This document shows positions 1-64,000 of a stretch of DNA of 64,000 nt, one piece after another; position 1 is the first letter of the stretch, and every line of letters starts with the position of its first letter. The notes beneath the pieces are model-generated. The model searched no databases. It was not told where the DNA came from and saw only the letters and a program-made list of their open reading frames with translations. The DNA lies in the NCBI GenBank assembly GCA_050874785.1, contig JBNMLJ010000002.1:37278-101277 (forward strand), read 5' to 3'. This stretch comes from Lachnospira sp. (lineage in GTDB: Bacteria; Bacillota; Clostridia; Lachnospirales; Lachnospiraceae). Both the position numbers and the translations under genes were made by a program.

Positions 1-294
1 ATGGTTAGACTCTTTATTAATGTTGGAAAAAAGGATAAAATAAAGCCAGCCAATATTCTTGGAGCTATTGCAGGTGAATCTGGTATGCCTGGCAAGCTTG
101 TCGGCGCGATAGATATGATGGATAACTATACATTTGTTGATGTACCAGCTATACACGCAGAGAAAATTCTTAAGGCAATGAATGATAACGTACAGATTAA
201 AGGACGCCGTGTTAATGTTGAGAAGGCTAACCAGTCAAGAGGCAAGGGCAGAGGAAAAGGCAAGCATAAGGACAAAGCAAGAAAGAATAAATAA
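1..294 (+). CDS. C-terminal fragment of a DEAD-box RNA helicase (DbpA-type RNA-binding domain plus basic tail); the 5' end is outside the window
   Basis: The ORF is open from base 1. VRLFINVGKKD..ANILGAI..FVDVP resembles the DbpA-like C-terminal RNA-binding domain, followed by a KGRGKGKHKDKARKNK tail. Confidence 0.6.
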   Translation: MVRLFINVGKKDKIKPANILGAIAGESGMPGKLVGAIDMMDNYTFVDVPAIHAEKILKAMNDNVQIKGRRVNVEKANQSRGKGRGKGKHKDKARKNK

Positions 295-978
295 ATGAAA
301 AAACAGGTGACATTAAGCAGTATAAACAGGGCAGAAGTATTAAGATACTTAGGATACAAAGGAATAGGAGCAGATGAGACAATAAACCGCCTTATAGATG
401 AATGTGAGGCGGAGGTCTTAAAAGCGGCAGTTCCAAGATATGTATACAGGGTTGTAGATGTAACTCAGGTTGATGAGGGTGTAAGGCTTGAAGGGACTTC
501 TGTTACATTAAAGGGAAGCTCAATTAAAGAACATCTTAAAGGCTGTGATAAGGCGGCACTTATGGCAGTGACAATCTCTGACGGCATAGACAGAATGTTA
601 AGAATAATGCAGGCATCAGACCTTGCCAAGGCTGTAATATCAGATAGTATGGCAAGCGCGGCAATTGAACAGGTATGTGATAAGGTTGAGGCTGTTATTA
701 AAGAGGAGCTTCCAGAATATAACCAGACCTTCAGGTTTGGAATAGGATATGGCGACCTGCCTTTGTCACAGCAGGGCGAATTCTTAAAAATACTAAATGC
801 ACCTAAGCTTATAGGGCTTAATGTAGGAAAGACCGATATGATGACACCAACTAAGTCTGTAACAGCAGTTATTGGACTTACAACTGGAGAGGTCAGCGCA
901 CAGAAAAAAGGCTGTATGTCGTGTAACCTTAAAGGTACATGCAGATTCAGGGAAGCAGGAGGACATTGTAATGAATAA
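295..978 (+). CDS. Stand-alone vitamin-B12-dependent methionine synthase activation-domain protein with a Cys-rich C-terminal tail
   Basis: 227-aa ORF directly upstream of metH, overlapping it in ATGAATAA. Its size and sequence resemble the MetH reactivation module that Clostridia encode separately. The C-terminus reads CMSCNLKGTCRFREAGGHC. Confidence 0.65.
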   Translation: MKKQVTLSSINRAEVLRYLGYKGIGADETINRLIDECEAEVLKAAVPRYVYRVVDVTQVDEGVRLEGTSVTLKGSSIKEHLKGCDKAALMAVTISDGIDRMLRIMQASDLAKAVISDSMASAAIEQVCDKVEAVIKEELPEYNQTFRFGIGYGDLPLSQQGEFLKILNAPKLIGLNVGKTDMMTPTKSVTAVIGLTTGEVSAQKKGCMSCNLKGTCRFREAGGHCNE

Positions 979-3427
979 ATTAAAAGAACTTTTACAAAAG
1001 GATTATGTAATTCTTGATGGTGGTATGGGTACTATGCTTCAGGCGGCAGGAATGAAGATGGGTGAAACACCAGAAATGCTTAATATTACTGAACCAGAAC
1101 TTCTCATTTCCATACACGAGCAGTATCTTAAGGCGGGTGCAGACATAATATATGCCAATACATTTGGCGGCAACAGATATAAGCTTGAAGAATGTGGACA
1201 TTCAGTTGATGAGCTTGTAACAGCAGGAATTAAAAATGCAAAGAAAGCGTGTGCCAATGTAAAGCCACAAGCACTTGTAGCACTTGACGTAGGACCTATA
1301 GGACAGCTTCTTGAGCCAACAGGTACATTAAGCTTTGAGGAAGCTTATGAAATGTATGCTGAGATAGTCAAGGCTGGTGAGGCGGCAGGTGCAGACCTTG
1401 TTGTATTTGAGACAATGACAGACCTGTTAGATGTGAAAGCGGCAGTGCTTGCGGCAAAGGAGAACAGCCAGCTTCCAATAATGACTACTATGACATTTGA
1501 AGAAAATATGCGTACATTTACAGGATGCCAGATTTCTTCATTTGCACTTACAATATCAGGACTTGGAGTGGATGCATTAGGTGTCAACTGTTCACTTGGA
1601 CCAAAGGAGCTTGAGCCGGTTATTAAGGAACTTACAGGCTGGACTAATCTTCCAGTTATAGTAAAGCCTAACGCAGGACTTCCTGACCCTGTTACTAATG
1701 AATATAATGTGACAGCAGAGCAGTTTGCTGAATTTATGAAGGACTTAAGAAAGTACGGCATTAAAATATTCGGCGGCTGTTGTGGAACAACTCCTGAATT
1801 CATAAAATGCTTATCAGATATGTTACATAAAGAAGGCAATTTAGCAAAAGAACCAGTGAAAATACCATCGGCTGTATGTTCAGCTACAAGCACAGTTATA
1901 GTTGACCAGCCAAGAGTTGTAGGAGAGAGAATCAACCCAACAGGTAAAAAGGTATTTAAGCAGGCACTCTTAGACAATGATATGGATTATATACTCGGAC
2001 AGGCATTGGAACAGACTAGCGCTGGTGCTGATATTCTTGATGTCAATGTCGGACTTCCGGGAATTGATGAAAGACAGATGATGGTTGATACTGTGAAAGC
2101 ACTCCAGTCAGTTGTAGATGTGCCTCTCCAGCTTGATTCAACTATACCAGAGGTTCTTGATGCGGCATTAAGAGTGTATAATGGAAAGCCAATTGTCAAT
2201 TCGGTTAATGGAGAAGAAGACTCTCTTAATAACATTCTGCCAATAGTTAAAAAATATGGTGCGGCAGTAATTGGTCTTGCTCTTGATAAAGATGGTATTC
2301 CTAAGAAAGCAGAAGACAGAGTTGCCATAGCAAGAAAGATTATGGACAGGGCAATGGCTATAGGAATTCCTAAAGAAGATATATACATAGACTGCCTTAC
2401 ACTTACAGCCTCAGCTGAACAGGAGGGGGTAATGGAGACACTTAATGCGCTTTATGAGGTTAAGCATGCTCTTGGCTTAAGGACAGTGCTTGGTGTATCG
2501 AATATATCTTTCGGACTTCCTAACAGAGTGCTTGTCAACCACATTTTCTTAACAATGGCTATGCAGAATGGTCTTGACCTTGCAATTATCAATCCTAACA
2601 TATATGAGATGATGGGTGCAGTAAGGGCATATAAGCTTCTTGCCAATATAGATAAGAATTCTGTTGATTATATTAAGGCTTATGCTTCAATGCCTAATGT
2701 AAGCAAGATTAATCCTGTGAATACGGCGGCAAATGCAGCACAGGGCGGTCAGACAGCGCAGGCAGGCGGAAGTGTTAATCTTAAGGATAAGAAGGGCAGT
2801 TATACCTGTGATGACTTGTTCTATGCGGTAGAGAAAGGTCTTAAAAATGAAGGTGCAGCAATAACAGAAGAGCTTCTTGTAAGTATGGATTCTATGGATA
2901 TTGTTAATAATGCCTTGATTCCTGCGCTTGATAAGATAGGCGAGGAGTTTGAGAAGGGAACATTATTTCTGCCACAGCTTATAATGGCGGCTGGTGTTGC
3001 ACAGGGAGCATTTGAGGTTATAAGAAAGCATATGATTATGAGTAATAATGCACCTGTGAGCAAGGGAAAGATTGTTATTGCGACTGTTAAAGGAGATGTT
3101 CACGATATTGGAAAGAATATTGTAAAGGTACTTCTTGAGAATTACGGCTATGAGGTTATTGATCTTGGAAAAGATGTTGAATATCAGGCTGTTGTAGATG
3201 CGATTAAAGAAAATGATGCGAAGCTTTGTGGTCTGTCAGCACTTATGACAACAACACTTGTTTCGATGAAAAAGACAATAGAACTTATACACGAGAACAA
3301 TCTTGATTGTAAGGTTATGGTAGGAGGAGCAGTGCTTACTCCTGAATATGCTAAAGAAATACACGCAGATTTCTATTCAAAGGATGCAAAGGAGTCTGTG
3401 GATATTGCTAAGAGAGTGCTTGGATAG
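971..3427 (+). CDS. metH: Cobalamin-dependent methionine synthase core (homocysteine-binding, pterin-binding and B12-binding modules)
   Basis: YVILDGGMGTMLQ and GGCCGTTPEF match the Hcy S-methyltransferase domain. GVSNISFGLP matches the pterin-binding domain. GDVHDIGKNIV is the DxHxxG cobalamin-binding motif. I chose the ATG at 971 (MNKLKELL) rather than the ORF-track start at 872. Confidence 0.9.
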   Translation: MNKLKELLQKDYVILDGGMGTMLQAAGMKMGETPEMLNITEPELLISIHEQYLKAGADIIYANTFGGNRYKLEECGHSVDELVTAGIKNAKKACANVKPQALVALDVGPIGQLLEPTGTLSFEEAYEMYAEIVKAGEAAGADLVVFETMTDLLDVKAAVLAAKENSQLPIMTTMTFEENMRTFTGCQISSFALTISGLGVDALGVNCSLGPKELEPVIKELTGWTNLPVIVKPNAGLPDPVTNEYNVTAEQFAEFMKDLRKYGIKIFGGCCGTTPEFIKCLSDMLHKEGNLAKEPVKIPSAVCSATSTVIVDQPRVVGERINPTGKKVFKQALLDNDMDYILGQALEQTSAGADILDVNVGLPGIDERQMMVDTVKALQSVVDVPLQLDSTIPEVLDAALRVYNGKPIVNSVNGEEDSLNNILPIVKKYGAAVIGLALDKDGIPKKAEDRVAIARKIMDRAMAIGIPKEDIYIDCLTLTASAEQEGVMETLNALYEVKHALGLRTVLGVSNISFGLPNRVLVNHIFLTMAMQNGLDLAIINPNIYEMMGAVRAYKLLANIDKNSVDYIKAYASMPNVSKINPVNTAANAAQGGQTAQAGGSVNLKDKKGSYTCDDLFYAVEKGLKNEGAAITEELLVSMDSMDIVNNALIPALDKIGEEFEKGTLFLPQLIMAAGVAQGAFEVIRKHMIMSNNAPVSKGKIVIATVKGDVHDIGKNIVKVLLENYGYEVIDLGKDVEYQAVVDAIKENDAKLCGLSALMTTTLVSMKKTIELIHENNLDCKVMVGGAVLTPEYAKEIHADFYSKDAKESVDIAKRVLG

Positions 3428-3487
3428 TGTACATTTCTTTACTTTTTAGCAAAATCGTTATATAATTAACATTAATTTTGAAGGCTG

Positions 3488-3527
3488 ATGGGAAGCTGGT
3501 AATTAGAGGGTTCCCATCTCCTTTTTG
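3488..3527 (+). terminator. Rho-independent terminator after metH
   Basis: GATGGGAA (3488-3495) pairs with TTCCCATC (3512-3519), followed by TCCTTTTT. Confidence 0.6.
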
Positions 3528-3545
3528 TAGCAATGTTGCGCAGGA

Positions 3546-4193
3546 ATGGAGAATGTTATGGAAGAGAATAAGAAAATTTCATCGGCTGTTATAAGAAGAC
3601 TGCCAAGATATTACAGATATCTAGGCGAACTTATAGAAAGTGGTGTGCAGAGAATTTCATCTAAAGATTTAAGTGCAAGAATGAAAGTTACAGCATCACA
3701 GATAAGACAGGATCTCAATAATTTCGGAGGCTTTGGACAGCAGGGATATGGATATAATGTAAAGTATCTTTATGATGAGATAGGCAAGATCCTTGGGATA
3801 GACAGAAAGCATAATATGATAATAATAGGTGCTGGTAATCTTGGACGTGCCATTGTTAATTATACAGACTTCGAGAAACGTGGTTTTGTTATATGCGGAA
3901 TATTCGATAACAATCCAGAGCTAAAAGGTCAAAGTATTCGCGGAATAGATATAATGATGATGGACCAGCTTGCCGATTTTATACATAAGAACGATATAGA
4001 GATAGTTGCATTGACAATACCAAAGCAGGCAGCTAAGGAAATCGGAAAGCAGGTTGCAGATGCAGGAATTAAGGCTATATGGAATTTTGCACATACAGAT
4101 CTTAACCTGCCAGATGACGTAATAGTTGAGAATGTACATTTATCAGAAAGCCTTATGAGACTTTCTTATACAATAGCCAATAAGCACTCATAA
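3546..4193 (+). CDS. rex: Redox-sensing transcriptional repressor Rex
   Basis: RLPRYYRYL winged-helix N-terminus and an IIGAGNLGRA Rossmann motif. The true start may be the ATG at 3558, which follows GGAGA. Confidence 0.9.
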   Translation: MENVMEENKKISSAVIRRLPRYYRYLGELIESGVQRISSKDLSARMKVTASQIRQDLNNFGGFGQQGYGYNVKYLYDEIGKILGIDRKHNMIIIGAGNLGRAIVNYTDFEKRGFVICGIFDNNPELKGQSIRGIDIMMMDQLADFIHKNDIEIVALTIPKQAAKEIGKQVADAGIKAIWNFAHTDLNLPDDVIVENVHLSESLMRLSYTIANKHS

Positions 4194-4216
4194 AGATATT
4201 AAATCCAAAGGGGGAA

Positions 4217-4843
4217 TTGATAGTGTCTAAGATAACTTATGAATTGTTAAAGAACAGTGATGTATTTAAGAATATTCCGATTCTTACGCTTGATGAGCGG
4301 TGGTATCACCTTATTAACGAGAAGAATAAGACAGATGAGATTGCGTATTGGGAGAAACAGGTTAATGAACTGCTTAAGAAGCAGGGAAGAATTAATAATG
4401 ACATTAAAGATATCAAGAAGCTTAAAAAGCAGCTTATCAATGATGTTGTTGAGAATATGGAAGACGATGATTCAAGCAAGCAGAAGCAGAAGCGTATGAG
4501 CCAGAACCAAAGACTTATACAGGAGTCTAAGGACAAGATAGCTTCGCTTGAAGATGAACTCTTAGAAGTACCAAGAGAATTGGCAAGGGCTAACGAGAAG
4601 CTTCTTACAGAGACACTTAAAGCCTGCTATGACAGAATGAATGCCAATACAGAGGATATAGAGGTGCTTGATAAGTGGATTAATGCTACAAGAGTCAAGC
4701 TTAAGAAGAATATACTCATAAAGCAGGATAAGGAAACGGTTAATAATAATATGTATTCCCTTATACACGATATTATCGGACCTGAGAATTGTAGTGCAGT
4801 TGACAGAATTAATGAAGGCAATGTAGGAGATAAGCAGGAATGA
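4217..4843 (+). CDS. Hypothetical coiled-coil protein, Lys/Glu-rich
   Basis: 208-aa ORF whose stop overlaps the nnr start (ATGA). I recognise no motif. The start could be TTG 4217 or GTG 4223, after AAAGGGGG. Confidence 0.5.
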   Translation: MIVSKITYELLKNSDVFKNIPILTLDERWYHLINEKNKTDEIAYWEKQVNELLKKQGRINNDIKDIKKLKKQLINDVVENMEDDDSSKQKQKRMSQNQRLIQESKDKIASLEDELLEVPRELARANEKLLTETLKACYDRMNANTEDIEVLDKWINATRVKLKKNILIKQDKETVNNNMYSLIHDIIGPENCSAVDRINEGNVGDKQE

Positions 4844-6474
4844 GATATGTATTAGATGCAGCTTCTATGAAGAATGTGGATTCTTATTCTATTAATACTC
4901 TGGGTATACCATCAGTTGTGCTTATGGAAAGAGCCGCACTCTCAGTGACAGAAGCTATTGAAAGCAAGGTTAAAGGTAATATACATACAGACATTATATG
5001 CGTATGCGGACGTGGCAATAATGGAGCAGATGGACTTGCGGTGGCAAGACAGCTTTATATTAAGGGCTACAATGTGGCTGTTTATATACTTAACTCACAC
5101 TCCTCTACCAAAGAATTTGATATACAATTGAACATAATAAAGAATCTGGGCATAGAATGTATTAATAGCCCGGATTTTTCTAAATATGGGGTTATTGTAG
5201 ATGCCTTATTTGGCAATGGTTTATCAAGAGAACTGGCAGGAGAAGCGAGGAAAGTAGTAGATACAATTAATAAATGCAGTACATCAGTGTGTTTACAGTA
5301 TACGCAGAATATGTGCAATAATGGAAGCAGGATTGTTGTGGCTGTTGACATACCATCAGGTATAAGTGCATCGACAGGTGCTGTTATGGGAACTGCGGTT
5401 AAAGCTGATATAACAGTAACTTTTGGCTTTGAAAAAATCGGACATATATTATATCCAGCAGCTTCATATTGCGGGAAAATTATAAGAAAAGATATAGGTT
5501 TTGCACAATATCCGGATATGACAAGGGACATTTTCACATATGATTATAGTGATATATCTGATATGCTTCCACCAAGAAAGCCTGACGGCAATAAAGGAAC
5601 ATTTGGCAAGGCACTTATAATAGCTGGTTCAAGGCTTTATGGAGGTGCGGCAGTATTAAGCTCAAGAGCGGCGGCGCGTATAGGAGCAGGGCTTGTAAGA
5701 ACCCTTACGCATATAAGCAATCGCACGGCAGTTATAACTGGCAATATGGAATGTATTGTTGATACATATGATACTGATGAGAAACAGGGGGATTTTGTTA
5801 ATAATACAGAGGCATTAGTGGATAAATGTGTCTGCTGGGCAGATGTTGTGTGCATAGGTCCGGGGCTGTCTATGGAAGAAAGTGCAGTAAAGCTTGTAAG
5901 AAGTGTGTCAGCAAAGAAGAATATCAAAAAGCTGTATGATGCAGATGCTCTTAATATAATCGCCAAATATAAAATTGCGCTTGATGACAATAGTGACAAT
6001 AAAGATTGTGAAGCTGGCGGCAATAGCGGTAATGCCTCATATAAAGATGATATGACGGATAAGAATGTTGTTGTTACACCACACATAGGAGAAATGTCAC
6101 GTCTTACAGGACTTGATATTGCAAAGATAAAGAATAATCCTATAGATACAGCAAGAACATATGCAAGAGAACATAATTGCATATGTGTATTAAAAGATGC
6201 AAGAACTATTGTTTCTGATGGAGAAAGAGTGTATATTAATATGTCAGGCAATGATGGAATGGCAACAGGTGGTTCAGGAGATGTGCTTTCAGGCATAATA
6301 ACAGGACTTCTGGCACAGGGACTTCCTGTATTTGAGGCTTCGGCACTTGGGGTATATATACACGGATGTGCAGGAGATGAAGCCGCCTTAAGCAACGGTA
6401 AGTATTCTATGGTTGCAGGCGATATTATTGACAATATTAAAAATGTGCTTATAAAAGCAAGAGGTGAATTATGA
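4840..6474 (+). CDS. nnr: Bifunctional NAD(P)H-hydrate repair enzyme (epimerase plus ADP-dependent dehydratase)
   Basis: The N-terminal YjeF-N part contains GRGNNGADGL. The C-terminal carbohydrate-kinase part contains GGSGDVLSGII. Confidence 0.85.
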   Translation: MRYVLDAASMKNVDSYSINTLGIPSVVLMERAALSVTEAIESKVKGNIHTDIICVCGRGNNGADGLAVARQLYIKGYNVAVYILNSHSSTKEFDIQLNIIKNLGIECINSPDFSKYGVIVDALFGNGLSRELAGEARKVVDTINKCSTSVCLQYTQNMCNNGSRIVVAVDIPSGISASTGAVMGTAVKADITVTFGFEKIGHILYPAASYCGKIIRKDIGFAQYPDMTRDIFTYDYSDISDMLPPRKPDGNKGTFGKALIIAGSRLYGGAAVLSSRAAARIGAGLVRTLTHISNRTAVITGNMECIVDTYDTDEKQGDFVNNTEALVDKCVCWADVVCIGPGLSMEESAVKLVRSVSAKKNIKKLYDADALNIIAKYKIALDDNSDNKDCEAGGNSGNASYKDDMTDKNVVVTPHIGEMSRLTGLDIAKIKNNPIDTARTYAREHNCICVLKDARTIVSDGERVYINMSGNDGMATGGSGDVLSGIITGLLAQGLPVFEASALGVYIHGCAGDEAALSNGKYSMVAGDIIDNIKNVLIKARGEL

Positions 6475-7655
6475 GTAAGTATTACAGAGTATATGCAGAT
6501 GTAGATTTGGATGCAATAAGGGCTAATTGTATCGAGCTTATGAGCAAGACAGAACCTTCAACAAAGGCGCTTGCAGTTGTTAAGGCAGATGGCTATGGAC
6601 ACGGAGATGTGGCTGTATCCAAGGCAGTAAGGGATTTGGTATATGGATATGCAGTTGCTACACTGGATGAAGCTGTTAATTTAAGAGAAAATGGAATAGA
6701 TAAGCCAATACTTATATTAGGATATGTTGAGCCTGAGGAATATGAGGCATTGGTTAAGAACGAAATAGATGCAACAGTATTTGACTATGAAACAGCCAAG
6801 GCGCTTAATGATGTTGCTTTAAGACTTGGAAAGGTAGCTTTCTGCCATATCAAGGTTGATACTGGAATGAGAAGAATAGGTCTTGAGCCAGATGAGAGTG
6901 GTGTTGAGATAGTTAAAAAGATAAAGAATTTAAAGGCACTCAATGCAAGGGGCTTGTTTACACATCTTGCAACTGCTGATGAGAAGGATAAGACAGCTGC
7001 ATTAAGACAGATTGCAAAGTATGATGCTTTTGATGAGGCGTTGAAGAAGGAAGGTATATCGTTTGAGATAAAGCATGTATCCAACAGTGCAGCTATTATA
7101 GATATGCCACAGGCTAATCATGGAATGGTGCGTCTTGGAATTGCTTTATATGGCATGTACCCATCAGATGAGGTGAATAAGTCAGCAGTAACGCTGAAAC
7201 CAGCACTACAGCTTAAAAGCCACATAGCTATGGTAAAGACAATTCCAGCAGGAGAAAAAGTAGGCTATGGTGGAACATTTGAAACTAAGAGAGAAACAGT
7301 TCTTGCAACTGTTACAGTAGGCTACGGCGATGGATATCCAAGGTCATTATCATCAAAGGGATATGTGCTTATTAATGGCAAGAAAGCTCCTATAACAGGA
7401 AGGGTGTGTATGGACCAGATGATGGTAGATGTTACAGATATAGGTCCTGTCAACCGTGGTGATGTTGTAACATTAGTAGGAAAAGACAAGGATGCAGAGA
7501 TTACAGTTGAAGAGATTGCTGCCTTGGCAGGAACATTTAACTACGAATTTGTGTGTGACCTTGGCAAGAGAATTCCAAGAAATTATTATCTTAATGGACA
7601 ATATATTGGAAGCCACGATTATTTTCACGAGAACTGGAAGTTAATAACAGATTAA
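6471..7655 (+). CDS. alr: Alanine racemase
   Basis: VVKADGYGHG is the PLP-lysine motif. VGYGDGYPR and RVCMDQMMVD are also typical of Alr. The start overlaps the nnr stop (ATGA). Confidence 0.9.
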   Translation: MSKYYRVYADVDLDAIRANCIELMSKTEPSTKALAVVKADGYGHGDVAVSKAVRDLVYGYAVATLDEAVNLRENGIDKPILILGYVEPEEYEALVKNEIDATVFDYETAKALNDVALRLGKVAFCHIKVDTGMRRIGLEPDESGVEIVKKIKNLKALNARGLFTHLATADEKDKTAALRQIAKYDAFDEALKKEGISFEIKHVSNSAAIIDMPQANHGMVRLGIALYGMYPSDEVNKSAVTLKPALQLKSHIAMVKTIPAGEKVGYGGTFETKRETVLATVTVGYGDGYPRSLSSKGYVLINGKKAPITGRVCMDQMMVDVTDIGPVNRGDVVTLVGKDKDAEITVEEIAALAGTFNYEFVCDLGKRIPRNYYLNGQYIGSHDYFHENWKLITD

Positions 7656-7802
7656 AAAGCAGTGGAATATACAGTATATTCATAAAAATAATTAATAAAA
7701 TAATTAATTAACAAACCTGCAAAATAATTGAATACACGCCCGAAACCTTGGCAATACTTTGAGTATAAACAATTAAGTAAATGCTTTGGGAGTGTGATAT
7801 AA

Positions 7803-8159
7803 GTGGTAATTAAACGTGGGGATATATTTTATGCAGATTTAAGACCTGTGGTGGGTTCTGAACAGGGAGGCATAAGGCCTGTTCTTATAATTCAGAATGA
7901 TACAGGCAACAGGCATAGTCCGACAGTTATATGTGCAGCTATAACATCTAAGATGAATAAAGCTAAGCTGCCAACGCACGTTGAGATTGATGCGTGCCAT
8001 TACGATATCGTAAAAGATTCAGTTATATTGCTGGAACAGTTAAGAACAATAGACAAGAAAAGACTTAAAGATAAAGTATGCCATCTTGATAATGAGATAA
8101 TTAATCAGGTTGACAAGGCATTGAGGGTTAGTCTTGAGATGAACCTGAAACAAGATTGA
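7803..8159 (+). CDS. mazF: MazF/EndoA (PemK family) mRNA interferase toxin
   Basis: The match to B. subtilis EndoA/NdoA is nearly colinear: [30 protein letters not shown]...KLPTHVEI...[20 protein letters not shown] start. Confidence 0.9.
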
Positions 8160-8233
8160 CGATGTAATAGGATATATGGTATTCTATAGGGAATAATTGT
8201 ATAATAATATAATTATCTAAATAACGAAAGGAA

Positions 8234-9133
8234 ATGGATAGAACTATGAATGATGGCCATCCCGCGGATGGGAACCAAGGATTGTTTTCTGGCTTATTTA
8301 AGAAGCTTACTAAAGGGAAACGGGACGAAGATGTAACAGAAGAGATTATGGATATGGTTAATGAAAGCCATGAACAGGGAGTTATAGCTGAGAATGAAGC
8401 TGAGATGATTGGCAATATATTTGAATTTGCCGAGAAGCAGGCATCAGATGTTATGACCCACAGGAAGAATATAGTAGCACTTGATGCTTCACTTACAGTT
8501 AAAGAGGCATTTGATATAGTGATGGAAGAAAGCTACTCAAGATATCCTGTATATGATGATGATATTGATAACATAATTGGCATATTACATATCAGAGATC
8601 TTCTGAGGGTATACGTTAAAGGTAATGATAAGGATAAGAAGCTTTATCAGGTTAAAAATCAGGTTATGTTTGACCCATTCTGTATTCCGGAGACAAGAAG
8701 CATAAGTGTATTGTTTAAGGAAATGCAGTCAAAGAAGAACCATTTTGCTGTTGTTGTTGATGAGTATGGACAGACAACAGGAATTATTACAATGGAAGAT
8801 ATACTTGAAGAGATAGTAGGTAATATTTTTGATGAATATGACGAGGAAGAGGAGCAGATAAGACAGCTTTCTGATGGCAGTTACGAGATGGACGGCCAGA
8901 CACCTCTTGAAGATATTGAAGAAAAGCTTGATATCAAGTTTGACTGTGAAGATATTGATACTATCAATGGATATCTTATATATAAGCTTGGCAAGATTCC
9001 TGATGAGAATGAGCAGTTTGAAACAGAGTGCGGGGGATATATATTCCGCATATTATCCGTTGGCAATAAGATGATTCAGAAGGTGCTTGTAAGCAAGGCA
9101 GACAAGAAGGATAAGGATAATGAAGCCAGATAA
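8234..9133 (+). CDS. CBS-pair plus CorC/HlyC C-terminal domain protein without a DUF21 membrane domain
   Basis: Contains VMTHRKNIVAL, IGILHIRDLL, TGIITMEDILEEIVG and a C-terminal transporter-associated domain. No transmembrane segments are present. Confidence 0.8.
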   Translation: MDRTMNDGHPADGNQGLFSGLFKKLTKGKRDEDVTEEIMDMVNESHEQGVIAENEAEMIGNIFEFAEKQASDVMTHRKNIVALDASLTVKEAFDIVMEESYSRYPVYDDDIDNIIGILHIRDLLRVYVKGNDKDKKLYQVKNQVMFDPFCIPETRSISVLFKEMQSKKNHFAVVVDEYGQTTGIITMEDILEEIVGNIFDEYDEEEEQIRQLSDGSYEMDGQTPLEDIEEKLDIKFDCEDIDTINGYLIYKLGKIPDENEQFETECGGYIFRILSVGNKMIQKVLVSKADKKDKDNEAR

Positions 9134-9881
9134 GACTAATAAGCTTATAAAAAGGCTGGCGGCAGTATCTTTGTGGCTGATAATATGGCAGATTGCCAGT
9201 ATGATGACAGGACTTGAGCTTTTGCTTGCAAGTCCTGTTACTGTATTAAGGACACTGGCAGGTATGCTTGTTACAAGACAGTTCTATGGCATACTGTCTG
9301 CAAGTGTTATGCATATTATGGCAGGTCTTATTGCCGGCTGTCTGATTGGAATATGTGCAGGAATATTATCTGCACGGTTTGATTTTATGAAGGAGTGGCT
9401 AGGCATTGCCGTGCAGTTAATGAAATCACTCCCAGTTGCCGCATTTATAATACTTGTGCTTATGTGGTGGGGTTCTAAAAATGTTACATTTATTATTAGT
9501 GCAATGGTTGTAATACCAATGATTACAACGGGCGTAAAAGAAGGCATTGATAATACAGATAAGAAGCATATAGAGCTTGCCAGAGTATATGATATGACTG
9601 TATTTAACACATTCAGATATGTATATCTTACAGGTGTATATCCGTATATTACAGCACAGTTAAAAGTAGCAGTCGGAATGTGTTTTAAAGCTGGAATATC
9701 AGCAGAGATAATAGGTCTTGTGTCAGGGACAATCGGTACGCAGATGTATTATGCCAAAATGTATCTTTTATCTGCTGAGTTATTCTCGTGGGGTATAGTT
9801 GTAATTGTAGTAAGCCTTGTTATAGAAAAATGTATTATATGGCTTGCAGAGCTGCTTTATAAGTGCATACAGCGTATATAA
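9120..9881 (+). CDS. ABC transporter permease (nitrate/sulfonate/taurine-type BPD fold)
   Basis: 253-aa polytopic membrane protein with the usual arrangement for this permease type. Its start overlaps the 3' end of the CBS gene by 14 nt. Confidence 0.75.
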   Translation: MKPDKTNKLIKRLAAVSLWLIIWQIASMMTGLELLLASPVTVLRTLAGMLVTRQFYGILSASVMHIMAGLIAGCLIGICAGILSARFDFMKEWLGIAVQLMKSLPVAAFIILVLMWWGSKNVTFIISAMVVIPMITTGVKEGIDNTDKKHIELARVYDMTVFNTFRYVYLTGVYPYITAQLKVAVGMCFKAGISAEIIGLVSGTIGTQMYYAKMYLLSAELFSWGIVVIVVSLVIEKCIIWLAELLYKCIQRI

Positions 9882-9903
9882 AATTGTTAAAGTGGTTAAA
9901 AAT

Positions 9904-10548
9904 ATGAAAATATTAAAGTTATCAGATATATCAAAGCAGTACAATGACATCACAGTTCTTGATAATGCTAATGCAGAATTTACTTCATCTAAGATAACCT
10001 GTGTTATGGGGCAGTCAGGAGCTGGAAAGACTACACTTCTTAATATTATAATGGGAGTTGTTAAGGCAGATAAAGGCATAGTGGAATTCGTTAATGATAA
10101 TGGACAAAGCATTAAGCCAGGACTTTCAGCAGTATTTCAGGATTGCAGGCTTATAGAGCATCTGACACCAGTTGTTAATGTTAAAATGGTGCTAAAGAAG
10201 AATAAGAAGAATTCTGCCGGTGACGGGGCTTTTGCTGTAAAAGGTGAACTTTTAAAGCTTCTTGATAAAGAGGCACTGGATAAGCCCTGTAGTGAATTAA
10301 GCGGCGGTATGAAAAGGCGTGTTGAGATTGTAAGGGCAGTTATGGCTGAGTCGGATATAGTTGTTATGGACGAGCCATTTGCTGGCCTTGATGAAGTTAC
10401 AAAAGATAAAGTTATTAACTATATAATGAATAATATTAACAATCGTGTTGTGATAATATCCACACACGATGAGGAAGATGTAAAAAAATTAAGTGCCAAT
10501 GTGCTTTTTGTTGACAATAAAGCTGGCAGTTGCTACAATAATGTGTGA
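9904..10548 (+). CDS. ABC transporter ATP-binding protein
   Basis: Walker A GQSGAGKTT, signature LSGGMKRR, Walker B IVVMDEPFAGLD and H-loop STHD. I chose the ATG at 9904 (MKILKLSDI). Confidence 0.85.
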   Translation: MKILKLSDISKQYNDITVLDNANAEFTSSKITCVMGQSGAGKTTLLNIIMGVVKADKGIVEFVNDNGQSIKPGLSAVFQDCRLIEHLTPVVNVKMVLKKNKKNSAGDGAFAVKGELLKLLDKEALDKPCSELSGGMKRRVEIVRAVMAESDIVVMDEPFAGLDEVTKDKVINYIMNNINNRVVIISTHDEEDVKKLSANVLFVDNKAGSCYNNV

Positions 10549-10591
10549 TTTTAGATGACTGTCATATATTGGCAGTATGGAGGAAAGAGAT

Positions 10592-12140
<1,549 letters not shown>

Positions 12141-12158
12141 TTATAAGCAAAATATAAA

Positions 12159-12196
12159 CCCCTCCTTACTGTATTGGTAAGGAGGGGTATTTTTTG
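12159..12196. terminator. Terminator between convergent ilvC and the PIG-L gene, probably bidirectional
   Basis: CCCCTCCTTAC (12159-12169) pairs with GTAAGGAGGGG (12177-12187), followed by TATTTTTT. An A-rich stretch lies upstream. Confidence 0.8.
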
Positions 12197-12215
12197 TAAT
12201 AGGAATTCTGATGGA

Positions 12216-13712
12216 TTACTGCTTATTCTCGAATTCATCCTTGTTCTCATCATATTTTTTCTTATATAAATTTCTGGTTCTATATGCCTGTGTTATAATA
12301 ACAACTCCGATTATAATAATGGCAATTATTGTAACTGCTAGTTGTTTGATATCTGGCTTGCTGGTTGTGACATCATCAGCAGTATCCTCTGGGTCAACGC
12401 CAAATTCAACATCTATAGGTTCGTCCGTCTTTGTTGCAACCTGATCCTTATATGGTGTGACATTTTCCATCATATTATTAGTTGTATCCAAGCCGACAAG
12501 AGTTCTGTAAAGTCCGAATGAACGTGTATCGAATTGTCCATTAAAGGTTATTGCATAACCGCTGTCAAGCATATTAAATGAATAAGATATCTGTGATACG
12601 TGTTTTTTGAAAGCTTCCTGCAATACCTGTACAGAAGTGCGGCCGCCAAGCTTATCAAGAGGTGTATCTACATCAAGAGTTATTGTGTTATCACCATAAA
12701 GATGATAATAAGCCTTTGGAACGTCCCATAAGCCATACTTGGAAGCTGACTCAGGATACATATCAGCATTATTGGAAGCCTCTAATGCTTCCTGTATTGC
12801 GGCGGCATATATACGGTGCCCGCCGTGTCCATATTCACCATTGAAATCCTGTGATACACATACTAAAGGCTTGAACTTTCTTATACATTCTGTTGAATAC
12901 GCGATAATATCATCATATACATACTGTGATTTGGCTTTTTCAAGGCTTAAGGAGTATAAGTCCTCAAATGTTCCTTTAACAGGATAATTCTTAATTCCAC
13001 ATTCCCATAGACCATCAAGTTCCTCGTGCTGTCTTACAGGTTCGGTGAGAAAGAAATCGCACATATAAGCAATCTGTACATTAAGATTTTGCTCACCGCC
13101 GTAGTTAGTAAGAACTCCGCCTAAGAATAATATCTCATCATCAGCGTGTGTTGAGAATACAAGGATATCTGTCATTCCGTAGAGAGGTGCTTCCCATCTT
13201 TGCACATTGTCAGAAAGATTTCCCTTGGAATATGCGTATATGTCAGATATCTGCATACCCTCTGGTACATTTATTGTAATATCACGGCTTCCGTCTTTGA
13301 TATCCTTATAATCGTGAAGAAATCCATTTTCTCCACACTTAACAGTCTGGCTGTTATAAGTAATTGTATAATTAGTGACTTCACTGCTCCAGATTATGTA
13401 AAGCCCATAAATATCCTCGTCTGCCTTTACATTTACTGTGGCATTAGGGACAAGATTGATAGTTGTATCATATGAGCCGTCTGTTAAATTCTTAGTGTAA
13501 TTAGATACACTGCCATTATTATTAACAGATACAGTTATGTCTATAGTATGTGCTGTATCACTGTTAGTTGTGGCAGAATTTCCAGATATGATGTCTGGTG
13601 CATTTGCAATATTAGCAGTACTGCTGTCCGCGGCATAGGAAATGGTGTGTGCAGACAACACTATTCCGATGGCGGAAAATGCAATGACAGCAGATTTAAG
13701 TAGCTGTTTCAT
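12216..13712 (-). CDS. Secreted, membrane-anchored PIG-L/LmbE-family deacetylase
   Basis: N-terminal signal-like segment; VFSTHADDEILFLGG resembles the PIG-L AHPDDE motif. A C-terminal transmembrane segment (AVTIIAIIIIGVVIITQA) is followed by a basic tail. Confidence 0.7.
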   Translation of the reverse strand: MKQLLKSAVIAFSAIGIVLSAHTISYAADSSTANIANAPDIISGNSATTNSDTAHTIDITVSVNNNGSVSNYTKNLTDGSYDTTINLVPNATVNVKADEDIYGLYIIWSSEVTNYTITYNSQTVKCGENGFLHDYKDIKDGSRDITINVPEGMQISDIYAYSKGNLSDNVQRWEAPLYGMTDILVFSTHADDEILFLGGVLTNYGGEQNLNVQIAYMCDFFLTEPVRQHEELDGLWECGIKNYPVKGTFEDLYSLSLEKAKSQYVYDDIIAYSTECIRKFKPLVCVSQDFNGEYGHGGHRIYAAAIQEALEASNNADMYPESASKYGLWDVPKAYYHLYGDNTITLDVDTPLDKLGGRTSVQVLQEAFKKHVSQISYSFNMLDSGYAITFNGQFDTRSFGLYRTLVGLDTTNNMMENVTPYKDQVATKTDEPIDVEFGVDPEDTADDVTTSKPDIKQLAVTIIAIIIIGVVIITQAYRTRNLYKKKYDENKDEFENKQ

Positions 13713-13912
13713 TATTAATCTCCAATCTGTGTATATTTAATATTTATATTGTTTTTACCATATGGTAAAATAGCATATTATGCGCATACTTTCAAGGAAA
13801 GATGTAAAATGGCACGTTCAAATAGATACGTTTTAATTAGACAGAGGCGTTTAAATTAGACAAGTATGTTTAAATAGCAATAACAGACATAAGGAAAGAA
13901 GATATTAGTAAA

Positions 13913-14839
13913 ATGAGGCTGAGAGTTGGAATATGTAATAACGAAATAATAAATGCCCAGACAGAGCTTGTCATAAGCCATATTAAAAAGGTACATAAGG
14001 ATGTAAGCTTTACTAAGGTCAATATAGGAAACGGCAGACATTTTAATACATCAGGAATGGCAGGATTGCCTGAAAATGTATTATATAATATGAAAGATGT
14101 TATGCCGTGGGCAGTGGCTGTATCCGATGCAATATCAGCAGGTTATATAGATGTGGGAGTTACAGGTCTGAATGAACTTTTTACTAATGATATGTCTGAA
14201 ATATTAAAATCGGGTGTTGCGCTTAGTGCGATAACAAAAAGACGTGACACAAGGGCTGTGCTTATAACTAAGAAGAAACGAAGAAGTACTGATACAGATA
14301 ATAAAGTAAAGCTTTATACGGACAATTACGACAAGCTTAAAAGGTGCAGATATATTTATGATAATACCGAGTGCGGGCTTTTAGATACAATAGAGGAATG
14401 CATTGATATGCTTATGGAAAATGAGTGTGACGGGGTATTTGCAGGAAGCGATAATGTAAGAATGTTAAGGCTCAACCATATAAGGGGCTGTGAGTATAAT
14501 TATGTGGAGAATAATGTATACATACCGGATACAGGGGAGGCGGTGTCTGCAATAATTACCGCTGATGATGATGAAATATGCAGTATTATGGAGAAGGCAA
14601 GCGATGAAAAGACTATAAAGATAATAGATATAGAAAGCACATTAATAGGGCGTATTAAGTCTTACGGAATGGTAGACGATGCGAAGGTGATTGTATCATT
14701 TAATGGTAAAAATGCTTTCATTGCCGCCAATATATACAGGGGTGATAAGAGCTTCCGTTGTGAGGTGAAAGGTGAAGATGTATATATTGAGAGAATGATG
14801 GATAAACTTGTCAGACAGATTTTGCATAAATTAGCGTGA
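13913..14839 (+). CDS. Porphobilinogen deaminase (HemC)-like protein, apparently degenerate
   Basis: By eye it is colinear with HemC: LRVGICNNEIINAQTELVISHIKK vs [18 protein letters not shown], and PDTGEAVSAIITADDD vs PAVGQGAVGIECRLDD. The conserved Arg/Lys/Asp residues and the cofactor Cys are not recognisable. Confidence 0.45.
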   Translation: MRLRVGICNNEIINAQTELVISHIKKVHKDVSFTKVNIGNGRHFNTSGMAGLPENVLYNMKDVMPWAVAVSDAISAGYIDVGVTGLNELFTNDMSEILKSGVALSAITKRRDTRAVLITKKKRRSTDTDNKVKLYTDNYDKLKRCRYIYDNTECGLLDTIEECIDMLMENECDGVFAGSDNVRMLRLNHIRGCEYNYVENNVYIPDTGEAVSAIITADDDEICSIMEKASDEKTIKIIDIESTLIGRIKSYGMVDDAKVIVSFNGKNAFIAANIYRGDKSFRCEVKGEDVYIERMMDKLVRQILHKLA

Positions 14840-14907
14840 TTAATATTGACAGATATGTTATTATTAAAATGTTGAATTATATATAGACTAGATGGGAATG
14901 GTAATTT

Positions 14908-15690
14908 ATGGAATTTAAGAAGATAAATGAAGACAAGTTTCAATGTCTGTTATACGAAGAGGATCTTGAATATAATAACATAACACTTGATGATTTCTTT
15001 AGAAATGATACAGAAAAGATACATAATCTGTTGGAAGTTATTATGGACGAAGCACATAAGAATATAGGAGTTGAGCTTGGTGGCGGAGTTATGTCATTAC
15101 AGCTTGCGCCACAGCCGGACCATTCAATTCTTCTTACTGTATCATCAGGAAAAGAAGATTTTGGCAATATGTTAAAGCAGGCAGGTGAGAGAGCAGCAAA
15201 AGCTTTAGGTGACAGGCCAAAGAATGAGAGCAATGTTATAAAGAATGGCGGCGAGGATCTTAAAGCTCCGGAGTTCGCGGCATTTGACAAGTTAAAAGAT
15301 ATATTTGACCAGATGAAAGACACACCTGAGGCAGAGAAATTTATAAAAGAAGCTAAGAAAGCTAAAGATAATAAGCCAAAGGTCAGTGATGTTGTGACTG
15401 TAGGCTATGGCGTATATATTCTTGACAGCTTTGAGGACTTTGAAGATATGTGTATGGTATGCCCTAAAGTATGGGGAGTTGCCAATGGAATATATAAGAA
15501 GGACAACCAGTATTATCTTGTGCTTGAGAAGGGAAGATGTGCCAAGGAACGCTATAACTCAATATGTAATGTTATAAGCGAGTATGCACGCCTTGACTCA
15601 GAGAAAGAGCAGAGAGTTATATGGGTTAAGGAGAATTGCGAGACGATTATAAAAGCTAATGCGATTAATAAAGTTAAGAAGTATTTATAA
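14908..15690 (+). CDS. mecA: Adaptor protein MecA (ClpC adaptor)
   Basis: MEFKKINEDKFQCLLYEEDLE...DDFF resembles the MecA N-terminal domain. It is followed by an acidic/basic linker and a C-terminal domain of about 100 aa. Confidence 0.7.
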   Translation: MEFKKINEDKFQCLLYEEDLEYNNITLDDFFRNDTEKIHNLLEVIMDEAHKNIGVELGGGVMSLQLAPQPDHSILLTVSSGKEDFGNMLKQAGERAAKALGDRPKNESNVIKNGGEDLKAPEFAAFDKLKDIFDQMKDTPEAEKFIKEAKKAKDNKPKVSDVVTVGYGVYILDSFEDFEDMCMVCPKVWGVANGIYKKDNQYYLVLEKGRCAKERYNSICNVISEYARLDSEKEQRVIWVKENCETIIKANAINKVKKYL

Positions 15691-15705
15691 TTAAGGGAGA
15701 AGAAT

Positions 15706-16761
15706 ATGAGGTATCCACATTTTCTTGACTGTAATGGAAATATAGGCTTCGTTGCACCATCATTTGGCTGTGCAACGGAGCCTTATATTACAGGTTTTAA
15801 AAAGGCACAGGAAAGATTTAAAAATATGGGCTATGGAATAGTCAATGGTCCTAATGTATATGAGGCAAATGGAATTGGAATAAGCAATACACCAGAGCTT
15901 TGCGGACAGGAGCTTACTGATATGTACACATCTGACCAGTCTGATGTGTTGATATCCTGCGGCGGTGGTGAGCTTATGTGTGAAATTCTTGGTTATGTTG
16001 ACTGGGATAAGATTGTTAAAGCTAAACCTAAGTGGTTTATGGGATATTCTGACAATACGAATTTTACATTTCTTCTTAATACAATAGCTGATACAGCAAG
16101 CATATATGGACCTTGTGCGGCGGCATTTGGCGCAGACCAGCTTCATAATTCACAGCTTGATGCAATAAGTGTGCTGACAGGAGAAAAGCTTAATATAAGC
16201 GGTTATGATATGTGGGAAAAGGAGTCTTTAAAGACAGAGGACAATCCTACACCAGCGTACAACCTTACTGAGAAAAAGGTGCTTACAGCCTATATAGGAG
16301 ATAGGAAGCTTGAGAATAATTCAGAAAGCTTTAATAATATAAAGGTATCAGGCAGGCTTGTAGGTGGCTGTATGGACTGTCTTGTCAACCTTTTAGGAAC
16401 TAAATACGATAAAGTTAAGGAATTTAACAGCAAATACAGTGATGACGGTATTATATGGTTTCTTGAAAGCTGCGACCTTAATGTATTTTCAATAAGAAGG
16501 GCTATGTGGCAGATGGACAATGCAGGCTGGTTTAAAAATGTTAAGGCATTTGTAATTGGAAGACCACTTGTATACGGACAGGAAATGATGGGACTTGACC
16601 AGTACAGTGCCATTATTAAAACAGCAGGAAGATACAATGTCCCAGTAATTATGGATGTGGATCTGGGACATCTTCCACCAGCAATGCCTGTAATAAGCGG
16701 TGCATATGCAGAAGTTTCTGTTAAAGATGATAATATACATTTTTCATATAAGTTAAAGTAA
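15706..16761 (+). CDS. LD-carboxypeptidase (peptidase S66, LdcA/MccF family)
   Basis: Contains IGFVAPSF, MGYSDNTNFTFLL (the nucleophile Ser region) and DVDLGHLPP (the His region). Confidence 0.85.
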   Translation: MRYPHFLDCNGNIGFVAPSFGCATEPYITGFKKAQERFKNMGYGIVNGPNVYEANGIGISNTPELCGQELTDMYTSDQSDVLISCGGGELMCEILGYVDWDKIVKAKPKWFMGYSDNTNFTFLLNTIADTASIYGPCAAAFGADQLHNSQLDAISVLTGEKLNISGYDMWEKESLKTEDNPTPAYNLTEKKVLTAYIGDRKLENNSESFNNIKVSGRLVGGCMDCLVNLLGTKYDKVKEFNSKYSDDGIIWFLESCDLNVFSIRRAMWQMDNAGWFKNVKAFVIGRPLVYGQEMMGLDQYSAIIKTAGRYNVPVIMDVDLGHLPPAMPVISGAYAEVSVKDDNIHFSYKLK

Positions 16762-16878
16762 TATATAAGAATGTAAAGAGTTAAGATATCTTGCAAATGT
16801 ATGGAATATACTGTAAAATAAATAAGATTAAGCGTTAAATATATAAGTATATACTTCGCGGATAAAGGAGGATTTATA

Positions 16879-18144
16879 ATGGGAATGACAATGACACAGA
16901 AGATTCTTGCGGCTCACGCAGGTCTTTCTGAAGTTAAAGCAGGACAATTAATTGAGGCGGACTTAGACCTCGTACTTGGTAATGATATTACATCTCCAGT
17001 TGCCATTCATGAAATGGATAAGATGACTGTTAAGACAGTATTTGATAAGGATAAGATTGCACTTGTTCCAGATCATTTTGTACCTAATAAGGATATTAAG
17101 TCAGCAGAGCACTGCAAATGCGTAAGAGAATTCGCAGCAAAGCACGATATTACTAACTACTTTGAAGTAGGACAGATGGGTATTGAGCACGCACTTTTAC
17201 CAGAGCAGGGACTTACAGTAGCTGGCGATGTTATTATCGGTGCTGATTCACATACTTGTACATATGGTGCACTTGGTGCATTCTCAACAGGTGTAGGTTC
17301 AACAGATATGGCTGCAGGTATGGCAACAGGCAAGGCATGGTTTAAAGTACCATCAGCTATTAAGTTCAATCTTACAGGAAAGCTTAACCCTTGGGTAAGC
17401 GGTAAAGATGTAATTCTTCATATTATCGGAATGATAGGTGTTGACGGAGCTCTTTATAAGTCTATGGAATTTGCTGGTCCGGGAGTATCTACACTTACTA
17501 TGGATGATAGATTTACTATTGCCAATATGGCTATAGAAGCAGGTGGAAAGAACGGAATATTCCCTGTTGATGATCTTGCAAGAGAGTATATGAAGGAACA
17601 TTCTAAGAGACCATTTGTTGAATATACAGCAGATGACGATGCAGAATACGATCAGGTAATTGATATTGACCTTAGCACAATTAAGTCAACAGTAGCATTC
17701 CCACATCTTCCAGAGAATACACACACAGTTGACTCTATAGATGATATCAAGATTGATCAGGTAGTCATCGGTTCATGTACTAATGGACGTATTGATGATT
17801 TAAGATGTGCCGCTAAGATATTAGAAGGCAGAAAGGTAGCAAAGGGCTTAAGAGTAATCGTTATCCCAGCTACACAGAAGATATATATGCAGGCTATAGA
17901 AGAAGGTCTTGTACAGACATTTATTAAGGCAGGAGCAGTAGTCAGCACACCAACCTGCGGACCATGTCTTGGTGGATATATGGGTATCCTTGCAGAAGGC
18001 GAGAGGTGTGTATCAACAACTAACAGAAACTTTGTTGGACGTATGGGACACGTTGATTCAGAAATATATCTTGCAAGCCCTGCTGTTGCAGCAGCAAGTG
18101 CAGTTACAGGCAAGATAAGCCAGCCATCTGACCTTGGTTTATAA
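16879..18144 (+). CDS. leuC: 3-isopropylmalate dehydratase large subunit
   Basis: [37 protein letters not shown] and CGPCLG match the aconitase-family Fe-S ligand motifs. Confidence 0.95.
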
Positions 18145-18231
18145 TATTGTAATTAAGACACTGAAATATTAGAACATACATAATTATTATGAATTATAAA
18201 TGTGTACGAATACACAGGAAATGAGGAGTAT

Positions 18232-18717
18232 ATGAAAGCAGAAGGAAGAGTTTTTAAATTCGGCGATAATGTAGATACAGATGTTATCATTCCTGCAAGA
18301 TATCTTAATTCTTCAGACCCAGCAGAGCTTGCTACTCACTGTATGGAAGATATCGATAAGGATTTTGTGAAAAATGTTAATAAAGGCGACATAATTGTTG
18401 CTAATAAGAACTTTGGATGTGGTTCATCAAGAGAGCACGCACCTATAGCTATTAAGGCAGCAGGTGTAAGCTGTGTTATTGCAGAGACATTTGCAAGAAT
18501 ATTCTACAGAAATTCAATTAACATCGGACTTCCTATTATAGAATGTCCAGAAGCAGCTAAGGCTATCAATGCAGGTGATGATGTAGCTATCGACTTTGAC
18601 AGCGGCGTTATCACAGACAAGACAACAGGACAGACATTCCAGGGACAGGCATTCCCAGAATTTATGCAGAAAATCATAAAGGCTGAGGGACTTGTGAATT
18701 ATATCAATAATAAATAA
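18232..18717 (+). CDS. leuD: 3-isopropylmalate dehydratase small subunit
   Basis: Contains [15 protein letters not shown] and [12 protein letters not shown]. The ATG at 18232 follows GAGGAG. Confidence 0.9.
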
Positions 18718-18782
18718 AATGCATTGCGCACCGGAGGCTGCTTAACGGACAATGACTCTATTGGCTTTTTGGCAGGACGGAC

Positions 18783-18937
18783 GAAATACAACAAAATAGC
18801 GGCTATATATCAACATCAGGCACGCTCTCGCTACTCTCAAACGCAGCTGATACTAAGGTGCTAAAGGACAGCACCTAAGTACCGGCGTTTTCAAAGTACC
18901 TGATTAACGATATATAGCCGCTATTTTGTTGTATTTC
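18783..18937 (+). repeat. Long rod-like hairpin element, copy 1 (29-bp perfect basal stem plus conserved core)
   Basis: GAAATACAACAAAATAGCGGCTATATATC (18783-18811) is the exact reverse complement of 18909-18937. The core is nearly identical to the reverse complement of 19394-19486. Confidence 0.85.
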
Positions 18938-19368
18938 TGGGTGCTGGTAGAAGATAGATGTAGATTGTTTAGTGGTAAGAGCAATCTGTATGTTCTATGA
19001 TATGTAATTGTCTATAAGATAGATGCATATAGTTTAGTGGCAAGCGCTCGTTGCGCATTGTATGTTGGGCGGGTATAGGTGTAGACGTGGGAATATAGAA
19101 TATATTCTATATTCTGTATGAATTGGGTTCTGACCTCCTAGGTTGAAGGATAGTTAATGGCTGCTGATAATAGTTTACAGTATATAAACTTGTAGATTAG
19201 CTGGTCATAAAATGAAATTATAATACAGAAAATATAGAAATAAAAATAACAGATATAACACAATTAAAGTGGTTGAAATAATTGCAATGTTGTTATAACT
19301 GTTATGTCTGTTATTTATTGGGAAGCTAAGTGAATAAGATAAATACCGTTTAAATGAATAGACACCCA

Positions 19369-19510
19369 GCGGGCGGAATAGCCAATATATCAAAAGTCAG
19401 GTACTTTGAAAACGCCGGTACTTAGGCGGTGTCCTTTACCGCCTTAGTATCCGCTGCGTTTGAGAGTAGCGAGAGCGTGCCTGACGTTGATATATTGGTA
19501 TTCCGCCCGC
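19369..19510 (-). repeat. Long rod-like hairpin element, copy 2 (inverted relative to copy 1, with a different basal stem)
   Basis: GCGGGCGGAATAGCCAATATATCAA (19369-19393) pairs with TTGATATATTGGTATTCCGCCCGC (19487-19510), leaving one bulged G. The core matches copy 1 apart from pairing-preserving changes. Confidence 0.85.
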
Positions 19511-19511
19511 G

Positions 19512-19568
19512 TCCGTTGTCAATTAAAATATCCGTTGTCAATTAAAATATCCGTTGTCAATTAAATTT
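19512..19568. repeat. Three tandem copies of the 19-bp unit TCCGTTGTCAATTAAAATA
   Basis: Units lie at 19512-19530, 19531-19549 and 19550-19568; the last ends ..AAATTT. A partial fourth copy, AATTGTCAATTA, lies at 19579-19590 over the AP2 gene stop codon. Confidence 0.9.
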
Positions 19569-19588
19569 ACAAGTCCCCTAATTGTCAA

Positions 19589-20416
19589 TTATTTCCCATT
19601 TTCCGCCAGCCCCTTAACATACTCAATCACCCTCTTGGAAATCTTCACACTATTATAAGTAGCCGCATAAGTAATATGCGATATATCCTCAATATAATTT
19701 CTCGTATAACTCACCGGAAACACCGGCTCTAACATATCAGCCACCTTATTATAAGCGATAGCCGCCTCATATTCTGCCCCATACGTACCTATTATAAAAT
19801 CCCCATTAATGTGAATTCTGCTCTGGAACATTATACGTCCGTTTTTTTCAATCTGGCTCACGCCATTATATTTATTGACAACACACACATTTTCATATCT
19901 GAAATCGTGTTCGTCATTATTCCTGAAAATGTAATCTTTTCCCTTAACTGAATGACTGCGTATTCCAAATCTTGATAAAATGCTTGTCTGCATACCATAA
20001 TCATTTACAAAATAATAACCGCCACGGCTCATAATTGTGTGGTGCGAATAATAGAAAAGGTCATCAATGGAAAATATAAGGGTATTCCCCGGCTCAAGAA
20101 AATACAGAAATGCCTTGTCGCACAGGTATATAGGTGTTTTAATATATATGCCATTGTCACGGAAATTAATAAGGCTTATGAACTTAGAATAAGGAAAATT
20201 AATATGACATTCGGCATAAGATGAAGTATGAAGGTCAATATCAACATAATATACATCAGGCTTTAAGAGTATATCACAAGCAGTACAATAAGCCTGTGAG
20301 GCTGTATTTTCATCATCATAGCTTCCAATGCTTATATGTTTATTCTTATATGTTATTGAAACCCTGTAGTATACAGAGCCGTCTTTTTTGCTGGTCTTGT
20401 AAACACCTTTAGCCAA
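19589..20416 (-). CDS. Putative DNA-binding protein with two AP2-like domains
   Basis: N-terminus: KGVYKTSKKDGSVYYRVSITYKNKHISIGSYDDENTASQAY. C-terminus: YNGVSQIEKNGRIMFQSRIHINGDFIIGTYGAEYEAAIAYN. Both fit the bacterial/phage AP2 pattern (GV..W/YR....G..I.LG.F....A..AY). TTG start after AAAGGAG. Confidence 0.55.
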   Translation of the reverse strand: MAKGVYKTSKKDGSVYYRVSITYKNKHISIGSYDDENTASQAYCTACDILLKPDVYYVDIDLHTSSYAECHINFPYSKFISLINFRDNGIYIKTPIYLCDKAFLYFLEPGNTLIFSIDDLFYYSHHTIMSRGGYYFVNDYGMQTSILSRFGIRSHSVKGKDYIFRNNDEHDFRYENVCVVNKYNGVSQIEKNGRIMFQSRIHINGDFIIGTYGAEYEAAIAYNKVADMLEPVFPVSYTRNYIEDISHITYAATYNSVKISKRVIEYVKGLAENGK

Positions 20417-20857
20417 GTTGTGGGTTCTCCTTTAACGTGTTTTAATTATTATAATATGCCGGATTTCAGAAAGTGGTTAGATTTACTGTTCTCCTTTAAT
20501 GTATCTAGATTATTATTCTATCATATATTAGTGATATGTTACCTTGATTTTATAATTAATACATTGCTGTCTTAATAATATTGTATATATTAGTTAGCCA
20601 GAAATTGTCTAATATTTATCAATCCTATAAATTATATGATAAAATTAGTAATAATTCAATATACCTATTGTTTTTCGTATCATTCCTGTTGTATAATGAT
20701 TTCTGTTTAAAGCATTTTTAACAGGAATCCAGTTAGTGATGAGAAAGCTGTTCCATTTGCCGGATGTTGTTCTGGCAGGTACATATGTATGTGGGAGACG
20801 GTAATACATCAGCTTGACTGTGGTTCACCCCAATAAAATAAGAAGGTGGAATAAGAG

Positions 20858-22345
20858 ATGAGTTTATTTTACAGAAGTACAAGGGATGATAGTGTAAGAG
20901 TAACAGCCTCACAGGCTATATTAAAGGGACTTGCTCCAGATGGTGGATTATTCGTACCAGAATCTATTCCTTCATTAGATAAGAGCTTAGAAGAACTTTC
21001 AAAGATGTCTTATAAGGAAGTTGCTTATGAAGTTATGAAGCTTATGCTTGATGACTTTACAGAAGAAGAGTTAAAGAACTGTATTGACAAAGCTTATGAT
21101 TCTAAGTTTGATACTGAAGAGATTGCACCATTAGTTAAGGCAGAGGGCGCATATTTCTTAGAGTTATTCCATGGTGCAACTATTGCATTCAAGGATATGG
21201 CTTTATCTATATTACCACACTTACTTACAACATCAGCTAAGAAGAATGATGTTAAAAATGAAATAGTAATACTTACAGCAACATCAGGAGATACAGGTAA
21301 AGCAGCTCTTGCAGGTTTTGCAGATGTTCCAGGAACAAGAATTGTTGTATTCTATCCTAAGAACGGCGTAAGCCCTATTCAGGAAAAGCAGATGGTTACA
21401 CAGAAGGGTGCTAACACTCACGTAATCGGAATTAAGGGTAACTTTGATGATGCACAGACAGGTGTTAAAAATATATTTGGCGATAAGGAACTTGAAAAGG
21501 TTATGAACAATGCCGGTTTCCAGTTCTCATCAGCTAATTCAATCAATATAGGACGTCTTGTTCCACAGATTGTATATTATGTATACGCATATGCAAGACT
21601 TCTTGCTAACGGAGAAATCAAGGCAGGCGAAAAGATTAATGCAGTAGTTCCTACAGGTAATTTTGGTAATATCCTTGCTGCATTTTATGCTAAGAATATG
21701 GGACTTCCTATTAATAAGCTTATATGCGCTTCTAATGAGAATAAGGTATTATACGATTTCTTTACAACAGGTGAGTATGACAGAAACAGAGATTTCGTTC
21801 TTACAACATCACCATCTATGGATATTCTTATCTCAAGCAACCTTGAAAGACTTATCTATAGAATAGCAGGCAACAGTGCTGAGAAGAACAGCGAGCTTAT
21901 GGCTTCGCTTAAAGAAACAGGCAAGTATGAGATTACTGCTGATATGAAGGCACAGCTTTCAGATTTCTATGGCAACTATGCTACAGAGGCAGAAGATGCT
22001 GCTACTATAAAGGATTTATATGAAACTTGCGGATATGTTATAGATACACATACAGCAGTAGCTGCTACAGTTTATAACAAGTACAAGGCAGACACTAAGG
22101 ACGAAACTAAGACAGTTATAGCATCAACAGCAAGTCCATACAAGTTCACAAGAAGCGTAATGGAAGCAATCGACCCTAAGTATGCTTCAATGGGTGACTT
22201 TGAACTTGTAGACAAGTTAAGCGAACTTGCCAAAGTAAAAGTTCCTAACGCTATCGAAGAAATCAGAACAGCTCCAGTCCTCCACAACACAGTATGTGAA
22301 GTAAGCGAGATGACCAATGAAGTAAAGAAATTCTTAGGAATATAA
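20858..22345 (+). CDS. thrC: Threonine synthase
   Basis: FHGATIAFKDMAL carries the PLP lysine. TATSGDTGKAA and the overall 495-aa architecture also fit ThrC. Confidence 0.95.
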   Translation: MSLFYRSTRDDSVRVTASQAILKGLAPDGGLFVPESIPSLDKSLEELSKMSYKEVAYEVMKLMLDDFTEEELKNCIDKAYDSKFDTEEIAPLVKAEGAYFLELFHGATIAFKDMALSILPHLLTTSAKKNDVKNEIVILTATSGDTGKAALAGFADVPGTRIVVFYPKNGVSPIQEKQMVTQKGANTHVIGIKGNFDDAQTGVKNIFGDKELEKVMNNAGFQFSSANSINIGRLVPQIVYYVYAYARLLANGEIKAGEKINAVVPTGNFGNILAAFYAKNMGLPINKLICASNENKVLYDFFTTGEYDRNRDFVLTTSPSMDILISSNLERLIYRIAGNSAEKNSELMASLKETGKYEITADMKAQLSDFYGNYATEAEDAATIKDLYETCGYVIDTHTAVAATVYNKYKADTKDETKTVIASTASPYKFTRSVMEAIDPKYASMGDFELVDKLSELAKVKVPNAIEEIRTAPVLHNTVCEVSEMTNEVKKFLGI

Positions 22346-22389
22346 TTTAATCCTCAGTAATTTCTATTAAGAATAATTCCAACCCCAAT

Positions 22390-22440
22390 AAAACTGCTGT
22401 GTAAATCAGGCAAATCCCCAGATTTACACAGCAGTTTTTT
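22390..22440 (+). terminator. Rho-independent terminator of thrC
   Basis: AAAACTGCTGTGTAAATC (22390-22407) pairs with GATTTACACAGCAGTTTT (22421-22438) and runs into a T tract. Confidence 0.9.
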
Positions 22441-22720
22441 ATTTAATAGGAAATTCGACTTATAGGACAAAATGTGTTGATAGAAACCGCTCTCAGCGAG
22501 GGAATGTGCGTTGCCCATTATATATATTTTTTTAGAACATTTGAATTTATATTCCCAGTAAAGCCAATCAATATGGCTTGTTCTAATGGCTGTAGTTATA
22601 TTTATATTATATTATATAGATGTAACTGCATTAGATAATTATAGTTATTGCAGATGCAGCATCCAAATTTAATGTATATCTCTGTTAATCATACATATAT
22701 GTAAAAATTGAAAAAATCAG

Positions 22721-22980
22721 ACATAACTCATATGCACAGCGCGGCGGTGGTGGTGCGAAGCGGCACTTTTGAAAGCAGATTGTGATATTTCTTAGACTTT
22801 CCAACATCACCCAGCAACCATCGCACACGGATGTGCGATGGAGCGAATACGCAACAGGACGTTGCGTCTGAGCGTTTGCGTCCCTCATAACCACAACAAA
22901 AGGAAAGTCTTAGAAATACCCAATCAGCTTTCTAGTGCCCGAAGCCCCACCACCGCCGCGCTGTGCATATGAGCTATGTC
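22721..22980. repeat. 260-bp GC-rich imperfect palindrome (long hairpin element)
   Basis: The 34-nt arms at 22721-22754 and 22947-22980 are complementary with one mismatch. The next ~45 nt on each side are imperfectly complementary. The centre contains two short hairpins, CATCGCACA/TGTGCGATG and ACGCAAC/GTTGCGT. Confidence 0.85.
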
Positions 22981-23175
22981 GTCCGTAAGTTTTTAATATT
23001 AATATTTATATTTATATTTATATTTGTATATATATTCAACCCACTCTAAATCTAACAACCACATTCCCCACTCTCATCTCCAAACACTTAATAAAGTTTA
23101 TAATTTATTTATACAAAAAAATCAAATTAATTGTTGACATCCCCCTTGCAAAGTGATACCTTAATTATGTTGATA

Positions 23176-23202
23176 TTAGCACTCCCAATTATTGAGTGCT
23201 AA
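23176..23202 (+). promoter_or_regulatory. CIRCE operator (HrcA binding site) upstream of hrcA
   Basis: Perfect TTAGCACTC-N9-GAGTGCTAA. A TTGACA -35-like hexamer lies at 23134-23139. Confidence 0.95.
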
Positions 23203-23225
23203 CAACAAAGAAAAGGAGGTATGTC

Positions 23226-24326
23226 ATGGAGCTTGATGAACAGCTTGATGAGCGTAAAGTAAAGATACTTAAAGCAATCATTAAGAACTACTTAGAAACA
23301 GGTGAGCCGGTTGGTTCAAGAACGATATCTAAGTTTACAGACATGAAGCTTAGTTCCGCAACAATAAGGAATGAGATGGCAGACCTGGAAGAGCTTGGTT
23401 ATATAGTTCAGCCACATACATCAGCAGGAAGAATTCCTACAGATAAAGGCTACAGATTATATGTAGACGATTTGATGTCTGAGAAAGAACAGAACATAAC
23501 CCATAGAGAGAATGAGGTTGCTGTTAAAGAACAGGAATTAAGTTCAATGAAGGATATGTTAGGTGAGAAGGTTGAGAAGGTAGAAGAGCTTCTTCAGAAT
23601 GTTGCCAAGGTTCTTGCCAAAGATACTAATTATGCAACTATGGTAACAACACCTAAGGTAACAGGCAATAAGCTTAAGTTCGTCCAGTTATCACAGCTTG
23701 AAGCCAATAAGATATTAGCCGTAATAGTTATGGAAGGTAATCTTATAAGGAATAAGGTGATAACAGTAAGCGAGGATTTGTCACAGGAGAATTTGTTAAA
23801 GCTTAACATTCTTCTTAATACAACACTTACAGGACTTACTCTTGAACAGATGAATTTGAGCATTGTTTCAAAAATGGAAAATCAGGCAGGAGAACATATT
23901 AATCTTGTCAAAGAAGTTCTTGATGCAATTGTTGATACAATAAGCAGCGCAGATGATTTAAAGATATATACAAGCGGTGTAACCAACATTTTCAAGTATC
24001 CAGAACTTAGTGATTCAACCAAAGCCAGTGAGCTTATATATGCCTTGGAGGAAAAGCAGAGTCTGTCAGATCTTGTTGTTGATGATGACAATAGTGTTGA
24101 TAAACAGGACAGCAGTTCCAACAATGGTATTCAGGTATATATAGGAAATGAAACACCGATTGAATCTATGAAAGACTGTAGCGTTGTAACAGCAACATAT
24201 GAATTACAGGATGGAATGAAGGGTACAATTGGTATTATTGGTCCAAAGCGTATGGATTATGAAAAGGTTGTAGAAACCTTGAAGAATATGAGAACGCAGT
24301 TGGATGATGTATTCAAGAAATCATAG
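23226..24326 (+). CDS. hrcA: Heat-inducible transcription repressor HrcA
   Basis: ERKVKILKAIIKNYLETGEPVGSRTISK is the HrcA N-terminal winged helix. The gene lies directly downstream of CIRCE. The ATG at 23226 follows AAAGGAGG. Confidence 0.9.
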   Translation: MELDEQLDERKVKILKAIIKNYLETGEPVGSRTISKFTDMKLSSATIRNEMADLEELGYIVQPHTSAGRIPTDKGYRLYVDDLMSEKEQNITHRENEVAVKEQELSSMKDMLGEKVEKVEELLQNVAKVLAKDTNYATMVTTPKVTGNKLKFVQLSQLEANKILAVIVMEGNLIRNKVITVSEDLSQENLLKLNILLNTTLTGLTLEQMNLSIVSKMENQAGEHINLVKEVLDAIVDTISSADDLKIYTSGVTNIFKYPELSDSTKASELIYALEEKQSLSDLVVDDDNSVDKQDSSSNNGIQVYIGNETPIESMKDCSVVTATYELQDGMKGTIGIIGPKRMDYEKVVETLKNMRTQLDDVFKKS

Positions 24327-24343
24327 AAAGGTGAGGAGATAAG

Positions 24344-24985
24344 GTGTCTAAGAAAGATAATAACATTAATAATGTTGATGAAGCAGATGTTAATATTAAT
24401 GATACAGATGTTACATCAGATACAGATAAAGACGCTGATACTGTAGAAGCTCAGGGCTCGTCTGACGCAGATGTGAAGGCAGAGAAATCTGACAACGCAA
24501 GTGATGCGGAAGGAGCGGAGGAAACAGTTGATATAAATAATAAAAAGGACCAGAAGGACGCTGTGATTGAGGATTTACAAGATCGTTTGAAGCGTCAGAT
24601 GGCTGAGTTTGACAACTACAGAAAGCGTACTGACAAAGAAAAGTCAGCAATGTTTGAAATGGGAGCTTCGGATGTAGTAAAGAAACTTCTTCCGATAGTA
24701 GATAATTTTGAACGTGGCTTTAAGTCAGTGACAGAGGAAGAGTTACAAACACCATTTGCCAAAGGTATGGATATGGTTTACAAGCAGACAATTAAGATGC
24801 TTGAAGACTTACAGGTTAAGCCAATCGAGGCAGTTGGTTCAGAGTTTAATCCTGAATTCCATAATGCAGTTATGCACGTGGAAGATGACTCTCAGGGCGA
24901 GAATATTATCGTTGAAGAGTTCGAGAAGGGTTACACATATAGAGATGTGGTTATCCGCCACAGTATGGTAAAGGTTGCTAACTAA
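24344..24985 (+). CDS. grpE: Nucleotide exchange factor GrpE
   Basis: AEFDNYRKRTDKE and LLPIVDNFERG motifs, preceded by an acidic N-terminal extension. GTG start. Confidence 0.9.
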   Translation: MSKKDNNINNVDEADVNINDTDVTSDTDKDADTVEAQGSSDADVKAEKSDNASDAEGAEETVDINNKKDQKDAVIEDLQDRLKRQMAEFDNYRKRTDKEKSAMFEMGASDVVKKLLPIVDNFERGFKSVTEEELQTPFAKGMDMVYKQTIKMLEDLQVKPIEAVGSEFNPEFHNAVMHVEDDSQGENIIVEEFEKGYTYRDVVIRHSMVKVAN

Positions 24986-25154
24986 TACATCAGAATATTT
25001 AGTTGATGTATAATGGTATGAGCTTTTACCAGAAGTAAAGTATGTGGACAGTTGTGATATAGAAAGAAGCCGTTTACAGGCTTAGGGCTTATCAGAACAA
25101 TACACATACTTGTAACAAATAGAATTGATATTATTAAACAGTATGTCTATATAA

Positions 25155-27062
<1,908 letters not shown>

Positions 27063-27255
27063 TTAAGTGATATATATGATTGTATCTATGATTATTGAAG
27101 GTTATAATATCAGAGTTAATGTAATTAACAATGATTAATTATGGAGTTATACAAAGACTTCTTAAGACTTGACAATTATAGATGAAATCAGAAAGGAAGT
27201 CAGGACTCATATCAGAGTACCTGACTCCTTTCGGGTATAGAAAGGCGGAACCTAT

Positions 27256-28386
27256 ATGGCAGAAAAGAGAGATTATTACGAAGTCCTTGGTGTGCCTAAG
27301 GACGCAGATGATGCAGCGATTAAAAAAGCATATAGACAGTTAGCTAAGAAGTATCACCCTGATATGAATCCGGGAGATAAAGAGGCTGAGGCTAAGTTTA
27401 AGGAAGCATCAGAAGCATATGCAGTTCTTAGTGATGCAGACAAGAGAAGACAGTATGACCAGTTCGGACACGCAGCATTTGAAGGCGGCGCAGGTGGAGC
27501 TGGCGGTGGCGGCTTTGATTTTGACTTCGGTGATATGGGCGATATATTTGGTGATATATTCGGTGGTATGTTCGGAGGCGGTTCAAGCAGCAGACGTAAC
27601 AGCAACGGACCAAGACGTGGTGCAGATATAAGAGTTAATGTAAGAATTACATTTGCTGAGTCAGTTACAGGAACTAAGAAGAAGATAGATGTAACACTTA
27701 AGGACGAATGTTCTAAGTGTCACGGAACAGGTGCAAAGCCGGGAACAAGTCCTGAAACTTGTAAGAAATGTGGCGGACGTGGACAGGTAACAGTAACACA
27801 GCAGTCATTCCTTGGAATGATGAGAAGCGTACAACCTTGCCCAGATTGTCACGGAACAGGTAAGATTGTTAAAGAAAAGTGTCCAGACTGCTATGGAACA
27901 GGTTATATAAGCAGCAAGAAGACAATTGAAGTTAATATACCAGCTGGTATTGATAATGGACAGTGTGTCCGTATTCAGGGCAAGGGCGAGCCAGGTACTA
28001 ATGGTGGTCCAAGAGGCGATTTATTAGTAGCTGTAATGATATCAGCAGATCCAGCATTTGAAAGAGATGGATATAACATTTTCTCAGATGTTGTAATAAG
28101 CTATCCTACAGCAGTTCTTGGCGGAGAAGTCAAGGTAAAGACTGTTGATGGTGAAGTTATATATGAAGTTAAGCCGGGAACAGCTTCTGGTACAAGAGTA
28201 AGGCTCAGAGGCAAAGGTATGCCAACATTAAGAAATCCTCAGACAAGAGGAGATCATTACATTACACTTATTGTTGATATTCCTACAAAGCTTAATAATG
28301 AACAGAAGGAAGCACTTATGGCATATGATAAGGCACTTACAGGAGAGGAACATAAACATCCTAAGAAGAAGGGCTTCTTTAAATAA
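27256..28386 (+). CDS. dnaJ: Molecular chaperone DnaJ
   Basis: J domain with YHPDMNPGD (the HPD motif), a G/F-rich linker and four CxxCxGxG zinc-finger repeats. Confidence 0.97.
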
Positions 28387-28515
28387 ATGCATAAAGTTCT
28401 TATAAAAATACAAACGAAATATATCATTTCATTGTCGTTTTTAAAGAATTATGATATAATCAAAGACACTGAGAAGTATCAGTCGAATAATTAAAAGAAA
28501 GGGGCTATTATTATA

Positions 28516-29157
28516 ATGAGTAATATAGCAGATAAGTTTGAAGAACTTGGAGTAATTCCAGTAGTAGTATTGAATGATACAAAGGATGCACTTCCATTAG
28601 CTAAGGCATTAGTAGAAGGTGGTCTTCCATGTGCAGAAGTTACATTCCGTACAGAAGCAGCTGAGGAATCTATCCGTCTTATGCACGAAGCATATCCAGA
28701 TATGGTACTTGCAGCAGGTACAGTACTTACAACAGAGCAGGTTGACAGAGCTGTAGCAGCTGGTGCTTCAGTTATCGTAAGCCCAGGTTTTGATCCAGAA
28801 ATCGTTGATTACTGTATCTCTAAGAACATTCCTGTAATGCCAGGTATCGTAACACCATCTGAACTTGCTCAGGCAGTTAAGAGAGGTCTTACAAGAGTTA
28901 AATTCTTCCCAGCTACAGCAGCAGGCGGAATTAAGATGATTAAGGCTATGTGTGCAGCTTACACAACAGTAAGAATTATGCCTACAGGTGGTATCAATAC
29001 ATCTAACCTTGAAGAATTCTTATCTTGCGATAAGATCTTCTGCTGTGGTGGTTCTTGGATGGTTAAGGGCGACTTAATCAAGGCTGGAGAATTCGATAAG
29101 ATTAAGGATATGACAGCTGAGGCAGTTGCTTTAGTTAAGGAAATCCGTTCTAAGTAA
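28516..29157 (+). CDS. eda: 2-dehydro-3-deoxyphosphogluconate / 4-hydroxy-2-oxoglutarate aldolase
   Basis: Contains GVIPVVVL, GLPCAEVTFRT and KFFPA. Confidence 0.85.
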   Translation: MSNIADKFEELGVIPVVVLNDTKDALPLAKALVEGGLPCAEVTFRTEAAEESIRLMHEAYPDMVLAAGTVLTTEQVDRAVAAGASVIVSPGFDPEIVDYCISKNIPVMPGIVTPSELAQAVKRGLTRVKFFPATAAGGIKMIKAMCAAYTTVRIMPTGGINTSNLEEFLSCDKIFCCGGSWMVKGDLIKAGEFDKIKDMTAEAVALVKEIRSK

Positions 29158-29216
29158 TTAGTTCAGACTACATAATTCAGATTATCGCTAAGATGACAAT
29201 TGAATAATGTTATTTA

Positions 29217-29262
29217 AAAGGGCTTCATATATCTGTGTGACAGGTATATGAAGTCCTTTTTT
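29217..29262 (+). terminator. Rho-independent terminator of eda
   Basis: GGGCTTCATATATCTG pairs imperfectly with CAGGTATATGAAGTCC, followed by TTTTTT. Confidence 0.8.
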
Positions 29263-29270
29263 GCGTGCAT

Positions 29271-29305
29271 AATATACCTTTTAGAGTACCACATATACCC
29301 TTTGC
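29271..29305 (+). promoter_or_regulatory. Putative LytTR-regulator binding site A: two direct repeats with 21-bp phasing
   Basis: TATACCTTTT starts at 29273 and TATACCCTTT at 29294, exactly 21 bp apart. A TATAAT -10 hexamer lies at 29328-29333. Confidence 0.55.
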
Positions 29306-29402
29306 TACATATTTCATATGATATATGTATAATAAAATATGTAAATATTGACTTATAGGACAAAATGTGTTGATTAGTTAAAGGTTAAGGGAGGGGATAT
29401 CA

Positions 29403-30161
29403 GTGAGAAGGTTATATGTATTTTTGAAATATCAATATAACAATAAAATGTTGTTGTGGCTTATCATTATGTCGCTTACGTCAGTGGCATTTACATATGG
29501 AATTATAAAAGCCTTTAGTGGAGTTGTAATTACAGGCTTATGCGCAAAGGATATGCTGTTAATAGGAAGCAGCTATAATTTTCCAATATACGCGGGTATA
29601 AGCGTAGTCAAAATAATAACAGTTACTTATATAGATAACAGAGCTGATATGCTCATACGATACAATTCAAGGAAAGAAATATTTATATATCAATGTGCAT
29701 CTGCTTTGGTTACGGCATTTATTGATGTAGTAATTATGTATGCTGTAGGTGTATTTTTTGCGTATATTATGCTTGGTGTATATGATAACTGGCAGGAGAT
29801 GGGAAGCTGTTTTTACAGAATGGTGACAAGAAGGGATTTGCCGCTGGATATTGGAGTTAGTGATGTCTGCATATATTTTAATATGATAATCAGAAAGACA
29901 TTGATAATATGGCTGGTGTCAATAGCTGGTCTGTTCAGTGAAATATGGTTTAAAAAGCTTAAGACAGTTATAGTTATGGTTATATTAATATGTGCATACA
30001 GCAGAATGAGCAGTTACGGATTTATGAGATTGGATCTTAGGGTGATAGAAATGTATGATATGCCTCAGGTTATTATTAAAACAGCGATATTACTTATAAT
30101 ATGTATTGGCGTAGTGGTAACAGGTGCAGTTATGTCAAGAAAACATCAGTATTATAAATGA
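29403..30161 (+). CDS. Polytopic membrane protein, ABC-2-permease-like
   Basis: 252 aa with about six hydrophobic segments. GTG start after GGGAGGGG. First gene of the LytTR-associated cluster. Confidence 0.6.
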   Translation: MRRLYVFLKYQYNNKMLLWLIIMSLTSVAFTYGIIKAFSGVVITGLCAKDMLLIGSSYNFPIYAGISVVKIITVTYIDNRADMLIRYNSRKEIFIYQCASALVTAFIDVVIMYAVGVFFAYIMLGVYDNWQEMGSCFYRMVTRRDLPLDIGVSDVCIYFNMIIRKTLIIWLVSIAGLFSEIWFKKLKTVIVMVILICAYSRMSSYGFMRLDLRVIEMYDMPQVIIKTAILLIICIGVVVTGAVMSRKHQYYK

Positions 30162-30168
30162 TTTACAA

Positions 30169-30206
30169 GTTATACCCTTTTGAGAGCATAATATACCCAT
30201 TGCCAC
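30169..30206 (+). promoter_or_regulatory. Putative LytTR-regulator binding site B: two direct repeats with 21-bp phasing
   Basis: TATACCCTTTT starts at 30171 and TATACCCATT at 30192, exactly 21 bp apart, with the same flanks as site A (..TTTnGAGAG.. and ..TTGCnACA). A TAATAT -10-like hexamer lies at 30228-30233. Confidence 0.55.
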
Positions 30207-30300
30207 AAAAGCATTATTAAAGGGTGTAATATACCAATATGTGAAGAATAATATAATGTCAAAGAAGCTTAATAAGGGCGGTATACAAGGGAGGATTGCT

Positions 30301-31101
30301 ATGAAGAAGCTGTTAAAAATTGAATTAGACAGAGCGTTAAATAATAAATGGTTTTACATATGTCTTGTTATTGGCTTAGCCTGTGTTGTGAAAGATGTCT
30401 ATTCAGTAGCTTATTATACTAAAGAAGGATATGATTTGTATGTCAATATGCCATATTACCAGTTTCCCGGTGTATATTGCAAATGGTTTGTAACTAACTG
30501 TAGTTCTATGTATAAGCTATTACATCTGATATTTCCACTGCTTATAAGCGTGCCATATTCATATACAATATATTCGGATATCAAGAGCGGATATGCCGGC
30601 AATATTGTAAGCAGGACAGATAAGAAAATGTATTATGGAGCTAAGCTGATAACACAGTTTATTACGGGTTTTCTGGTTGTGTTTATTATATTGGCAACAT
30701 CATTTATTGCAACTGCGGCTGTGCTTCCGATGGAACATCCGACAATAACATCATTTACATATGGTGTACATATAGAAACGTGGATAGGAAAGCTGTTTTA
30801 TACAAAGCCATTGATTGGTGCTTTTGCAGCTGTATTGCTTGAGGCTGTTACATTTGGCGTTATAGGCTGTATAAGCTTTGTATTTGCTTATATTCTTGCC
30901 AATGGAATAATGGTAATTATAATATATTACACAGAATTTATTATAAGCAGTGCATTAGGCAGGCCATATATGATGGATATGTCAAGAATAGGACTTTTTA
31001 AGGGGATATATATAAAGCCATTCTTCATAGAAATGCTGGTGCTTATAATAATTATAGGTATTTCTTATATAGCAAGGGTGAAGAAAAAGGACATATATTA
31101 G
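30301..31101 (+). CDS. ABC-2-type permease-like membrane protein
   Basis: MKKLLKIELDRALNNKWFYI is a typical ABC-2 permease N-terminus, followed by multiple transmembrane segments. I chose the ATG at 30301 after GGGAGG; the ORF track starts at GTG 30241. Confidence 0.65.
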   Translation: MKKLLKIELDRALNNKWFYICLVIGLACVVKDVYSVAYYTKEGYDLYVNMPYYQFPGVYCKWFVTNCSSMYKLLHLIFPLLISVPYSYTIYSDIKSGYAGNIVSRTDKKMYYGAKLITQFITGFLVVFIILATSFIATAAVLPMEHPTITSFTYGVHIETWIGKLFYTKPLIGAFAAVLLEAVTFGVIGCISFVFAYILANGIMVIIIYYTEFIISSALGRPYMMDMSRIGLFKGIYIKPFFIEMLVLIIIIGISYIARVKKKDIY

Positions 31102-31120
31102 GCGTTAGCAGGAGAAGAGT

Positions 31121-31582
31121 ATGAAGAAACATTTTAAGAAAATAATAATCGTAATGCCTGAGAAGTACAGAGTTGTAACATCAGAAGAGCTTGTTGATAT
31201 GTATCCGTATACAGCAGATGTTATTGCCAATAAGGAAATGGATAATATAGAAATACAAAATGTGATTTTAGTATATGTCAATATGAATGTATATGATTAT
31301 GATGCGTATAAGACAGCAGCTAAAAAAGGTGACTGGACTTTATTCTGGTCAATAGAAGCAGACAATGGATGGAGAAATAACACATCTTTGGATATGTATA
31401 AGGCATTTACGCCTAATATAGAAGAAGGGGAACATCAATATATATTTACATATATTGTGACCAAAGCCTATATAGACAGCTATAAAAATGTTTCACCAGA
31501 GGAATTAAACTACAAGTTACAGATTAATAAAACACCGGTTGTTTATTATAAATTAAATAAAGAAAGGATGGAGGCAGAATGA
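31121..31582 (+). CDS. Small hypothetical protein, no transmembrane segment
   Basis: 153-aa ORF after GGAGAAG whose stop overlaps the next start (ATGA). No motif recognised. Confidence 0.55.
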   Translation: MKKHFKKIIIVMPEKYRVVTSEELVDMYPYTADVIANKEMDNIEIQNVILVYVNMNVYDYDAYKTAAKKGDWTLFWSIEADNGWRNNTSLDMYKAFTPNIEEGEHQYIFTYIVTKAYIDSYKNVSPEELNYKLQINKTPVVYYKLNKERMEAE

Positions 31583-32286
31583 GAAACGATATAAAAGGAT
31601 ATATTATATCAGCAGTGCTGGTAGTAGTACTTATTATTTCGGTAGTCGCAGGTTATAAATATGGCTATTTAGATAATATATTTAGAAAAGATACTTCAAA
31701 TATAGTAAAGAATGGCAGCAATACAAAGGTTACAGTAAGCACACAGGATATCAATAAGGACGAAGTTACATTGTTAAATAAAGGTGATACATATATGCTT
31801 GAGTATAATTCTGAAAAGATAACAGGAAAAGAAAATTCTGATGCCGATTATTGTTATAATGTAGAATATATAGATGGTTATGTGTCAAGAGAACTTCCGT
31901 CGGGGATGAGTATCAGCTTTTACAAGCAGGAAGAAAAAGAACAATTGACTGCTGATTATAGCTTTAAGGAGGGATTTTATTATGTAATGGCTGAAGTGGA
32001 TATGACGAATTTAAAGCAGGATGTTAAAAATATTGCTCCAGCAGGTATAAGTATAGGTAATTTTATTGATGGTAAGTTTAAAAATACAGGTGAGGTAAGA
32101 GGGATATCATCTGATGGTATTTCAGAGAATGGTGTTATACAGATGAATTACCAGCAGAAACAAAATATTAAATTGTGTTATATAATTTCTGATGAATATG
32201 TAGATGAAAATCTTGTTGTTCAATATGAAATGATTAATAGAAATAAATACAATGGAGAAGTTCCATATCTGGTGATTAGTAAATAA
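31579..32286 (+). CDS. Hypothetical N-terminally membrane-anchored extracytoplasmic protein
   Basis: One N-terminal transmembrane segment (YIISAVLVVVLIISVVAG) followed by a soluble domain of about 200 aa. Confidence 0.55.
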   Translation: MRNDIKGYIISAVLVVVLIISVVAGYKYGYLDNIFRKDTSNIVKNGSNTKVTVSTQDINKDEVTLLNKGDTYMLEYNSEKITGKENSDADYCYNVEYIDGYVSRELPSGMSISFYKQEEKEQLTADYSFKEGFYYVMAEVDMTNLKQDVKNIAPAGISIGNFIDGKFKNTGEVRGISSDGISENGVIQMNYQQKQNIKLCYIISDEYVDENLVVQYEMINRNKYNGEVPYLVISK

Positions 32287-32311
32287 AAAAGTAATAATAA
32301 AGGAAGCGCAT

Positions 32312-33160
32312 ATGAATATTAAAAGATTTATAATCAATGATATAAAGAGGTCTATAATACATAACAAATACCGCATTTTTATATGTGCAGGAATTGTATC
32401 AGCACTTATGATAACATTTTATTCATATGCTAATTCTAACAGAGCGGCAAATGAAGCTGGCATTATGCTTTCCTTTTATGATTACATATTATATGTGATA
32501 AGAGGGGTTGTAAGGGTTACTGGGCAGAATGTTAACAGGCTTGAAATTCCATATGTATGGATATCCCTATGTGTAATGAATGGCATTATGGTTCTTGATT
32601 ATATGTATAGCGATATGAGAGGAATTGGCAGGAATGTGCTTGTATACAGCAGAAAGAAAAGCGTATGGTGGCTTAGCAAATGTATTACAACGGTCGTATC
32701 GGTCAGCATAGTATATATTTTTATATATATTTCTGCCTGTATTTTTAGTATAATTGGCAGAGGCGGAATGTCGGGTGTGCATACAGATACATTTAGAATA
32801 CTATATCCTAAAGATACAGCATTTATGTCATCAGATATGGTAAATAGAATGTCTGTTAAAGTGTTATTATATGTGGTAATCTTTCCGTGGCTTATATCAG
32901 TGGCAATAGGACTTTTCCAGCTTGCATTAAGTCTGTATGTGAAGCCGGTGTTAAGCTTTATAATAGTTATTATTATAGATGGCTTATCGGTATTTTCTAA
33001 CAGTATACTATTATGGGGCAACTGGTTTATGGCGGAACGCTGTGATATTTTTGTAAAAAACGGACATAACACAGGTATTATATTAATTATGGCTGTAACG
33101 CTTGGCGCAATATCAGTTATAGCTGGCGGAGTTAAATTAAAAAATAGTGACGTCATATAA
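32312..33160 (+). CDS. Polytopic membrane protein, ABC-2-permease-like
   Basis: 282 aa with multiple hydrophobic segments. The N-terminus MNIKRFIINDIKRSIIHNKYRIF resembles ABC-2 permease N-termini. Confidence 0.6.
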   Translation: MNIKRFIINDIKRSIIHNKYRIFICAGIVSALMITFYSYANSNRAANEAGIMLSFYDYILYVIRGVVRVTGQNVNRLEIPYVWISLCVMNGIMVLDYMYSDMRGIGRNVLVYSRKKSVWWLSKCITTVVSVSIVYIFIYISACIFSIIGRGGMSGVHTDTFRILYPKDTAFMSSDMVNRMSVKVLLYVVIFPWLISVAIGLFQLALSLYVKPVLSFIIVIIIDGLSVFSNSILLWGNWFMAERCDIFVKNGHNTGIILIMAVTLGAISVIAGGVKLKNSDVI

Positions 33161-33247
33161 AATTATAATTTGAATAGCTTTAGTTTTAATTTCGACAGCT
33201 TTAATTACGGTTATGAATTATAGAAGGGAGCAGGGCGGATATCGGAT

Positions 33248-33961
33248 ATGCTTTACAGGATAGGAATATGTGATGATGATAATAGCATATGTGTACAATT
33301 GGCGCAGTATATAAAAGATTATTTTGATGTAAGAGAAGATAATGCAGATGTGTATACGTGGAAATCTGGTGGTGATTTAATTAAAGATTTAAACGACAAT
33401 ATAGAACTGGATATATTATTCCTCGATATAGAGCTGCCAGTTATGAATGGAATATCCATAGGCAGATATGTAAGGGAGGAGCTTAATAACGCGGTATTGC
33501 AGATAGTGTATATATCATATAAGACAAGCTATGCTATGCAGCTTTTTAATATTCATCCATATGATTTTCTGATTAAGCCTATACAGGAGGAAAATGTTGC
33601 TGAAACAATAAGTTCATTATTGCAGATAAGCAATGAAGACAGGCGTTTTTTTACTTATAAGGTTAATAAGGTGATTAATAAGGTACTGCTTGGGGATATA
33701 GTATATCTTGAAAGTGACAGGAAGCATATAAGAATTATTATGACAGACGGTACTGTTAAGGAGTATGTTGGCAGGTTAAAAGAAGAAATGGAAAGCCTGC
33801 CAGAGTATTTTATACCAATTGGGCAGTCTTATATTATTAATTACAGGCATATAAAGGAATGTAAGCCGGAATATGTTGTTATGGATAATGGGAAGCAGTT
33901 AGGAGTAAGCCGTGGATATAAAGCAGATGTGACTGCCAAAATATTAAAGCTGGGTGTGTGA
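33248..33961 (+). CDS. LytR/AlgR-family response regulator (receiver plus LytTR DNA-binding domain)
   Basis: The receiver part has ICDDD and ILFLDIELPVMNG. The LytTR part has IVYLESDRKHIRIIMTDG....IPIGQSYIINYRHI. Confidence 0.9.
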   Translation: MLYRIGICDDDNSICVQLAQYIKDYFDVREDNADVYTWKSGGDLIKDLNDNIELDILFLDIELPVMNGISIGRYVREELNNAVLQIVYISYKTSYAMQLFNIHPYDFLIKPIQEENVAETISSLLQISNEDRRFFTYKVNKVINKVLLGDIVYLESDRKHIRIIMTDGTVKEYVGRLKEEMESLPEYFIPIGQSYIINYRHIKECKPEYVVMDNGKQLGVSRGYKADVTAKILKLGV

Positions 33962-35211
33962 TGGTGTACAATATTATAATTATATTTTTGCTTATCAGAA
34001 TAATCAGGATATTGCTTGCAATTGATTATTCTAATATATTTTTTGAGAATAAGAACAGGAAGGCATTGGTGATTATGGCTGTGACAGTATATGTATTGGC
34101 TGTAATTACCGATGTTGTATTTGAGTCGTTATATATAAGGATTGTTGAAGAATTTATAATTATATATCTTATTATGAATACATATGAGGGTGAGATTGTT
34201 AAAAAGCTGGTATTATCAGTTATGAATGTTGCCCTTTACTGTATTACAGATTTTGCAACAGCTTTTATGCTGTTTGGAACGATTATTCCCAATGCCGGCA
34301 GTGTCAGCAATGAGTTCATATCTATTCTTTTATTATATCTTTGTATTGTTATAATTAAGAATATATATAAAGTAAAAGCTGGTGGACAGTTTAGCGGGCA
34401 GTGGATATATTTATTGCTTCTTGCCATAATCAGTATATCAATATGGTACATTATAGCCAAAGGCATTATAGCAACGCATAATGGAATGATGTTTGTTGGC
34501 GGAGCATTGCTTGTTATGAATATAATGTCATACAAATTGTTTGAGTATGTTACGAATTCTTATGAGTATGAGCGAGAGAATGAAAAGCTGAAAGAGCAGA
34601 TGGATATATATGAGTGCCAGATAAGTAACAGCATAGCTAATGACAGGGAAGTCCGTGAGTTAAGGCACGATATGAAGCACCATTTAAAGGAACTTCAGAT
34701 ATTAGCAGAAGCAGGCGAATACGACAGGTTAAATGAATATATAAGTGCAATGACAGATGATGCGCAGGTTCTTAATAATATGATTGGAACTGGAAATGTA
34801 GCGTTAGACGGAATTCTTAATTATATGTGCGGCAAGGCGCAGAAAGAAAATATACAGGTTACAAGAAAGATAACAGTTCCAGAAGATGCGGCATTAGTTC
34901 CTTATGATATGAATATTATACTTGGCAATCTTTTAGATAATGCGATTGAGAATTCCTTAAAGACAGATGACCCAAAGATAGATATTGTTATTAAGTACAA
35001 TATGGGTGTGCTATGTATAAATGTAATAAATAGTTGTATACACGACCAGAATATCGTCAATGGGAAATATATTTCGACCAAGAAGGATAAAGATAAGCTT
35101 CACGGTTATGGAATTATTAATGTTAAGAAATGTGTTGCAAAGTATAATGGAACAGTTGTATTTGGCAGTGATGATAATAGCTTTAAGGCGGAAGTGTTAT
35201 TGTATATATAA
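33958..35211 (+). CDS. AgrC-like (HPK10-type) membrane sensor histidine kinase with a GHKL ATPase domain
   Basis: About six N-terminal transmembrane segments, an H-box at ELRHDMKHHL, an N-box at LGNLLDNAIE and a G-box region at HGYGIINVKK. The start overlaps the regulator stop. Confidence 0.85.
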   Translation: MMVYNIIIIFLLIRIIRILLAIDYSNIFFENKNRKALVIMAVTVYVLAVITDVVFESLYIRIVEEFIIIYLIMNTYEGEIVKKLVLSVMNVALYCITDFATAFMLFGTIIPNAGSVSNEFISILLLYLCIVIIKNIYKVKAGGQFSGQWIYLLLLAIISISIWYIIAKGIIATHNGMMFVGGALLVMNIMSYKLFEYVTNSYEYERENEKLKEQMDIYECQISNSIANDREVRELRHDMKHHLKELQILAEAGEYDRLNEYISAMTDDAQVLNNMIGTGNVALDGILNYMCGKAQKENIQVTRKITVPEDAALVPYDMNIILGNLLDNAIENSLKTDDPKIDIVIKYNMGVLCINVINSCIHDQNIVNGKYISTKKDKDKLHGYGIINVKKCVAKYNGTVVFGSDDNSFKAEVLLYI

Positions 35212-35288
35212 AGAAGATAATATATAAATGTACAGAGAACTTGATGTTATATATTAAGTAAATAATATAAGTAAACAATATATATATA

Positions 35289-35359
35289 AACACCTTAATA
35301 CCAGACATAATCGGATATTCTAAAATGCGAATATCAGTTTATAGAGGTATTAAGGTGTT
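35289..35359. terminator. Hairpin between convergent genes, a possible bidirectional terminator
   Basis: AACACCTTAATACC (35289-35302) pairs with GGTATTAAGGTGTT (35346-35359). An inner GATATTC/GAATATC hairpin is present and both flanks are T/A-rich. Confidence 0.5.
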
Positions 35360-35399
35360 ATTTATATTTATCTGATTATTAAGTCCCTGTCATTGATAA

Positions 35400-36692
35400 T
35401 TAGTTATCCGCAGTAACCTCAGAGTTAAAGGTTTCTCTGTTGACAAGACCTTCCTGATTAGCAACGATAGTTGTACATACAGCATCACCAGTGATATTAA
35501 CGGCTGTTCTTAACATATCAAGAATTCGGTCAATACCCATAATAAGGGCGATACCTTCTGTTGGAACACCTACGCTCTGGAATACCATTGCAAGTGTTAT
35601 AAGACCTACAGATGGCACACCACTTGTTCCGATTGAAGCAAGTGTAGCTGTTACAATTACTGTAACAAGGTCAGATGGAGAAAGTGTAATTCCAAATATC
35701 TGTGCTACAAATATTACGGCAACACCCTGCATAATTGATGTACCGTCCATATTAACAGTAGCACCAAGTGGTATTGTGAAAGATGATATTTTCTTGCTTA
35801 CACCAAGCTTTTTATCAAGTGTGTTGATTGAAAGCGGAATTGTTGCATTTGATGTAGCTGTTGTAAATGCGAAGTTCATAACTGGGAAGAACTTCTTTAA
35901 GAACTTAAATGGATTAAGTCTTGTAAAGAGGAATAAAAGTAACTGGTATACTACGAAGCACTGGATAGCAAGTGCGAGTATTACGCAGCCCATATATTTA
36001 AGCATTGGAACAAATGCGTCAAAACCAATATTGGCAAATGTTCTTGCGATAAGGCAGAATACACCGACAGGAGCTGCCTTCATAACTGCCATAGTCATTT
36101 CCATCATAAGGTCATTGAACTGGCTGAAAAAGTTAGCTACAGTTGATGCCTTATTACCCATTTTTGCTAAAAGAATACCTACGAATAATGCAAATACGAT
36201 AATTGGAAGCATATCAGCAGTTGCAAGTGATTCAACAGGATTCTTAGGTATTATGTTAAGAAGTGTTTCTGTAAGCGGCTGTTTCTCAGCGATAGTTACA
36301 CTGCTTGTAGATACATTTTCAATTGTAACACCAATACCGGGATTGATGAGCATAGCAACTGATAATGCAACTGATACAGCAACAGCAGTAGTAAGAAGAT
36401 AGAAAAGAATAGCTTTAATACCTACTTTACCAAGTGTCTTAGTATCACCGATAGCCATACTTCCGCATATAAGTGAGCAGAATACAAGTGGAACTACAAG
36501 CATCTGCATAAGGCGGATAAAGCCTTGTCCGATTACATAGAGGACACCCTCAACGATAACTGAATCACGGATATAGCCTGCTGGCATAAAATAGTGTATT
36601 AAAACACCACTTATTGCACCAGCTATAAGCGCGATGAATATCTTAGTAGAAAGACCCATAGGCTTTTTTGTGTTTTTTGAAGTGTTTTCCAT
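35400..36692 (-). CDS. Dicarboxylate/amino acid:cation symporter (DAACS family)
   Basis: 430-aa polytopic protein. TSSATIP-like (TATSNATIPL) and VNMDGT motifs are typical of GltP/SstT-type carriers. Confidence 0.85.
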   Translation of the reverse strand: MENTSKNTKKPMGLSTKIFIALIAGAISGVLIHYFMPAGYIRDSVIVEGVLYVIGQGFIRLMQMLVVPLVFCSLICGSMAIGDTKTLGKVGIKAILFYLLTTAVAVSVALSVAMLINPGIGVTIENVSTSSVTIAEKQPLTETLLNIIPKNPVESLATADMLPIIVFALFVGILLAKMGNKASTVANFFSQFNDLMMEMTMAVMKAAPVGVFCLIARTFANIGFDAFVPMLKYMGCVILALAIQCFVVYQLLLFLFTRLNPFKFLKKFFPVMNFAFTTATSNATIPLSINTLDKKLGVSKKISSFTIPLGATVNMDGTSIMQGVAVIFVAQIFGITLSPSDLVTVIVTATLASIGTSGVPSVGLITLAMVFQSVGVPTEGIALIMGIDRILDMLRTAVNITGDAVCTTIVANQEGLVNRETFNSEVTADN

Positions 36693-36695
36693 TCT

Positions 36696-37535
36696 TTAGT
36701 GGCCTCCTGATAAATTAATATATTCTTTAAGAGCATCTTTCCAGTTCTTAGGCTGTTCAATATGTTCAAGTCTTAACATCATATTATCAAGAACTGAATA
36801 TACTGGTTTATTATTGTTGGCAGGAACAAGCTTTAACTTGTCTGTTGCATTGGCATATTCAAGAATAGTCTGTGCATATTCAAGACGGCTGCAAGAACCC
36901 TGGCATACAGCGTGGTATATTCCAAGACACTCATTTTTGATGAAATATTCAATAACCCTGGCAAGCTCAGAAGCACTTGTAGGACACGCATATTCATATT
37001 CAGATACAGTGAGTTCATTTACAGAAGGATCTTTAACTGCTGAAAGCACAGTGTTAAGGAAATCCTGTCCTATTCCATATACCCAGCTGCTTCTAAGTAT
37101 TACATAACGTGAACAGAAAGACTGTATATAAGCTTCACCGGCGAGCTTGCTTTTTCCGTATACATTTCTAGGATTAGGTGTATCAAATTCATTATAAGCA
37201 TGATCTTCTATACCAGAGAATATATCATCTGTAGATATGTGAATAAGCTTTGCACCGATAGACTGTGCCATAACAGCAAGGTTTCTTGTTCCTACAGCAT
37301 TTACTGCAAATGCTTTGTCGGGATTAGCTTCACAGCCTGCAACATCACTGTAACCAACGCAGTTGATAATGATGTCAGGGCGGTTAACTCTTGCATAATT
37401 GTTGACAGCCTCAAGGTCTGTAACATCGACTTCGTCAACATCAGTAGGGAATATTTCATACTCACGGCAGTCTAAGAGAGCAGAAAGTGCAGTACCAACA
37501 TGGCCTTTAGCACCGGTAATCCATATTTTTTCCAT
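36696..37535 (-). CDS. RmlD-like SDR (dTDP-4-dehydrorhamnose reductase family)
   Basis: ITGAKGHVGTAL nucleotide-binding motif, a YGKSKLAGE catalytic YxxxK, and a length and layout like RfbD. Its stop lies 3 nt upstream of the transporter start. Confidence 0.7.
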   Translation of the reverse strand: MEKIWITGAKGHVGTALSALLDCREYEIFPTDVDEVDVTDLEAVNNYARVNRPDIIINCVGYSDVAGCEANPDKAFAVNAVGTRNLAVMAQSIGAKLIHISTDDIFSGIEDHAYNEFDTPNPRNVYGKSKLAGEAYIQSFCSRYVILRSSWVYGIGQDFLNTVLSAVKDPSVNELTVSEYEYACPTSASELARVIEYFIKNECLGIYHAVCQGSCSRLEYAQTILEYANATDKLKLVPANNNKPVYSVLDNMMLRLEHIEQPKNWKDALKEYINLSGGH

Positions 37536-37842
37536 ATAACCTCCATTCCAGCACTAACGCTTTCGCATAGCGCATTAAATATAATTTGTGATTTAGCTGC
37601 ATATAATATATGTTAAAGAATAAGCTGGATAGCTTATATCATAATATGTGTATATGCAAACAATTAATTATACAATAAACTTGTCATTTGGCAAGTATTT
37701 TAAAAATGAAAATTATGCCAGAAGACTTTAAAAAGTTATAAATAATTGCTAGTTATAAAAATTATATAAATAGATTACAATATTGGCAAGGTATGGTACA
37801 ATATATAAATATATTGATTTTATTAATTAAAGAGGTTTTCAG

Positions 37843-40818
37843 ATGAGTTTTGACGTAAAAAAGAAGATAGAAGAATTGAATAAATCGGACATAATAAGCG
37901 GCAGTAATGCAAGATATGATATTGTCCTTGAAGAAGAATTAAAAGATCTTAATTCAGCAGGTATTATATTAAGACATAAGAAATCAGGAGCGAGGGTTGT
38001 CGTTATATCTAATGATGATAATAATAAGGTATTTTCAATAGGTTTTAAGACACCACCATTTAACGATACAGGAATGCAGCATATAATTGAACATTCAACA
38101 TTGTGTGGTTCAAGAAAATATCCTGTTAAAGATCCATTTGTTGAACTATGCAAGGGTTCACTTAATACATTTCTTAATGCTATGACTTATCCAGACAAGA
38201 CAGTATATCCAGTGGCAAGCTGTAATGATACTGACTTTAAGAATATTATGGATGTATATATGGATGCGGTGTTCTATCCTGCAATGTATGAAAAGCCAGA
38301 GATATTTATGCAGGAAGGCTGGCATTATGAGCTTGATAATGTAGATGATGATATCAAGTATAATGGTGTTGTATTTAATGAGATGAAGGGCGCATTTTCA
38401 TCACCAGATGATGTGCTTTCAAGATATACATTTGTATCATTATTCCCGGATACTGTATACAAGAATGAATCGGGCGGTGACCCTGAGGTTATACCTACAC
38501 TTAAGTATGAGGATTTCCTTAAGTACCACAAGGAATATTATCACCCATCTAACAGCTATATATATATCTATGGCGATATGGATGTTAATGAAAGACTTGA
38601 ATATCTTGACAGGGAATATCTCTCAGATTTTGATGCCTCAGAGGTTGATATTGATGCCAATATAGAAAGACAGGCAGCATTTGACAAGCCTGTATATGAA
38701 ACAAAGCCTTATGCCATAACAGAAGATGAGCCATTGGAGGATAATACTTATCTTTCATATAATGCAGTTATTGGAACTTCTGTAGATGCCAAGCTCTATC
38801 TTGCATTCCAGATACTTGATTATGCACTGGTTATGACACCGGGAGCACCTGTTAAGCAGGCACTTTTAGATGCAGGCATAAGTACTGATGTGTATTCAAG
38901 CTATGAGACATCACTTTACCAGCCTGTATATTCAATAGTTGCCAAGAATTCTAATCTTAAGGAGCAGGATAGATTCATATCAGTTATCAATGAAACATTA
39001 GAAAAGCTTGTTAAGGACGGAATTAATGAAAGAACAATAGAAGCCGGAATTAATTATTACGAATTCAAATACAGGGAAGCAGATTATGGTCCATATCCAA
39101 AGGGACTTATGTATTACCTTACTATGATGGATAGCTGGTTATATGATGAAACAAAGCCATTTATCCATATCGAGGCAGGAGATACATTTGATGAGTTAAA
39201 GAAAGATGCCAAGAATGGATATTTTGAGAAGCTTATAAAAGAATATCTTCTTGATAACAACCACAAGTCAATTATAAGCCTTGTTCCAGAGTATGGGCTT
39301 GAGAAGGAAAAGGAACAAAAGGAAGCGGACAAGCTTGCAGAGTATAAGAGCACATTGACTAATGACGAATTAGAAGAGCTTGTTAAAAAGACAAAGGAGT
39401 TAAAGGAATATCAGGATACTCCATCAAGCCAGGAAGATCTTGAAAAGATACCAATGCTTGAGCTGTCAGATATTAAAAGAGAGCCTGCTAAGGATTATAA
39501 TGATGTTAAGAGTGCAGAAGGAATTAAGATAGTACACCATAATATATTCACTAATAAGATTGCATATATTAATCTGTCATTTGATACTAAGTGTGTTCCA
39601 GATGAACTTATACCATATATGGGATTGTTAGGCTCATCATTAAGCCTTATGGATACTAAGAATTATACTTATCCAGAGCTTACTAACGAGATTAATATTA
39701 ACTGCGGTGGTCTTGCAACAGGAACAGCTATATATAGTGATAAGGTTGATTTTAGTAAGAATACAATTGTATATGAGGTTAAGAGTAAGGCGTTATATGA
39801 GAAAGTTCCATTTGTGCTTGGTATGATGGAAGAGATTATGTATAATACCAGATTTGATGACTATAAGAGATTAAAGGAGATAATTGCAAGAATTAAATCA
39901 AGACTTGAAGCTTCTCTTATGGGACAGGGACATTCAATTGCTATGTTAGAGTGCTGTGCACAGTTCTCAGAGTCGGCTTATTACTCAGAGATATTAAGGG
40001 GTTACAAATATTATGAGTTCATTAAGAAGCTTGATGAAGAATTTGAACAGAATAAGACACAGATAGTGGATAAGCTTAATAAGCTTGTTGGATATATATT
40101 CAATAAGGATAATGTTATAGTAAGCCTTACAGCAGATGATGAAGGCTATGACTGCTTTGTTAAGGCATTGTCAGCCAAGAGCTGTAATATCAAAGATGAA
40201 CATTGTAAGACAGCGGTAAGAAGCTTTACACCAGTTAATGTAAAGACTGGATATACATCAGCATCACAGGTTCAGTATGTTGCAAGATGTGGTAATTTCG
40301 TAAAGGACGGCTATAAGTATACAGGAGCACTTAAGGTGTTAAAGGTTATATTCTCTTATGATTATCTCTGGATTAATGTAAGAGTTAAAGGCGGAGCTTA
40401 CGGCTGTATGAGTGGTTCATCAAGAAATGGTGATTTCTATATGGTATCTTACAGAGATCCTAATCTTGAAAAGACTAATGATATATATGAGGGTGCGGCT
40501 GATTATATAAGGAATTTTGATGTCAGCAGGAGAGATATGGTTAAGTTCATAATAGGAACTATAGGAGAGATAGATGCACCTCTTACGCCATCAGCTATGG
40601 GCAGCAGATCATTTACACATTATATGTGCAATTGCACACAAGATATGTTAAGAAAAGACAGGGAAGAAGTTCTTGATGCGACAGTTGAGAGTATAAGAGA
40701 GCTTGCTCCACTTATAGAATCAGCAGTTAGGCAGAATTATTTCTGCGTAGTAGGTAACCAGAAACAGGTTAATGAGGCGGCAGATTTATTTGATGAAATA
40801 AAGCCTCTTATCGGATAA
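37843..40818 (+). CDS. Insulinase-family metallopeptidase, M16C (PreP-like)
   Basis: HIIEHSTLCGSRKYPVKDPF contains the inverted zinc motif HxxEH. The ~990-aa four-domain size is typical of M16C. Confidence 0.85.
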   Translation: MSFDVKKKIEELNKSDIISGSNARYDIVLEEELKDLNSAGIILRHKKSGARVVVISNDDNNKVFSIGFKTPPFNDTGMQHIIEHSTLCGSRKYPVKDPFVELCKGSLNTFLNAMTYPDKTVYPVASCNDTDFKNIMDVYMDAVFYPAMYEKPEIFMQEGWHYELDNVDDDIKYNGVVFNEMKGAFSSPDDVLSRYTFVSLFPDTVYKNESGGDPEVIPTLKYEDFLKYHKEYYHPSNSYIYIYGDMDVNERLEYLDREYLSDFDASEVDIDANIERQAAFDKPVYETKPYAITEDEPLEDNTYLSYNAVIGTSVDAKLYLAFQILDYALVMTPGAPVKQALLDAGISTDVYSSYETSLYQPVYSIVAKNSNLKEQDRFISVINETLEKLVKDGINERTIEAGINYYEFKYREADYGPYPKGLMYYLTMMDSWLYDETKPFIHIEAGDTFDELKKDAKNGYFEKLIKEYLLDNNHKSIISLVPEYGLEKEKEQKEADKLAEYKSTLTNDELEELVKKTKELKEYQDTPSSQEDLEKIPMLELSDIKREPAKDYNDVKSAEGIKIVHHNIFTNKIAYINLSFDTKCVPDELIPYMGLLGSSLSLMDTKNYTYPELTNEININCGGLATGTAIYSDKVDFSKNTIVYEVKSKALYEKVPFVLGMMEEIMYNTRFDDYKRLKEIIARIKSRLEASLMGQGHSIAMLECCAQFSESAYYSEILRGYKYYEFIKKLDEEFEQNKTQIVDKLNKLVGYIFNKDNVIVSLTADDEGYDCFVKALSAKSCNIKDEHCKTAVRSFTPVNVKTGYTSASQVQYVARCGNFVKDGYKYTGALKVLKVIFSYDYLWINVRVKGGAYGCMSGSSRNGDFYMVSYRDPNLEKTNDIYEGAADYIRNFDVSRRDMVKFIIGTIGEIDAPLTPSAMGSRSFTHYMCNCTQDMLRKDREEVLDATVESIRELAPLIESAVRQNYFCVVGNQKQVNEAADLFDEIKPLIG

Positions 40819-40845
40819 AGGATATGGATATATAAGGAGAATACG

Positions 40846-41823
40846 ATGAATTTAGATGAAATGCTTAAAGCCAGTGGAATAAGCGGCGGTGCTGCTTCTG
40901 GCAATGACAATGTGAAATCAGGATTTGTAACATTTATTGGAAGACCTAATGTTGGCAAGTCTACGCTTATGAATAATATTATAGGGCAGAAGATTGCGAT
41001 AACATCTAATAAGCCACAGACAACAAGAAACAGGATACAGACAGTGTATACAGATGAGAGAGGACAGATTGTATTTGTTGATACACCGGGTATCCATAAG
41101 GCTAAGAACAAGCTCGGCGAATATATGGTAGGAGCTGCTGAGAAGACTATTAATGAAGTTGATGTTGTGTGCTTTATAGTAGAGCCAACAACATATATCG
41201 GAGCAGGTGAGCAGCATATTATAGAGAAGTTAAAGAAGGTAAATGCACCTAAGATATTAGTAATCAATAAGGTTGATACTGTAAAGAAAGAGGAGATACT
41301 TCCTGTAATCGACTGCTATAATAAAGAGCTTGAATTTGATGAGATAATTCCAGTATCAGCAAGAAATGGCAGTAATGTTGATGACCTTGTAACAACAATA
41401 TTCAAATATCTTACTTATGGACCTATGTTCTATGATGAAGATACTGTTACAGACCAGCCATTAAGACAGATTGTTGCAGAACTTATAAGAGAGAAGGCAC
41501 TTCACGCCCTCAATGAAGAAATTCCACACGGAATAGCTGTCGTCATAGATACATTTAAAGACAGAAAGTCACCTAAGGGCAAGATTACAGATATAGATGC
41601 AACAATAATATGTGAAAGAGATTCACATAAGGGCATTATCATCGGCAAGGGTGGAGAAATGCTTAAAAAGATAGGAACTAATGCCAGATATGAGATAGAA
41701 AAGCAGCTTGGCAACAAGGTTAATCTTAAGCTCTGGGTTAAGGTTAAGAAGGAATGGAGAGACAGCGATATTCTTATAAAGAATTTTGGCTATGATAAGA
41801 AAGATAACAAGACACAGAATTAA
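40846..41823 (+). CDS. era: GTPase Era
   Basis: Contains GRPNVGKSTL (G1), DTPG (G3), NKVD (G4) and a C-terminal KH domain (GIIIGKGGEMLKKIG). Confidence 0.93.
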   Translation: MNLDEMLKASGISGGAASGNDNVKSGFVTFIGRPNVGKSTLMNNIIGQKIAITSNKPQTTRNRIQTVYTDERGQIVFVDTPGIHKAKNKLGEYMVGAAEKTINEVDVVCFIVEPTTYIGAGEQHIIEKLKKVNAPKILVINKVDTVKKEEILPVIDCYNKELEFDEIIPVSARNGSNVDDLVTTIFKYLTYGPMFYDEDTVTDQPLRQIVAELIREKALHALNEEIPHGIAVVIDTFKDRKSPKGKITDIDATIICERDSHKGIIIGKGGEMLKKIGTNARYEIEKQLGNKVNLKLWVKVKKEWRDSDILIKNFGYDKKDNKTQN

Positions 41824-41838
41824 TCCGGAGGTGGCAAG

Positions 41839-42579
41839 GTGGCTGATGTAGTTTCTGTCACAGGATTTATATTGTCAAGCATGCCTGTTGGGGAATATGA
41901 CAGACGAGTTGTCATACTCAGCAGGGAACTTGGTAAGATAGCGGCATTTGCCAAAGGAGCAAGACGTCAAAACAGCCACCTTATAGGAGTTACAAGACCA
42001 TTTATATTTGGAACATTCGAGGTGTACAGGGGCAGGGACTCATACACAATACAGAAAGCTGATGTTACGAATTATTTTGAGGAGCTTGTAAGTGACCTTG
42101 ATGGTGTGCTGTACGGATATTATTTTGCGGAGCTGGCAGAATATTATGGCAGGGAAAATCTTGATGCCGCAGATATGATTAATCTTTTATATGTTGCATT
42201 TAAGGCACTGGTTAATAAAGCATTACCCAATGAACTTGTAAGATATATATATGAGATACGGCTGATAGCCGTTAATGGAGAGTGTCCGGATTTCTTTAGC
42301 TGTGCAGGCTGTGGAAGTGAGAAGGAGTTACAGTTATATTCCTACAAAGAAAATGGAATGTACTGCGTGAACTGCGCCGCCTCATCGGGTGACGGAATAG
42401 TGCTTCAATCTTCAACCTTGTATACACTACAGTATATTATTACAGCACCACTTACAAAGCTGTTTACATTTGTTGTAAAGGCTGATGTACTAAAGGAGCT
42501 TAAAATGGTAGTGAATAGAATAGAATTTATTACGTTTGATAAGCATTTCAAATCCAAAGAAATGCTTGATATTGGTTAA
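41839..42579 (+). CDS. recO: DNA repair protein RecO
   Basis: Conserved position after era, an OB-fold N-terminus, and a zinc motif CAGCGS...CVNC. GTG start after GGAGGTGG. Confidence 0.85.
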   Translation: MADVVSVTGFILSSMPVGEYDRRVVILSRELGKIAAFAKGARRQNSHLIGVTRPFIFGTFEVYRGRDSYTIQKADVTNYFEELVSDLDGVLYGYYFAELAEYYGRENLDAADMINLLYVAFKALVNKALPNELVRYIYEIRLIAVNGECPDFFSCAGCGSEKELQLYSYKENGMYCVNCAASSGDGIVLQSSTLYTLQYIITAPLTKLFTFVVKADVLKELKMVVNRIEFITFDKHFKSKEMLDIG

Positions 42580-42655
42580 GGATATATAGGTTATAAGAAT
42601 ATATTGGTTAAGATATTACCGATTGAAGTTAAACACAGGACGGGAAGGAAGATTT

Positions 42656-43483
42656 ATGAGTCACAATAACCAGAAAAAGATAGCAGCTATTAATGATTAC
42701 TCAGGCTTTGGAAGATGTTCTATAGCTGTAGAGCTTCCGATTATATCAGCTCTTAAAGTGCAGTGTTGTCCACTGCCCACATCAATATTGTCTAATCATA
42801 CAGGGTTTGAAAGCTTTTATTTTGAGGATTTTACAGAAAGTATGCCGGCTTATATAAAGGAGTGGGAGAAGCTTAATCTTAAATTTGACGGAATATGCAC
42901 AGGCTTTCTTGGTTCACATAAACAGATTGAGATAGTCAGGTATTTCTTTGATACATTTAAGACACCTGATAATATAGTAGTTGTTGACCCTGTTATGGGT
43001 GATTATGGCAATCTGTATGCCACATATACTAAAGAAACCTGTGAAGAGATGAAAAAGCTTGTGAGCTATGCTGATATTCTTACACCTAATCTTACAGAAG
43101 CCTGTATATTAACAGACAGGGAATATAATGCAGAGTACAGTAATGAAGAGCTTGAGGCAATTGCTAAGCAGTTATCAGATATGGGACCTTCAAAGATAGT
43201 TATAACAGGAATTGTAAGAGGAGCATATATTGCTAACTACTGTTATGAGGACGGCTGTGGCGGATATGAGATTAAGACAACCAAGGTTGGAACACAGAGG
43301 TCTGGAACAGGAGATATATTTACGGCGATAATTGCGGCAGATGCAGTTAATAAAGTTAATTTCCACGAATCAGTAAGAAAGGCTTCACAGTTCATAAAGA
43401 AATGTATAATAAAATCAATAGAATTAGAGATACCGGTTACTGACGGAGTGTGCTTTGAGGAGCTGCTTACAACATTAAGATGA
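42656..43483 (+). CDS. pdxK: Pyridoxal/pyridoxamine kinase (ribokinase superfamily)
   Basis: AINDYSGFGRCS, VVDPVMGD and GTGDIFTA motifs. The ATG at 42656 follows GGAAGGAAG. Confidence 0.8.
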   Translation: MSHNNQKKIAAINDYSGFGRCSIAVELPIISALKVQCCPLPTSILSNHTGFESFYFEDFTESMPAYIKEWEKLNLKFDGICTGFLGSHKQIEIVRYFFDTFKTPDNIVVVDPVMGDYGNLYATYTKETCEEMKKLVSYADILTPNLTEACILTDREYNAEYSNEELEAIAKQLSDMGPSKIVITGIVRGAYIANYCYEDGCGGYEIKTTKVGTQRSGTGDIFTAIIAADAVNKVNFHESVRKASQFIKKCIIKSIELEIPVTDGVCFEELLTTLR

Positions 43484-43611
43484 TTAATGGATAAGATAAT
43501 AAACTATCAAGATATTAAAATATCTTGATAGTTAAGACATTTGATAATAATAAGAGATAATTAGAAGAATGTTAATGTTAGATAATTTAATAAAAGAAAG
43601 AGAGAACAATT

Positions 43612-44217
43612 ATGGAGATATTATATAAGGTACATAATAATCTTTATGTTAATATGACTAATAAATGTCCATTTGCCTGTACATTTTGTCTTAGACAGAC
43701 TATGGACAGAATTGGTGAGTCGGACAGATTATGGCTTGAAAGAGAACCACTTGTAAGTGAGGTTATAGCTGAATTTGCCAAATGGAATCTTGATGATTTT
43801 GGTGAAGTAGTATTCTGTGGTTTTGGCGAGCCTACAGAAAGCTGGGATAAGATAAGAGAGGTAGCAGCATTTATTAAAAAGACTTACAATAATAAGCCAA
43901 TCAGAATTAATACTAATGGCGCAGGTAATCTTATCAATGAAAGAGATATAACAAAAGAAATGGCCGGTCTTATAGATACTGTATCAATAAGTCTTAACAA
44001 TCCTAATAAAAATGAGTATAACAAGCTTGTAAGAAGCAAATTCGGTGATAAGACATTTGATGGGATGATAGATTTTGCGAAGAAATGCGTAGCTAATGGG
44101 CTTAAGGTTGTTATGACAACGGTTGACACAACTATATCACACGAGGAAGAAGCACAGTGCCAGATAATATGCGATAAGATAGGTGCTTCTTACAGAATAC
44201 GTCCCTGGGAGTCATAA
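43612..44217 (+). CDS. Small radical SAM protein
   Basis: CPFACTFC is a CxxxCxxC cluster motif near the N-terminus. The 201-aa protein is partial-TIM-barrel sized. Confidence 0.7.
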   Translation: MEILYKVHNNLYVNMTNKCPFACTFCLRQTMDRIGESDRLWLEREPLVSEVIAEFAKWNLDDFGEVVFCGFGEPTESWDKIREVAAFIKKTYNNKPIRINTNGAGNLINERDITKEMAGLIDTVSISLNNPNKNEYNKLVRSKFGDKTFDGMIDFAKKCVANGLKVVMTTVDTTISHEEEAQCQIICDKIGASYRIRPWES

Positions 44218-44367
44218 TTACACGATATTCACAGTTGAAATTATACAAGGAATGTTATAGAATTAAAAAGATTATTGTGAAGATGCGAAAGATTATGGTG
44301 CATATGTGTTAAGTGCCTTATCACCTTATCAATAGATGGCATCTGTATCTTTAGGAGGATTATTGAT

Positions 44368-45756
44368 ATGGAAAAGACAATGGAAAAGATAGTAGCTTTA
44401 GCAAAGGCAAGAGGATTCGTGTATCCAGGTTCAGAAATCTATGGCGGACTTGCTAATACATGGGATTACGGTAACCTTGGTGTTGAGCTTAAGAATAACG
44501 TTAAGAAGGCCTGGTGGCAGAAGTTCGTACAGGAAAGCCCATACAATGTAGGTGTTGACTGTGCAATACTTATGAATCCACAGACCTGGGTTGCTTCAGG
44601 ACATCTTGGTGGTTTCTCTGATCCTCTTATGGATTGTAAGGACTGCCACGAAAGATTCAGAGCTGATAAGCTTATTGAAGACTGGGCAGATGAGAATAAC
44701 TATGAGATAGAAGGTTCAGTTGATGCGTGGTCACAGGAACAGATGAAGAACTTTATTGATGAGAAGAATATATGCTGTCCAACTTGTGGCAAGCATAACT
44801 TTACAGATATAAGACAGTTCAACCTTATGTTCAAGACATTCCAGGGTGTAACTGAAGATGCTAAGAATACAGTATATTTAAGACCAGAAACAGCTCAGGG
44901 TATATTCGTTAACTTTAAGAATGTACAGAGAACATCAAGAAAGAAAGTACCATTTGGTATTGGACAGATTGGTAAGTCATTTCGTAACGAGATTACACCT
45001 GGTAACTTTACATTCAGAACAAGAGAGTTCGAGCAGATGGAATTAGAGTTCTTCTGCAAGCCGGGAACAGACCTTGAATGGTTCAACTACTGGAGACAGT
45101 ACTGCATAGACTGGCTTAAGGCACTTGGAATTAAAGATGATGAGATGAGAGCAAGAGATCATTCACCAGAAGAACTGTGCTTTTATTCTAAGGGAACAAC
45201 AGATATTGAGTTCTTATTCCCATTTGGCTGGGGTGAATTATGGGGTATCGCAGACAGAACAGATTATGACCTTACACAGCACCAGACAGTATCTGGCGAG
45301 GATATGTCATACTTTGATGATGAAGCTAAGGAAAAGTATATTCCATATGTTATTGAGCCATCACTTGGTGCAGACAGAGTAACACTTGCATTCCTCTGTG
45401 CAGCTTATGATGAGGAAGAACTTGAAGGAGGGGATGTAAGAACAGTTCTTCATTTCCACCCAGCATTAGCACCAGTTAAGGTTGGTATCCTTCCACTTTC
45501 TAAGAAGCTTAATGAAGGTGCAGAGAAGGTATATGCAGAGCTTTCTAAGTATTACAACTGTGAATTTGATGACAGAGGTAATATTGGTAAGAGATATAGA
45601 AGACAGGATGAGATTGGTACTCCATTCTGTATAACATATGACTTTGAGTCAGAAGAAGATAATGCTGTAACAGTAAGAGATAGAGATACTATGCAGCAGG
45701 AAAGAGTTAAGATTTCTGACCTTAAGGCATATTTTGAAGACAAGTTTACATTTTAA
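44368..45756 (+). CDS. glyQS: Glycine--tRNA ligase (homodimeric GlyQS type)
   Basis: Contains [37 protein letters not shown] and GADRV. Confidence 0.95.
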
Positions 45757-45771
45757 TATAGGTATTAATTT

Positions 45772-47562
45772 ATGAAATGTGTTAAATGTGGAACAGAATA
45801 TGAGGGCAATGAGTGTCCCAGATGTAACGGACCTGTAATTAAGATTAACAGCAGTGATTATATGGCAAGGCGTAAAGCATATGAAGAAAGCCTTGCAAGA
45901 AAAGAGGCACAGAACGCTTTAAATAGTGCAGAAGAAGATGGTAATGCATTAGCTGGTGAAGCAGACCAATATGATAAAGATGGCAAGACAATACAGCAGG
46001 GGAAGCGTACAAAGAAGCGTTCGCATAAGGTAAAGAATTATGATGAAGGTGTCTTTGATATAACTAAAGTTGATTTTAATGATGTGGCTGATAAGTTAAA
46101 GGCTGGCAGTGAAAAGCTTGCCAGTAAAGCTAAAGGAAAAGCCCGGCAGGAAAAGGCTAAGGCCAGAAAAAATAATAATGCTAAGACGGATAATAATATT
46201 AAGACGGATAGCAGGATAAGACCACAGACAAAACATTCATATAAGAAAGCAGGAGTAGCTGTCGCCATTGTTATAGTGGCGATAGCTGCTATTTCATTAA
46301 TTATGGCTGTTTTGTTAAGGAAGAATTCACATATATATATGAGTGACGGAAACCGCATATATGATGTATCTTCACTTGAAAGCCAGTATATATGTGATGT
46401 TAAGGATACATTATTTGGTCTTGATGAGGTTACATTTTATACACCGGAATGGCCGGAAAATATATCTAAGGACAGTGTGATTTCAAGTGCGGCAAGTCCG
46501 GATGGCAAGTATTATGCGGCAGATGTGTATAATGATGAAGATGAGTTATATTCGTTATATGTATGGTCACAGGACGGCAGTGTGGAAGTTGTAAGCAATA
46601 TATATGCACACGAGATATATTACCTTTCAGATAAAGGCATTATTATTTACAAGGAAACAGAAACTATCAATGACTCAGGGAAGATAGGCGGACTTAAGCT
46701 GTCTATGGCAGAGATTACCAAGGATAAAAGCTCTGGAAGTCTTGTAGGAAAGACTGATACAATAGAAGCCAGTCTTACACAGGCATATGTATACAGTGAC
46801 AGCGATACAATTATAATACTTGATGGCGATAACAGGCTATATCAGTACAATTATAGTAATAAGAAGCAGACATATGTAGCAGATAATGTGGATAATATAT
46901 ATCCATTAAGTGATACAGATGGTGTGTATACTAAAGGTGCAGGACATCTGAATACATCTGACAAGGCTGATGAATATATATATAATTCACAGGACAATAA
47001 TTATATTGTTAGTGTTAAGAATGGCACAGCACAGCAGCTTGAGGGCATTAATGGTGCTAATATGACATATATTATAGACAGTAAGAATGATTACATATAC
47101 TGGGTAGGTAATAAAAAGGTGTCATATGCAAAGTATAAGGACGGCACAGTGTCAGATAAGAAAGAGCTTGACAGCATAGGAAATATGCAGAATATAGTAT
47201 TCTTAAAAGCTTCAGGTGAGCTTGTATACATCAATGCAGATGCAAAGCTTATCAATGCAGTGAAGGGTGAGAAGACTGTTATTGCAGAGAATGTGAAGGA
47301 CGGAAGCTTATCACTTATTAATAATACCAAGGAGTCTGTTACTTATATAGATAGTGACGGACAGTATTATTTAAAGACACCATCAGCAAAGAAAGTGCTT
47401 ATGGGAAATGTTACAGATACAGTTAATACATCTGATACAAGTCTTTATAGAAAGAGATTGTATTATTATGATTCTGACAAGACATTATATTCGTGCGACT
47501 TAAAGGGTGGCTCAAAGAGCCAGATAGGAACAGTGGACAGGCTGTGGATTGGAACACATTAA
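45772..47562 (+). CDS. Zinc-ribbon / single-TM / repeat-rich extracytoplasmic protein
   Basis: N-terminal CVKCG..x..CPRCNG zinc ribbon, a Lys-rich linker, one transmembrane segment (VAVAIVIVAIAAISLIMAVLL), then ~400 aa rich in Y/D/S/T with repeated ..IYY..D.. patterns. Confidence 0.6.
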   Translation: MKCVKCGTEYEGNECPRCNGPVIKINSSDYMARRKAYEESLARKEAQNALNSAEEDGNALAGEADQYDKDGKTIQQGKRTKKRSHKVKNYDEGVFDITKVDFNDVADKLKAGSEKLASKAKGKARQEKAKARKNNNAKTDNNIKTDSRIRPQTKHSYKKAGVAVAIVIVAIAAISLIMAVLLRKNSHIYMSDGNRIYDVSSLESQYICDVKDTLFGLDEVTFYTPEWPENISKDSVISSAASPDGKYYAADVYNDEDELYSLYVWSQDGSVEVVSNIYAHEIYYLSDKGIIIYKETETINDSGKIGGLKLSMAEITKDKSSGSLVGKTDTIEASLTQAYVYSDSDTIIILDGDNRLYQYNYSNKKQTYVADNVDNIYPLSDTDGVYTKGAGHLNTSDKADEYIYNSQDNNYIVSVKNGTAQQLEGINGANMTYIIDSKNDYIYWVGNKKVSYAKYKDGTVSDKKELDSIGNMQNIVFLKASGELVYINADAKLINAVKGEKTVIAENVKDGSLSLINNTKESVTYIDSDGQYYLKTPSAKKVLMGNVTDTVNTSDTSLYRKRLYYYDSDKTLYSCDLKGGSKSQIGTVDRLWIGTH

Positions 47563-47671
47563 AGCATTACATTTTAATGGAACAGACATTATAGTATTAT
47601 TCACAGGCTTTAAGGAATAATAAGATATATAAGGACATATATAATAACAAATGTTATAAGAGGTTATTATT

Positions 47672-48910
47672 ATGTCCGGATATATGAAAGTGTTAGCAGA
47701 ATGTACAGATAAAGCAGGACATAAGGACAGAACAGGACATATAAAAAGAATTACAGGTATAATAACAGCTATAATTATGTTAATTACAACGGCTGTTATT
47801 GTGCCTGTTTTTTGCTGTGCAGAGGAAGTATCAGGACCAGACATAGATACACCTTCTGCGATACTTATGGAGGCGGCGACAGGACAGGTAATATATGAAA
47901 AGGATGCCGATACAGTTCTTGCGCCTGCAAGCATAACAAAGATAATGACACTTATACTTATATTTGAGGCAGTAGAGGACGGAAGCATTAATATGGAAGA
48001 CCCTGTAACGGTGTCGGAATATGCGGCTTCAATGGGCGGAAGCCAGGTGTTTCTTGAACCGGGAGAGATACAGAGTGTAAGGACTATGATTAAGTGCATA
48101 GCGGTGGCAAGTGCGAATGATGCGTGTGTAGCAATGGCAGAACACATAAGCGGGGCAGAGAATGTATTTGTTGATAAAATGAATGAGAAAGCCCGTGAAC
48201 TTGGAATGAGCAATACACATTTTATTAACTGCTGTGGACTTGATGTTGACGGACATACATCAAGTGCGAGAGATGTGGCGATTATGAGCAGGGAGCTTAT
48301 TAATAACCACCCACAGATAAAAGAATTCAGCAATATATGGATGGAGAGCATAACACACGTTACAAGAAAAGGCGAGAAGGATTTCGTGCTTACCAATACT
48401 AATAAGCTTATGAAACAGTATGCCTATGCCACAGGCTTAAAGACAGGTTCAACAAGCAAGGCAGGCTGCTGCCTTTCAGGAACAGCCAATAAAGACGGAA
48501 TAGATCTTATAGCAGTTGTTATGGCAGCACCGACAAGCAAGATACGATTCAGTGATGCGATAACACTTCTTAATTATGGTTTCAGCGTGTGCAGCATATA
48601 TAAAGATGAAGAACCGCTTGATACAGAGAGTATTAAAATATCATCTGGCAAGCAGGATGAGATTAAGATAGCAAAGGAAAAAGACTATTCATATATGTTC
48701 ATTAATAAATATAACAATGATGATATAAGACGGGAGTGCATAATTAATGACAACATTAAAGCTCCATTAAAAGAGGGTGATGAGGTAGGAGTTATTAATT
48801 ATTATTATAAAGAGGCTTATATTGGAAGTGTCAAGATAATAAGCTGTGAGAATGTTGATACAGCAGGCTTTATGGACTCTGTTAAGAAAATATTTAAAAG
48901 CTTACTTTAA
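47672..48910 (+). CDS. dacB: D-alanyl-D-alanine carboxypeptidase (peptidase S11, PBP5 type)
   Basis: SITK (SxxK), SANDA (SxN) and KTGST (KTG) motifs, with an N-terminal transmembrane/signal segment. Confidence 0.85.
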   Translation: MSGYMKVLAECTDKAGHKDRTGHIKRITGIITAIIMLITTAVIVPVFCCAEEVSGPDIDTPSAILMEAATGQVIYEKDADTVLAPASITKIMTLILIFEAVEDGSINMEDPVTVSEYAASMGGSQVFLEPGEIQSVRTMIKCIAVASANDACVAMAEHISGAENVFVDKMNEKARELGMSNTHFINCCGLDVDGHTSSARDVAIMSRELINNHPQIKEFSNIWMESITHVTRKGEKDFVLTNTNKLMKQYAYATGLKTGSTSKAGCCLSGTANKDGIDLIAVVMAAPTSKIRFSDAITLLNYGFSVCSIYKDEEPLDTESIKISSGKQDEIKIAKEKDYSYMFINKYNNDDIRRECIINDNIKAPLKEGDEVGVINYYYKEAYIGSVKIISCENVDTAGFMDSVKKIFKSLL

Positions 48911-48987
48911 TTAAAGTAGTGCCATTTGCCGTATAATATGCTATATTATTAAATAATATGCATTAAGGAAAGCACAAGGACACAATT

Positions 48988-50310
48988 ATGGATTTATTTG
49001 ATTATATGCGAAAGACTAATCAGGAGAATGATTCTCCTCTTGCGATGAGATTAAGACCAAGAACTTTGGAAGAGGTCGTAGGACAACAGCATATTGTTGG
49101 CAGGGATAAGCTTTTATACAGGGCCATAAAGGCAGACAAATTAAGCTCGATTATATTTTATGGGCCTCCAGGAACTGGAAAGACTACATTAGCCAAGGTT
49201 ATTGCCAATACGACAAGTGCGGATTTCTGTCAGATTAATGCCACGGTAGCAGGCAAGAAAGAGATGGAAGATGTTGTAGAGAAAGCAAAAAATAATCTTG
49301 GAATGTATGGTAAGAAGACAATACTTTTCGTAGATGAGATACATAGATTTAATAAGGGACAGCAGGACTATCTTCTGCCGTTTGTGGAAGACGGAACTAT
49401 TGTGCTTGTTGGTGCAACGACAGAAAATCCATATTTTGAGGTTAATGGGGCTTTGATTTCAAGGTCCATAATATTTGAGTTAAAGCCATTGTCAAAGGAA
49501 GATATCAAAGAGATACTAAAGAGGGCTGTATACGATAAAGAAAGAGGTATGGGAAGCTATAAGGCTGATATAGATGACGAGGCTTTAGAGTTTCTTGCTG
49601 ATATAGCAAATGGTGATGCAAGAAGTGCACTTAATGCGATAGAACTTGGAATACTTACAACTGACAGGTCAGAGGACGGGCTTATACATATAGATTTAAA
49701 GACAGCAGAACAGTGTATACAAAAAAGGGCTGTCAGATATGATAAGACAGGCGATAATCATTACGATACCATATCGGCATTTATTAAAAGTATGAGGGGT
49801 TCTGACCCTGATGCGGTAAGTTATTATCTTGCAAAGATGTTATATGCAGGTGAAGATATAAAGTTTATTGCAAGAAGAATAATGATATGTGCAAGTGAAG
49901 ATGTAGGCAATGCAGACCCTAATGCATTAGTCGTTGCTACAAATGCAGCACTTGCAGTTGAGAGAATAGGTATGCCGGAGGCAAGGATAATTCTTTCACA
50001 GGCGGCGTTATATGTTGCCTGTGCGCCTAAGAGCAACGCCTGTTATATGGCAGTTGACAAGGCTATGGAGCTTGTTAAGACGACCAAGACAGCACCAGTG
50101 CCGGCACATTTGCAGGACGCACATTATAAGAGTGCTTCAAAGTTAGGACACGGCATAGGTTATAAGTATGCACACGATTATCCTAACCACTATGTGAAAC
50201 AACAGTATTTACCTGATGGACTTGAGGACGCGAAGTTCTATGAACCAACAGATAATGGATATGAAAAGCAGATAAAGACACACTTAAAAAAGATTAATTC
50301 GGAGACGTAG
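48988..50310 (+). CDS. rarA: Replication-associated recombination protein A (AAA+ ATPase)
   Basis: LRPRTLEEVVGQQHI, GPPGTGKTT and ILFVDEIHRFNK motifs, plus the MgsA C-terminal domain. Confidence 0.92.
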   Translation: MDLFDYMRKTNQENDSPLAMRLRPRTLEEVVGQQHIVGRDKLLYRAIKADKLSSIIFYGPPGTGKTTLAKVIANTTSADFCQINATVAGKKEMEDVVEKAKNNLGMYGKKTILFVDEIHRFNKGQQDYLLPFVEDGTIVLVGATTENPYFEVNGALISRSIIFELKPLSKEDIKEILKRAVYDKERGMGSYKADIDDEALEFLADIANGDARSALNAIELGILTTDRSEDGLIHIDLKTAEQCIQKRAVRYDKTGDNHYDTISAFIKSMRGSDPDAVSYYLAKMLYAGEDIKFIARRIMICASEDVGNADPNALVVATNAALAVERIGMPEARIILSQAALYVACAPKSNACYMAVDKAMELVKTTKTAPVPAHLQDAHYKSASKLGHGIGYKYAHDYPNHYVKQQYLPDGLEDAKFYEPTDNGYEKQIKTHLKKINSET

Positions 50311-50315
50311 AGCTG

Positions 50316-53300
50316 ATGAGAGAGTATATTAACAGACTTTCAAGAGGAAAGTTCAGATATGACATTCCAGATATAATACAACCTGATGATGTTATTATAG
50401 AAGAGGTTATCTGTGACACAATACATAATGCAGAATTTCATATACAGGCTGGGGATGTAATTAAGGGGGTAGTATACTCTGACAATGCCAAGGTGACAGT
50501 GCTTACACCGTCATTTGCAGGAAAAGACAGTGATATTAAGTATGTTATAGATGCAAGGGGACTTTCAGAGGGGGACAGCATAGAAGGAGAGTTTACGCTT
50601 GTTACTAATGCAGGAGAGAAAGAAGTATTATACAGCTTTACAGCAGTTAAAGAAACAGTAGATACAAGCCTTGGAAAGGCGGATAACCTGTTCCATTTTA
50701 CTAATCTTGTACAGGTTAATAAAGAAGAAGCAGTAAGCTTATACAGGTCCGATAAATTCAAAAAGATATTCTTACAGGGTGATGATGTATTAAATAATCT
50801 CTATGATGTCCTGTATGACAGGGAAAATGTATACGAGTCAATGGAGGAGTTCTTAATAGCAATTAAGAAAAAGCCGGCTCTTACTTTCAGCGTTGATAAT
50901 AATATAAGAGATTATAATATAGATGGTGCTAACGAAAAGGACAGCATAATTATAGAAAAGAACGGCTGGGGCTATATAAAGCTTGATGTAGCGTGTGAAG
51001 CACCATTTATTAAGATGAAAAGAGGAATAATAACCTCTGATGATTTCATAGGCGATGTATACGAGCTGGACTATATAATAGATGATAAGCTTCTTCACGC
51101 AGGCAATAATTATGCGTATATTATAATAAGCTCTTACAGTCATCAGGAAGTAATAGAGATTACAATAAATGGAAAAGAGATTGTTAATGACAGTGGCTTT
51201 GATGAACACAGAGAGATAAGAACTGCGAAGAGCAGGCTTACAGCAGAATATCTCCAGTTCAGAATGAAACGCATAACCAAGCAGGAATGGGTTATTAACA
51301 CTAATAAAATTCTAGACAGAGTCCGTGGTTTGAAAAAATCGGACATAATATTTGATGTGATACAGGCTGGTGTTAATTTCATATCAGGTGATGATTATAA
51401 CGGAAGCAGAATTCTTGAGAACATTAAGGACAAGGTATTAAGCGATGTTGATAATCATATTGAGTTATACAGTCTTTACCTTTATGTAAGCACTCTTGAA
51501 AGAAAAGATGCAGGATATACATCAGATGTGGCACAGATAGTTACTGAGTGTTATGAACACGGGTATGACAGCTGGGTGCTTTTGTGGATATTATTCTATA
51601 TAGACGGACAGTCTGAGAATAATAAGAGTATTAAGCTTATAAGAATAAAGGATTGCTTTAATGATGGCTGTATAAGTCCGGTTATGTATTTAGAGGCACT
51701 TAATATATATAATGCACAGCCAGAACTTTTAAGGGTGTTTAACAGATTTGAAGTTCAGGTGATAGCATTTGGCATTAAGTACAATATGATTACAGAGAAG
51801 CTTGCAAAGCAGGCGGCGGCTGTAATTGCCAATGAAAGAATTACTAATAAAGATAATATAGAGATATTAAAAAGACTTTATACAATATATGAAGAAGATG
51901 ACATATTAGAAGTATTAATATCCCATATGGTAAGGGAAGGAATAGCTGGTGAGGAAGCATTTCCATTTTATGAGAAAGCGGTTCTTAGAGGCATAAGAAT
52001 AACGAGATTGTATGAGTTCTATATGGCAAGCATAAAGAAAGATATAAAGGTGAGAATTCCAAGAATTGTCCTTTTGTATTTTACATATGACTCAGGCGTT
52101 AATTATGAATGGAAGTCCTTCTTATATGCCAATGTTGTCTATAATAAGGCGTTTTATAAGGATATATATGAGTCGTATGAGCAGATGATAGAGCTGTATC
52201 TTTATGAGCAGTTAAAGGATGGCTGTATTAATAATGATCTTATGTATCTTTACAGACAGTTCTTAAAGCCACAGCTTATCAATAATGAAACGGCAGAATA
52301 TGCGGTTAAGTTAAGATTTATGTACCGTGTAACTGCTGATTGCAGTAAAGTAAAAGCTGTTATAGTAAAATGCGGCTATATGAAAGAACCTGCAATATAT
52401 GAGATGACAGGCAATGATATATATATTCCGCTTTATACCTCTAACTGTTCTATGGCATTTATCTGCACAGACGGAGTTATAAGAAGAAACACGGTCAATT
52501 ATGAGATAGAAAAGGTATTAGAAGAACCTCTGGATATAACATTATTAGATGAGTATGACATTAAAGAACCATATATAGCTTTATTCAGGGCAGAATATTG
52601 CAGAAAGAAGCATATATATAATGCTGATACACCAGCTATATATAAGAAGGCGGCGCTGGTGGAAGGTGTTACATACGAATACAGACAGCTTATTAATTCG
52701 TGGCTTATTGAATATTATAAAGAATATTATGATGGTGAAACCTTTAATGATGAGTACAGTGACCTTATTAAAGAGGGGCTTGATATTAATACAGCGCAGG
52801 GACTTATTGAAATACTTTTAGAATACGGAATGTATTATGAGGCAAGGGAGCTTATGGAACGCTACGGCTATACAATAGTTCCAGCAGGCAAGATATTTAA
52901 GTTTATAGTGCACGAGCTTACTGCTTCGGTTAATAAAGAAAGCTATAAAGACATATTGTGTGAATATGTGTTCAGGAATCATCTGTATAATGAGCTGGTG
53001 CTTGAATATATGGTTGATAATTATAATGGTTCAGACAAGGATATGTACAGGCTGTGGAAGAGCGCATCTGATTTTGGCGTAAATGTTAAAAATCTTTCAG
53101 AGAGGGTTATCTCCCAGTATATGTTTACGCAGGATAAAGATTATTATGATAAGCTTACACAGGTATTTACCGATTATTATAATAAAGGTGCATCACAGCT
53201 GATAGCCAAAGCATATATAGCTTATAATTCATTTTTATATTTTATTAAAGGCAAAAATGTAAGTGACATAACATTTACTGTTGTAAAGGAATGTTACAAA

Positions 53301-53873
53301 GATAAGATTGGTGTTCCTGTAATATGCCTTGCCGCGTGGCTTAAAAAGGTATCAGAGAATATAAAAGAATTGAATAAACCGGACATTAAAGACGTGGCAC
53401 AGAACATTCTTGATGAATTATGTGCCAAAGAGATAATCTATGATTATTATAAACGCTTTAATAGTGTCCTTAATATACCTTATAATGCGTGCGGCGTTAC
53501 AGTACTTGAGTATTATGGCAATCCTGACAATAAAGTTGTTATTAATTATAAGGTCAATGATGCTAAGGAATATACAAGTGCAGTTATGAAATGTGATAAC
53601 TGTGGAGTATTTACACACAAACTTTCATTGTTCTATAACGACAAGGTTATATATAATTATACGATTGGAACAGACTCTAATACGAAGGAATATAACATAT
53701 TGTACGATAATCTTAATGATGGTGATAATAAGGGAAGATTTGATGCAATTAATGAATGTCTTGCAAGCGAGGAGCTAAGGGATATGGTTACATTAAAGAA
53801 GCTTATGGAAAGCTATGCAGTAGAAGATTATGTGACAAAGCAGTTATTTGTACCAGAGAATATGAGGCAGTAA
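50316..53873 (+). CDS. 1185-aa protein of unknown function (beta-rich N- and C-terminal modules, long helical-repeat centre)
   Basis: Long uninterrupted ORF starting 6 nt after rarA. I see no Walker, metalloprotease or nuclease motif. The N-terminal ~290 aa and C-terminal ~120 aa look beta-rich; residues ~300-1050 look like alpha-helical repeats. Confidence 0.7.
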   Translation: MREYINRLSRGKFRYDIPDIIQPDDVIIEEVICDTIHNAEFHIQAGDVIKGVVYSDNAKVTVLTPSFAGKDSDIKYVIDARGLSEGDSIEGEFTLVTNAGEKEVLYSFTAVKETVDTSLGKADNLFHFTNLVQVNKEEAVSLYRSDKFKKIFLQGDDVLNNLYDVLYDRENVYESMEEFLIAIKKKPALTFSVDNNIRDYNIDGANEKDSIIIEKNGWGYIKLDVACEAPFIKMKRGIITSDDFIGDVYELDYIIDDKLLHAGNNYAYIIISSYSHQEVIEITINGKEIVNDSGFDEHREIRTAKSRLTAEYLQFRMKRITKQEWVINTNKILDRVRGLKKSDIIFDVIQAGVNFISGDDYNGSRILENIKDKVLSDVDNHIELYSLYLYVSTLERKDAGYTSDVAQIVTECYEHGYDSWVLLWILFYIDGQSENNKSIKLIRIKDCFNDGCISPVMYLEALNIYNAQPELLRVFNRFEVQVIAFGIKYNMITEKLAKQAAAVIANERITNKDNIEILKRLYTIYEEDDILEVLISHMVREGIAGEEAFPFYEKAVLRGIRITRLYEFYMASIKKDIKVRIPRIVLLYFTYDSGVNYEWKSFLYANVVYNKAFYKDIYESYEQMIELYLYEQLKDGCINNDLMYLYRQFLKPQLINNETAEYAVKLRFMYRVTADCSKVKAVIVKCGYMKEPAIYEMTGNDIYIPLYTSNCSMAFICTDGVIRRNTVNYEIEKVLEEPLDITLLDEYDIKEPYIALFRAEYCRKKHIYNADTPAIYKKAALVEGVTYEYRQLINSWLIEYYKEYYDGETFNDEYSDLIKEGLDINTAQGLIEILLEYGMYYEARELMERYGYTIVPAGKIFKFIVHELTASVNKESYKDILCEYVFRNHLYNELVLEYMVDNYNGSDKDMYRLWKSASDFGVNVKNLSERVISQYMFTQDKDYYDKLTQVFTDYYNKGASQLIAKAYIAYNSFLYFIKGKNVSDITFTVVKECYKDKIGVPVICLAAWLKKVSENIKELNKPDIKDVAQNILDELCAKEIIYDYYKRFNSVLNIPYNACGVTVLEYYGNPDNKVVINYKVNDAKEYTSAVMKCDNCGVFTHKLSLFYNDKVIYNYTIGTDSNTKEYNILYDNLNDGDNKGRFDAINECLASEELRDMVTLKKLMESYAVEDYVTKQLFVPENMRQ

Positions 53874-53904
53874 GACTAAATTCCTGCTAAGAATGGAGAT
53901 AGTT

Positions 53905-54969
53905 ATGAACGATACAGATTTGATAATAGGAGCGGAGCTGCTTGAGGATAATATACAGATGTGTGTGTATGACAGTGAGTTAAAAGCACCAGTGGCAGCA
54001 GATACCGAAAAAGACAAAACTTTATCTGAGAATATAAAAGCTGTTATGACTAAAAGAAATGCCAGCAGTGTAGCTTCTATATGTGTTGTTGTTCCTGATT
54101 TTACCAAAGATACGCTGGAGGTTGTAAAGGAGGAGCTGTACAATGCAGGTATTGCAAAAGAGCAGTACCAGATAATAAGCAGAATAGAAAGCTTTGCATA
54201 TTATGCGTACAGCCAGAAGAAGGAGCTTTATCAGAATGGTACAGTGCTTATGGATTACAATGCTTCGGGAATTGATATATACAGATTGTACTGCAATAAG
54301 ATTGGTGATATGCAGTACATATTACAGGAGCATACAGTAAGCCAGCCAGAGGGAAGCACAATAGAAAATGCTTCACATTCAGTTACACTGTATATGACAG
54401 AATATTTTAAGAAGCACAGGGCTTCAAGTGTATATCTTACAGGTATGGGATTTGATGTGGACAGGCTTCCAGATGAATTCACTAAAGTATTAGTTACAGG
54501 AAGAAAAGCATTTGTTGGACAGAACTTATATGTAAGAGGTGCGTGCTTTGCGGCGCTGGAGTATATATACCCACAGGTGTTTGGCAATGTGTGTCTTCTT
54601 ACAGATGGCAGGATAAAGGCTGATGTTGAAACGGATATATCAGAACACGGACGTCCTATGAAGTTCAGGATTGTCAAAATGGGAACTAACTGGTATATGG
54701 CAGAAAGAACAATGGATTTTATTATTGAAGATGTGTCAGTTATCAATTTCCAGATTGTATGGCCAGACGGAAAGTACATAGAAAAGCAGGTTGATATAAG
54801 CTCTATTCCTTACAGGGAAGGAAAGACAACAAGAATATCAATGAATGTGAAGGCTTCTTCACAGGATAAATGTGTTGTCACAATAAAAGACCTTGGTTTT
54901 GGTGAGATATATCAGGCATCGGATAGTGTTATAGTTGAAGAACTGGATTTAAGTGAGGCAGATGTATGA
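53905..54969 (+). CDS. Degenerate Hsp70/actin-fold protein
   Basis: Colinear with this window's DnaK but with eroded motifs: IIGAELLEDN vs [33 protein letters not shown] vs [36 protein letters not shown] vs [25 protein letters not shown] vs [12 protein letters not shown]. The ATG at 53905 follows GGAGA; an alternative ATG lies at 53893. Confidence 0.65.
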   Translation: MNDTDLIIGAELLEDNIQMCVYDSELKAPVAADTEKDKTLSENIKAVMTKRNASSVASICVVVPDFTKDTLEVVKEELYNAGIAKEQYQIISRIESFAYYAYSQKKELYQNGTVLMDYNASGIDIYRLYCNKIGDMQYILQEHTVSQPEGSTIENASHSVTLYMTEYFKKHRASSVYLTGMGFDVDRLPDEFTKVLVTGRKAFVGQNLYVRGACFAALEYIYPQVFGNVCLLTDGRIKADVETDISEHGRPMKFRIVKMGTNWYMAERTMDFIIEDVSVINFQIVWPDGKYIEKQVDISSIPYREGKTTRISMNVKASSQDKCVVTIKDLGFGEIYQASDSVIVEELDLSEADV

Positions 54970-55787
54970 GTGCAATGATTTTGTGCAGGGGGAAGGTCGC
55001 AGACAATCCTTTATATATAAGGCAGTCAGGTATCAGATTGTATACAGAAGAAGAACTGTGTTATTATATTTATAATAATGTATATATACTTACTAATGAT
55101 TTTATCAATGATGAGCTTATATCATTTCTCAGGGATGAAGTGGGGAATACAGCACTCGCCCAGAGATTAACCACAATGAAAAGCAATAATGAGCTGTTGG
55201 CAAGTATGCTTGTCACAATACTTAAATCAGTTGATTATTATTCTTTAGAGCAGATTGAAAAGATAAGCGAGATACTTAATACGCTTGATAATCAGAATGC
55301 TTATGAAAGACTTGGATTAAGAGGGGACAGTTTTCTATCTAATGAATGCTTCTATAAGGCGGTTGACTGTTATAAGCAGATTATAGATGAATACAGTAAT
55401 GCTGCCCCTGCGGCATTCCTAGCTGGCGTGTATCACAATATGGGTGTTGCACTTGCAAGAATGTTCTTATATAATGAGGCTTCATACAGCTTTATGAAAG
55501 CATATGAGATAGGACAGCATAAGAATTCATACCAGTGTTATCTTGCGGCAAAGTGGTTTATGGATAAAGACGGAAGTGTCATTAATGAAGATGTGCCAGA
55601 GGAGGAGTATATCGTAAGAAGAAAGATAGAACAGCTTATGGATAATTCTGCTTATCAGGACGAGATTAGAAAACTTAATGACACAGAGAAGTATAAAAGT
55701 GCAGGAGATGTGGCAGGGTATCATAAGGTGTTAGATGATATTCTTACCAATTGGAAACAGGATTATTATAAATATACTGCGAGGTGA
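54966..55787 (+). CDS. TPR-like helical-repeat protein
   Basis: Its start overlaps the upstream stop (ATGA). Residues ~110-190 read like TPR units (AYERLGLRGDSF...CFYKAVDCYKQII...GVYHNMGVALARMFLYNEASYSFMKAYEI). Confidence 0.6.
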   Translation: MSAMILCRGKVADNPLYIRQSGIRLYTEEELCYYIYNNVYILTNDFINDELISFLRDEVGNTALAQRLTTMKSNNELLASMLVTILKSVDYYSLEQIEKISEILNTLDNQNAYERLGLRGDSFLSNECFYKAVDCYKQIIDEYSNAAPAAFLAGVYHNMGVALARMFLYNEASYSFMKAYEIGQHKNSYQCYLAAKWFMDKDGSVINEDVPEEEYIVRRKIEQLMDNSAYQDEIRKLNDTEKYKSAGDVAGYHKVLDDILTNWKQDYYKYTAR

Positions 55788-57286
55788 TAAAACAAGTGGG
55801 ATTATTCAAATTCTTAAAAAATAATTATGATAGTGATGAGGATTTAAAAGACCTCGAAGAACTTGTGTATGAAGATGAGAATGGATTTAAGAACAAACGC
55901 TCAATTAATGATATGATACACAGCTATCAGGTTGGTTCGGATACTGGCAGTAAGCATAATGATGATCTGGAAGAAGAATTATACAAGACGGCTGTCAGTG
56001 ATACATCAGTTAATGAATCCAAAGGGCTGACAGAAAAGACTAAGAAACAGCAGGCAGATGCGTTAAAGGAAGAAGAAAAATATGACCACCTGCTTAACAG
56101 CATACAGGCGCAGACACTTATAAGAACGGTTGATAAGGTTAATCTTGGCGGAACAGTTAATAATGATACTCAGGATAATCTTGAAGAGGTTGACACGGCA
56201 GGATTTTCGGGTTCAGAGGTTGGAAGCTTTGTTAAAAGCCAGTGTGATATTATGGAGGAAGCCTCAAGATATATAGAGAATGCCAAGGTCGAATATGACA
56301 GTGTAACTGATTATTATGAGGATATCCAGAAAATCGAGAATGCACCAGAGGACATAAAGCTTAAGCTTATGTATGCGGCAGACCGTGTTGATAATCTGTC
56401 GGTTGACAGGCGCATTTTCAAATCACCAGAGAATAAGCTTTCCAACAAAGTGTACCGTATGATGGAATCTTATGAGGAAGATTTTCCAGAGGCACTTGTA
56501 AAGCTGAGACGTGATGAAGAAGATTATAATACAGTATTAAAAAATGTAAGAATGATTAAGGGTGAGAGGTCAATGTACCGCATAGAGGCAAAAGACCTTG
56601 TAAAAAAGCAGCTTAGAATTAAGAAATATTCTGTACTTGCACTGGCACTGCTTGTAGGTGTATTTGTTATATTTCTGCTTATATCAGCAGCTTCTCCGGA
56701 TAATGAACATATAGGAACATTCATAACAGTTGTAATACTTGCACTTACTCTTTCGCTGGGGCTGTTTGCTTATCTTAAGTCAACGGAACGAAACGTATAT
56801 GTTACAGAGGTGAAGCTTAATAAAGCAACGGCACTTCTTAATAAGTACAAGATAAAGTATGTAAATGCGGTAAATGTGCTTGAATATGAATACAGCAAAT
56901 ATGCGGTAAAGAGTGCATTTGAGCTTGAGCAGAAGTTTCAGGCATATGTTGAGATGAAAGACGAACAGCGTAAAATACTTGAGATAACAAGTAATCTTAA
57001 CGAGGCAGAAGCAGAGCTTACAGATGTATTAAGACAGCTTGGCGTAATTGATACACATATATGGATAGGACAGGTTAAGGCGATACTTAATCCTAAAGAG
57101 ATGGTAGAGGTAAGACATAATCTTTCCATAAGACGCCAGAAGCTAAGAGAACAGATAGAATATAATGAATCAAGAATAGAAGATGCAAGAAATAATATTA
57201 AAAATGTGACTAAAAAGAATAAGGCACATGCTAAGGAAGCTATGCAGGTGCTTGAGATTTATGAGAAAAGACATAAGAATAATTAA
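55784..57286 (+). CDS. Membrane protein with a central TM hairpin flanked by acidic and coiled-coil regions
   Basis: The GTG start overlaps the upstream stop (GTGA). Two hydrophobic segments (VLALALLVGVFVIFLLISAA, IGTFITVVILALTLSLGLFAYL) fall at about 56630-56790. The C-terminal ~150 aa is heptad-like. Confidence 0.6.
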   Translation: MIKQVGLFKFLKNNYDSDEDLKDLEELVYEDENGFKNKRSINDMIHSYQVGSDTGSKHNDDLEEELYKTAVSDTSVNESKGLTEKTKKQQADALKEEEKYDHLLNSIQAQTLIRTVDKVNLGGTVNNDTQDNLEEVDTAGFSGSEVGSFVKSQCDIMEEASRYIENAKVEYDSVTDYYEDIQKIENAPEDIKLKLMYAADRVDNLSVDRRIFKSPENKLSNKVYRMMESYEEDFPEALVKLRRDEEDYNTVLKNVRMIKGERSMYRIEAKDLVKKQLRIKKYSVLALALLVGVFVIFLLISAASPDNEHIGTFITVVILALTLSLGLFAYLKSTERNVYVTEVKLNKATALLNKYKIKYVNAVNVLEYEYSKYAVKSAFELEQKFQAYVEMKDEQRKILEITSNLNEAEAELTDVLRQLGVIDTHIWIGQVKAILNPKEMVEVRHNLSIRRQKLREQIEYNESRIEDARNNIKNVTKKNKAHAKEAMQVLEIYEKRHKNN

Positions 57287-57382
57287 AATAATACTTGCGA
57301 AATATGAGCATTGTGTTACAATTGAGAGTGGTTTTTTGCGAAATGATTAACAATGTGTAAATAGCGCAAGAAGGAGGATAAG

Positions 57383-58402
57383 ATGAAAGAAAGACTTGAT
57401 GCAATCAAAGAAAATGCGTTGTCACAGATAAAGGCAACAGATTCTCTTGATAAGTTAAATGATATTAGAGTTGCTTTTCTTGGTAAAAAAGGCGAGCTGA
57501 CAGAAGTTTTAAAGGGTATGAAGGAGGTAGCTCCTGAGGACAGACCTAAGGTAGGACAGATTGTCAACGAAACAAGACAGGCAATTGAAGAAGTATTAGA
57601 GGCTGCCAAGAAAGACCTTGCTGCTAAGAAGAGAGAGCTTCAGATGAAGGCAGAGGTAATTGATGTAACACTTCCAGCCAAGAAAGCTGAACTTGGACAT
57701 AAACATCCTAATATGCTTGCGCGTGAAGAAATAGAAAAGATATTTATCGGAATGGGATACGAAGTTGTAGAAGGTCCAGAAGTAGAATATGATTACTACA
57801 ACTTTGAGGCACTTAATATTCCAGCTAACCATCCAGCAAAAGATGAACAGGATACATTCTATATCAATGATAAGGTCGTTCTTAGAACACAGACATCACC
57901 TGTTCAGGCAAGAGTTATGGAAAAAGGCAAGCTCCCAATAAGAATGATTTCACCTGGACGTGTATACAGAGCTGATGAGGTTGATGCAACACATTCACCT
58001 TGCTTCCATCAGGTTGAAGGTCTTGTAATTGACGAGAATATAACATTTGCTGACCTTAAGGGAACACTTGCAGAGTTCGCTAAGGAGTTATTCGGTGAAG
58101 ATACTAAGGTTAAGTTCAGGCCACATCATTTCCCATTCACAGAGCCTAGTGCCGAGATGGATGTAAGCTGCTTTAAATGTGGAGGCAAGGGCTGCCGTTT
58201 CTGTAAGGGCGAGGGCTGGATTGAAATCCTTGGCTGCGGAATGGTTCACCCACACGTATTTGAAATGTGTGGAATTGATAAAGATAAGTATACAGGTTTT
58301 GCGTTTGGTGTAGGTCTTGAAAGAGTTGCCCTTCTTAAATACGAAATCGATGATATGAGATTGTTATACGAGAATGATACAAGATTCTTAAAGCAGTTCT
58401 AA
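57383..58402 (+). CDS. pheS: Phenylalanine--tRNA ligase alpha subunit
   Basis: [15 protein letters not shown]-like region, [14 protein letters not shown] and [11 protein letters not shown]. Confidence 0.97.
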
Positions 58403-58425
58403 TTAATAATAAGTGGAGGATAAGT

Positions 58426-60852
58426 ATGGATACATCTATTAAATGGATAAAGGACCTTGTTCCAGGTTTAGAGTGTACAAATCAGGAATTCAGAGATGCT
58501 ATGACTCTTTCAGGTACTAAGGTAGAATGTTTTAATGAGCTTGATAAAAATCTGGATAAAATTGTTGTAGGACAGATTGTTTCAGTAGAAAGACATCCAG
58601 ATGCAGACAAGCTTGTAGTGTGTCAGGTAAATGTAGGAAATGAAACTGTTCAGATAGTTACAGGTGCTCCTAATATTGAACCGGGAACAAGCGGACAGAA
58701 AGTACCAGTTGTTCTTGACGGCGGACGTGTAGCTGGCGGACACGATGGAAGCCCACATCCAGAAGATGGAATTAAGATTAAAAAAGGTAAGTTAAGAGGC
58801 GTTGAGTCTTATGGAATGATGTGTTCAATTGAAGAACTTGGTTCATCAAGAGAATTCTATCCAGATGCAGCAGAAAATGGTATCTATATATTTGGTGATG
58901 ATGCCAAAGTAGGAGAGAGTGCTGTAGAATATCTTGGACTTGACGATACAGTATTTGAATATGAGATTACTAACAACCGTGTAGACTGCTATAGTATTCT
59001 TGGTATCGCAAGAGAGGCAGCAGCTACATTCAGAAAGCCATTCAATCCACCAGTTGTCAATGCTACAGGCAACAGCGAAGATGTTAATGACTATATTAAG
59101 GTTGAAGTAGAAGCTAAGCAGCTTTGCAAGAGATATACAGCAAGAGTTGTTAAGAATATAAAGCTTGCTCCATCACCAAAGTGGATGCAGCACAGACTTA
59201 TGACAGCAGGTATCAGACCTATCAATAATATAGTAGATATCACTAACTATGTTATGACAGAATATGGCCAGCCAATGCACGCTTATGATTATGATACAAT
59301 TGCTGGTAAGAAGATTATTGTAAGAACTGCTGCTGAGAATGAGAAGTTCGTTACACTTGATGGACAGGAAAGAACACTTGATTCAGAAGCACTTCTTATA
59401 TGCGATGGAGAAAAGGCTATTGGTCTTGCTGGTATTATGGGTGGAGAGAACTCAATGATAACAGATGATGTTAAGACAATGCTTTTTGAAGCCGCAACAT
59501 TTGACGGAACTAATATAAGAAAGTCAACTAAGAAGATTGGTTTAAGAACAGATGCTTCTGGTAAGTTTGAGAAGGGCTTAGATCCAGAACTTGCACTTGA
59601 AGCTATGAACAGAGCCTGCGACCTTATAGAACAGTTAGGTGCAGGTGAAGTAGTTGGCGGTGTTGTTGATATATATGATGAGCCAGTATCTAAGAAGAGA
59701 ATATCATTTGAACCAGATAAGTATAATGCACTTCTTGGAACAAATGTATCAAAGGAAGATATGCTTTCATATTTCAAGAGACTTGAAGTAGAATATGATG
59801 AAGCTTCTAATGAGCTTATTATTCCTACATTCAGACAGGATCTTAACAGGGATGCAGATATTGCAGAGGAAGTAGCAAGATTTTTCGGATATGATAATAT
59901 TCCTACAACACTTCCAAAGGGTTCTACAACAATGGGTAAGATACCATTTGAAAGAAGCATTGAAGATGTAGCAGGTGAAGTTGCACAGTTCTGCGGCTTT
60001 TCACAGGCTATGACATATTCATTTGAAAGCCCTAAGGTATTTGATAAGCTTAAGCTTGCGGCTGACTCAGAATACAGAAAGACAGTAGTTATCTCTAATC
60101 CATTAGGAGAAGATTTCTCAATAATGAGAACGCTTCCTGTTAATGGTATGCTTACATCATTATCAACTAACTATAACAGACGTAATAAGAATGTTAAGTT
60201 ATATGAGCTTGCAAAGGTATATCTTGCAGCAGATGATGTTAACGAGCTTCCAGATGAGAGAGTTATGTTTACACTTGGAGCATTTGGAGATGTTGATTTC
60301 TTCCAGATGAAGGGTGTAGTTGAAGAATTCCTTGAAAGAATTGGAATGAGAGTTAAACCAGAATACAATCCAGAGGCAGGAATTACATTCCTTCATCCAG
60401 GACGTCAGGCAGAGATTATCTATGACGGAACAAAGATTGGTTATATGGGTGAATTACATCCAGATGTAGCTGATACTTATTCATTAGGCGAAAGAACATA
60501 TATTGTTGTTATTGACCTTTCAATTGTAACTAAGATGGCAAGCTTTGACAGAAAGTTTGAGGGTATTGCCAAGTTCCCAGCAGTTACAAGAGATATAAGT
60601 ATGGTTATGCCTAAGTCAGTTCTTGTAGGAAAGATTGAGAAGATAATCGAGAAGCGCGGCGGCAGCATACTTGAAAGTTACAAGTTATTTGATATATATG
60701 AAGGTGCTCAGATTAAAGAGGGCTACAAGTCAGTAGCATATTCAATATCTTTCAGAGCTAAGGACAGAACACTTGAGGATAAGGATATTACACCAGTAAT
60801 GGAGAAGATATACAAAGACTTAAGCGATAATGGAATTGAACTTCGTATGTAG
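58426..60852 (+). CDS. pheT: Phenylalanine--tRNA ligase beta subunit
   Basis: N-terminal tRNA-binding OB domain (VERHPDADKL), B3/4 and B5 domains, and a C-terminal FDX-ACB domain. It directly follows pheS. Confidence 0.97.
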   Translation: MDTSIKWIKDLVPGLECTNQEFRDAMTLSGTKVECFNELDKNLDKIVVGQIVSVERHPDADKLVVCQVNVGNETVQIVTGAPNIEPGTSGQKVPVVLDGGRVAGGHDGSPHPEDGIKIKKGKLRGVESYGMMCSIEELGSSREFYPDAAENGIYIFGDDAKVGESAVEYLGLDDTVFEYEITNNRVDCYSILGIAREAAATFRKPFNPPVVNATGNSEDVNDYIKVEVEAKQLCKRYTARVVKNIKLAPSPKWMQHRLMTAGIRPINNIVDITNYVMTEYGQPMHAYDYDTIAGKKIIVRTAAENEKFVTLDGQERTLDSEALLICDGEKAIGLAGIMGGENSMITDDVKTMLFEAATFDGTNIRKSTKKIGLRTDASGKFEKGLDPELALEAMNRACDLIEQLGAGEVVGGVVDIYDEPVSKKRISFEPDKYNALLGTNVSKEDMLSYFKRLEVEYDEASNELIIPTFRQDLNRDADIAEEVARFFGYDNIPTTLPKGSTTMGKIPFERSIEDVAGEVAQFCGFSQAMTYSFESPKVFDKLKLAADSEYRKTVVISNPLGEDFSIMRTLPVNGMLTSLSTNYNRRNKNVKLYELAKVYLAADDVNELPDERVMFTLGAFGDVDFFQMKGVVEEFLERIGMRVKPEYNPEAGITFLHPGRQAEIIYDGTKIGYMGELHPDVADTYSLGERTYIVVIDLSIVTKMASFDRKFEGIAKFPAVTRDISMVMPKSVLVGKIEKIIEKRGGSILESYKLFDIYEGAQIKEGYKSVAYSISFRAKDRTLEDKDITPVMEKIYKDLSDNGIELRM

Positions 60853-60929
60853 TGAGCGTAAGCGCAAATTCGTGAGTATAGTGTGTATATTCGAGAATAT
60901 AGAGTGCACAATCTGAATAGAGGATTATT

Positions 60930-61961
60930 ATGGATTTACATGATTTTTATTATGATCTGCCAGAGGAGCTTATAGCACAAGACCCTCTGTCAGACCGTTC
61001 AAGCTCCAGATTAATGGTTCTTGATAAGAATACAGGAGCTATAGAACATAAGATATTCAGGGATATAACAGAATATCTTAAGCCGGGTGACTGCCTTGTA
61101 ATTAATGATACCAAGGTTATACCTGCAAGACTGATCGGTGAGAAGGAAGGAACAGGTGCTGCCATTGAAGTACTTTTATTAAAAAGACTTGAAGACAGAC
61201 AGGATACCTGGGAAGTTCTTGTTAAGCCGGGAAAGAAATGCAAGGTTGGTGCAAGGATAATATTTGGTGGCGGAAAGCTTACAGGTGAGATTATTGATAT
61301 AGTTGAGGAAGGTAACAGACTTATACAGTTTAGTTATGATGGCATATTTGAGGAAATTCTTGATGAATTAGGACAGATGCCTCTTCCACCATATATCACA
61401 CATAAGCTTGAAGATAAGAACCGATATCAGACAGTATATGCCAAGCACGAGGGTTCAGCAGCAGCACCTACGGCAGGACTGCATTTTACAAAAGAGCTGC
61501 TTAAACAGATAGAAGATATGGGAGTGAAGATTGCAAGAGTTACTCTTCACGTAGGTCTTGGAACATTCAGGCCAGTTAAGGTTGAGAATATACTTGATCA
61601 TCATATGCACTCAGAATTCTATCAGGTTGATAAAGAAGCGGCAGATATAATTAATAATACAAAGGCTAATGGTGGAAGGGTTATTGCTGTAGGAACTACA
61701 AGCACAAGAACTCTTGAATCAGTAGCTGATGAAAATGGACATATACCAGTTAAGAGTGGCTGGACAGAAATATTTATATATCCAGGTTATAAGTTTAAGG
61801 CAATAGATTGTCTTATAACCAATTTCCATCTCCCAGAATCAACTCTTGTAATGCTTGTGTCAGCACTTGCAGGAAGAGAAAATGTTCTTAATGCTTATGA
61901 AGTTGCAGTAAAAGAGCGTTACAGATTCTTTAGTTTTGGAGATGCTATGTTCATTAAGTAG
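60930..61961 (+). CDS. queA: S-adenosylmethionine:tRNA ribosyltransferase-isomerase
   Basis: Contains [39 protein letters not shown] and NFHLPESTL. Confidence 0.95.
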
Positions 61962-62009
61962 GCATTTGATGTTTACAAAGTTACAATTAACTTAATAACA
62001 CTAATAAAT

Positions 62010-62396
62010 GTGAGTAGTACAGATGATCGCGGCTGCAAGTGTCGAAAGACCGCAGGTGAGGAAAGTCCGGGCTTCGCAGGGCAGGATGCCGGATAACGTC
62101 CGGTGGAGGTGACTCCAAGGCTAGTGCAACAGAAATATACCGCCAGTGCTTAACACTTAGTGTTAAGTCTATTGGTAAGGGTGGAAAGGCAGTGTAAGAG
62201 ACTACCGTGGTATTGGTAACAATACTGGCTATGTAAACCCCATTCGAAGCAAGACCAAATATAAAGCGATACGGCTGCCCGTCGTGCTTTTAGGTAGGTT
62301 GCTTGAGCCTGCTGGTAACAGCAGGTCTAGATAGATGATCATCAGTAGTCAGGTCAAAGCCTGACTGGACATAACCCGGCTTATAGTACTGCTCAT
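62010..62396 (+). ncRNA. rnpB: RNase P RNA (bacterial type A-like)
   Basis: GAGGAAAGTCCGGGC forms the 5' half of P4 and ACATAACCCGGCTTA the 3' half. GGTAAGGGTGGAAAGG is the conserved internal module. The P1 stem pairs GAGTAGTAC (62012-62020) with GTACTGCTC (62386-62394), and a T tract follows. Confidence 0.93.
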
Positions 62397-62514
62397 ATTT
62401 TTTTATTTAATAGGAAATTCCAATAGAATTCCATATTAAGTAAAAGGCACTATGTGCTGGTGATACGAACTCGCGTGAAGCTGTAGTTTGTCGCAAGCGA
62501 CAGCACCCGGTGCG

Positions 62515-62540
62515 AGAATGTGCTGTGCACATTCTTTTTT
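62515..62540 (+). terminator. Rho-independent terminator downstream of a short structured GC-rich segment
   Basis: AGAATGTGC (62515-62523) pairs with GCACATTCT (62527-62535) across a 3-nt loop, followed by TTTTT. Confidence 0.7.
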
Positions 62541-62564
62541 ATAATAAGAAATGGATGGATAGTA

Positions 62565-64000
62565 ATGAACAATAATGATTATAAAGATAACAATGAGAAC
62601 TTAAACAGTGAGAACACTGTGGATAATAAAAGCAGCCAGAGCGGTGGTCATAGAAGAAGTAACGTCCAGCATACTGGCAGTAATGCAGCTAACAAGGACA
62701 ATAACAGCCGTCACAATGTAAGTGAAGGCAGTAACAATAATTCAGAACATCACAGCCACCATAGCAGTGGGGAACATCACAGCCACAGCAGTGGACGAGA
62801 TGGAAGCCACCACAGCGGTGAAGGCCATCACAGTCATAGTGGCAGTTCATATGGTAATGGCCATCACAGCAGCCACAGTGGTAAGAAGAGATTAACAAAA
62901 CAGCAGAAAAAGAAACGTACTATAACAATTGTTTCAATAGTAGCGGTTGTTGTAGTTATTATAGGAATTATAGGTGCTAAGGGCTTATCTGATGCCAAGG
63001 GAATGTTAAAGAATGCTAATGAGTTAAAAACTGAGATGACTGATATGCTTGGAGCTGTAAAATCACAGGATGCTGAGGCAGCTAATACAGCAGTATTAAA
63101 GCTTGACAATACAACTCATAAGATAAGCAAGACATTATCAAGTCCGTTATGGAAGATGGCAAGCCATATTCCAGTTGCAGGAAAGTATGTTAAGTCAGTA
63201 GATACACTTATAGGACTTGTTGAAGATGCATCAGATGATATTATAAAGCCAGCGATAGCAACAATGGCAGAATATCCTATGTCAGGTCTTAAAGTAGGTG
63301 ATGGATTCAGTGTAACAACAATTAATGCTTATCTTAATCTTTTAGAGCAGATACAGCCAGTAGTTGACAATATGACTACTAAGATGAAGAAGGTTGAACT
63401 TCCGGGAAGTATGGGAGAAATGATATCTTCTTATAGTGATAAGATAACATCACTTATGAGTATGTACACAGATTACGAAGATTACATTCCATTAATGAAA
63501 GCGTTTATCGGCGATGGAAGTGATAAGGTATATTTGCTTGCTGCACAGAATACAGCAGAGATAAGAGCCGCAGGTGGTTTCCCAGGTTCAATCGGAACAA
63601 TAAGGGTAGAAGATGGTGTAATGTCAATTGGAGATTTTAATCCTGTTAATGATGTATTGGCAACATATCCACCAGATGCAGCTAATGTTACAAGAAAAGA
63701 ATTAAAGATATTCAATGATACATTAATCTATTCAAGAGATGCAAGTTTTGACCCTGATTTTGAGAGAGCTGCTCAGATATGGGCTTTAGCTTATGAAGCT
63801 AAGAACGGAGAGAGTGTAGATGGCGTACTTTCACTCACACCAACTATTATACAGAAGGTTCTTAGAATATCAGGACCAATTACACTTCCTGACGGAACAG
63901 AGCTTAATGGTGATAATGCTGTATCGGTATTACAGTATGAGCTTTATTATAAATATCTTAGCGACAGAGGTACTAATGTTAATTATGATGATGCCAATGA
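62565..64000 (+). CDS. DUF4012-like membrane-anchored protein with a His/Ser-rich cytoplasmic N-terminus (3' end outside the window)
   Basis: My own translation from the ATG at 62565 stays open to the window end. It has a His/Ser-rich region, a KKRLTKQQKKKR stretch and one transmembrane segment (ITIVSIVAVVVVIIGIIGA). LLAAQNTAEIRAAGGFPGSIG resembles the DUF4012 signature. This ORF is absent from the supplied ORF track. Confidence 0.7.
   Translation, partial: MNNNDYKDNNENLNSENTVDNKSSQSGGHRRSNVQHTGSNAANKDNNSRHNVSEGSNNNSEHHSHHSSGEHHSHSSGRDGSHHSGEGHHSHSGSSYGNGHHSSHSGKKRLTKQQKKKRTITIVSIVAVVVVIIGIIGAKGLSDAKGMLKNANELKTEMTDMLGAVKSQDAEAANTAVLKLDNTTHKISKTLSSPLWKMASHIPVAGKYVKSVDTLIGLVEDASDDIIKPAIATMAEYPMSGLKVGDGFSVTTINAYLNLLEQIQPVVDNMTTKMKKVELPGSMGEMISSYSDKITSLMSMYTDYEDYIPLMKAFIGDGSDKVYLLAAQNTAEIRAAGGFPGSIGTIRVEDGVMSIGDFNPVNDVLATYPPDAANVTRKELKIFNDTLIYSRDASFDPDFERAAQIWALAYEAKNGESVDGVLSLTPTIIQKVLRISGPITLPDGTELNGDNAVSVLQYELYYKYLSDRGTNVNYDDAN

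Follow-up and report, generated by a model that had tools for sequence, protein, structure and literature searches.

A family of intergenic hairpins in Clostridia with a conserved folded core and locus-specific palindromic stems

A spacer of ~870 bp between the convergent leuD-like and AP2-like genes of Lachnospira ([Lactobacillus] rogosae) houses two inverted hairpins that share an inner part, and the question that they raise is what kind of element this is and whether it is a DNA palindrome or a folded single strand that is being maintained. We consider it here for the window (the whole 64,000-nt stretch of DNA that was analysed, in whose numbering all positions are given) and for the relatives of the hairpins elsewhere. 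The earlier note on this DNA had described two inverted hairpins with a shared core, unrelated but self-complementary stems, double changes in the apical stem and common flanks, all of which are present (Table 1).

The shared core of the two copies constitutes an inverted repeat of 111 nt (18805-18915 and 19385-19495) that is 91% complementary; the copies have a stretch of 43 nt in common, and a 32-mer from the core occurs just twice within the window, with 0 occurrences expected. The basal stems of the copies are unrelated in sequence, and the apical stem changes from GGTGCT/AGCACC in copy 1 to GGCGGT/ACCGCC in copy 2 by two compensatory double changes (T-A to C-G and C-G to G-C). Folded as rods, copy 1 reaches -74.9 kcal/mol (z = -8.9) and copy 2 -76.9 kcal/mol (z = -8.6), with 0 of 200 shuffles folding equally well in either case, and a covariance model (R1) recovers them at 95.9 bits (E 1e-24) and 101.1 bits (E 3e-26), respectively. 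The inner pairing originally proposed, TCAGGCAC/GTACCTGA, is likewise present, though it includes a C.A mismatch, whereas the large ‘internal loop’ of that description is actually an 11-nt bulge followed by a 5-bp helix (P2b) that becomes visible only in the family alignment. The GGAC/G junction at the foot of copy 1 recurs at copy 2, at a core-less hairpin (L116) and at ~7 unrelated family members.

Table 1. Positions of the two hairpins, their parts and their surroundings in the window
Feature	Position	Strand	Remarks
leuD-like gene (aconitase small subunit), left neighbour	18232..18717	+	Pfam Aconitase_C
Copy 1, unpaired 5' junction ACGGAC (GGAC/G junction)	18777..18782	+	sequence
Hairpin copy 1	18783-18937	+	155 nt
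Copy 1, P1 (basal stem)	18783-18811/18909-18937	+	29/29 bp
Copy 1, P2	18816-18821/18898-18903	+	
Copy 1, 11-nt bulge	18822-18832	+	
Copy 1, P2b	18833-18837/18893-18897	+	
Copy 1, P3	18839-18844/18885-18890	+	
Copy 1, AG bulge	18845-18846	+	
Copy 1, P4	18847-18853/18879-18884	+	
Copy 1, UAA/UAA with A.A	18854-18856/18876-18878	+	
Copy 1, P5	18857-18862/18870-18875	+	
Copy 1, loop AAAGGAC	18863-18869	+	
Copy 1, unpaired 3' junction TGGGTGC	18938..18944	+	TGTGTGC in most strains
AT-rich spacer between copies	18938..19368	.	431 nt; hypervariable between strains
65-nt direct repeat in spacer	18948-18982/19013-19047		2-3 copies
Copy 2, unpaired 3' junction TGGGTG	19363..19368	-	CACCCA on plus strand; invariant in 11 strains
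Hairpin copy 2	19369-19510	-	142 nt; element orientation on minus strand
Copy 2, P1	19510-19487/19393-19369	-	G19381 bulged; 12+12 bp (19369-19380/19499-19510 and 19382-19393/19487-19498)
Copy 2, loop	19437-19431	-	
Copy 2, P5	19443-19438/19430-19425	-	
Copy 2, 11-nt bulge	19478-19468	-	
Copy 2, unpaired 5' junction ACGGAC	19511..19516	-	GTCCGT on plus strand; sequence
Three tandem 19-nt repeats TCCGTTGTCAATTAAAATA, copy 2 to AP2-like gene	19512..19568	+	unit ends in ACGGA on minus strand
AP2-like hypothetical protein, right neighbour	19589..20416	-	275 aa; 949 homologues

The stop codon of the leuD-like gene lies 65 nt ahead of copy 1 and that of the AP2-like gene 78 nt from copy 2. The exact leuD-like protein sequence is found in many assemblies, with identical synteny, and the Pfam AP2 domain is matched by five of 18 homologues of the right neighbour (best E 9e-6). 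In two sister species the genes stand 17 nt apart or overlap, and in one relative (L117) an ordinary bidirectional terminator sits exactly between them; hence, we read the hairpins as an insertion, and the pair is now fixed in L. rogosae. The AP2-like gene occupies the locus also in species devoid of the hairpins, which identifies it as a resident gene and rules it out as part of the element. Between the copies there is no credible ORF, the longest being a low-complexity one of 62 aa. The 431-nt spacer displays promoter-like hexamers, but a structured RNA within it is not supported (covariation term -2.8; three double changes in 87 pairs).

Comparison with 10 other strains gives identities of 97-98% for copy 1 and 97-99% for copy 2, and of 77-86% for the spacer against 94-99% for the neighbouring genes. 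The copies thus match coding DNA in their conservation and the spacer does not, a pattern also compatible with a host function. Position 18848 of copy 1, which is invariant in the family, is T in the window and G in all 10 other strains; most of these strains also show a single A.C mismatch in the copy 1 stem where the window has A18793/T18927, while their copy 2 stem is perfect. The 19-nt repeat beside copy 2 varies from ~1 to at least four units depending on the strain, and Logan contigs end within it.

That the resemblance of the two copies is not a matter of chance is borne out by a large family. Scanning Lachnospiraceae genomes with an 18-mer from the core, GTACCGGCGTTTTCAAAG, recovered 59 true copies, and scanning metagenomes with a pattern drawn from its remaining half recovered ~92 more; each scan thus verifies the half of the core that was absent from its own query. 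Together these amount to ~150 relatives, 125 of them non-redundant, in hosts of 35-64% GC. Most contigs hold one or two copies; however, two rabbit-gut genomes have at least 20 each (at least 26 stretches in the MAG Lapin-024 bin24 and at least 22 in Lapin-012 bin90, among the matches listed), and PUUB56 has six matching stretches. The elements range from 140 to 600 nt. All are intergenic, with none overlapping a gene, and they lie in either orientation relative to the flanking genes, with no overall bias: 12 are in divergent promoter regions and eight in convergent spacers. At three loci (L161, L181, and L230) the hairpins stand 3' of co-oriented genes, like both L. rogosae copies. Two inverted pairs are known, with spacers of ~250 and 431 nt. 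The orientation of the core is reversed between the orthologous loci L020 and L064, and the copies L015 and L084 likewise differ by flips of core and apical loop. A plasmid or phage origin is rejected: blastn with the spacer region found no match among 72,556 plasmids and 50,697 phages, and the IMG/VR scans yielded a single true copy (L122), the remainder being chance matches. Literature searches for a description of the hairpin element returned none, and the family is apparently a widespread, non-coding and undescribed component of gut and rumen Clostridia.

At the heart of the family is an asymmetric core of ~80 nt that is near-unchanged throughout, while the surrounding stem differs at nearly every site. 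It comprises an 11-nt bulge with the consensus ACGCUYYCGCU; the 5-bp helix P2b, whose centre is G.A or A.A in 36 of 43 members; an invariant P3 (AAAACGC/GCGUUUU); an AG or AA bulge and an A.A mismatch, each kept in 42 of 43; and an A-rich loop (AAANNAC), though the apical loop and P5 have been replaced or deleted in many members. The preservation of pairing seen between the two L. rogosae copies extends across the 43 diverse members that formed the test set: their covariation scores 0.498, a value that none of 500 shuffles attains (0.170 +/- 0.009) and that falls to 0.10-0.16 with slid partners, and 80.7% of cells are paired against 34-47% with slid partners. Covariation is strong in P2b, P4, and P5, and double changes occur at 14 of the 25 pairs of the core helix, where 92% of cells are paired. 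Since the conserved features are strand-specific and non-palindromic, plain homogenisation of a palindrome cannot explain the core. The retention of bulges and purine-purine mismatches shows that a folded single strand, which might be RNA or ssDNA, is under selection. The absence of an annotated RNA family also stood: at the gathering threshold, Rfam 15 reports only RNase P and TwoAYGGAY in the window, both elsewhere, and at E up to 10 the hairpin region gives only miRNA/snoRNA matches at noise level; eight other family loci give no match on the element.

The stems tell a different story. They are unique to each locus, with 89 independent arm sets, and run from 25 to more than 120 bp (modal length 25-32 bp), with perfect runs of up to 88 bp. 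A conserved inside and a variable but self-complementary outside are seen also when L052 is compared with L030 in PUUB56, and in the L147 pair, and the same core is found in at least three different backbones; no rabbit-type arms lacking the core were found in ~400 kb. Across the 89 arm sets, 4783 pairs are Watson-Crick, 88 are G.T and 117 are A.C, an absence of G.U excess which argues that the stems behave as DNA palindromes rather than RNA helices. A choice of strand from G.U versus A.C counts is mixed, with the stems leaning slightly to A.C and P5 to G.T, the latter because one subfamily is misaligned. The earlier proposal of a structured RNA or an ssDNA hairpin is thus upheld for the core, where a folded single strand is selected in the very strand that had been indicated, and receives no such backing from G.U pairs in the stems; the accompanying caveat, that correction of palindromes at the DNA level can mimic compensation, fits the G.T and A.C counts of the stems and does not account for the core. 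The possibility that the stems are spacer-like guides against phages was discarded, for the two L. rogosae stems gave only chance matches to GC-rich phage coding DNA.

Some subfamilies carry transposon-like marks. The rabbit copies form a rod of 475 nt with conserved ends GGCGGnTATCTTTC, and the members of a terminal-repeat subfamily have (T)AACAGTTCAG ends and flanking direct repeats of 6-10 bp. Such terminal inverted repeats are conserved within subfamilies and not family-wide, where 89 unrelated arm sets surround one core. Of 117 elements, 10 have direct repeats of at least 7 nt on their flanks, compared with 1.4% in mismatched controls. Clear cases are L122, L104, L030, L177, and L. rogosae copy 1, where TGGCAGA immediately borders CGGAC...TGTGTGC on either side in 10 strains; none are found at copy 2 or at most members. 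Since no clean pair of filled and empty sites was recovered (L161 and L205 differ by a replaced spacer and not by a clean empty site), the boundaries of insertion are putative. A recurrent Y1/HUH transposase, reverse transcriptase or TnpB gene, suggested as something to look for, is not found nearby: within 3-4 kb of ~150 copies there is no recurrent neighbour gene and no recurrent transposase-like ORF, and tblastn of the window and ~240 loci with an IS200 TnpA query, a weak test, gave no match. The comparison of neighbours brought out common paralogues only, such as ABC ATPases and permeases and histidine kinases.

We tentatively favour, with a little less than even confidence, a non-autonomous MITE-like mobile element whose core is recognised in trans, most likely as an ssDNA hairpin. 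The ~80-nt core would fold within one strand; a trans-acting protein would recognise the folded core and move the element; and the stem would be kept or made symmetrical by a DNA process, whether by templated correction or through insertion into the tip of a palindrome or MITE that was already there. The two L. rogosae copies would have inserted, in opposite orientations, between the leuD-like and AP2-like genes. Movement as a single strand, a trans-acting partner for the core and the way in which the stems arose are what we infer here. MITE-like stem-loop families such as Correia/NEMIS, ERIC/IRU, YPAL, EFAR, and RUP offer the closest parallels to such an element, being, as here, non-coding, 150-500 nt long, intergenic, present in both orientations, rod-like, numbering from a few to dozens in a genome, and free of a transposase inside the element. 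A conserved central inverted repeat has been described in ERIC. In MITEs it is normally the ends that persist and the middle that is lost. Here, conservation is confined to the centre across the family as a whole, a target-site duplication is lacking in most members, and the core is common to hosts of widely different GC content instead of being lineage-specific. This conservation across such different hosts is unusual for a MITE and counts against the mobile reading. The judgement that the pair fits something other than a classic MITE thus holds to the extent that there are no family-wide terminal repeats, and has to yield where subfamilies combine conserved ends, direct repeats and at least 20 copies per genome.

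Other hairpins recognised in single-stranded form provide partial precedents. Integron attC sites are ssDNA hairpins recognised by structure, with conserved unpaired bases, in which the R''/R' boxes (RYYYAAC/GTTRRRY) stand at the base and the middle is variable. They resemble the present family in being recognised by structure rather than stem sequence and in having a variable terminal part, but their layout of conservation is the reverse; RYYYAAC/GTTRRRY is absent from the hairpin bases, and the inverted copies flank no ORF cassettes. The ssoA-type single-strand origins of rolling-circle plasmids are long, orientation-specific ssDNA hairpins with only small conserved motifs, found on plasmids or ICEs. 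They too share little sequence beyond such motifs; however, the copies here are chromosomal and have housekeeping genes on either side, and two MAGs contain at least 20 of them each. IS200/IS605-derived PATEs have subterminal hairpins of 20-30 nt at both ends and are accompanied in the genome by TnpA or TnpB beside related ends, a candidate identity that we set aside given the architecture of a single long hairpin and the lack of a TnpA-like ORF near any copy. REP and REPIN sequences are palindromic intergenic repeats of 20-40 nt and ~100 nt, respectively, which are conserved in sequence within a genome and are thought to be moved as ssDNA hairpins in trans by the single-copy RAYT Y1 transposase (PMC3116915, PMC3337134). 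The likeness extends to palindromic, intergenic placement and inverted doublets with a spacer, and, as an analogy only, to an unpaired motif at the foot of the hairpin (GTAG in REP, GGAC in ~9 members here). Unlike REP and REPIN, the elements here are 140-600 nt long with stems unique to each locus, and the tblastn search described above, a weak test, found no RAYT at any of the loci.

A second reading, which we consider possible but doubtful, is a structured non-coding RNA, either trans-acting or part of a 3' UTR, with the core as a protein scaffold or small ribozyme, the stem as a processing stalk (e.g., for RNase III) and the multiple copies as a secondary spread. The covariation in P2b, P4, and P5 beside conserved unpaired purines, G.A/A.A pairs and an A-rich loop is typical of RNA tertiary motifs, and the persistence of the core across hosts of 35-64% GC, the one or two copies on most contigs, the modal stem length, a conservation between strains equal to that of coding DNA, and the position of the hairpins downstream of co-oriented genes in L. 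rogosae and at L161, L181, and L230 are all in keeping with it. However, an RNA would be at odds with the stems, which show no G.U excess and in some cases exceed 100 bp, longer than any RNA role requires; with the unbiased orientation relative to flanking genes and the flipped core at L020 versus L064; and with the replacement or deletion of the apical loop and P5 in many members. Moreover, a conserved promoter was not found, and a simple terminator scan calls neither hairpin.

Unlikely, in our estimate, is a more novel reading: that the core is a new structured ssDNA or RNA that inserts specifically at hairpin apices or nucleates the inverted duplication of its flanks, and so makes a mobile element that seeks hairpin apices or builds palindromes with the help of an enzyme partner, or else that it is a small ribozyme or protein-binding RNA of a new type which such elements carry. 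Apex insertion or flank duplication would account for one core tipping ~90 unrelated, near-perfect palindromes and lying within at least three different MITE backbones.

We regard it as quite improbable that the hairpins are a host-domesticated module comparable to REP/BIME or ERIC, acting as a bidirectional terminator, an mRNA 3'-end stabiliser or a DNA-protein site, with P3-P5 supplying the A-tract, G+C hairpin and T-tract of a terminator. While AAAACGC...GCGUUUU(U) can be read in that manner from either side, the copies are always intergenic, and the L. rogosae pair lies between convergent genes exactly where L117 has its bidirectional terminator, the U-run is only 4-5 nt, the consensus terminator scan calls neither hairpin, and divergent promoter regions hold as many copies as convergent spacers (12 versus 8). 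A terminator would also leave the 11-nt bulge, the mismatches, the loop and the stems of more than 100 bp unexplained.

Still less probable, to the point of being barely tenable, is an invertible switch, in which the inverted 111-nt cores are recombination sites that flip the 431-nt spacer, with its promoter-like hexamers, and change expression. A human-gut contig (L125, OHEF01001841.1) does have a hybrid hairpin, made of the 5' arm of copy 2 followed by P5 and the 3' arm of copy 1, with the spacer inverted relative to the AP2-like gene, and the flips of L015 versus L084 and L020 versus L064 are also suggestive. However, this hybrid may be chimeric, joined in assembly across the shared 43-nt stretch; the orientation is the same in all seven NCBI/ENA assemblies and three further metagenome contigs on which both probes for the spacer could be located; and no recombinase is present among 10 neighbouring ORFs scanned against Pfam. 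As most members occur singly, inversion cannot be the function of the family. Finally, a neutral quasi-palindrome compensated by intrastrand template switching alone, which we deem scarcely credible overall, remains viable only for the stems, which behave as DNA palindromes and change in situ between strains from A-T through A.C to G-C, and is refuted for the core, where switching would erase the bulge, the G.A/A.A pairs and the asymmetry that ~125 members in unrelated hosts conserve.

If the reading as a mobile hairpin holds, the gut and rumen Clostridia harbour a widespread element that is absent from databases and whose fixed centre and free ends are the reverse of the normal MITE. Its ~80-nt core motif, with clear covariation, can be tested for a protein partner, cleavage activity and ssDNA recognition. 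In practical terms, short-read assemblies break at the L. rogosae element, and chimeric or inverted contigs such as L125 may result. The element is also a marker of a hypervariable spacer in a species common in the human gut, and the family is a natural case of bacterial chromosomes that tolerate, and apparently renew, long, near-perfect palindromes.

The earlier note had described two inverted hairpins in this stretch that share an inner part and differ in their basal stems, and this observation proves correct and far from chance. A repeat search recovers them as a 111-nt inverted repeat that is 91% complementary. The basal stem of copy 1 is self-complementary over 29/29 bp, that of copy 2 comprises two 12-bp blocks on either side of a bulged G19381, and two compensatory double changes distinguish the apical stems (GGTGCT/AGCACC vs GGCGGT/ACCGCC). 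The rod folds of both copies are stable (-74.9 and -76.9 kcal/mol; z = -8.9 and -8.6), with 0/200 shuffles folding as well as either. No credible ORF lies between them, as had been claimed, the longest frame being a low-complexity one of 62 aa, and the 431-nt spacer, tested for RNA structure, gave nothing convincing. Within the 64-kb window, R1, a covariance model of the hairpin family, picks out these two copies alone (101 and 96 bits), with 18 bits for the match that follows.

Features of the hairpin locus and other RNAs in the window
Feature	Position	Strand	Remarks
leuD-like gene	18232-18717		left neighbour of hairpins
Hairpin copy 1	18783-18937	+	97-99% identity to window across strains
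Inverted repeat	18805-18915 / 19385-19495		
Spacer between copies	18938-19368		431 nt; 77-86% identity to window across strains, mosaic haplotypes
Hairpin copy 2	19369-19510	-	97-99% identity to window across strains
Tandem 19-nt repeats	19512-19568		three copies of TCCGTTGTCAATTAAAATA, adjoining AP2-like stop codon
AP2-like hypothetical protein	19589-20416	-	275 aa; right neighbour of hairpins
Neighbouring genes			94-99% identity to window across strains
TwoAYGGAY RNA (RF01731)	22768-22935	+	full-length; thrC-hrcA spacer, 3.3 kb from hairpins; 115.7 bits vs gathering score 43
RNase P class A RNA, bacterial	62011-62399	+	302.6 bits

The window DNA is chromosomal and belongs to Lachnospira ([Lactobacillus] rogosae), and the hairpins lie inside an 871-bp spacer flanked by convergent leuD-like and AP2-like genes. 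The AP2-like protein, with 949 homologues, represents a conserved, unnamed Lachnospira family; 5/18 tested homologues match the Pfam AP2 domain weakly (best E 9e-6), and the window's own protein has no Pfam match. Other Lachnospira species also have its gene here, with or without hairpins. In two of these species 17 nt separate the leuD-like gene from the AP2-like one, or the two overlap; one relative (L117) has an ordinary bidirectional terminator alone at the hairpin site, and another has three extra genes there. In a sister species (L116, ~2060-2230, in the leuD-like/AP2-like gap) one long hairpin occupies the copy 1 site; it shares the ACGGAC...TGGGGT junctions and its outer stem is related, around an unrelated interior without the family core. 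As the hairpins are thus absent or different at this locus in relatives, we infer that the hairpin-spacer-hairpin block was inserted in the rogosae lineage, next to an AP2-like gene that is resident there.

Across strains the intervening spacer is a patchwork of two or three haplotypes, with a 65-nt direct repeat in 2-3 copies. The 19-nt repeats vary in number among strains from about 1 to 4 or more, and at the same place in the spacer of a related species (L119) there are three copies of a different 17-nt repeat, TTTATAAAGAGGCAATA; such repeats could form a VNTR or be bound by the AP2-like protein. Four independent short-read Logan contigs (L001-L004) all end 53 nt beyond the AP2-like stop, within the 19-nt repeats: the hairpin locus breaks assemblies. 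Elsewhere, the thrC-hrcA spacer of one Lachnospira strain (L112, 1587-2099) contains a ToxN-family toxin gene (type III toxin-antitoxin) that is absent from its close relative L113, and dnaK at L011 (16412-18277) is 82.6% identical to the window vs ~97.6% in nine other strains, which suggests recombination import in that strain.

An exact 18-mer, GTACCGGCGTTTTCAAAG, scanned against one genome per species, returned 95 stretches. In 59 of its matches the 5' half of the core is present too, and 59/59 of these are in Lachnospiraceae or Clostridiales genomes. Among the matches listed, 26 stretches fall in the rabbit-gut MAG Lapin-024 bin24 and 22 in Lapin-012 bin90, whose repeat unit is a ~475-nt imperfect rod without an ORF. 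A 5'-half pattern, ACGCTNNCGCTN{6,8}AAACGCANCGG, scanned against metagenomes, returned at least 120 stretches, with the 3' half of the core also present in about 92 of the matches listed. Each scan fixes one half of the core, whose invariance is therefore partly a product of the search design, and validates the other half. The non-redundant members number 125, at host loci of 35-64% GC. A single true copy (L122) is present in IMG/VR, 72,556 plasmids and 50,697 phages gave no match, and no description of the element turned up in the literature searched.

In an alignment of 43 diverse short-form members, the element runs, 5' to 3', through P1, a variable helix; P2; an 11-nt bulge (ACGCUYYCGCU); P2b, of 5 bp, its centre G.A in 29/43 and A.A in 7/43; an invariant P3 (AAAACGC/GCGUUUU); an AG bulge; a covarying P4 (CGG-UAC/GUA-CCG; UA, CG); UAA/UAA-type pairs (U-A, A.A, A-U; A.A in 42/43); P5, of 4-6 bp with covariation at every pair; and a 7-nt apical loop (AAANNAC). 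Paired cells amount to 80.7% vs 34-47% with partners slid, and to 92% in the core helix. The covariation score is 0.498 vs 0.170 +/- 0.009 for shuffles (0/500 reach 0.498) and 0.10-0.16 for slid partners, with double changes at 40/51 pairs. The occurrence of covarying helices alongside conserved bulges and purine-purine mismatches shows that selection acts on the core as a single strand folded on itself. Plasticity is greatest at the apex of the element, P5 and the loop giving way to longer nested hairpins in rabbit and rumen subfamilies and being deleted in a few members. At window position 18848 in copy 1, the G of CGG in P4, there is a T that breaks an invariant G-C pair; the position is G in all 10 other strains and invariant across the family alignment, and the T may signal decay in the window's strain.

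The stems are unique at nearly every locus, forming 89 independent arm sets with a median length of ~50 bp (mode 25-32 bp); several are longer than 100 bp and nearly free of mismatches, that of L124 having 106/109 paired and a perfect run of 88 bp. The unrelated-stem pattern recurs in PUUB56, where the stem of L052 bears no relation to that of its five siblings, and in an unrelated, more G+C-rich contig (L147), where a second pair lies in inverted orientation, its cores nearly identical, its stems unrelated and its spacer ~250 nt long. The homologous stems of loci L030 and L104 are ~25% diverged, both still fully paired. In-situ stem evolution can be seen at the window pair A18793-T18927, which nine strains have as A.C and one as G-C. 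Overall, stem pairs comprise 4783 Watson-Crick, 88 G.T and 117 A.C; as G.T is not in excess, their signature is that of a DNA palindrome, whereas G.U would dominate in an RNA helix.

Subfamilies differ in their ends: the rabbit MAGs have GGCGGnTATCTTTC; PUUB56, L122, L127, L195 and L206 have (T)AACAGTTCAG; and about 9 members, both rogosae copies included, have a GGAC|G...C|TG junction. Flanking direct repeats of at least 7 nt occur at 10/117 elements vs 1.4% in mismatched controls (e.g., GATAATC at L122, AAGATTCCTG at L104 and GAAAGAG at L030). In 10 strains TGGCAGA is repeated on either side of CGGAC...TGTGTGC at rogosae copy 1; among the 117 elements compared, neither copy 2 nor most members have such repeats. 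Every copy is intergenic, with no orientation bias relative to the flanking genes. No recurrent gene adjoins the copies, and tblastn with an IS200 TnpA query, a weak test, detected no Y1 transposase in the window or ~240 loci. In about 400 kb the rabbit arms were never found without the core, and their mismatches are common to the copies; this subfamily accordingly behaves like an ordinary MITE. The best-supported reading, a tentative choice that falls a little short of an even chance, is a non-autonomous MITE-like hairpin element, in which the conserved core would be a cis-acting site folded in the single strand, and the stem a DNA palindrome whose sole requirement would be to pair. The presence of the same core in unrelated stems and backbones could be due to several MITEs having captured it, to its insertion at the tips of hairpins, or to local inverted duplication.

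The earlier note had preferred a structured RNA, or an ssDNA hairpin recognized by some enzyme, to a classic MITE. Part of this stands, in that the fold is real, conserved and without a known RNA match; the preference gives way at the stems, with their DNA-level signature, and in the several subfamilies that are MITE-like. A structured RNA with the stem as a processing stalk is the main rival, and an unlikely one. A REP-like terminator or insulator appears improbable.

The apical loop is in opposite orientation in L015 vs L084, as is the whole core in the orthologous loci L020 vs L064, showing that the DNA held between the palindrome arms flips back and forth. Both rogosae hairpins keep the same order and orientation in 10/10 syntenic assemblies. 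In one metagenome contig (L125, OHEF01001841.1, ~5020-5585) a hybrid hairpin joins the 5' arm of copy 2 to P5 and the 3' arm of copy 1, and the spacer runs the opposite way with respect to the AP2-like gene; this reflects either a true inversion within a gut population or an assembly chimera across 43 nt common to the copies. We consider an invertible switch highly doubtful. Least probable of all is a neutral quasi-palindrome, already excluded for the core because palindrome homogenization would have erased its asymmetries.

For the MITE-like hairpin element that we favour, the nearest conceptual parallel is the REPIN (PMC3116915, PMC3337134). The family belongs to a known kind, that of palindromic repeats dispersed through intergenic DNA; what is unusual is its inverted pattern of conservation.

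Follow-up and report, generated by a model that had tools for sequence, protein, structure and literature searches.

Four genes packed between rarA and pheS in a 64,000-nucleotide stretch of a Lachnospira sp. contig (hereafter the window) together make up a single module that is conserved in the order Lachnospirales. The second gene encodes an Hsp70 descendant that keeps the actin-fold NBD core and the beta-sandwich substrate-binding domain (SBD-beta), and that is accompanied by a giant scaffold protein, a TPR protein to which it is fused in some lineages, and a membrane hairpin protein (genes termed here g2, g1, g3, and g4, respectively). The module is tentatively, and in part by inference, interpreted as encoding a complex that holds clients or acts as an adaptor, is tethered to the membrane, works without nucleotide, and descends from an ATP-driven multi-Hsp70 system, a reading given slightly less than an even chance. 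The g1 and g2 products belong to the DUF5717 and DUF5716 families, which have no functional annotation in Pfam and, as the earlier note had suspected for members of the set, are defined as DUFs only. No published description of the module was found, and a full-text literature search returned no occurrence of DUF5717 and a single occurrence of DUF5716, in an unrelated paper; it yielded no paper on either family. Searches likewise placed the proteins in no characterised family with a known shared role. The present analysis worked out how DUF5716 relates to Hsp70, its partners g3 and g4, the fusions, and the expanded cluster described below.

Gene organisation and conservation of the cassette

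The four open reading frames occupy positions 50316-57286 of the plus strand, flanked upstream by rarA/MgsA (48988-50310; Pfam MgsA_C, 2e-74) and downstream by pheS (57383-58402). The ATG of g1 (50316..53873; 1185 aa) is preceded by GGAG and lies 5 nt after the rarA TAG, and g1 is separated from g2 (53893..54969; 358 aa) by 19 nt if ATG 53893 is used and by 31 nt if ATG 53905 is. The latter is the probable start (354 aa), is preceded by GGAG at a distance of 6 nt, and is favoured by most public gene calls. An ATGA overlap (54966-54969) joins g2 to g3 (54966..55787; 273 aa) and a GTGA overlap (55784-55787) joins g3 to g4 (55784..57286; 500 aa, GTG start), confirming all junctions of the packed group as first noticed. 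The true g4 start may be GTG 55796, giving an 8-nt gap after g3, because the g4 orthologues begin MG[IL]F. No intrinsic-terminator-like site was seen on the plus strand from the g1 start to pheS, and the spacing of the genes suggests their co-transcription and translational coupling. Walker A, HExxH, and HPD motifs were sought in all four proteins and none was present, and the cassette has the G+C and GC3 of its flanking genes.

All four genes are under purifying selection, with dN/dS values of 0.057 (g1), 0.142 (g2), 0.063 (g3), and 0.066 (g4) against the [Lactobacillus] rogosae locus (95-97% identical), compared to 0.025 for rarA and 0.017 for pheS. These low values, along with conservation of the cassette across genera, identify the open reading frames as real genes as opposed to chance ones. 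The fast divergence of g1 is apparent from its 25-30% identity where rarA holds 70-77%.

A synteny survey of 80 Lachnospiraceae species, counted per evaluable loci and spanning Lachnospira, Butyrivibrio, Roseburia, Agathobacter, Clostridium porci, and others, showed the g1-g2-g3 order to be conserved at all evaluable loci, also where the flanks differ. The g1 gene was immediately 5' of g2 in all 75 evaluable loci and g3 immediately 3' of g2 in all 74, while g4 followed g3 in 58 of 71 and was missing in the other 13. Intergenic gaps within the cassette were small or overlapping across loci. The genes are thus co-conserved, with g1-g2-g3 as the conserved core and g4 as an accessory; the lack of g4 from approximately one fifth of loci means that membrane tethering cannot be essential to core function. 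The evidence for joint action presented here is gene spacing and order, which vertical synteny of genes that do no joint work would also produce. This reading is strongly disfavoured and was given a negligible probability, as the order is kept in 20 long loci where both rarA and pheS have gone as neighbours, g2::g3 fusions occur, and the g1, g2, and g3 homologues are linked in a differently organised cluster of another family.

The Hsp70 descendant and its TPR partner

The g2 product matched Pfam DUF5716_C (DUF5716 = PF18980) over its full length (2e-76, 257 bits) and gave no Pfam HSP70 match. Its AlphaFold2 model (pLDDT 92, pTM 0.88) recovered Hsp70-containing entries as all 50 of the top 50 Foldseek PDB matches, spanning the NBD plus SBD-beta; the best was the lidless subunit Ssz1, from the core of the yeast ribosome-associated complex (RAC; 6sr6, E 1.8e-11), DnaK also matched, and FtsA, MreB, and ParM were not among these top matches. 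Alignment to DnaK through intermediates covered the NBD core and SBD-beta, including aligned GIE.., IP.R...T.I, and KD..G segments that reflect shared ancestry, and hhalign paired g2 298-338 with DnaK 455-495. The reduced actin-fold NBD core (53917..54600; aa ~9-236, alignment and model) has lobes IB and IIB deleted and is followed by the SBD-beta-like sandwich (54622..54948; aa 244-352, alignment, hhalign, and model), after which there is no alpha-helical lid. Conservation in g2 is highest in the sandwich (IPxRxxxTTRI, IKDLGFGE), where G264, W267, P306, R308, T313, R314, D333, G335, F336, and G337 are invariant.

The earlier proposal of an Hsp70 fold with eroded nucleotide-binding loops was borne out by the model, Foldseek, and the alignment. 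Motif erosion is graded, from GIDLGTTNS / DLGGGTFD / LVGGQTR in DnaK via GLDFGNATS / LDFGDRGLR / CTGGGFE in the intermediate P0050 to GAELLEDNI / MDYNASGID / LTGMGFD in the window protein. Lobes IB/IIB and the helical lid are missing from g2, as are its phosphate and adenosine motifs, and these motif changes and deletions suggest that nucleotide binding has been lost; against this, the E171-equivalent glutamate (ESFAYYA) and a GxG in the adenosine motif are kept. A direct sequence bridge is provided by Pfam cross-matches in the sister family Defluviitaleaceae, where a DUF5716 member passed the HSP70 cut-off (27.1 vs 20.6 bits) and its Hsp70 neighbour passed that of DUF5716_C (37.3 vs 34.7 bits). 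Compared to DnaK (628 aa), g2 is a shorter protein with degenerate ATP motifs and no lid.

The TPR-like character attributed to g3 was upheld at the profile level. The protein has a family-specific N-domain (aa 1-105), three TPR-like repeats (aa ~106-210), and a C-terminal helix (WKxEYR); TPR Pfam models matched 20 of 23 orthologues, and in the PDB its profile picked up both consensus TPRs and the TPR domains of co-chaperones. It aligned to the three-TPR-plus-capping-helix modules of the Hsp70/Hsp90 co-chaperones Hop, FKBP51, Tah1, SGTA, and Tom70 (E 2e-5 to 3e-3), and g3 likewise partners an Hsp70-fold protein, but the best matches were generic consensus TPRs, the 105-aa N-domain is unique to g3, and the link to g2 is by fusion instead of tail-docking; comparison of C-termini revealed no conserved EEVD-like end for a TPR clamp in the g2 orthologues. 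Among the 150 best representatives of the family, nine are DUF5716::g3 fusions of 665-726 aa that cover the whole g3 length (hhalign probability 99.8-100%). The g3 protein is an obligate partner of g2, to which some lineages have fused it.

Scaffold and membrane hairpin proteins

The g1 product is a full-length family member (817 + 229 bits) matching Pfam DUF5717_N (3e-245) and DUF5717 (1e-67), together the PF18984/PF18983 pair. As anticipated, it is modelled as a non-enzymatic repeat platform of 1185 aa in which a TPR-like solenoid of ~700 aa is combined with two Ig-like domains and further beta domains; the Foldseek matches were only Ig/ASH-like and TPR-scaffold, no enzyme motif was found, and a hydropathy scan gave no transmembrane segment. 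The domain arrangement is uncertain because the model has a pTM of 0.58 (pLDDT 86). A predicted Ig/ASH/BACON-like beta-sandwich (50370..50681; aa 19-122) is followed by a highly conserved helical linker bundle (50688..50861; aa 125-182; NLFHFTNLVQ...EEA) with F128, A139, F148, Y163, and F179 invariant in the orthologue alignment, and by a second modelled beta-sandwich (50883..51173; aa 190-286). The Foldseek matches behind the Ig/ASH/BACON-like assignment of the first sandwich, of ~290 columns, were to ASH-type domains of ciliary central-pair proteins, Porphyromonas gingivalis 2qsv, CEP192 SPD-2, and phage BACON domains. In the Defluviitaleaceae, g1 is split into two genes (389 aa + 911 aa) at the end of beta-sandwich 2. 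The paired helices of the putative alpha-solenoid form a first part (51204..52316; aa 297-667) and a second part (52536..53459; aa 741-1048) around an inserted beta domain (52320..52514; aa 669-733) that had no specific match, and the solenoid resembled the TPR scaffolds of Ctr9, Ski3, IFT-A, Naa15, OGT, and APC/C. The predicted C-terminal beta-sandwich and helical hairpin (53499..53846; aa 1062-1129 + 1143-1177) lie inside the Pfam DUF5717 (PF18983) match (aa 881-1178).

The g4 product had no sequence match in Pfam, NCBIfam, or the PDB and forms a membrane hairpin, confined to certain lineages, between coiled-coil-like arms, in agreement with the layout first described. Its acidic N-terminal extension (55784..56188; aa 1-~135, net negative charge) occurs only in the Lachnospira clade, being absent from the aligned Butyrivibrio, Roseburia, and Agathobacter orthologues, and the orthologues that follow g3 range from 385 to 560 aa. 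A conserved helical domain (56225..56593; aa 148-270; QCEQM..EY..VT.YLNDIQ) with heptad-like segments at 148-208 and 227-256 precedes the two-helix transmembrane hairpin (56612..56785; aa 277-334, hydropathy scan), which is common to all 15 sequences tested (the window protein and 14 orthologues). The C-terminal coiled-coil-like domain (56801..57268; aa 340-495; KLNKA..LLNK.KIKYVN, KEMVEVRH.L..RRQKLR) has heptad-like segments at 382-428 and 445-495. Both arms, including the helical domain, are predicted to be cytoplasmic because basic residues flank the hairpin on both sides.

The g4 hairpin and cytoplasmic coiled coils share the general layout of division and morphogenesis tethers, g2 has an actin-like fold core, and a D,D-carboxypeptidase gene lies upstream of the cassette in Lachnospira loci. 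These features would suit a cytoskeletal or envelope-morphogenesis scaffold in which g2 is an FtsA-like actin-fold adaptor linking g4 to the large cytoplasmic platform for division, shape, or appendage assembly. This role is quite improbable, since the top structural matches of g2 are all Hsp70s with attached SBD-beta, the beta-sandwich is its most conserved part, relatives are accompanied by GrpE and bona fide Hsp70s, and g4 is dispensable in many species; in addition, flanks vary by genus and no division or envelope neighbour recurred among loci of differing genera.

The Defluviitaleaceae cluster and the proposed role

Along with the g2::g3 fusions, the most informative fact is an expanded cluster in the Defluviitaleaceae where the g1, g2, and g3 families sit with three Hsp70 paralogues and a GrpE-domain protein. 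The paralogues are lidless and canonical-looking, and one is fused to VWA. The order DUF5717_N, DUF5717, HSP70, GrpE-domain was found in four distinct loci (L081/L082, L084, L085, and L086), three of which continue with DUF5716, HSP70/DUF5716_C, and HSP70-VWA; L086 ends before the downstream genes and is uninformative for DUF5716 and later genes. A g3-like TPR gene (hhalign probability 98% to g3) was seen in two loci, while L085 has an HTH-family gene at the end instead. Small toxin-antitoxin-like genes (Polbeta/NTase_sub_bind, Uma2) are inserted in these clusters. The Lachnospiraceae cassette would be a reduced form of this ATP-driven multi-Hsp70 machine; alternatively, the change may have been an expansion in the Defluviitaleaceae.

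Synteny and the one fusion pair suggest complex formation, and the four proteins most likely assemble at the cytoplasmic membrane face where g4 is present. The assembled complex would no longer cycle nucleotide: the g2 beta-sandwich would clamp a peptide in extended form, which could be a client or a segment of a partner, g3 would bridge, and g1 would offer a large binding surface, such that the complex could work as a holdase or adaptor. Clients might be passed to the housekeeping DnaK-DnaJ-GrpE, for which the window holds a complete hrcA-grpE-dnaK-dnaJ operon (23196-28386) 25 kb upstream of the cassette. Since Pfam and the HPD scan revealed no J-domain partner in the cassette, no element that would couple a hand-off to DnaK was identified. 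The cassette differs from the DnaK-DnaJ-GrpE system by having neither J-protein nor GrpE and by its DUF5717, specific TPR, and membrane hairpin partners, although its Defluviitaleaceae relatives adjoin a GrpE-domain protein.

Ssz1 does not cycle as a chaperone and stays attached to its partner permanently, traits that g2 would share. Like g2, Ssz1 of yeast RAC (6sr6, 5mb9, 7x3k) derives from Hsp70, comprises an NBD and SBD-beta, and has no working lid. All four lobes of its NBD are present, however, and it binds ATP, whereas g2 has neither the phosphate loops nor lobes IB and IIB; the two share about 12% sequence identity. By analogy, g2 might be locked to a partner as Ssz1 is to zuotin, in a co-chaperone complex that positions and regulates the housekeeping DnaK at the membrane or ribosome without holding clients itself. 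This is unlikely but worth weighing: lidless Ssz1 is the best structural match of g2, a full dnaK operon is in the window, the g1 solenoid resembles ribosome-associated Naa15 among many TPR scaffolds, and the dedicated active Hsp70s and GrpE-like gene have been lost in the Lachnospiraceae, implying either DnaK dependence or no ATPase at all. RAC is, however, eukaryotic, ribosome-bound, and acts through a J-protein, and a J domain or HPD motif was found in none of the four proteins; the g2 orthologues also have no conserved EEVD-like tail, and the Naa15 resemblance is generic TPR similarity.

The holding or adaptor complex was further weighed against a conflict or defence system of the type of Kaur et al. 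(2020), in which membrane-proximal Hsp70, GrpE, TPR, and beta-sandwich-repeat assemblies threshold an effector response. In Firmicutes and Actinobacteria, HSP70 and GrpE occur in GAP1-N2 neighbourhoods along with a further, truncated HSP70 and with proteins in which FNIII repeats are fused to TPR or DnaJ (PMC7159879), and these membrane-proximal themes overlap with the cassette. CnuD of the CoCoNuT systems joins a degenerate Hsp70-like NBD/SBD to HEAT-like repeats and is predicted to bind and barely hydrolyse ATP (PMC11090510). The VWA fusion and toxin-antitoxin-like inserts of the Defluviitaleaceae and the quick divergence of g1 also fit a defence role, which is nevertheless improbable. GAP1-N2 systems have GAP1-N2 and TRAFAC GTPases as their defining components and often carry effectors, and CnuD is part of McrBC-type restriction operons alongside McrB GTPase, DUF2357, and HEPN, while no GTPase, GAP1, McrB/McrC, DUF2357, HEPN, STAND, or recognisable effector domain was identified in or beside the cassette. 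Diversifying selection was not seen (dN/dS 0.06-0.14), and the 'surveillance machine' label of the earlier note gained no direct support. A housekeeping character is instead supported by the single, stable locus in conserved synteny among housekeeping genes with flank-like composition, by the canonical hrcA-grpE-dnaK-dnaJ operon elsewhere in the window, by a PADLOC defence-system search that gave no match, and by near-absence from viral contigs, with one relative among 2.9 million.

Gene organization and conservation of the rarA-pheS cassette

Four genes on the + strand between rarA and pheS (g1 to g4, together termed the cassette) coincided exactly with the open reading frames that an earlier note had placed there from the sequence alone, namely g1 (50316-53873; 1185 aa), g2 (53893-54969; 358 aa), g3 (54966-55787; 273 aa), and g4 (55784-57286; 500 aa, GTG start). 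The tight junctions it had described were also read from the sequence. They included a spacer of 5 nt between the stop codon of the 5' flanking gene rarA/MgsA (48988-50310; Pfam MgsA_C 2e-74) and the g1 ATG, a g1 to g2 gap of 19 nt if g2 begins at ATG 53893 or 31 nt if at ATG 53905, an ATGA overlap at the g2/g3 junction, and a GTGA overlap at the g3/g4 junction, with pheS/pheT bracketing the 3' side. The alternative g2 start at ATG 53905 had a stronger Shine-Dalgarno sequence and is chosen in most public gene calls (giving 354 aa), and GTG 55796 may be the true start of g4 because its orthologues open with MG[IL]F; either alternative leaves the tight packing unchanged. No intrinsic-terminator-like sites were found on the + strand from the g1 start to pheS and the base composition of the cassette was that of its flanks. 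The dN/dS values against the 95-97% identical [Lactobacillus] rogosae locus (genus Lachnospira) were 0.06-0.14 for g1 to g4 vs. 0.02-0.03 for rarA and pheS in the same comparison, and g1 to g4 are real genes under constraint.

The g4-pheS spacer (57287-57382) was only 96 nt and held a promoter-like TTGCGA-17-TACAAT. Firmicutes pheST genes are often under T-box control, and no T-box leader was found in this spacer with Rfam. A 596-aa protein (45772-47562, + strand) combined a single TM segment with a zinc ribbon at the N-terminus (CxxC...CxxC) and a beta-rich C-terminal region of weak beta-propeller resemblance; its gene sat upstream of rarA and the cassette in 19 loci, mostly from Lachnospira and not elsewhere, and was separated from rarA in the window by a D,D-carboxypeptidase gene. 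Further features of the window were a PreP-like M16C peptidase as another large protein-quality-control gene (991 aa; 37843-40818, + strand; M16C_assoc 1e-82, PreP_C 2e-50), directly upstream of era, and a bacterial class A RNase P RNA (62011-62399, + strand; 302.6 bits) downstream of queA (60930-61961).

Relatives of g2 were identified in 482 species (one genome per GTDB species) and loci were retrieved from the best 80 of these, all Lachnospiraceae-like, with the window proteins mapped by tblastn. The gene g1 was immediately 5' of g2 in 75/75 evaluable loci, g3 was immediately 3' of g2 in 74/74, and g4 followed g3 in 58 of 71, such that the neighborhood check suggested in the earlier note came out in favor of a conserved module. 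The cassette was also kept in 20 loci of >18 kb without rarA or pheS nearby, and its flanks varied between genera, with no recurrent partner in the ORF lists and first residues that were read. Contigs labeled Desulfovibrio piger, "uncultured Bacteroides sp.," and Evtepia sp. (loci L020, L031, and L014, respectively) carried the cassette and are probably mis-binned MAG contigs; L014 and L020 also had Lachnospira-type rarA and pheST with 82-91% identity. A phage origin was considered and rejected, with a single relative on viral contigs (IMG/VR) and a comparison of g1 with the viral fold library (BFVD) that returned only generic BACON/Ig and TPR/Sel1 folds.

Structure and homology of the four proteins

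The g1 protein exceeded the 25-bit cut-offs of both Pfam models DUF5717_N (PF18984; 816.6 bits, aa 1-869) and DUF5717 (PF18983; 228.6 bits, aa 881-1178) in the required N-to-C order and was assigned as a full-length member of this family. Its AlphaFold2 model (alignment of 41 homologues; pLDDT 86, pTM 0.58) displayed a short N-terminal helix, beta-sandwiches at aa 19-122 and 190-286 with a conserved helical bundle between them, a paired-helix solenoid of ~700 residues in which a small beta domain was inserted (aa 669-733), and a C-terminal beta-sandwich plus helical hairpin. Foldseek against the PDB returned two match classes only, ASH/Ig-type sandwiches (ciliary central-pair proteins, Porphyromonas gingivalis 2qsv, and the CEP192 SPD-2 domain) and long TPR scaffolds (Ctr9, Ski3, IFT-A, Naa15, OGT, and APC/C subunits). 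The g1 protein had no TM segment, and g1 to g4 all lacked Walker A, HExxH, and HPD motifs; g1 is a non-enzymatic platform, for which the "giant scaffold" of the earlier note was a fair description.

The same note had called g2 an Hsp70 relic with eroded nucleotide loops, and this proved correct in both its fold and its degenerate motifs. The g2 protein matched Pfam DUF5716_C (PF18980) over model positions 2-296 of 296 (257.3 bits, E 1.9e-76; gathering cut-off 34.7 bits) and had no match at E<=0.1 to the HSP70 model (PF00012; cut-off 20.6 bits). A single-sequence search of the PDB gave nothing significant, the best Hsp70 match of the family profile in the PDB was Mycoplasma DnaK (E 0.066), and hhalign of the family to DnaK was of low probability with SBD-beta as the sole aligned part (aa 298-338 to DnaK 455-495). 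The relationship to Hsp70 had to be established through a structural model and intermediate sequences. The AF2 model (pLDDT 92, pTM 0.88) had the two-domain Hsp70 fold, in which an actin-like NBD precedes a beta-sandwich SBD. The top 50 Foldseek matches in the PDB were all Hsp70-family-containing entries with both domains covered, led by the lidless Ssz1 of the yeast ribosome-associated complex (RAC; E 1.8e-11) and followed by DnaK, BiP, and Sse1, all four at probability 1.00. A Defluviitaleaceae DUF5716 member passed the HSP70 cut-off (27.1 bits) and its adjoining Hsp70 paralogue passed that of DUF5716_C (37.3 bits), intermediate sequences that made the homology between g2 and Hsp70 explicit at the sequence level.

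A joint alignment displayed a stepwise decay of the nucleotide motifs from DnaK (phosphate-1 GIDLGTTNS, phosphate-2 DLGGGTFD, and adenosine LVGGQTR) through the Defluviitaleaceae protein P0050 (GLDFGNATS, LDFGDRGLR, and CTGGGFE) to g2 of the window (GAELLEDNI, MDYNASGID, and LTGMGFD). The intact Hsp70 motifs (phosphate-1 DxGTT, phosphate-2 DxGGGTxD, and adenosine GGxxR/xP), along with lobes IB and IIB, were absent from g2 in alignments with DnaK and the Defluviitaleaceae Hsp70s, with lobe IIB missing in all Lachnospiraceae members and lobe IB also missing in the Lachnospira clade. No alpha-helical lid (SBD-alpha) was found as the chain stops 5-10 residues past the last beta strand, and conservation peaked in the beta-sandwich (IPxRxxxTTRI and IKDLGFGE). 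Docked DnaK states gave higher TM-scores (0.46-0.48) than undocked states did (about 0.34), a weak hint that the two domains might be permanently docked. The family had a typical length of 410-430 aa (1381 clusters at E<=1e-3 from a profile search of 1.84 billion representatives), placing the Lachnospira g2 at its reduced end. Judged on its model and alignments, g2 is best called an Hsp70-derived pseudo-chaperone that has the fold and lacks the sequence match, motifs, and lid, i.e., a subunit with a degenerate nucleotide site and an intact beta-sandwich. Apparent DUF5716 or DUF5717 "fusions" with unrelated Pfam domains (representatives P0037, P0044, P0045, and P0082) were single-member, probable chimeric metagenome calls and were discarded.

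The g3 protein of the window scored 18.5 bits against TPR models, under the curated cut-off of 27.8. At the family level, the TPR character of aa ~106-210 was established by TPR_2 matches in 20/23 orthologues (best E 6e-7) and by matches of the family profile to consensus TPR proteins (E down to 1e-35) and to the three-TPR modules of FKBP51, Hop, Tah1, SGTA, and Tom70 (1e-5 to 1e-3). The first 105 residues (ILCR..PYYI..IYS.EELCYYIYNN) had no match and constitute a family-specific domain. A TPR clamp on an EEVD-like g2 tail was rejected, the C-termini of g2 orthologues being short and not conserved.

Nine of the best 150 g2-family representatives were 665-726 aa in length (P0223, P0239, P0244, P0253, P0258, P0295, P0298, P0301, and P0313); all five of the long representatives that were read contained g2 followed by a complete g3 in a single chain, and hhalign of two fusions with the g3 family gave probabilities of 99.8 and 100%. 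The TPR partner is either fused or adjacent to g2, and these natural fusions are strong evidence that the two proteins act together as well as being Rosetta-stone constructs handy for structural work. Along with the gene order conserved across changed flanks, they make it most improbable that the cassette reflects synteny alone with no joint function. Two other candidate fusions were dismissed. A stop codon separated g1 from g2 in locus L030, and a 90%-identity cluster (among P0372-P0386) that grouped g3 (273 aa) with g4 (499 aa), two unrelated proteins, looks like a clustering artefact tied to the overlapping gene pair.

No relatives of g4 were found in Pfam, NCBIfam, or PDB sequence searches. 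Four elements recurred in 15/15 g4 sequences: a basic tip at the N-terminus, a conserved helical domain, a hydrophobic hairpin of two helices flanked on both sides by basic residues (aa 277-334 in the window protein), and a conserved helical domain at the C-terminus. A crude heptad scan placed aa 148-208, 227-256, 382-428, and 445-495 over the 99th percentile of shuffles, and an acidic N-extension of 130 residues was restricted to the Lachnospira clade. A role for g4 as a GrpE-like or J-like element was rejected, and it was homologous neither to the GrpE-domain protein of the Defluviitaleaceae clusters nor to the membrane/coiled-coil protein that precedes them (hhalign probabilities <=2%). The membrane hairpin protein is optional and its absence was identified in two settings. 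In four L. eligens-like genomes, pheS lay ~65 nt after g3 (about 11950-12030 in L014, L016, and L020 and about 9925-9992 in L013); g4 was retained in L. eligens BIOML-A1 (L011) and looks to have been lost recently within this species group. The second setting was a clade around Clostridium porci, AT4, and VE202-15, in which the first long ORF downstream of g3 was valS at most loci.

A multi-Hsp70 cluster in the Defluviitaleaceae

The most distant g2 relative, P0050, was from a MAG of the Defluviitaleaceae, a family also in the order Lachnospirales, and three more distinct loci were reached via their split DUF5717 gene. The cluster comprised, in order, a membrane/coiled-coil protein (most loci); DUF5717_N (about 389 aa), DUF5717 (about 905 aa), HSP70 (about 557 aa), and a GrpE-domain protein (about 630 aa), each in 4/4 distinct loci; DUF5716 (about 516 aa), HSP70/DUF5716_C (about 545 aa), and HSP70-VWA (about 690 aa), each in three loci; and a TPR protein (about 390 aa) in two loci. 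Locus L085 ended with an HTH-family gene in place of the TPR gene and L086 stopped at a partial DUF5716 gene. The DUF5717 split point corresponded to the end of the second beta-sandwich in the g1 model and the TPR protein was a g3 homologue, including its specific N-domain (hhalign 98%, E 1e-13). The Hsp70 paralogues kept the GIDxGTTNS, DFGGGTxD, and GGS motifs and were lidless, their chains ending just after the beta-sandwich.

The linkage of g1, g2, and g3 homologues in the Defluviitaleaceae indicated that the trio predates the Lachnospiraceae, and in this other known context its partners are ATP-driven Hsp70s and a protein with a nucleotide-exchange-factor domain. An actin-fold scaffold for cell morphogenesis, of which the actin-like NBD could form part, is improbable given that the beta-sandwich is Hsp70-specific, that relatives of the module lie in this multi-Hsp70/GrpE context, and that g4 is dispensable.

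Small unrelated genes interrupted the Defluviitaleaceae clusters at varying points. A metallo-beta-lactamase-fold gene and small toxin-antitoxin-like or nuclease genes (NTase_sub_bind with Polbeta, Uma2, and HEPN with Polbeta) lay within or next to them (L084 19640-20379, L081 6802-8051, and L085 2421-3156).

Comparison with known systems and a candidate mechanism

Ssz1 was nearest to g2 in layout, with g2 being more reduced. RAC requires a J-domain partner with HPD and the cassette has neither, as no DnaJ Pfam match or HPD tripeptide was present in g1 to g4; a RAC-like regulator of DnaK is for this reason unlikely despite the Ssz1 resemblance. GAP1-N2 conflict systems are recognized by neighborhoods in which a GAP1-N2 protein is accompanied by one or two TRAFAC GTPases whose N-termini carry zinc ribbons (Kaur et al., 2020; PMC7159879), and CoCoNuT/McrBC systems are defined by McrB-like GTPase and McrC (DUF2357) genes (PMC11090510). 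A conflict system on the Hsp70/GrpE/TPR theme of GAP1-N2 or in the style of CoCoNuT CnuD is decidedly unlikely for the cassette, since it is surrounded by rarA, a D,D-carboxypeptidase gene, pheST, and glyQS rather than the GAP1-N2 genes, the sole GTPase in the vicinity is the housekeeping Era 9 kb upstream, and no McrB/McrC match (Pfam or PADLOC) or effector was found. PADLOC (PADLOC-DB v2) gave zero families for g1 to g4 at E<=0.1, and the stable synteny with housekeeping genes, the purifying selection on g1 to g4, and an all but complete absence from viral contigs also argue against it. The cassette had no defining feature of RAC, GAP1-N2, CoCoNuT, or any PADLOC system.

The families of g1 and g2 were already cataloged as Pfam DUFs and g3 and g4 are without a family; NCBIfam gave no match to any of the four. 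In a full-text literature search DUF5717 was found nowhere and DUF5716 once, incidentally in an unrelated paper, with no paper on either family, and broader searches returned thematic comparators only. The cassette was classified as a specialized Hsp70-family system and the multi-Hsp70/GrpE/VWA parent cluster appears undescribed. The structural and evolutionary identification of the module carries high confidence.

The overall mechanism, a reduced and nucleotide-independent holding or adaptor complex, is put forward tentatively, at slightly less than even odds. The Lachnospiraceae cassette would be a reduced version in which nucleotide cycling was lost, with reduction rather than expansion as the inferred polarity. 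The four proteins would assemble on the cytoplasmic membrane face where g4 is present, the g2 beta-sandwich would grip an extended peptide of a client or partner, and g3 and g1 would serve as bridge and surface. Clients may be held by the complex or handed over to the housekeeping DnaK system. More broadly, and somewhat speculatively, the Lachnospirales could have an undescribed class of specialized Hsp70 system with a full Defluviitaleaceae form and a reduced, ATPase-free, membrane-tethered Lachnospiraceae form built on a pseudo-Hsp70. The full form may combine three lidless Hsp70 paralogues (including the Hsp70-VWA fusion), a giant GrpE-domain exchange factor, a pseudo-Hsp70, a platform of Ig-like domains plus solenoid, and a dedicated TPR protein.

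Lachnospira, Roseburia, Agathobacter, and Butyrivibrio are dominant fiber-degrading, butyrate-linked gut bacteria, and a conserved 7-kb cassette without an assigned function in such genera is a real gap. An ATPase-stripped bacterial Hsp70 fold is unusual and its host clade is ecologically important. If true, the proposal would provide a clear bacterial example of an Hsp70 fold without nucleotide binding turned structural subunit, a counterpart in highly abundant human gut commensals of eukaryotic pseudo-Hsp70 scaffolds (Ssz1/RAC), and a concrete proposal for the function of two Pfam DUFs and of two families that lack annotation. It would also offer an evolutionary series from an active multi-Hsp70 cluster to an ATPase-free remnant that is open to experimental comparison, and extend the specialized non-housekeeping Hsp70 systems of Firmicutes beyond conflict systems.

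The window also contained a canonical hrcA-grpE-dnaK-dnaJ operon (23196-28386, + strand) 25 kb upstream of the cassette (HrcA 9e-67, GrpE 3e-42, HSP70 4e-244, and DnaJ plus DnaJ_C), so that an ordinary Hsp70 system is present in the genome besides the pseudo-Hsp70 cassette. A full-length TwoAYGGAY RNA motif (Rfam RF01731; 22768-22935, + strand; 115.7 bits vs. a gathering score of 43), a family for which to our knowledge no function is on record, was identified ~260 nt upstream of hrcA, and its placement before a heat-shock operon may merit a look.
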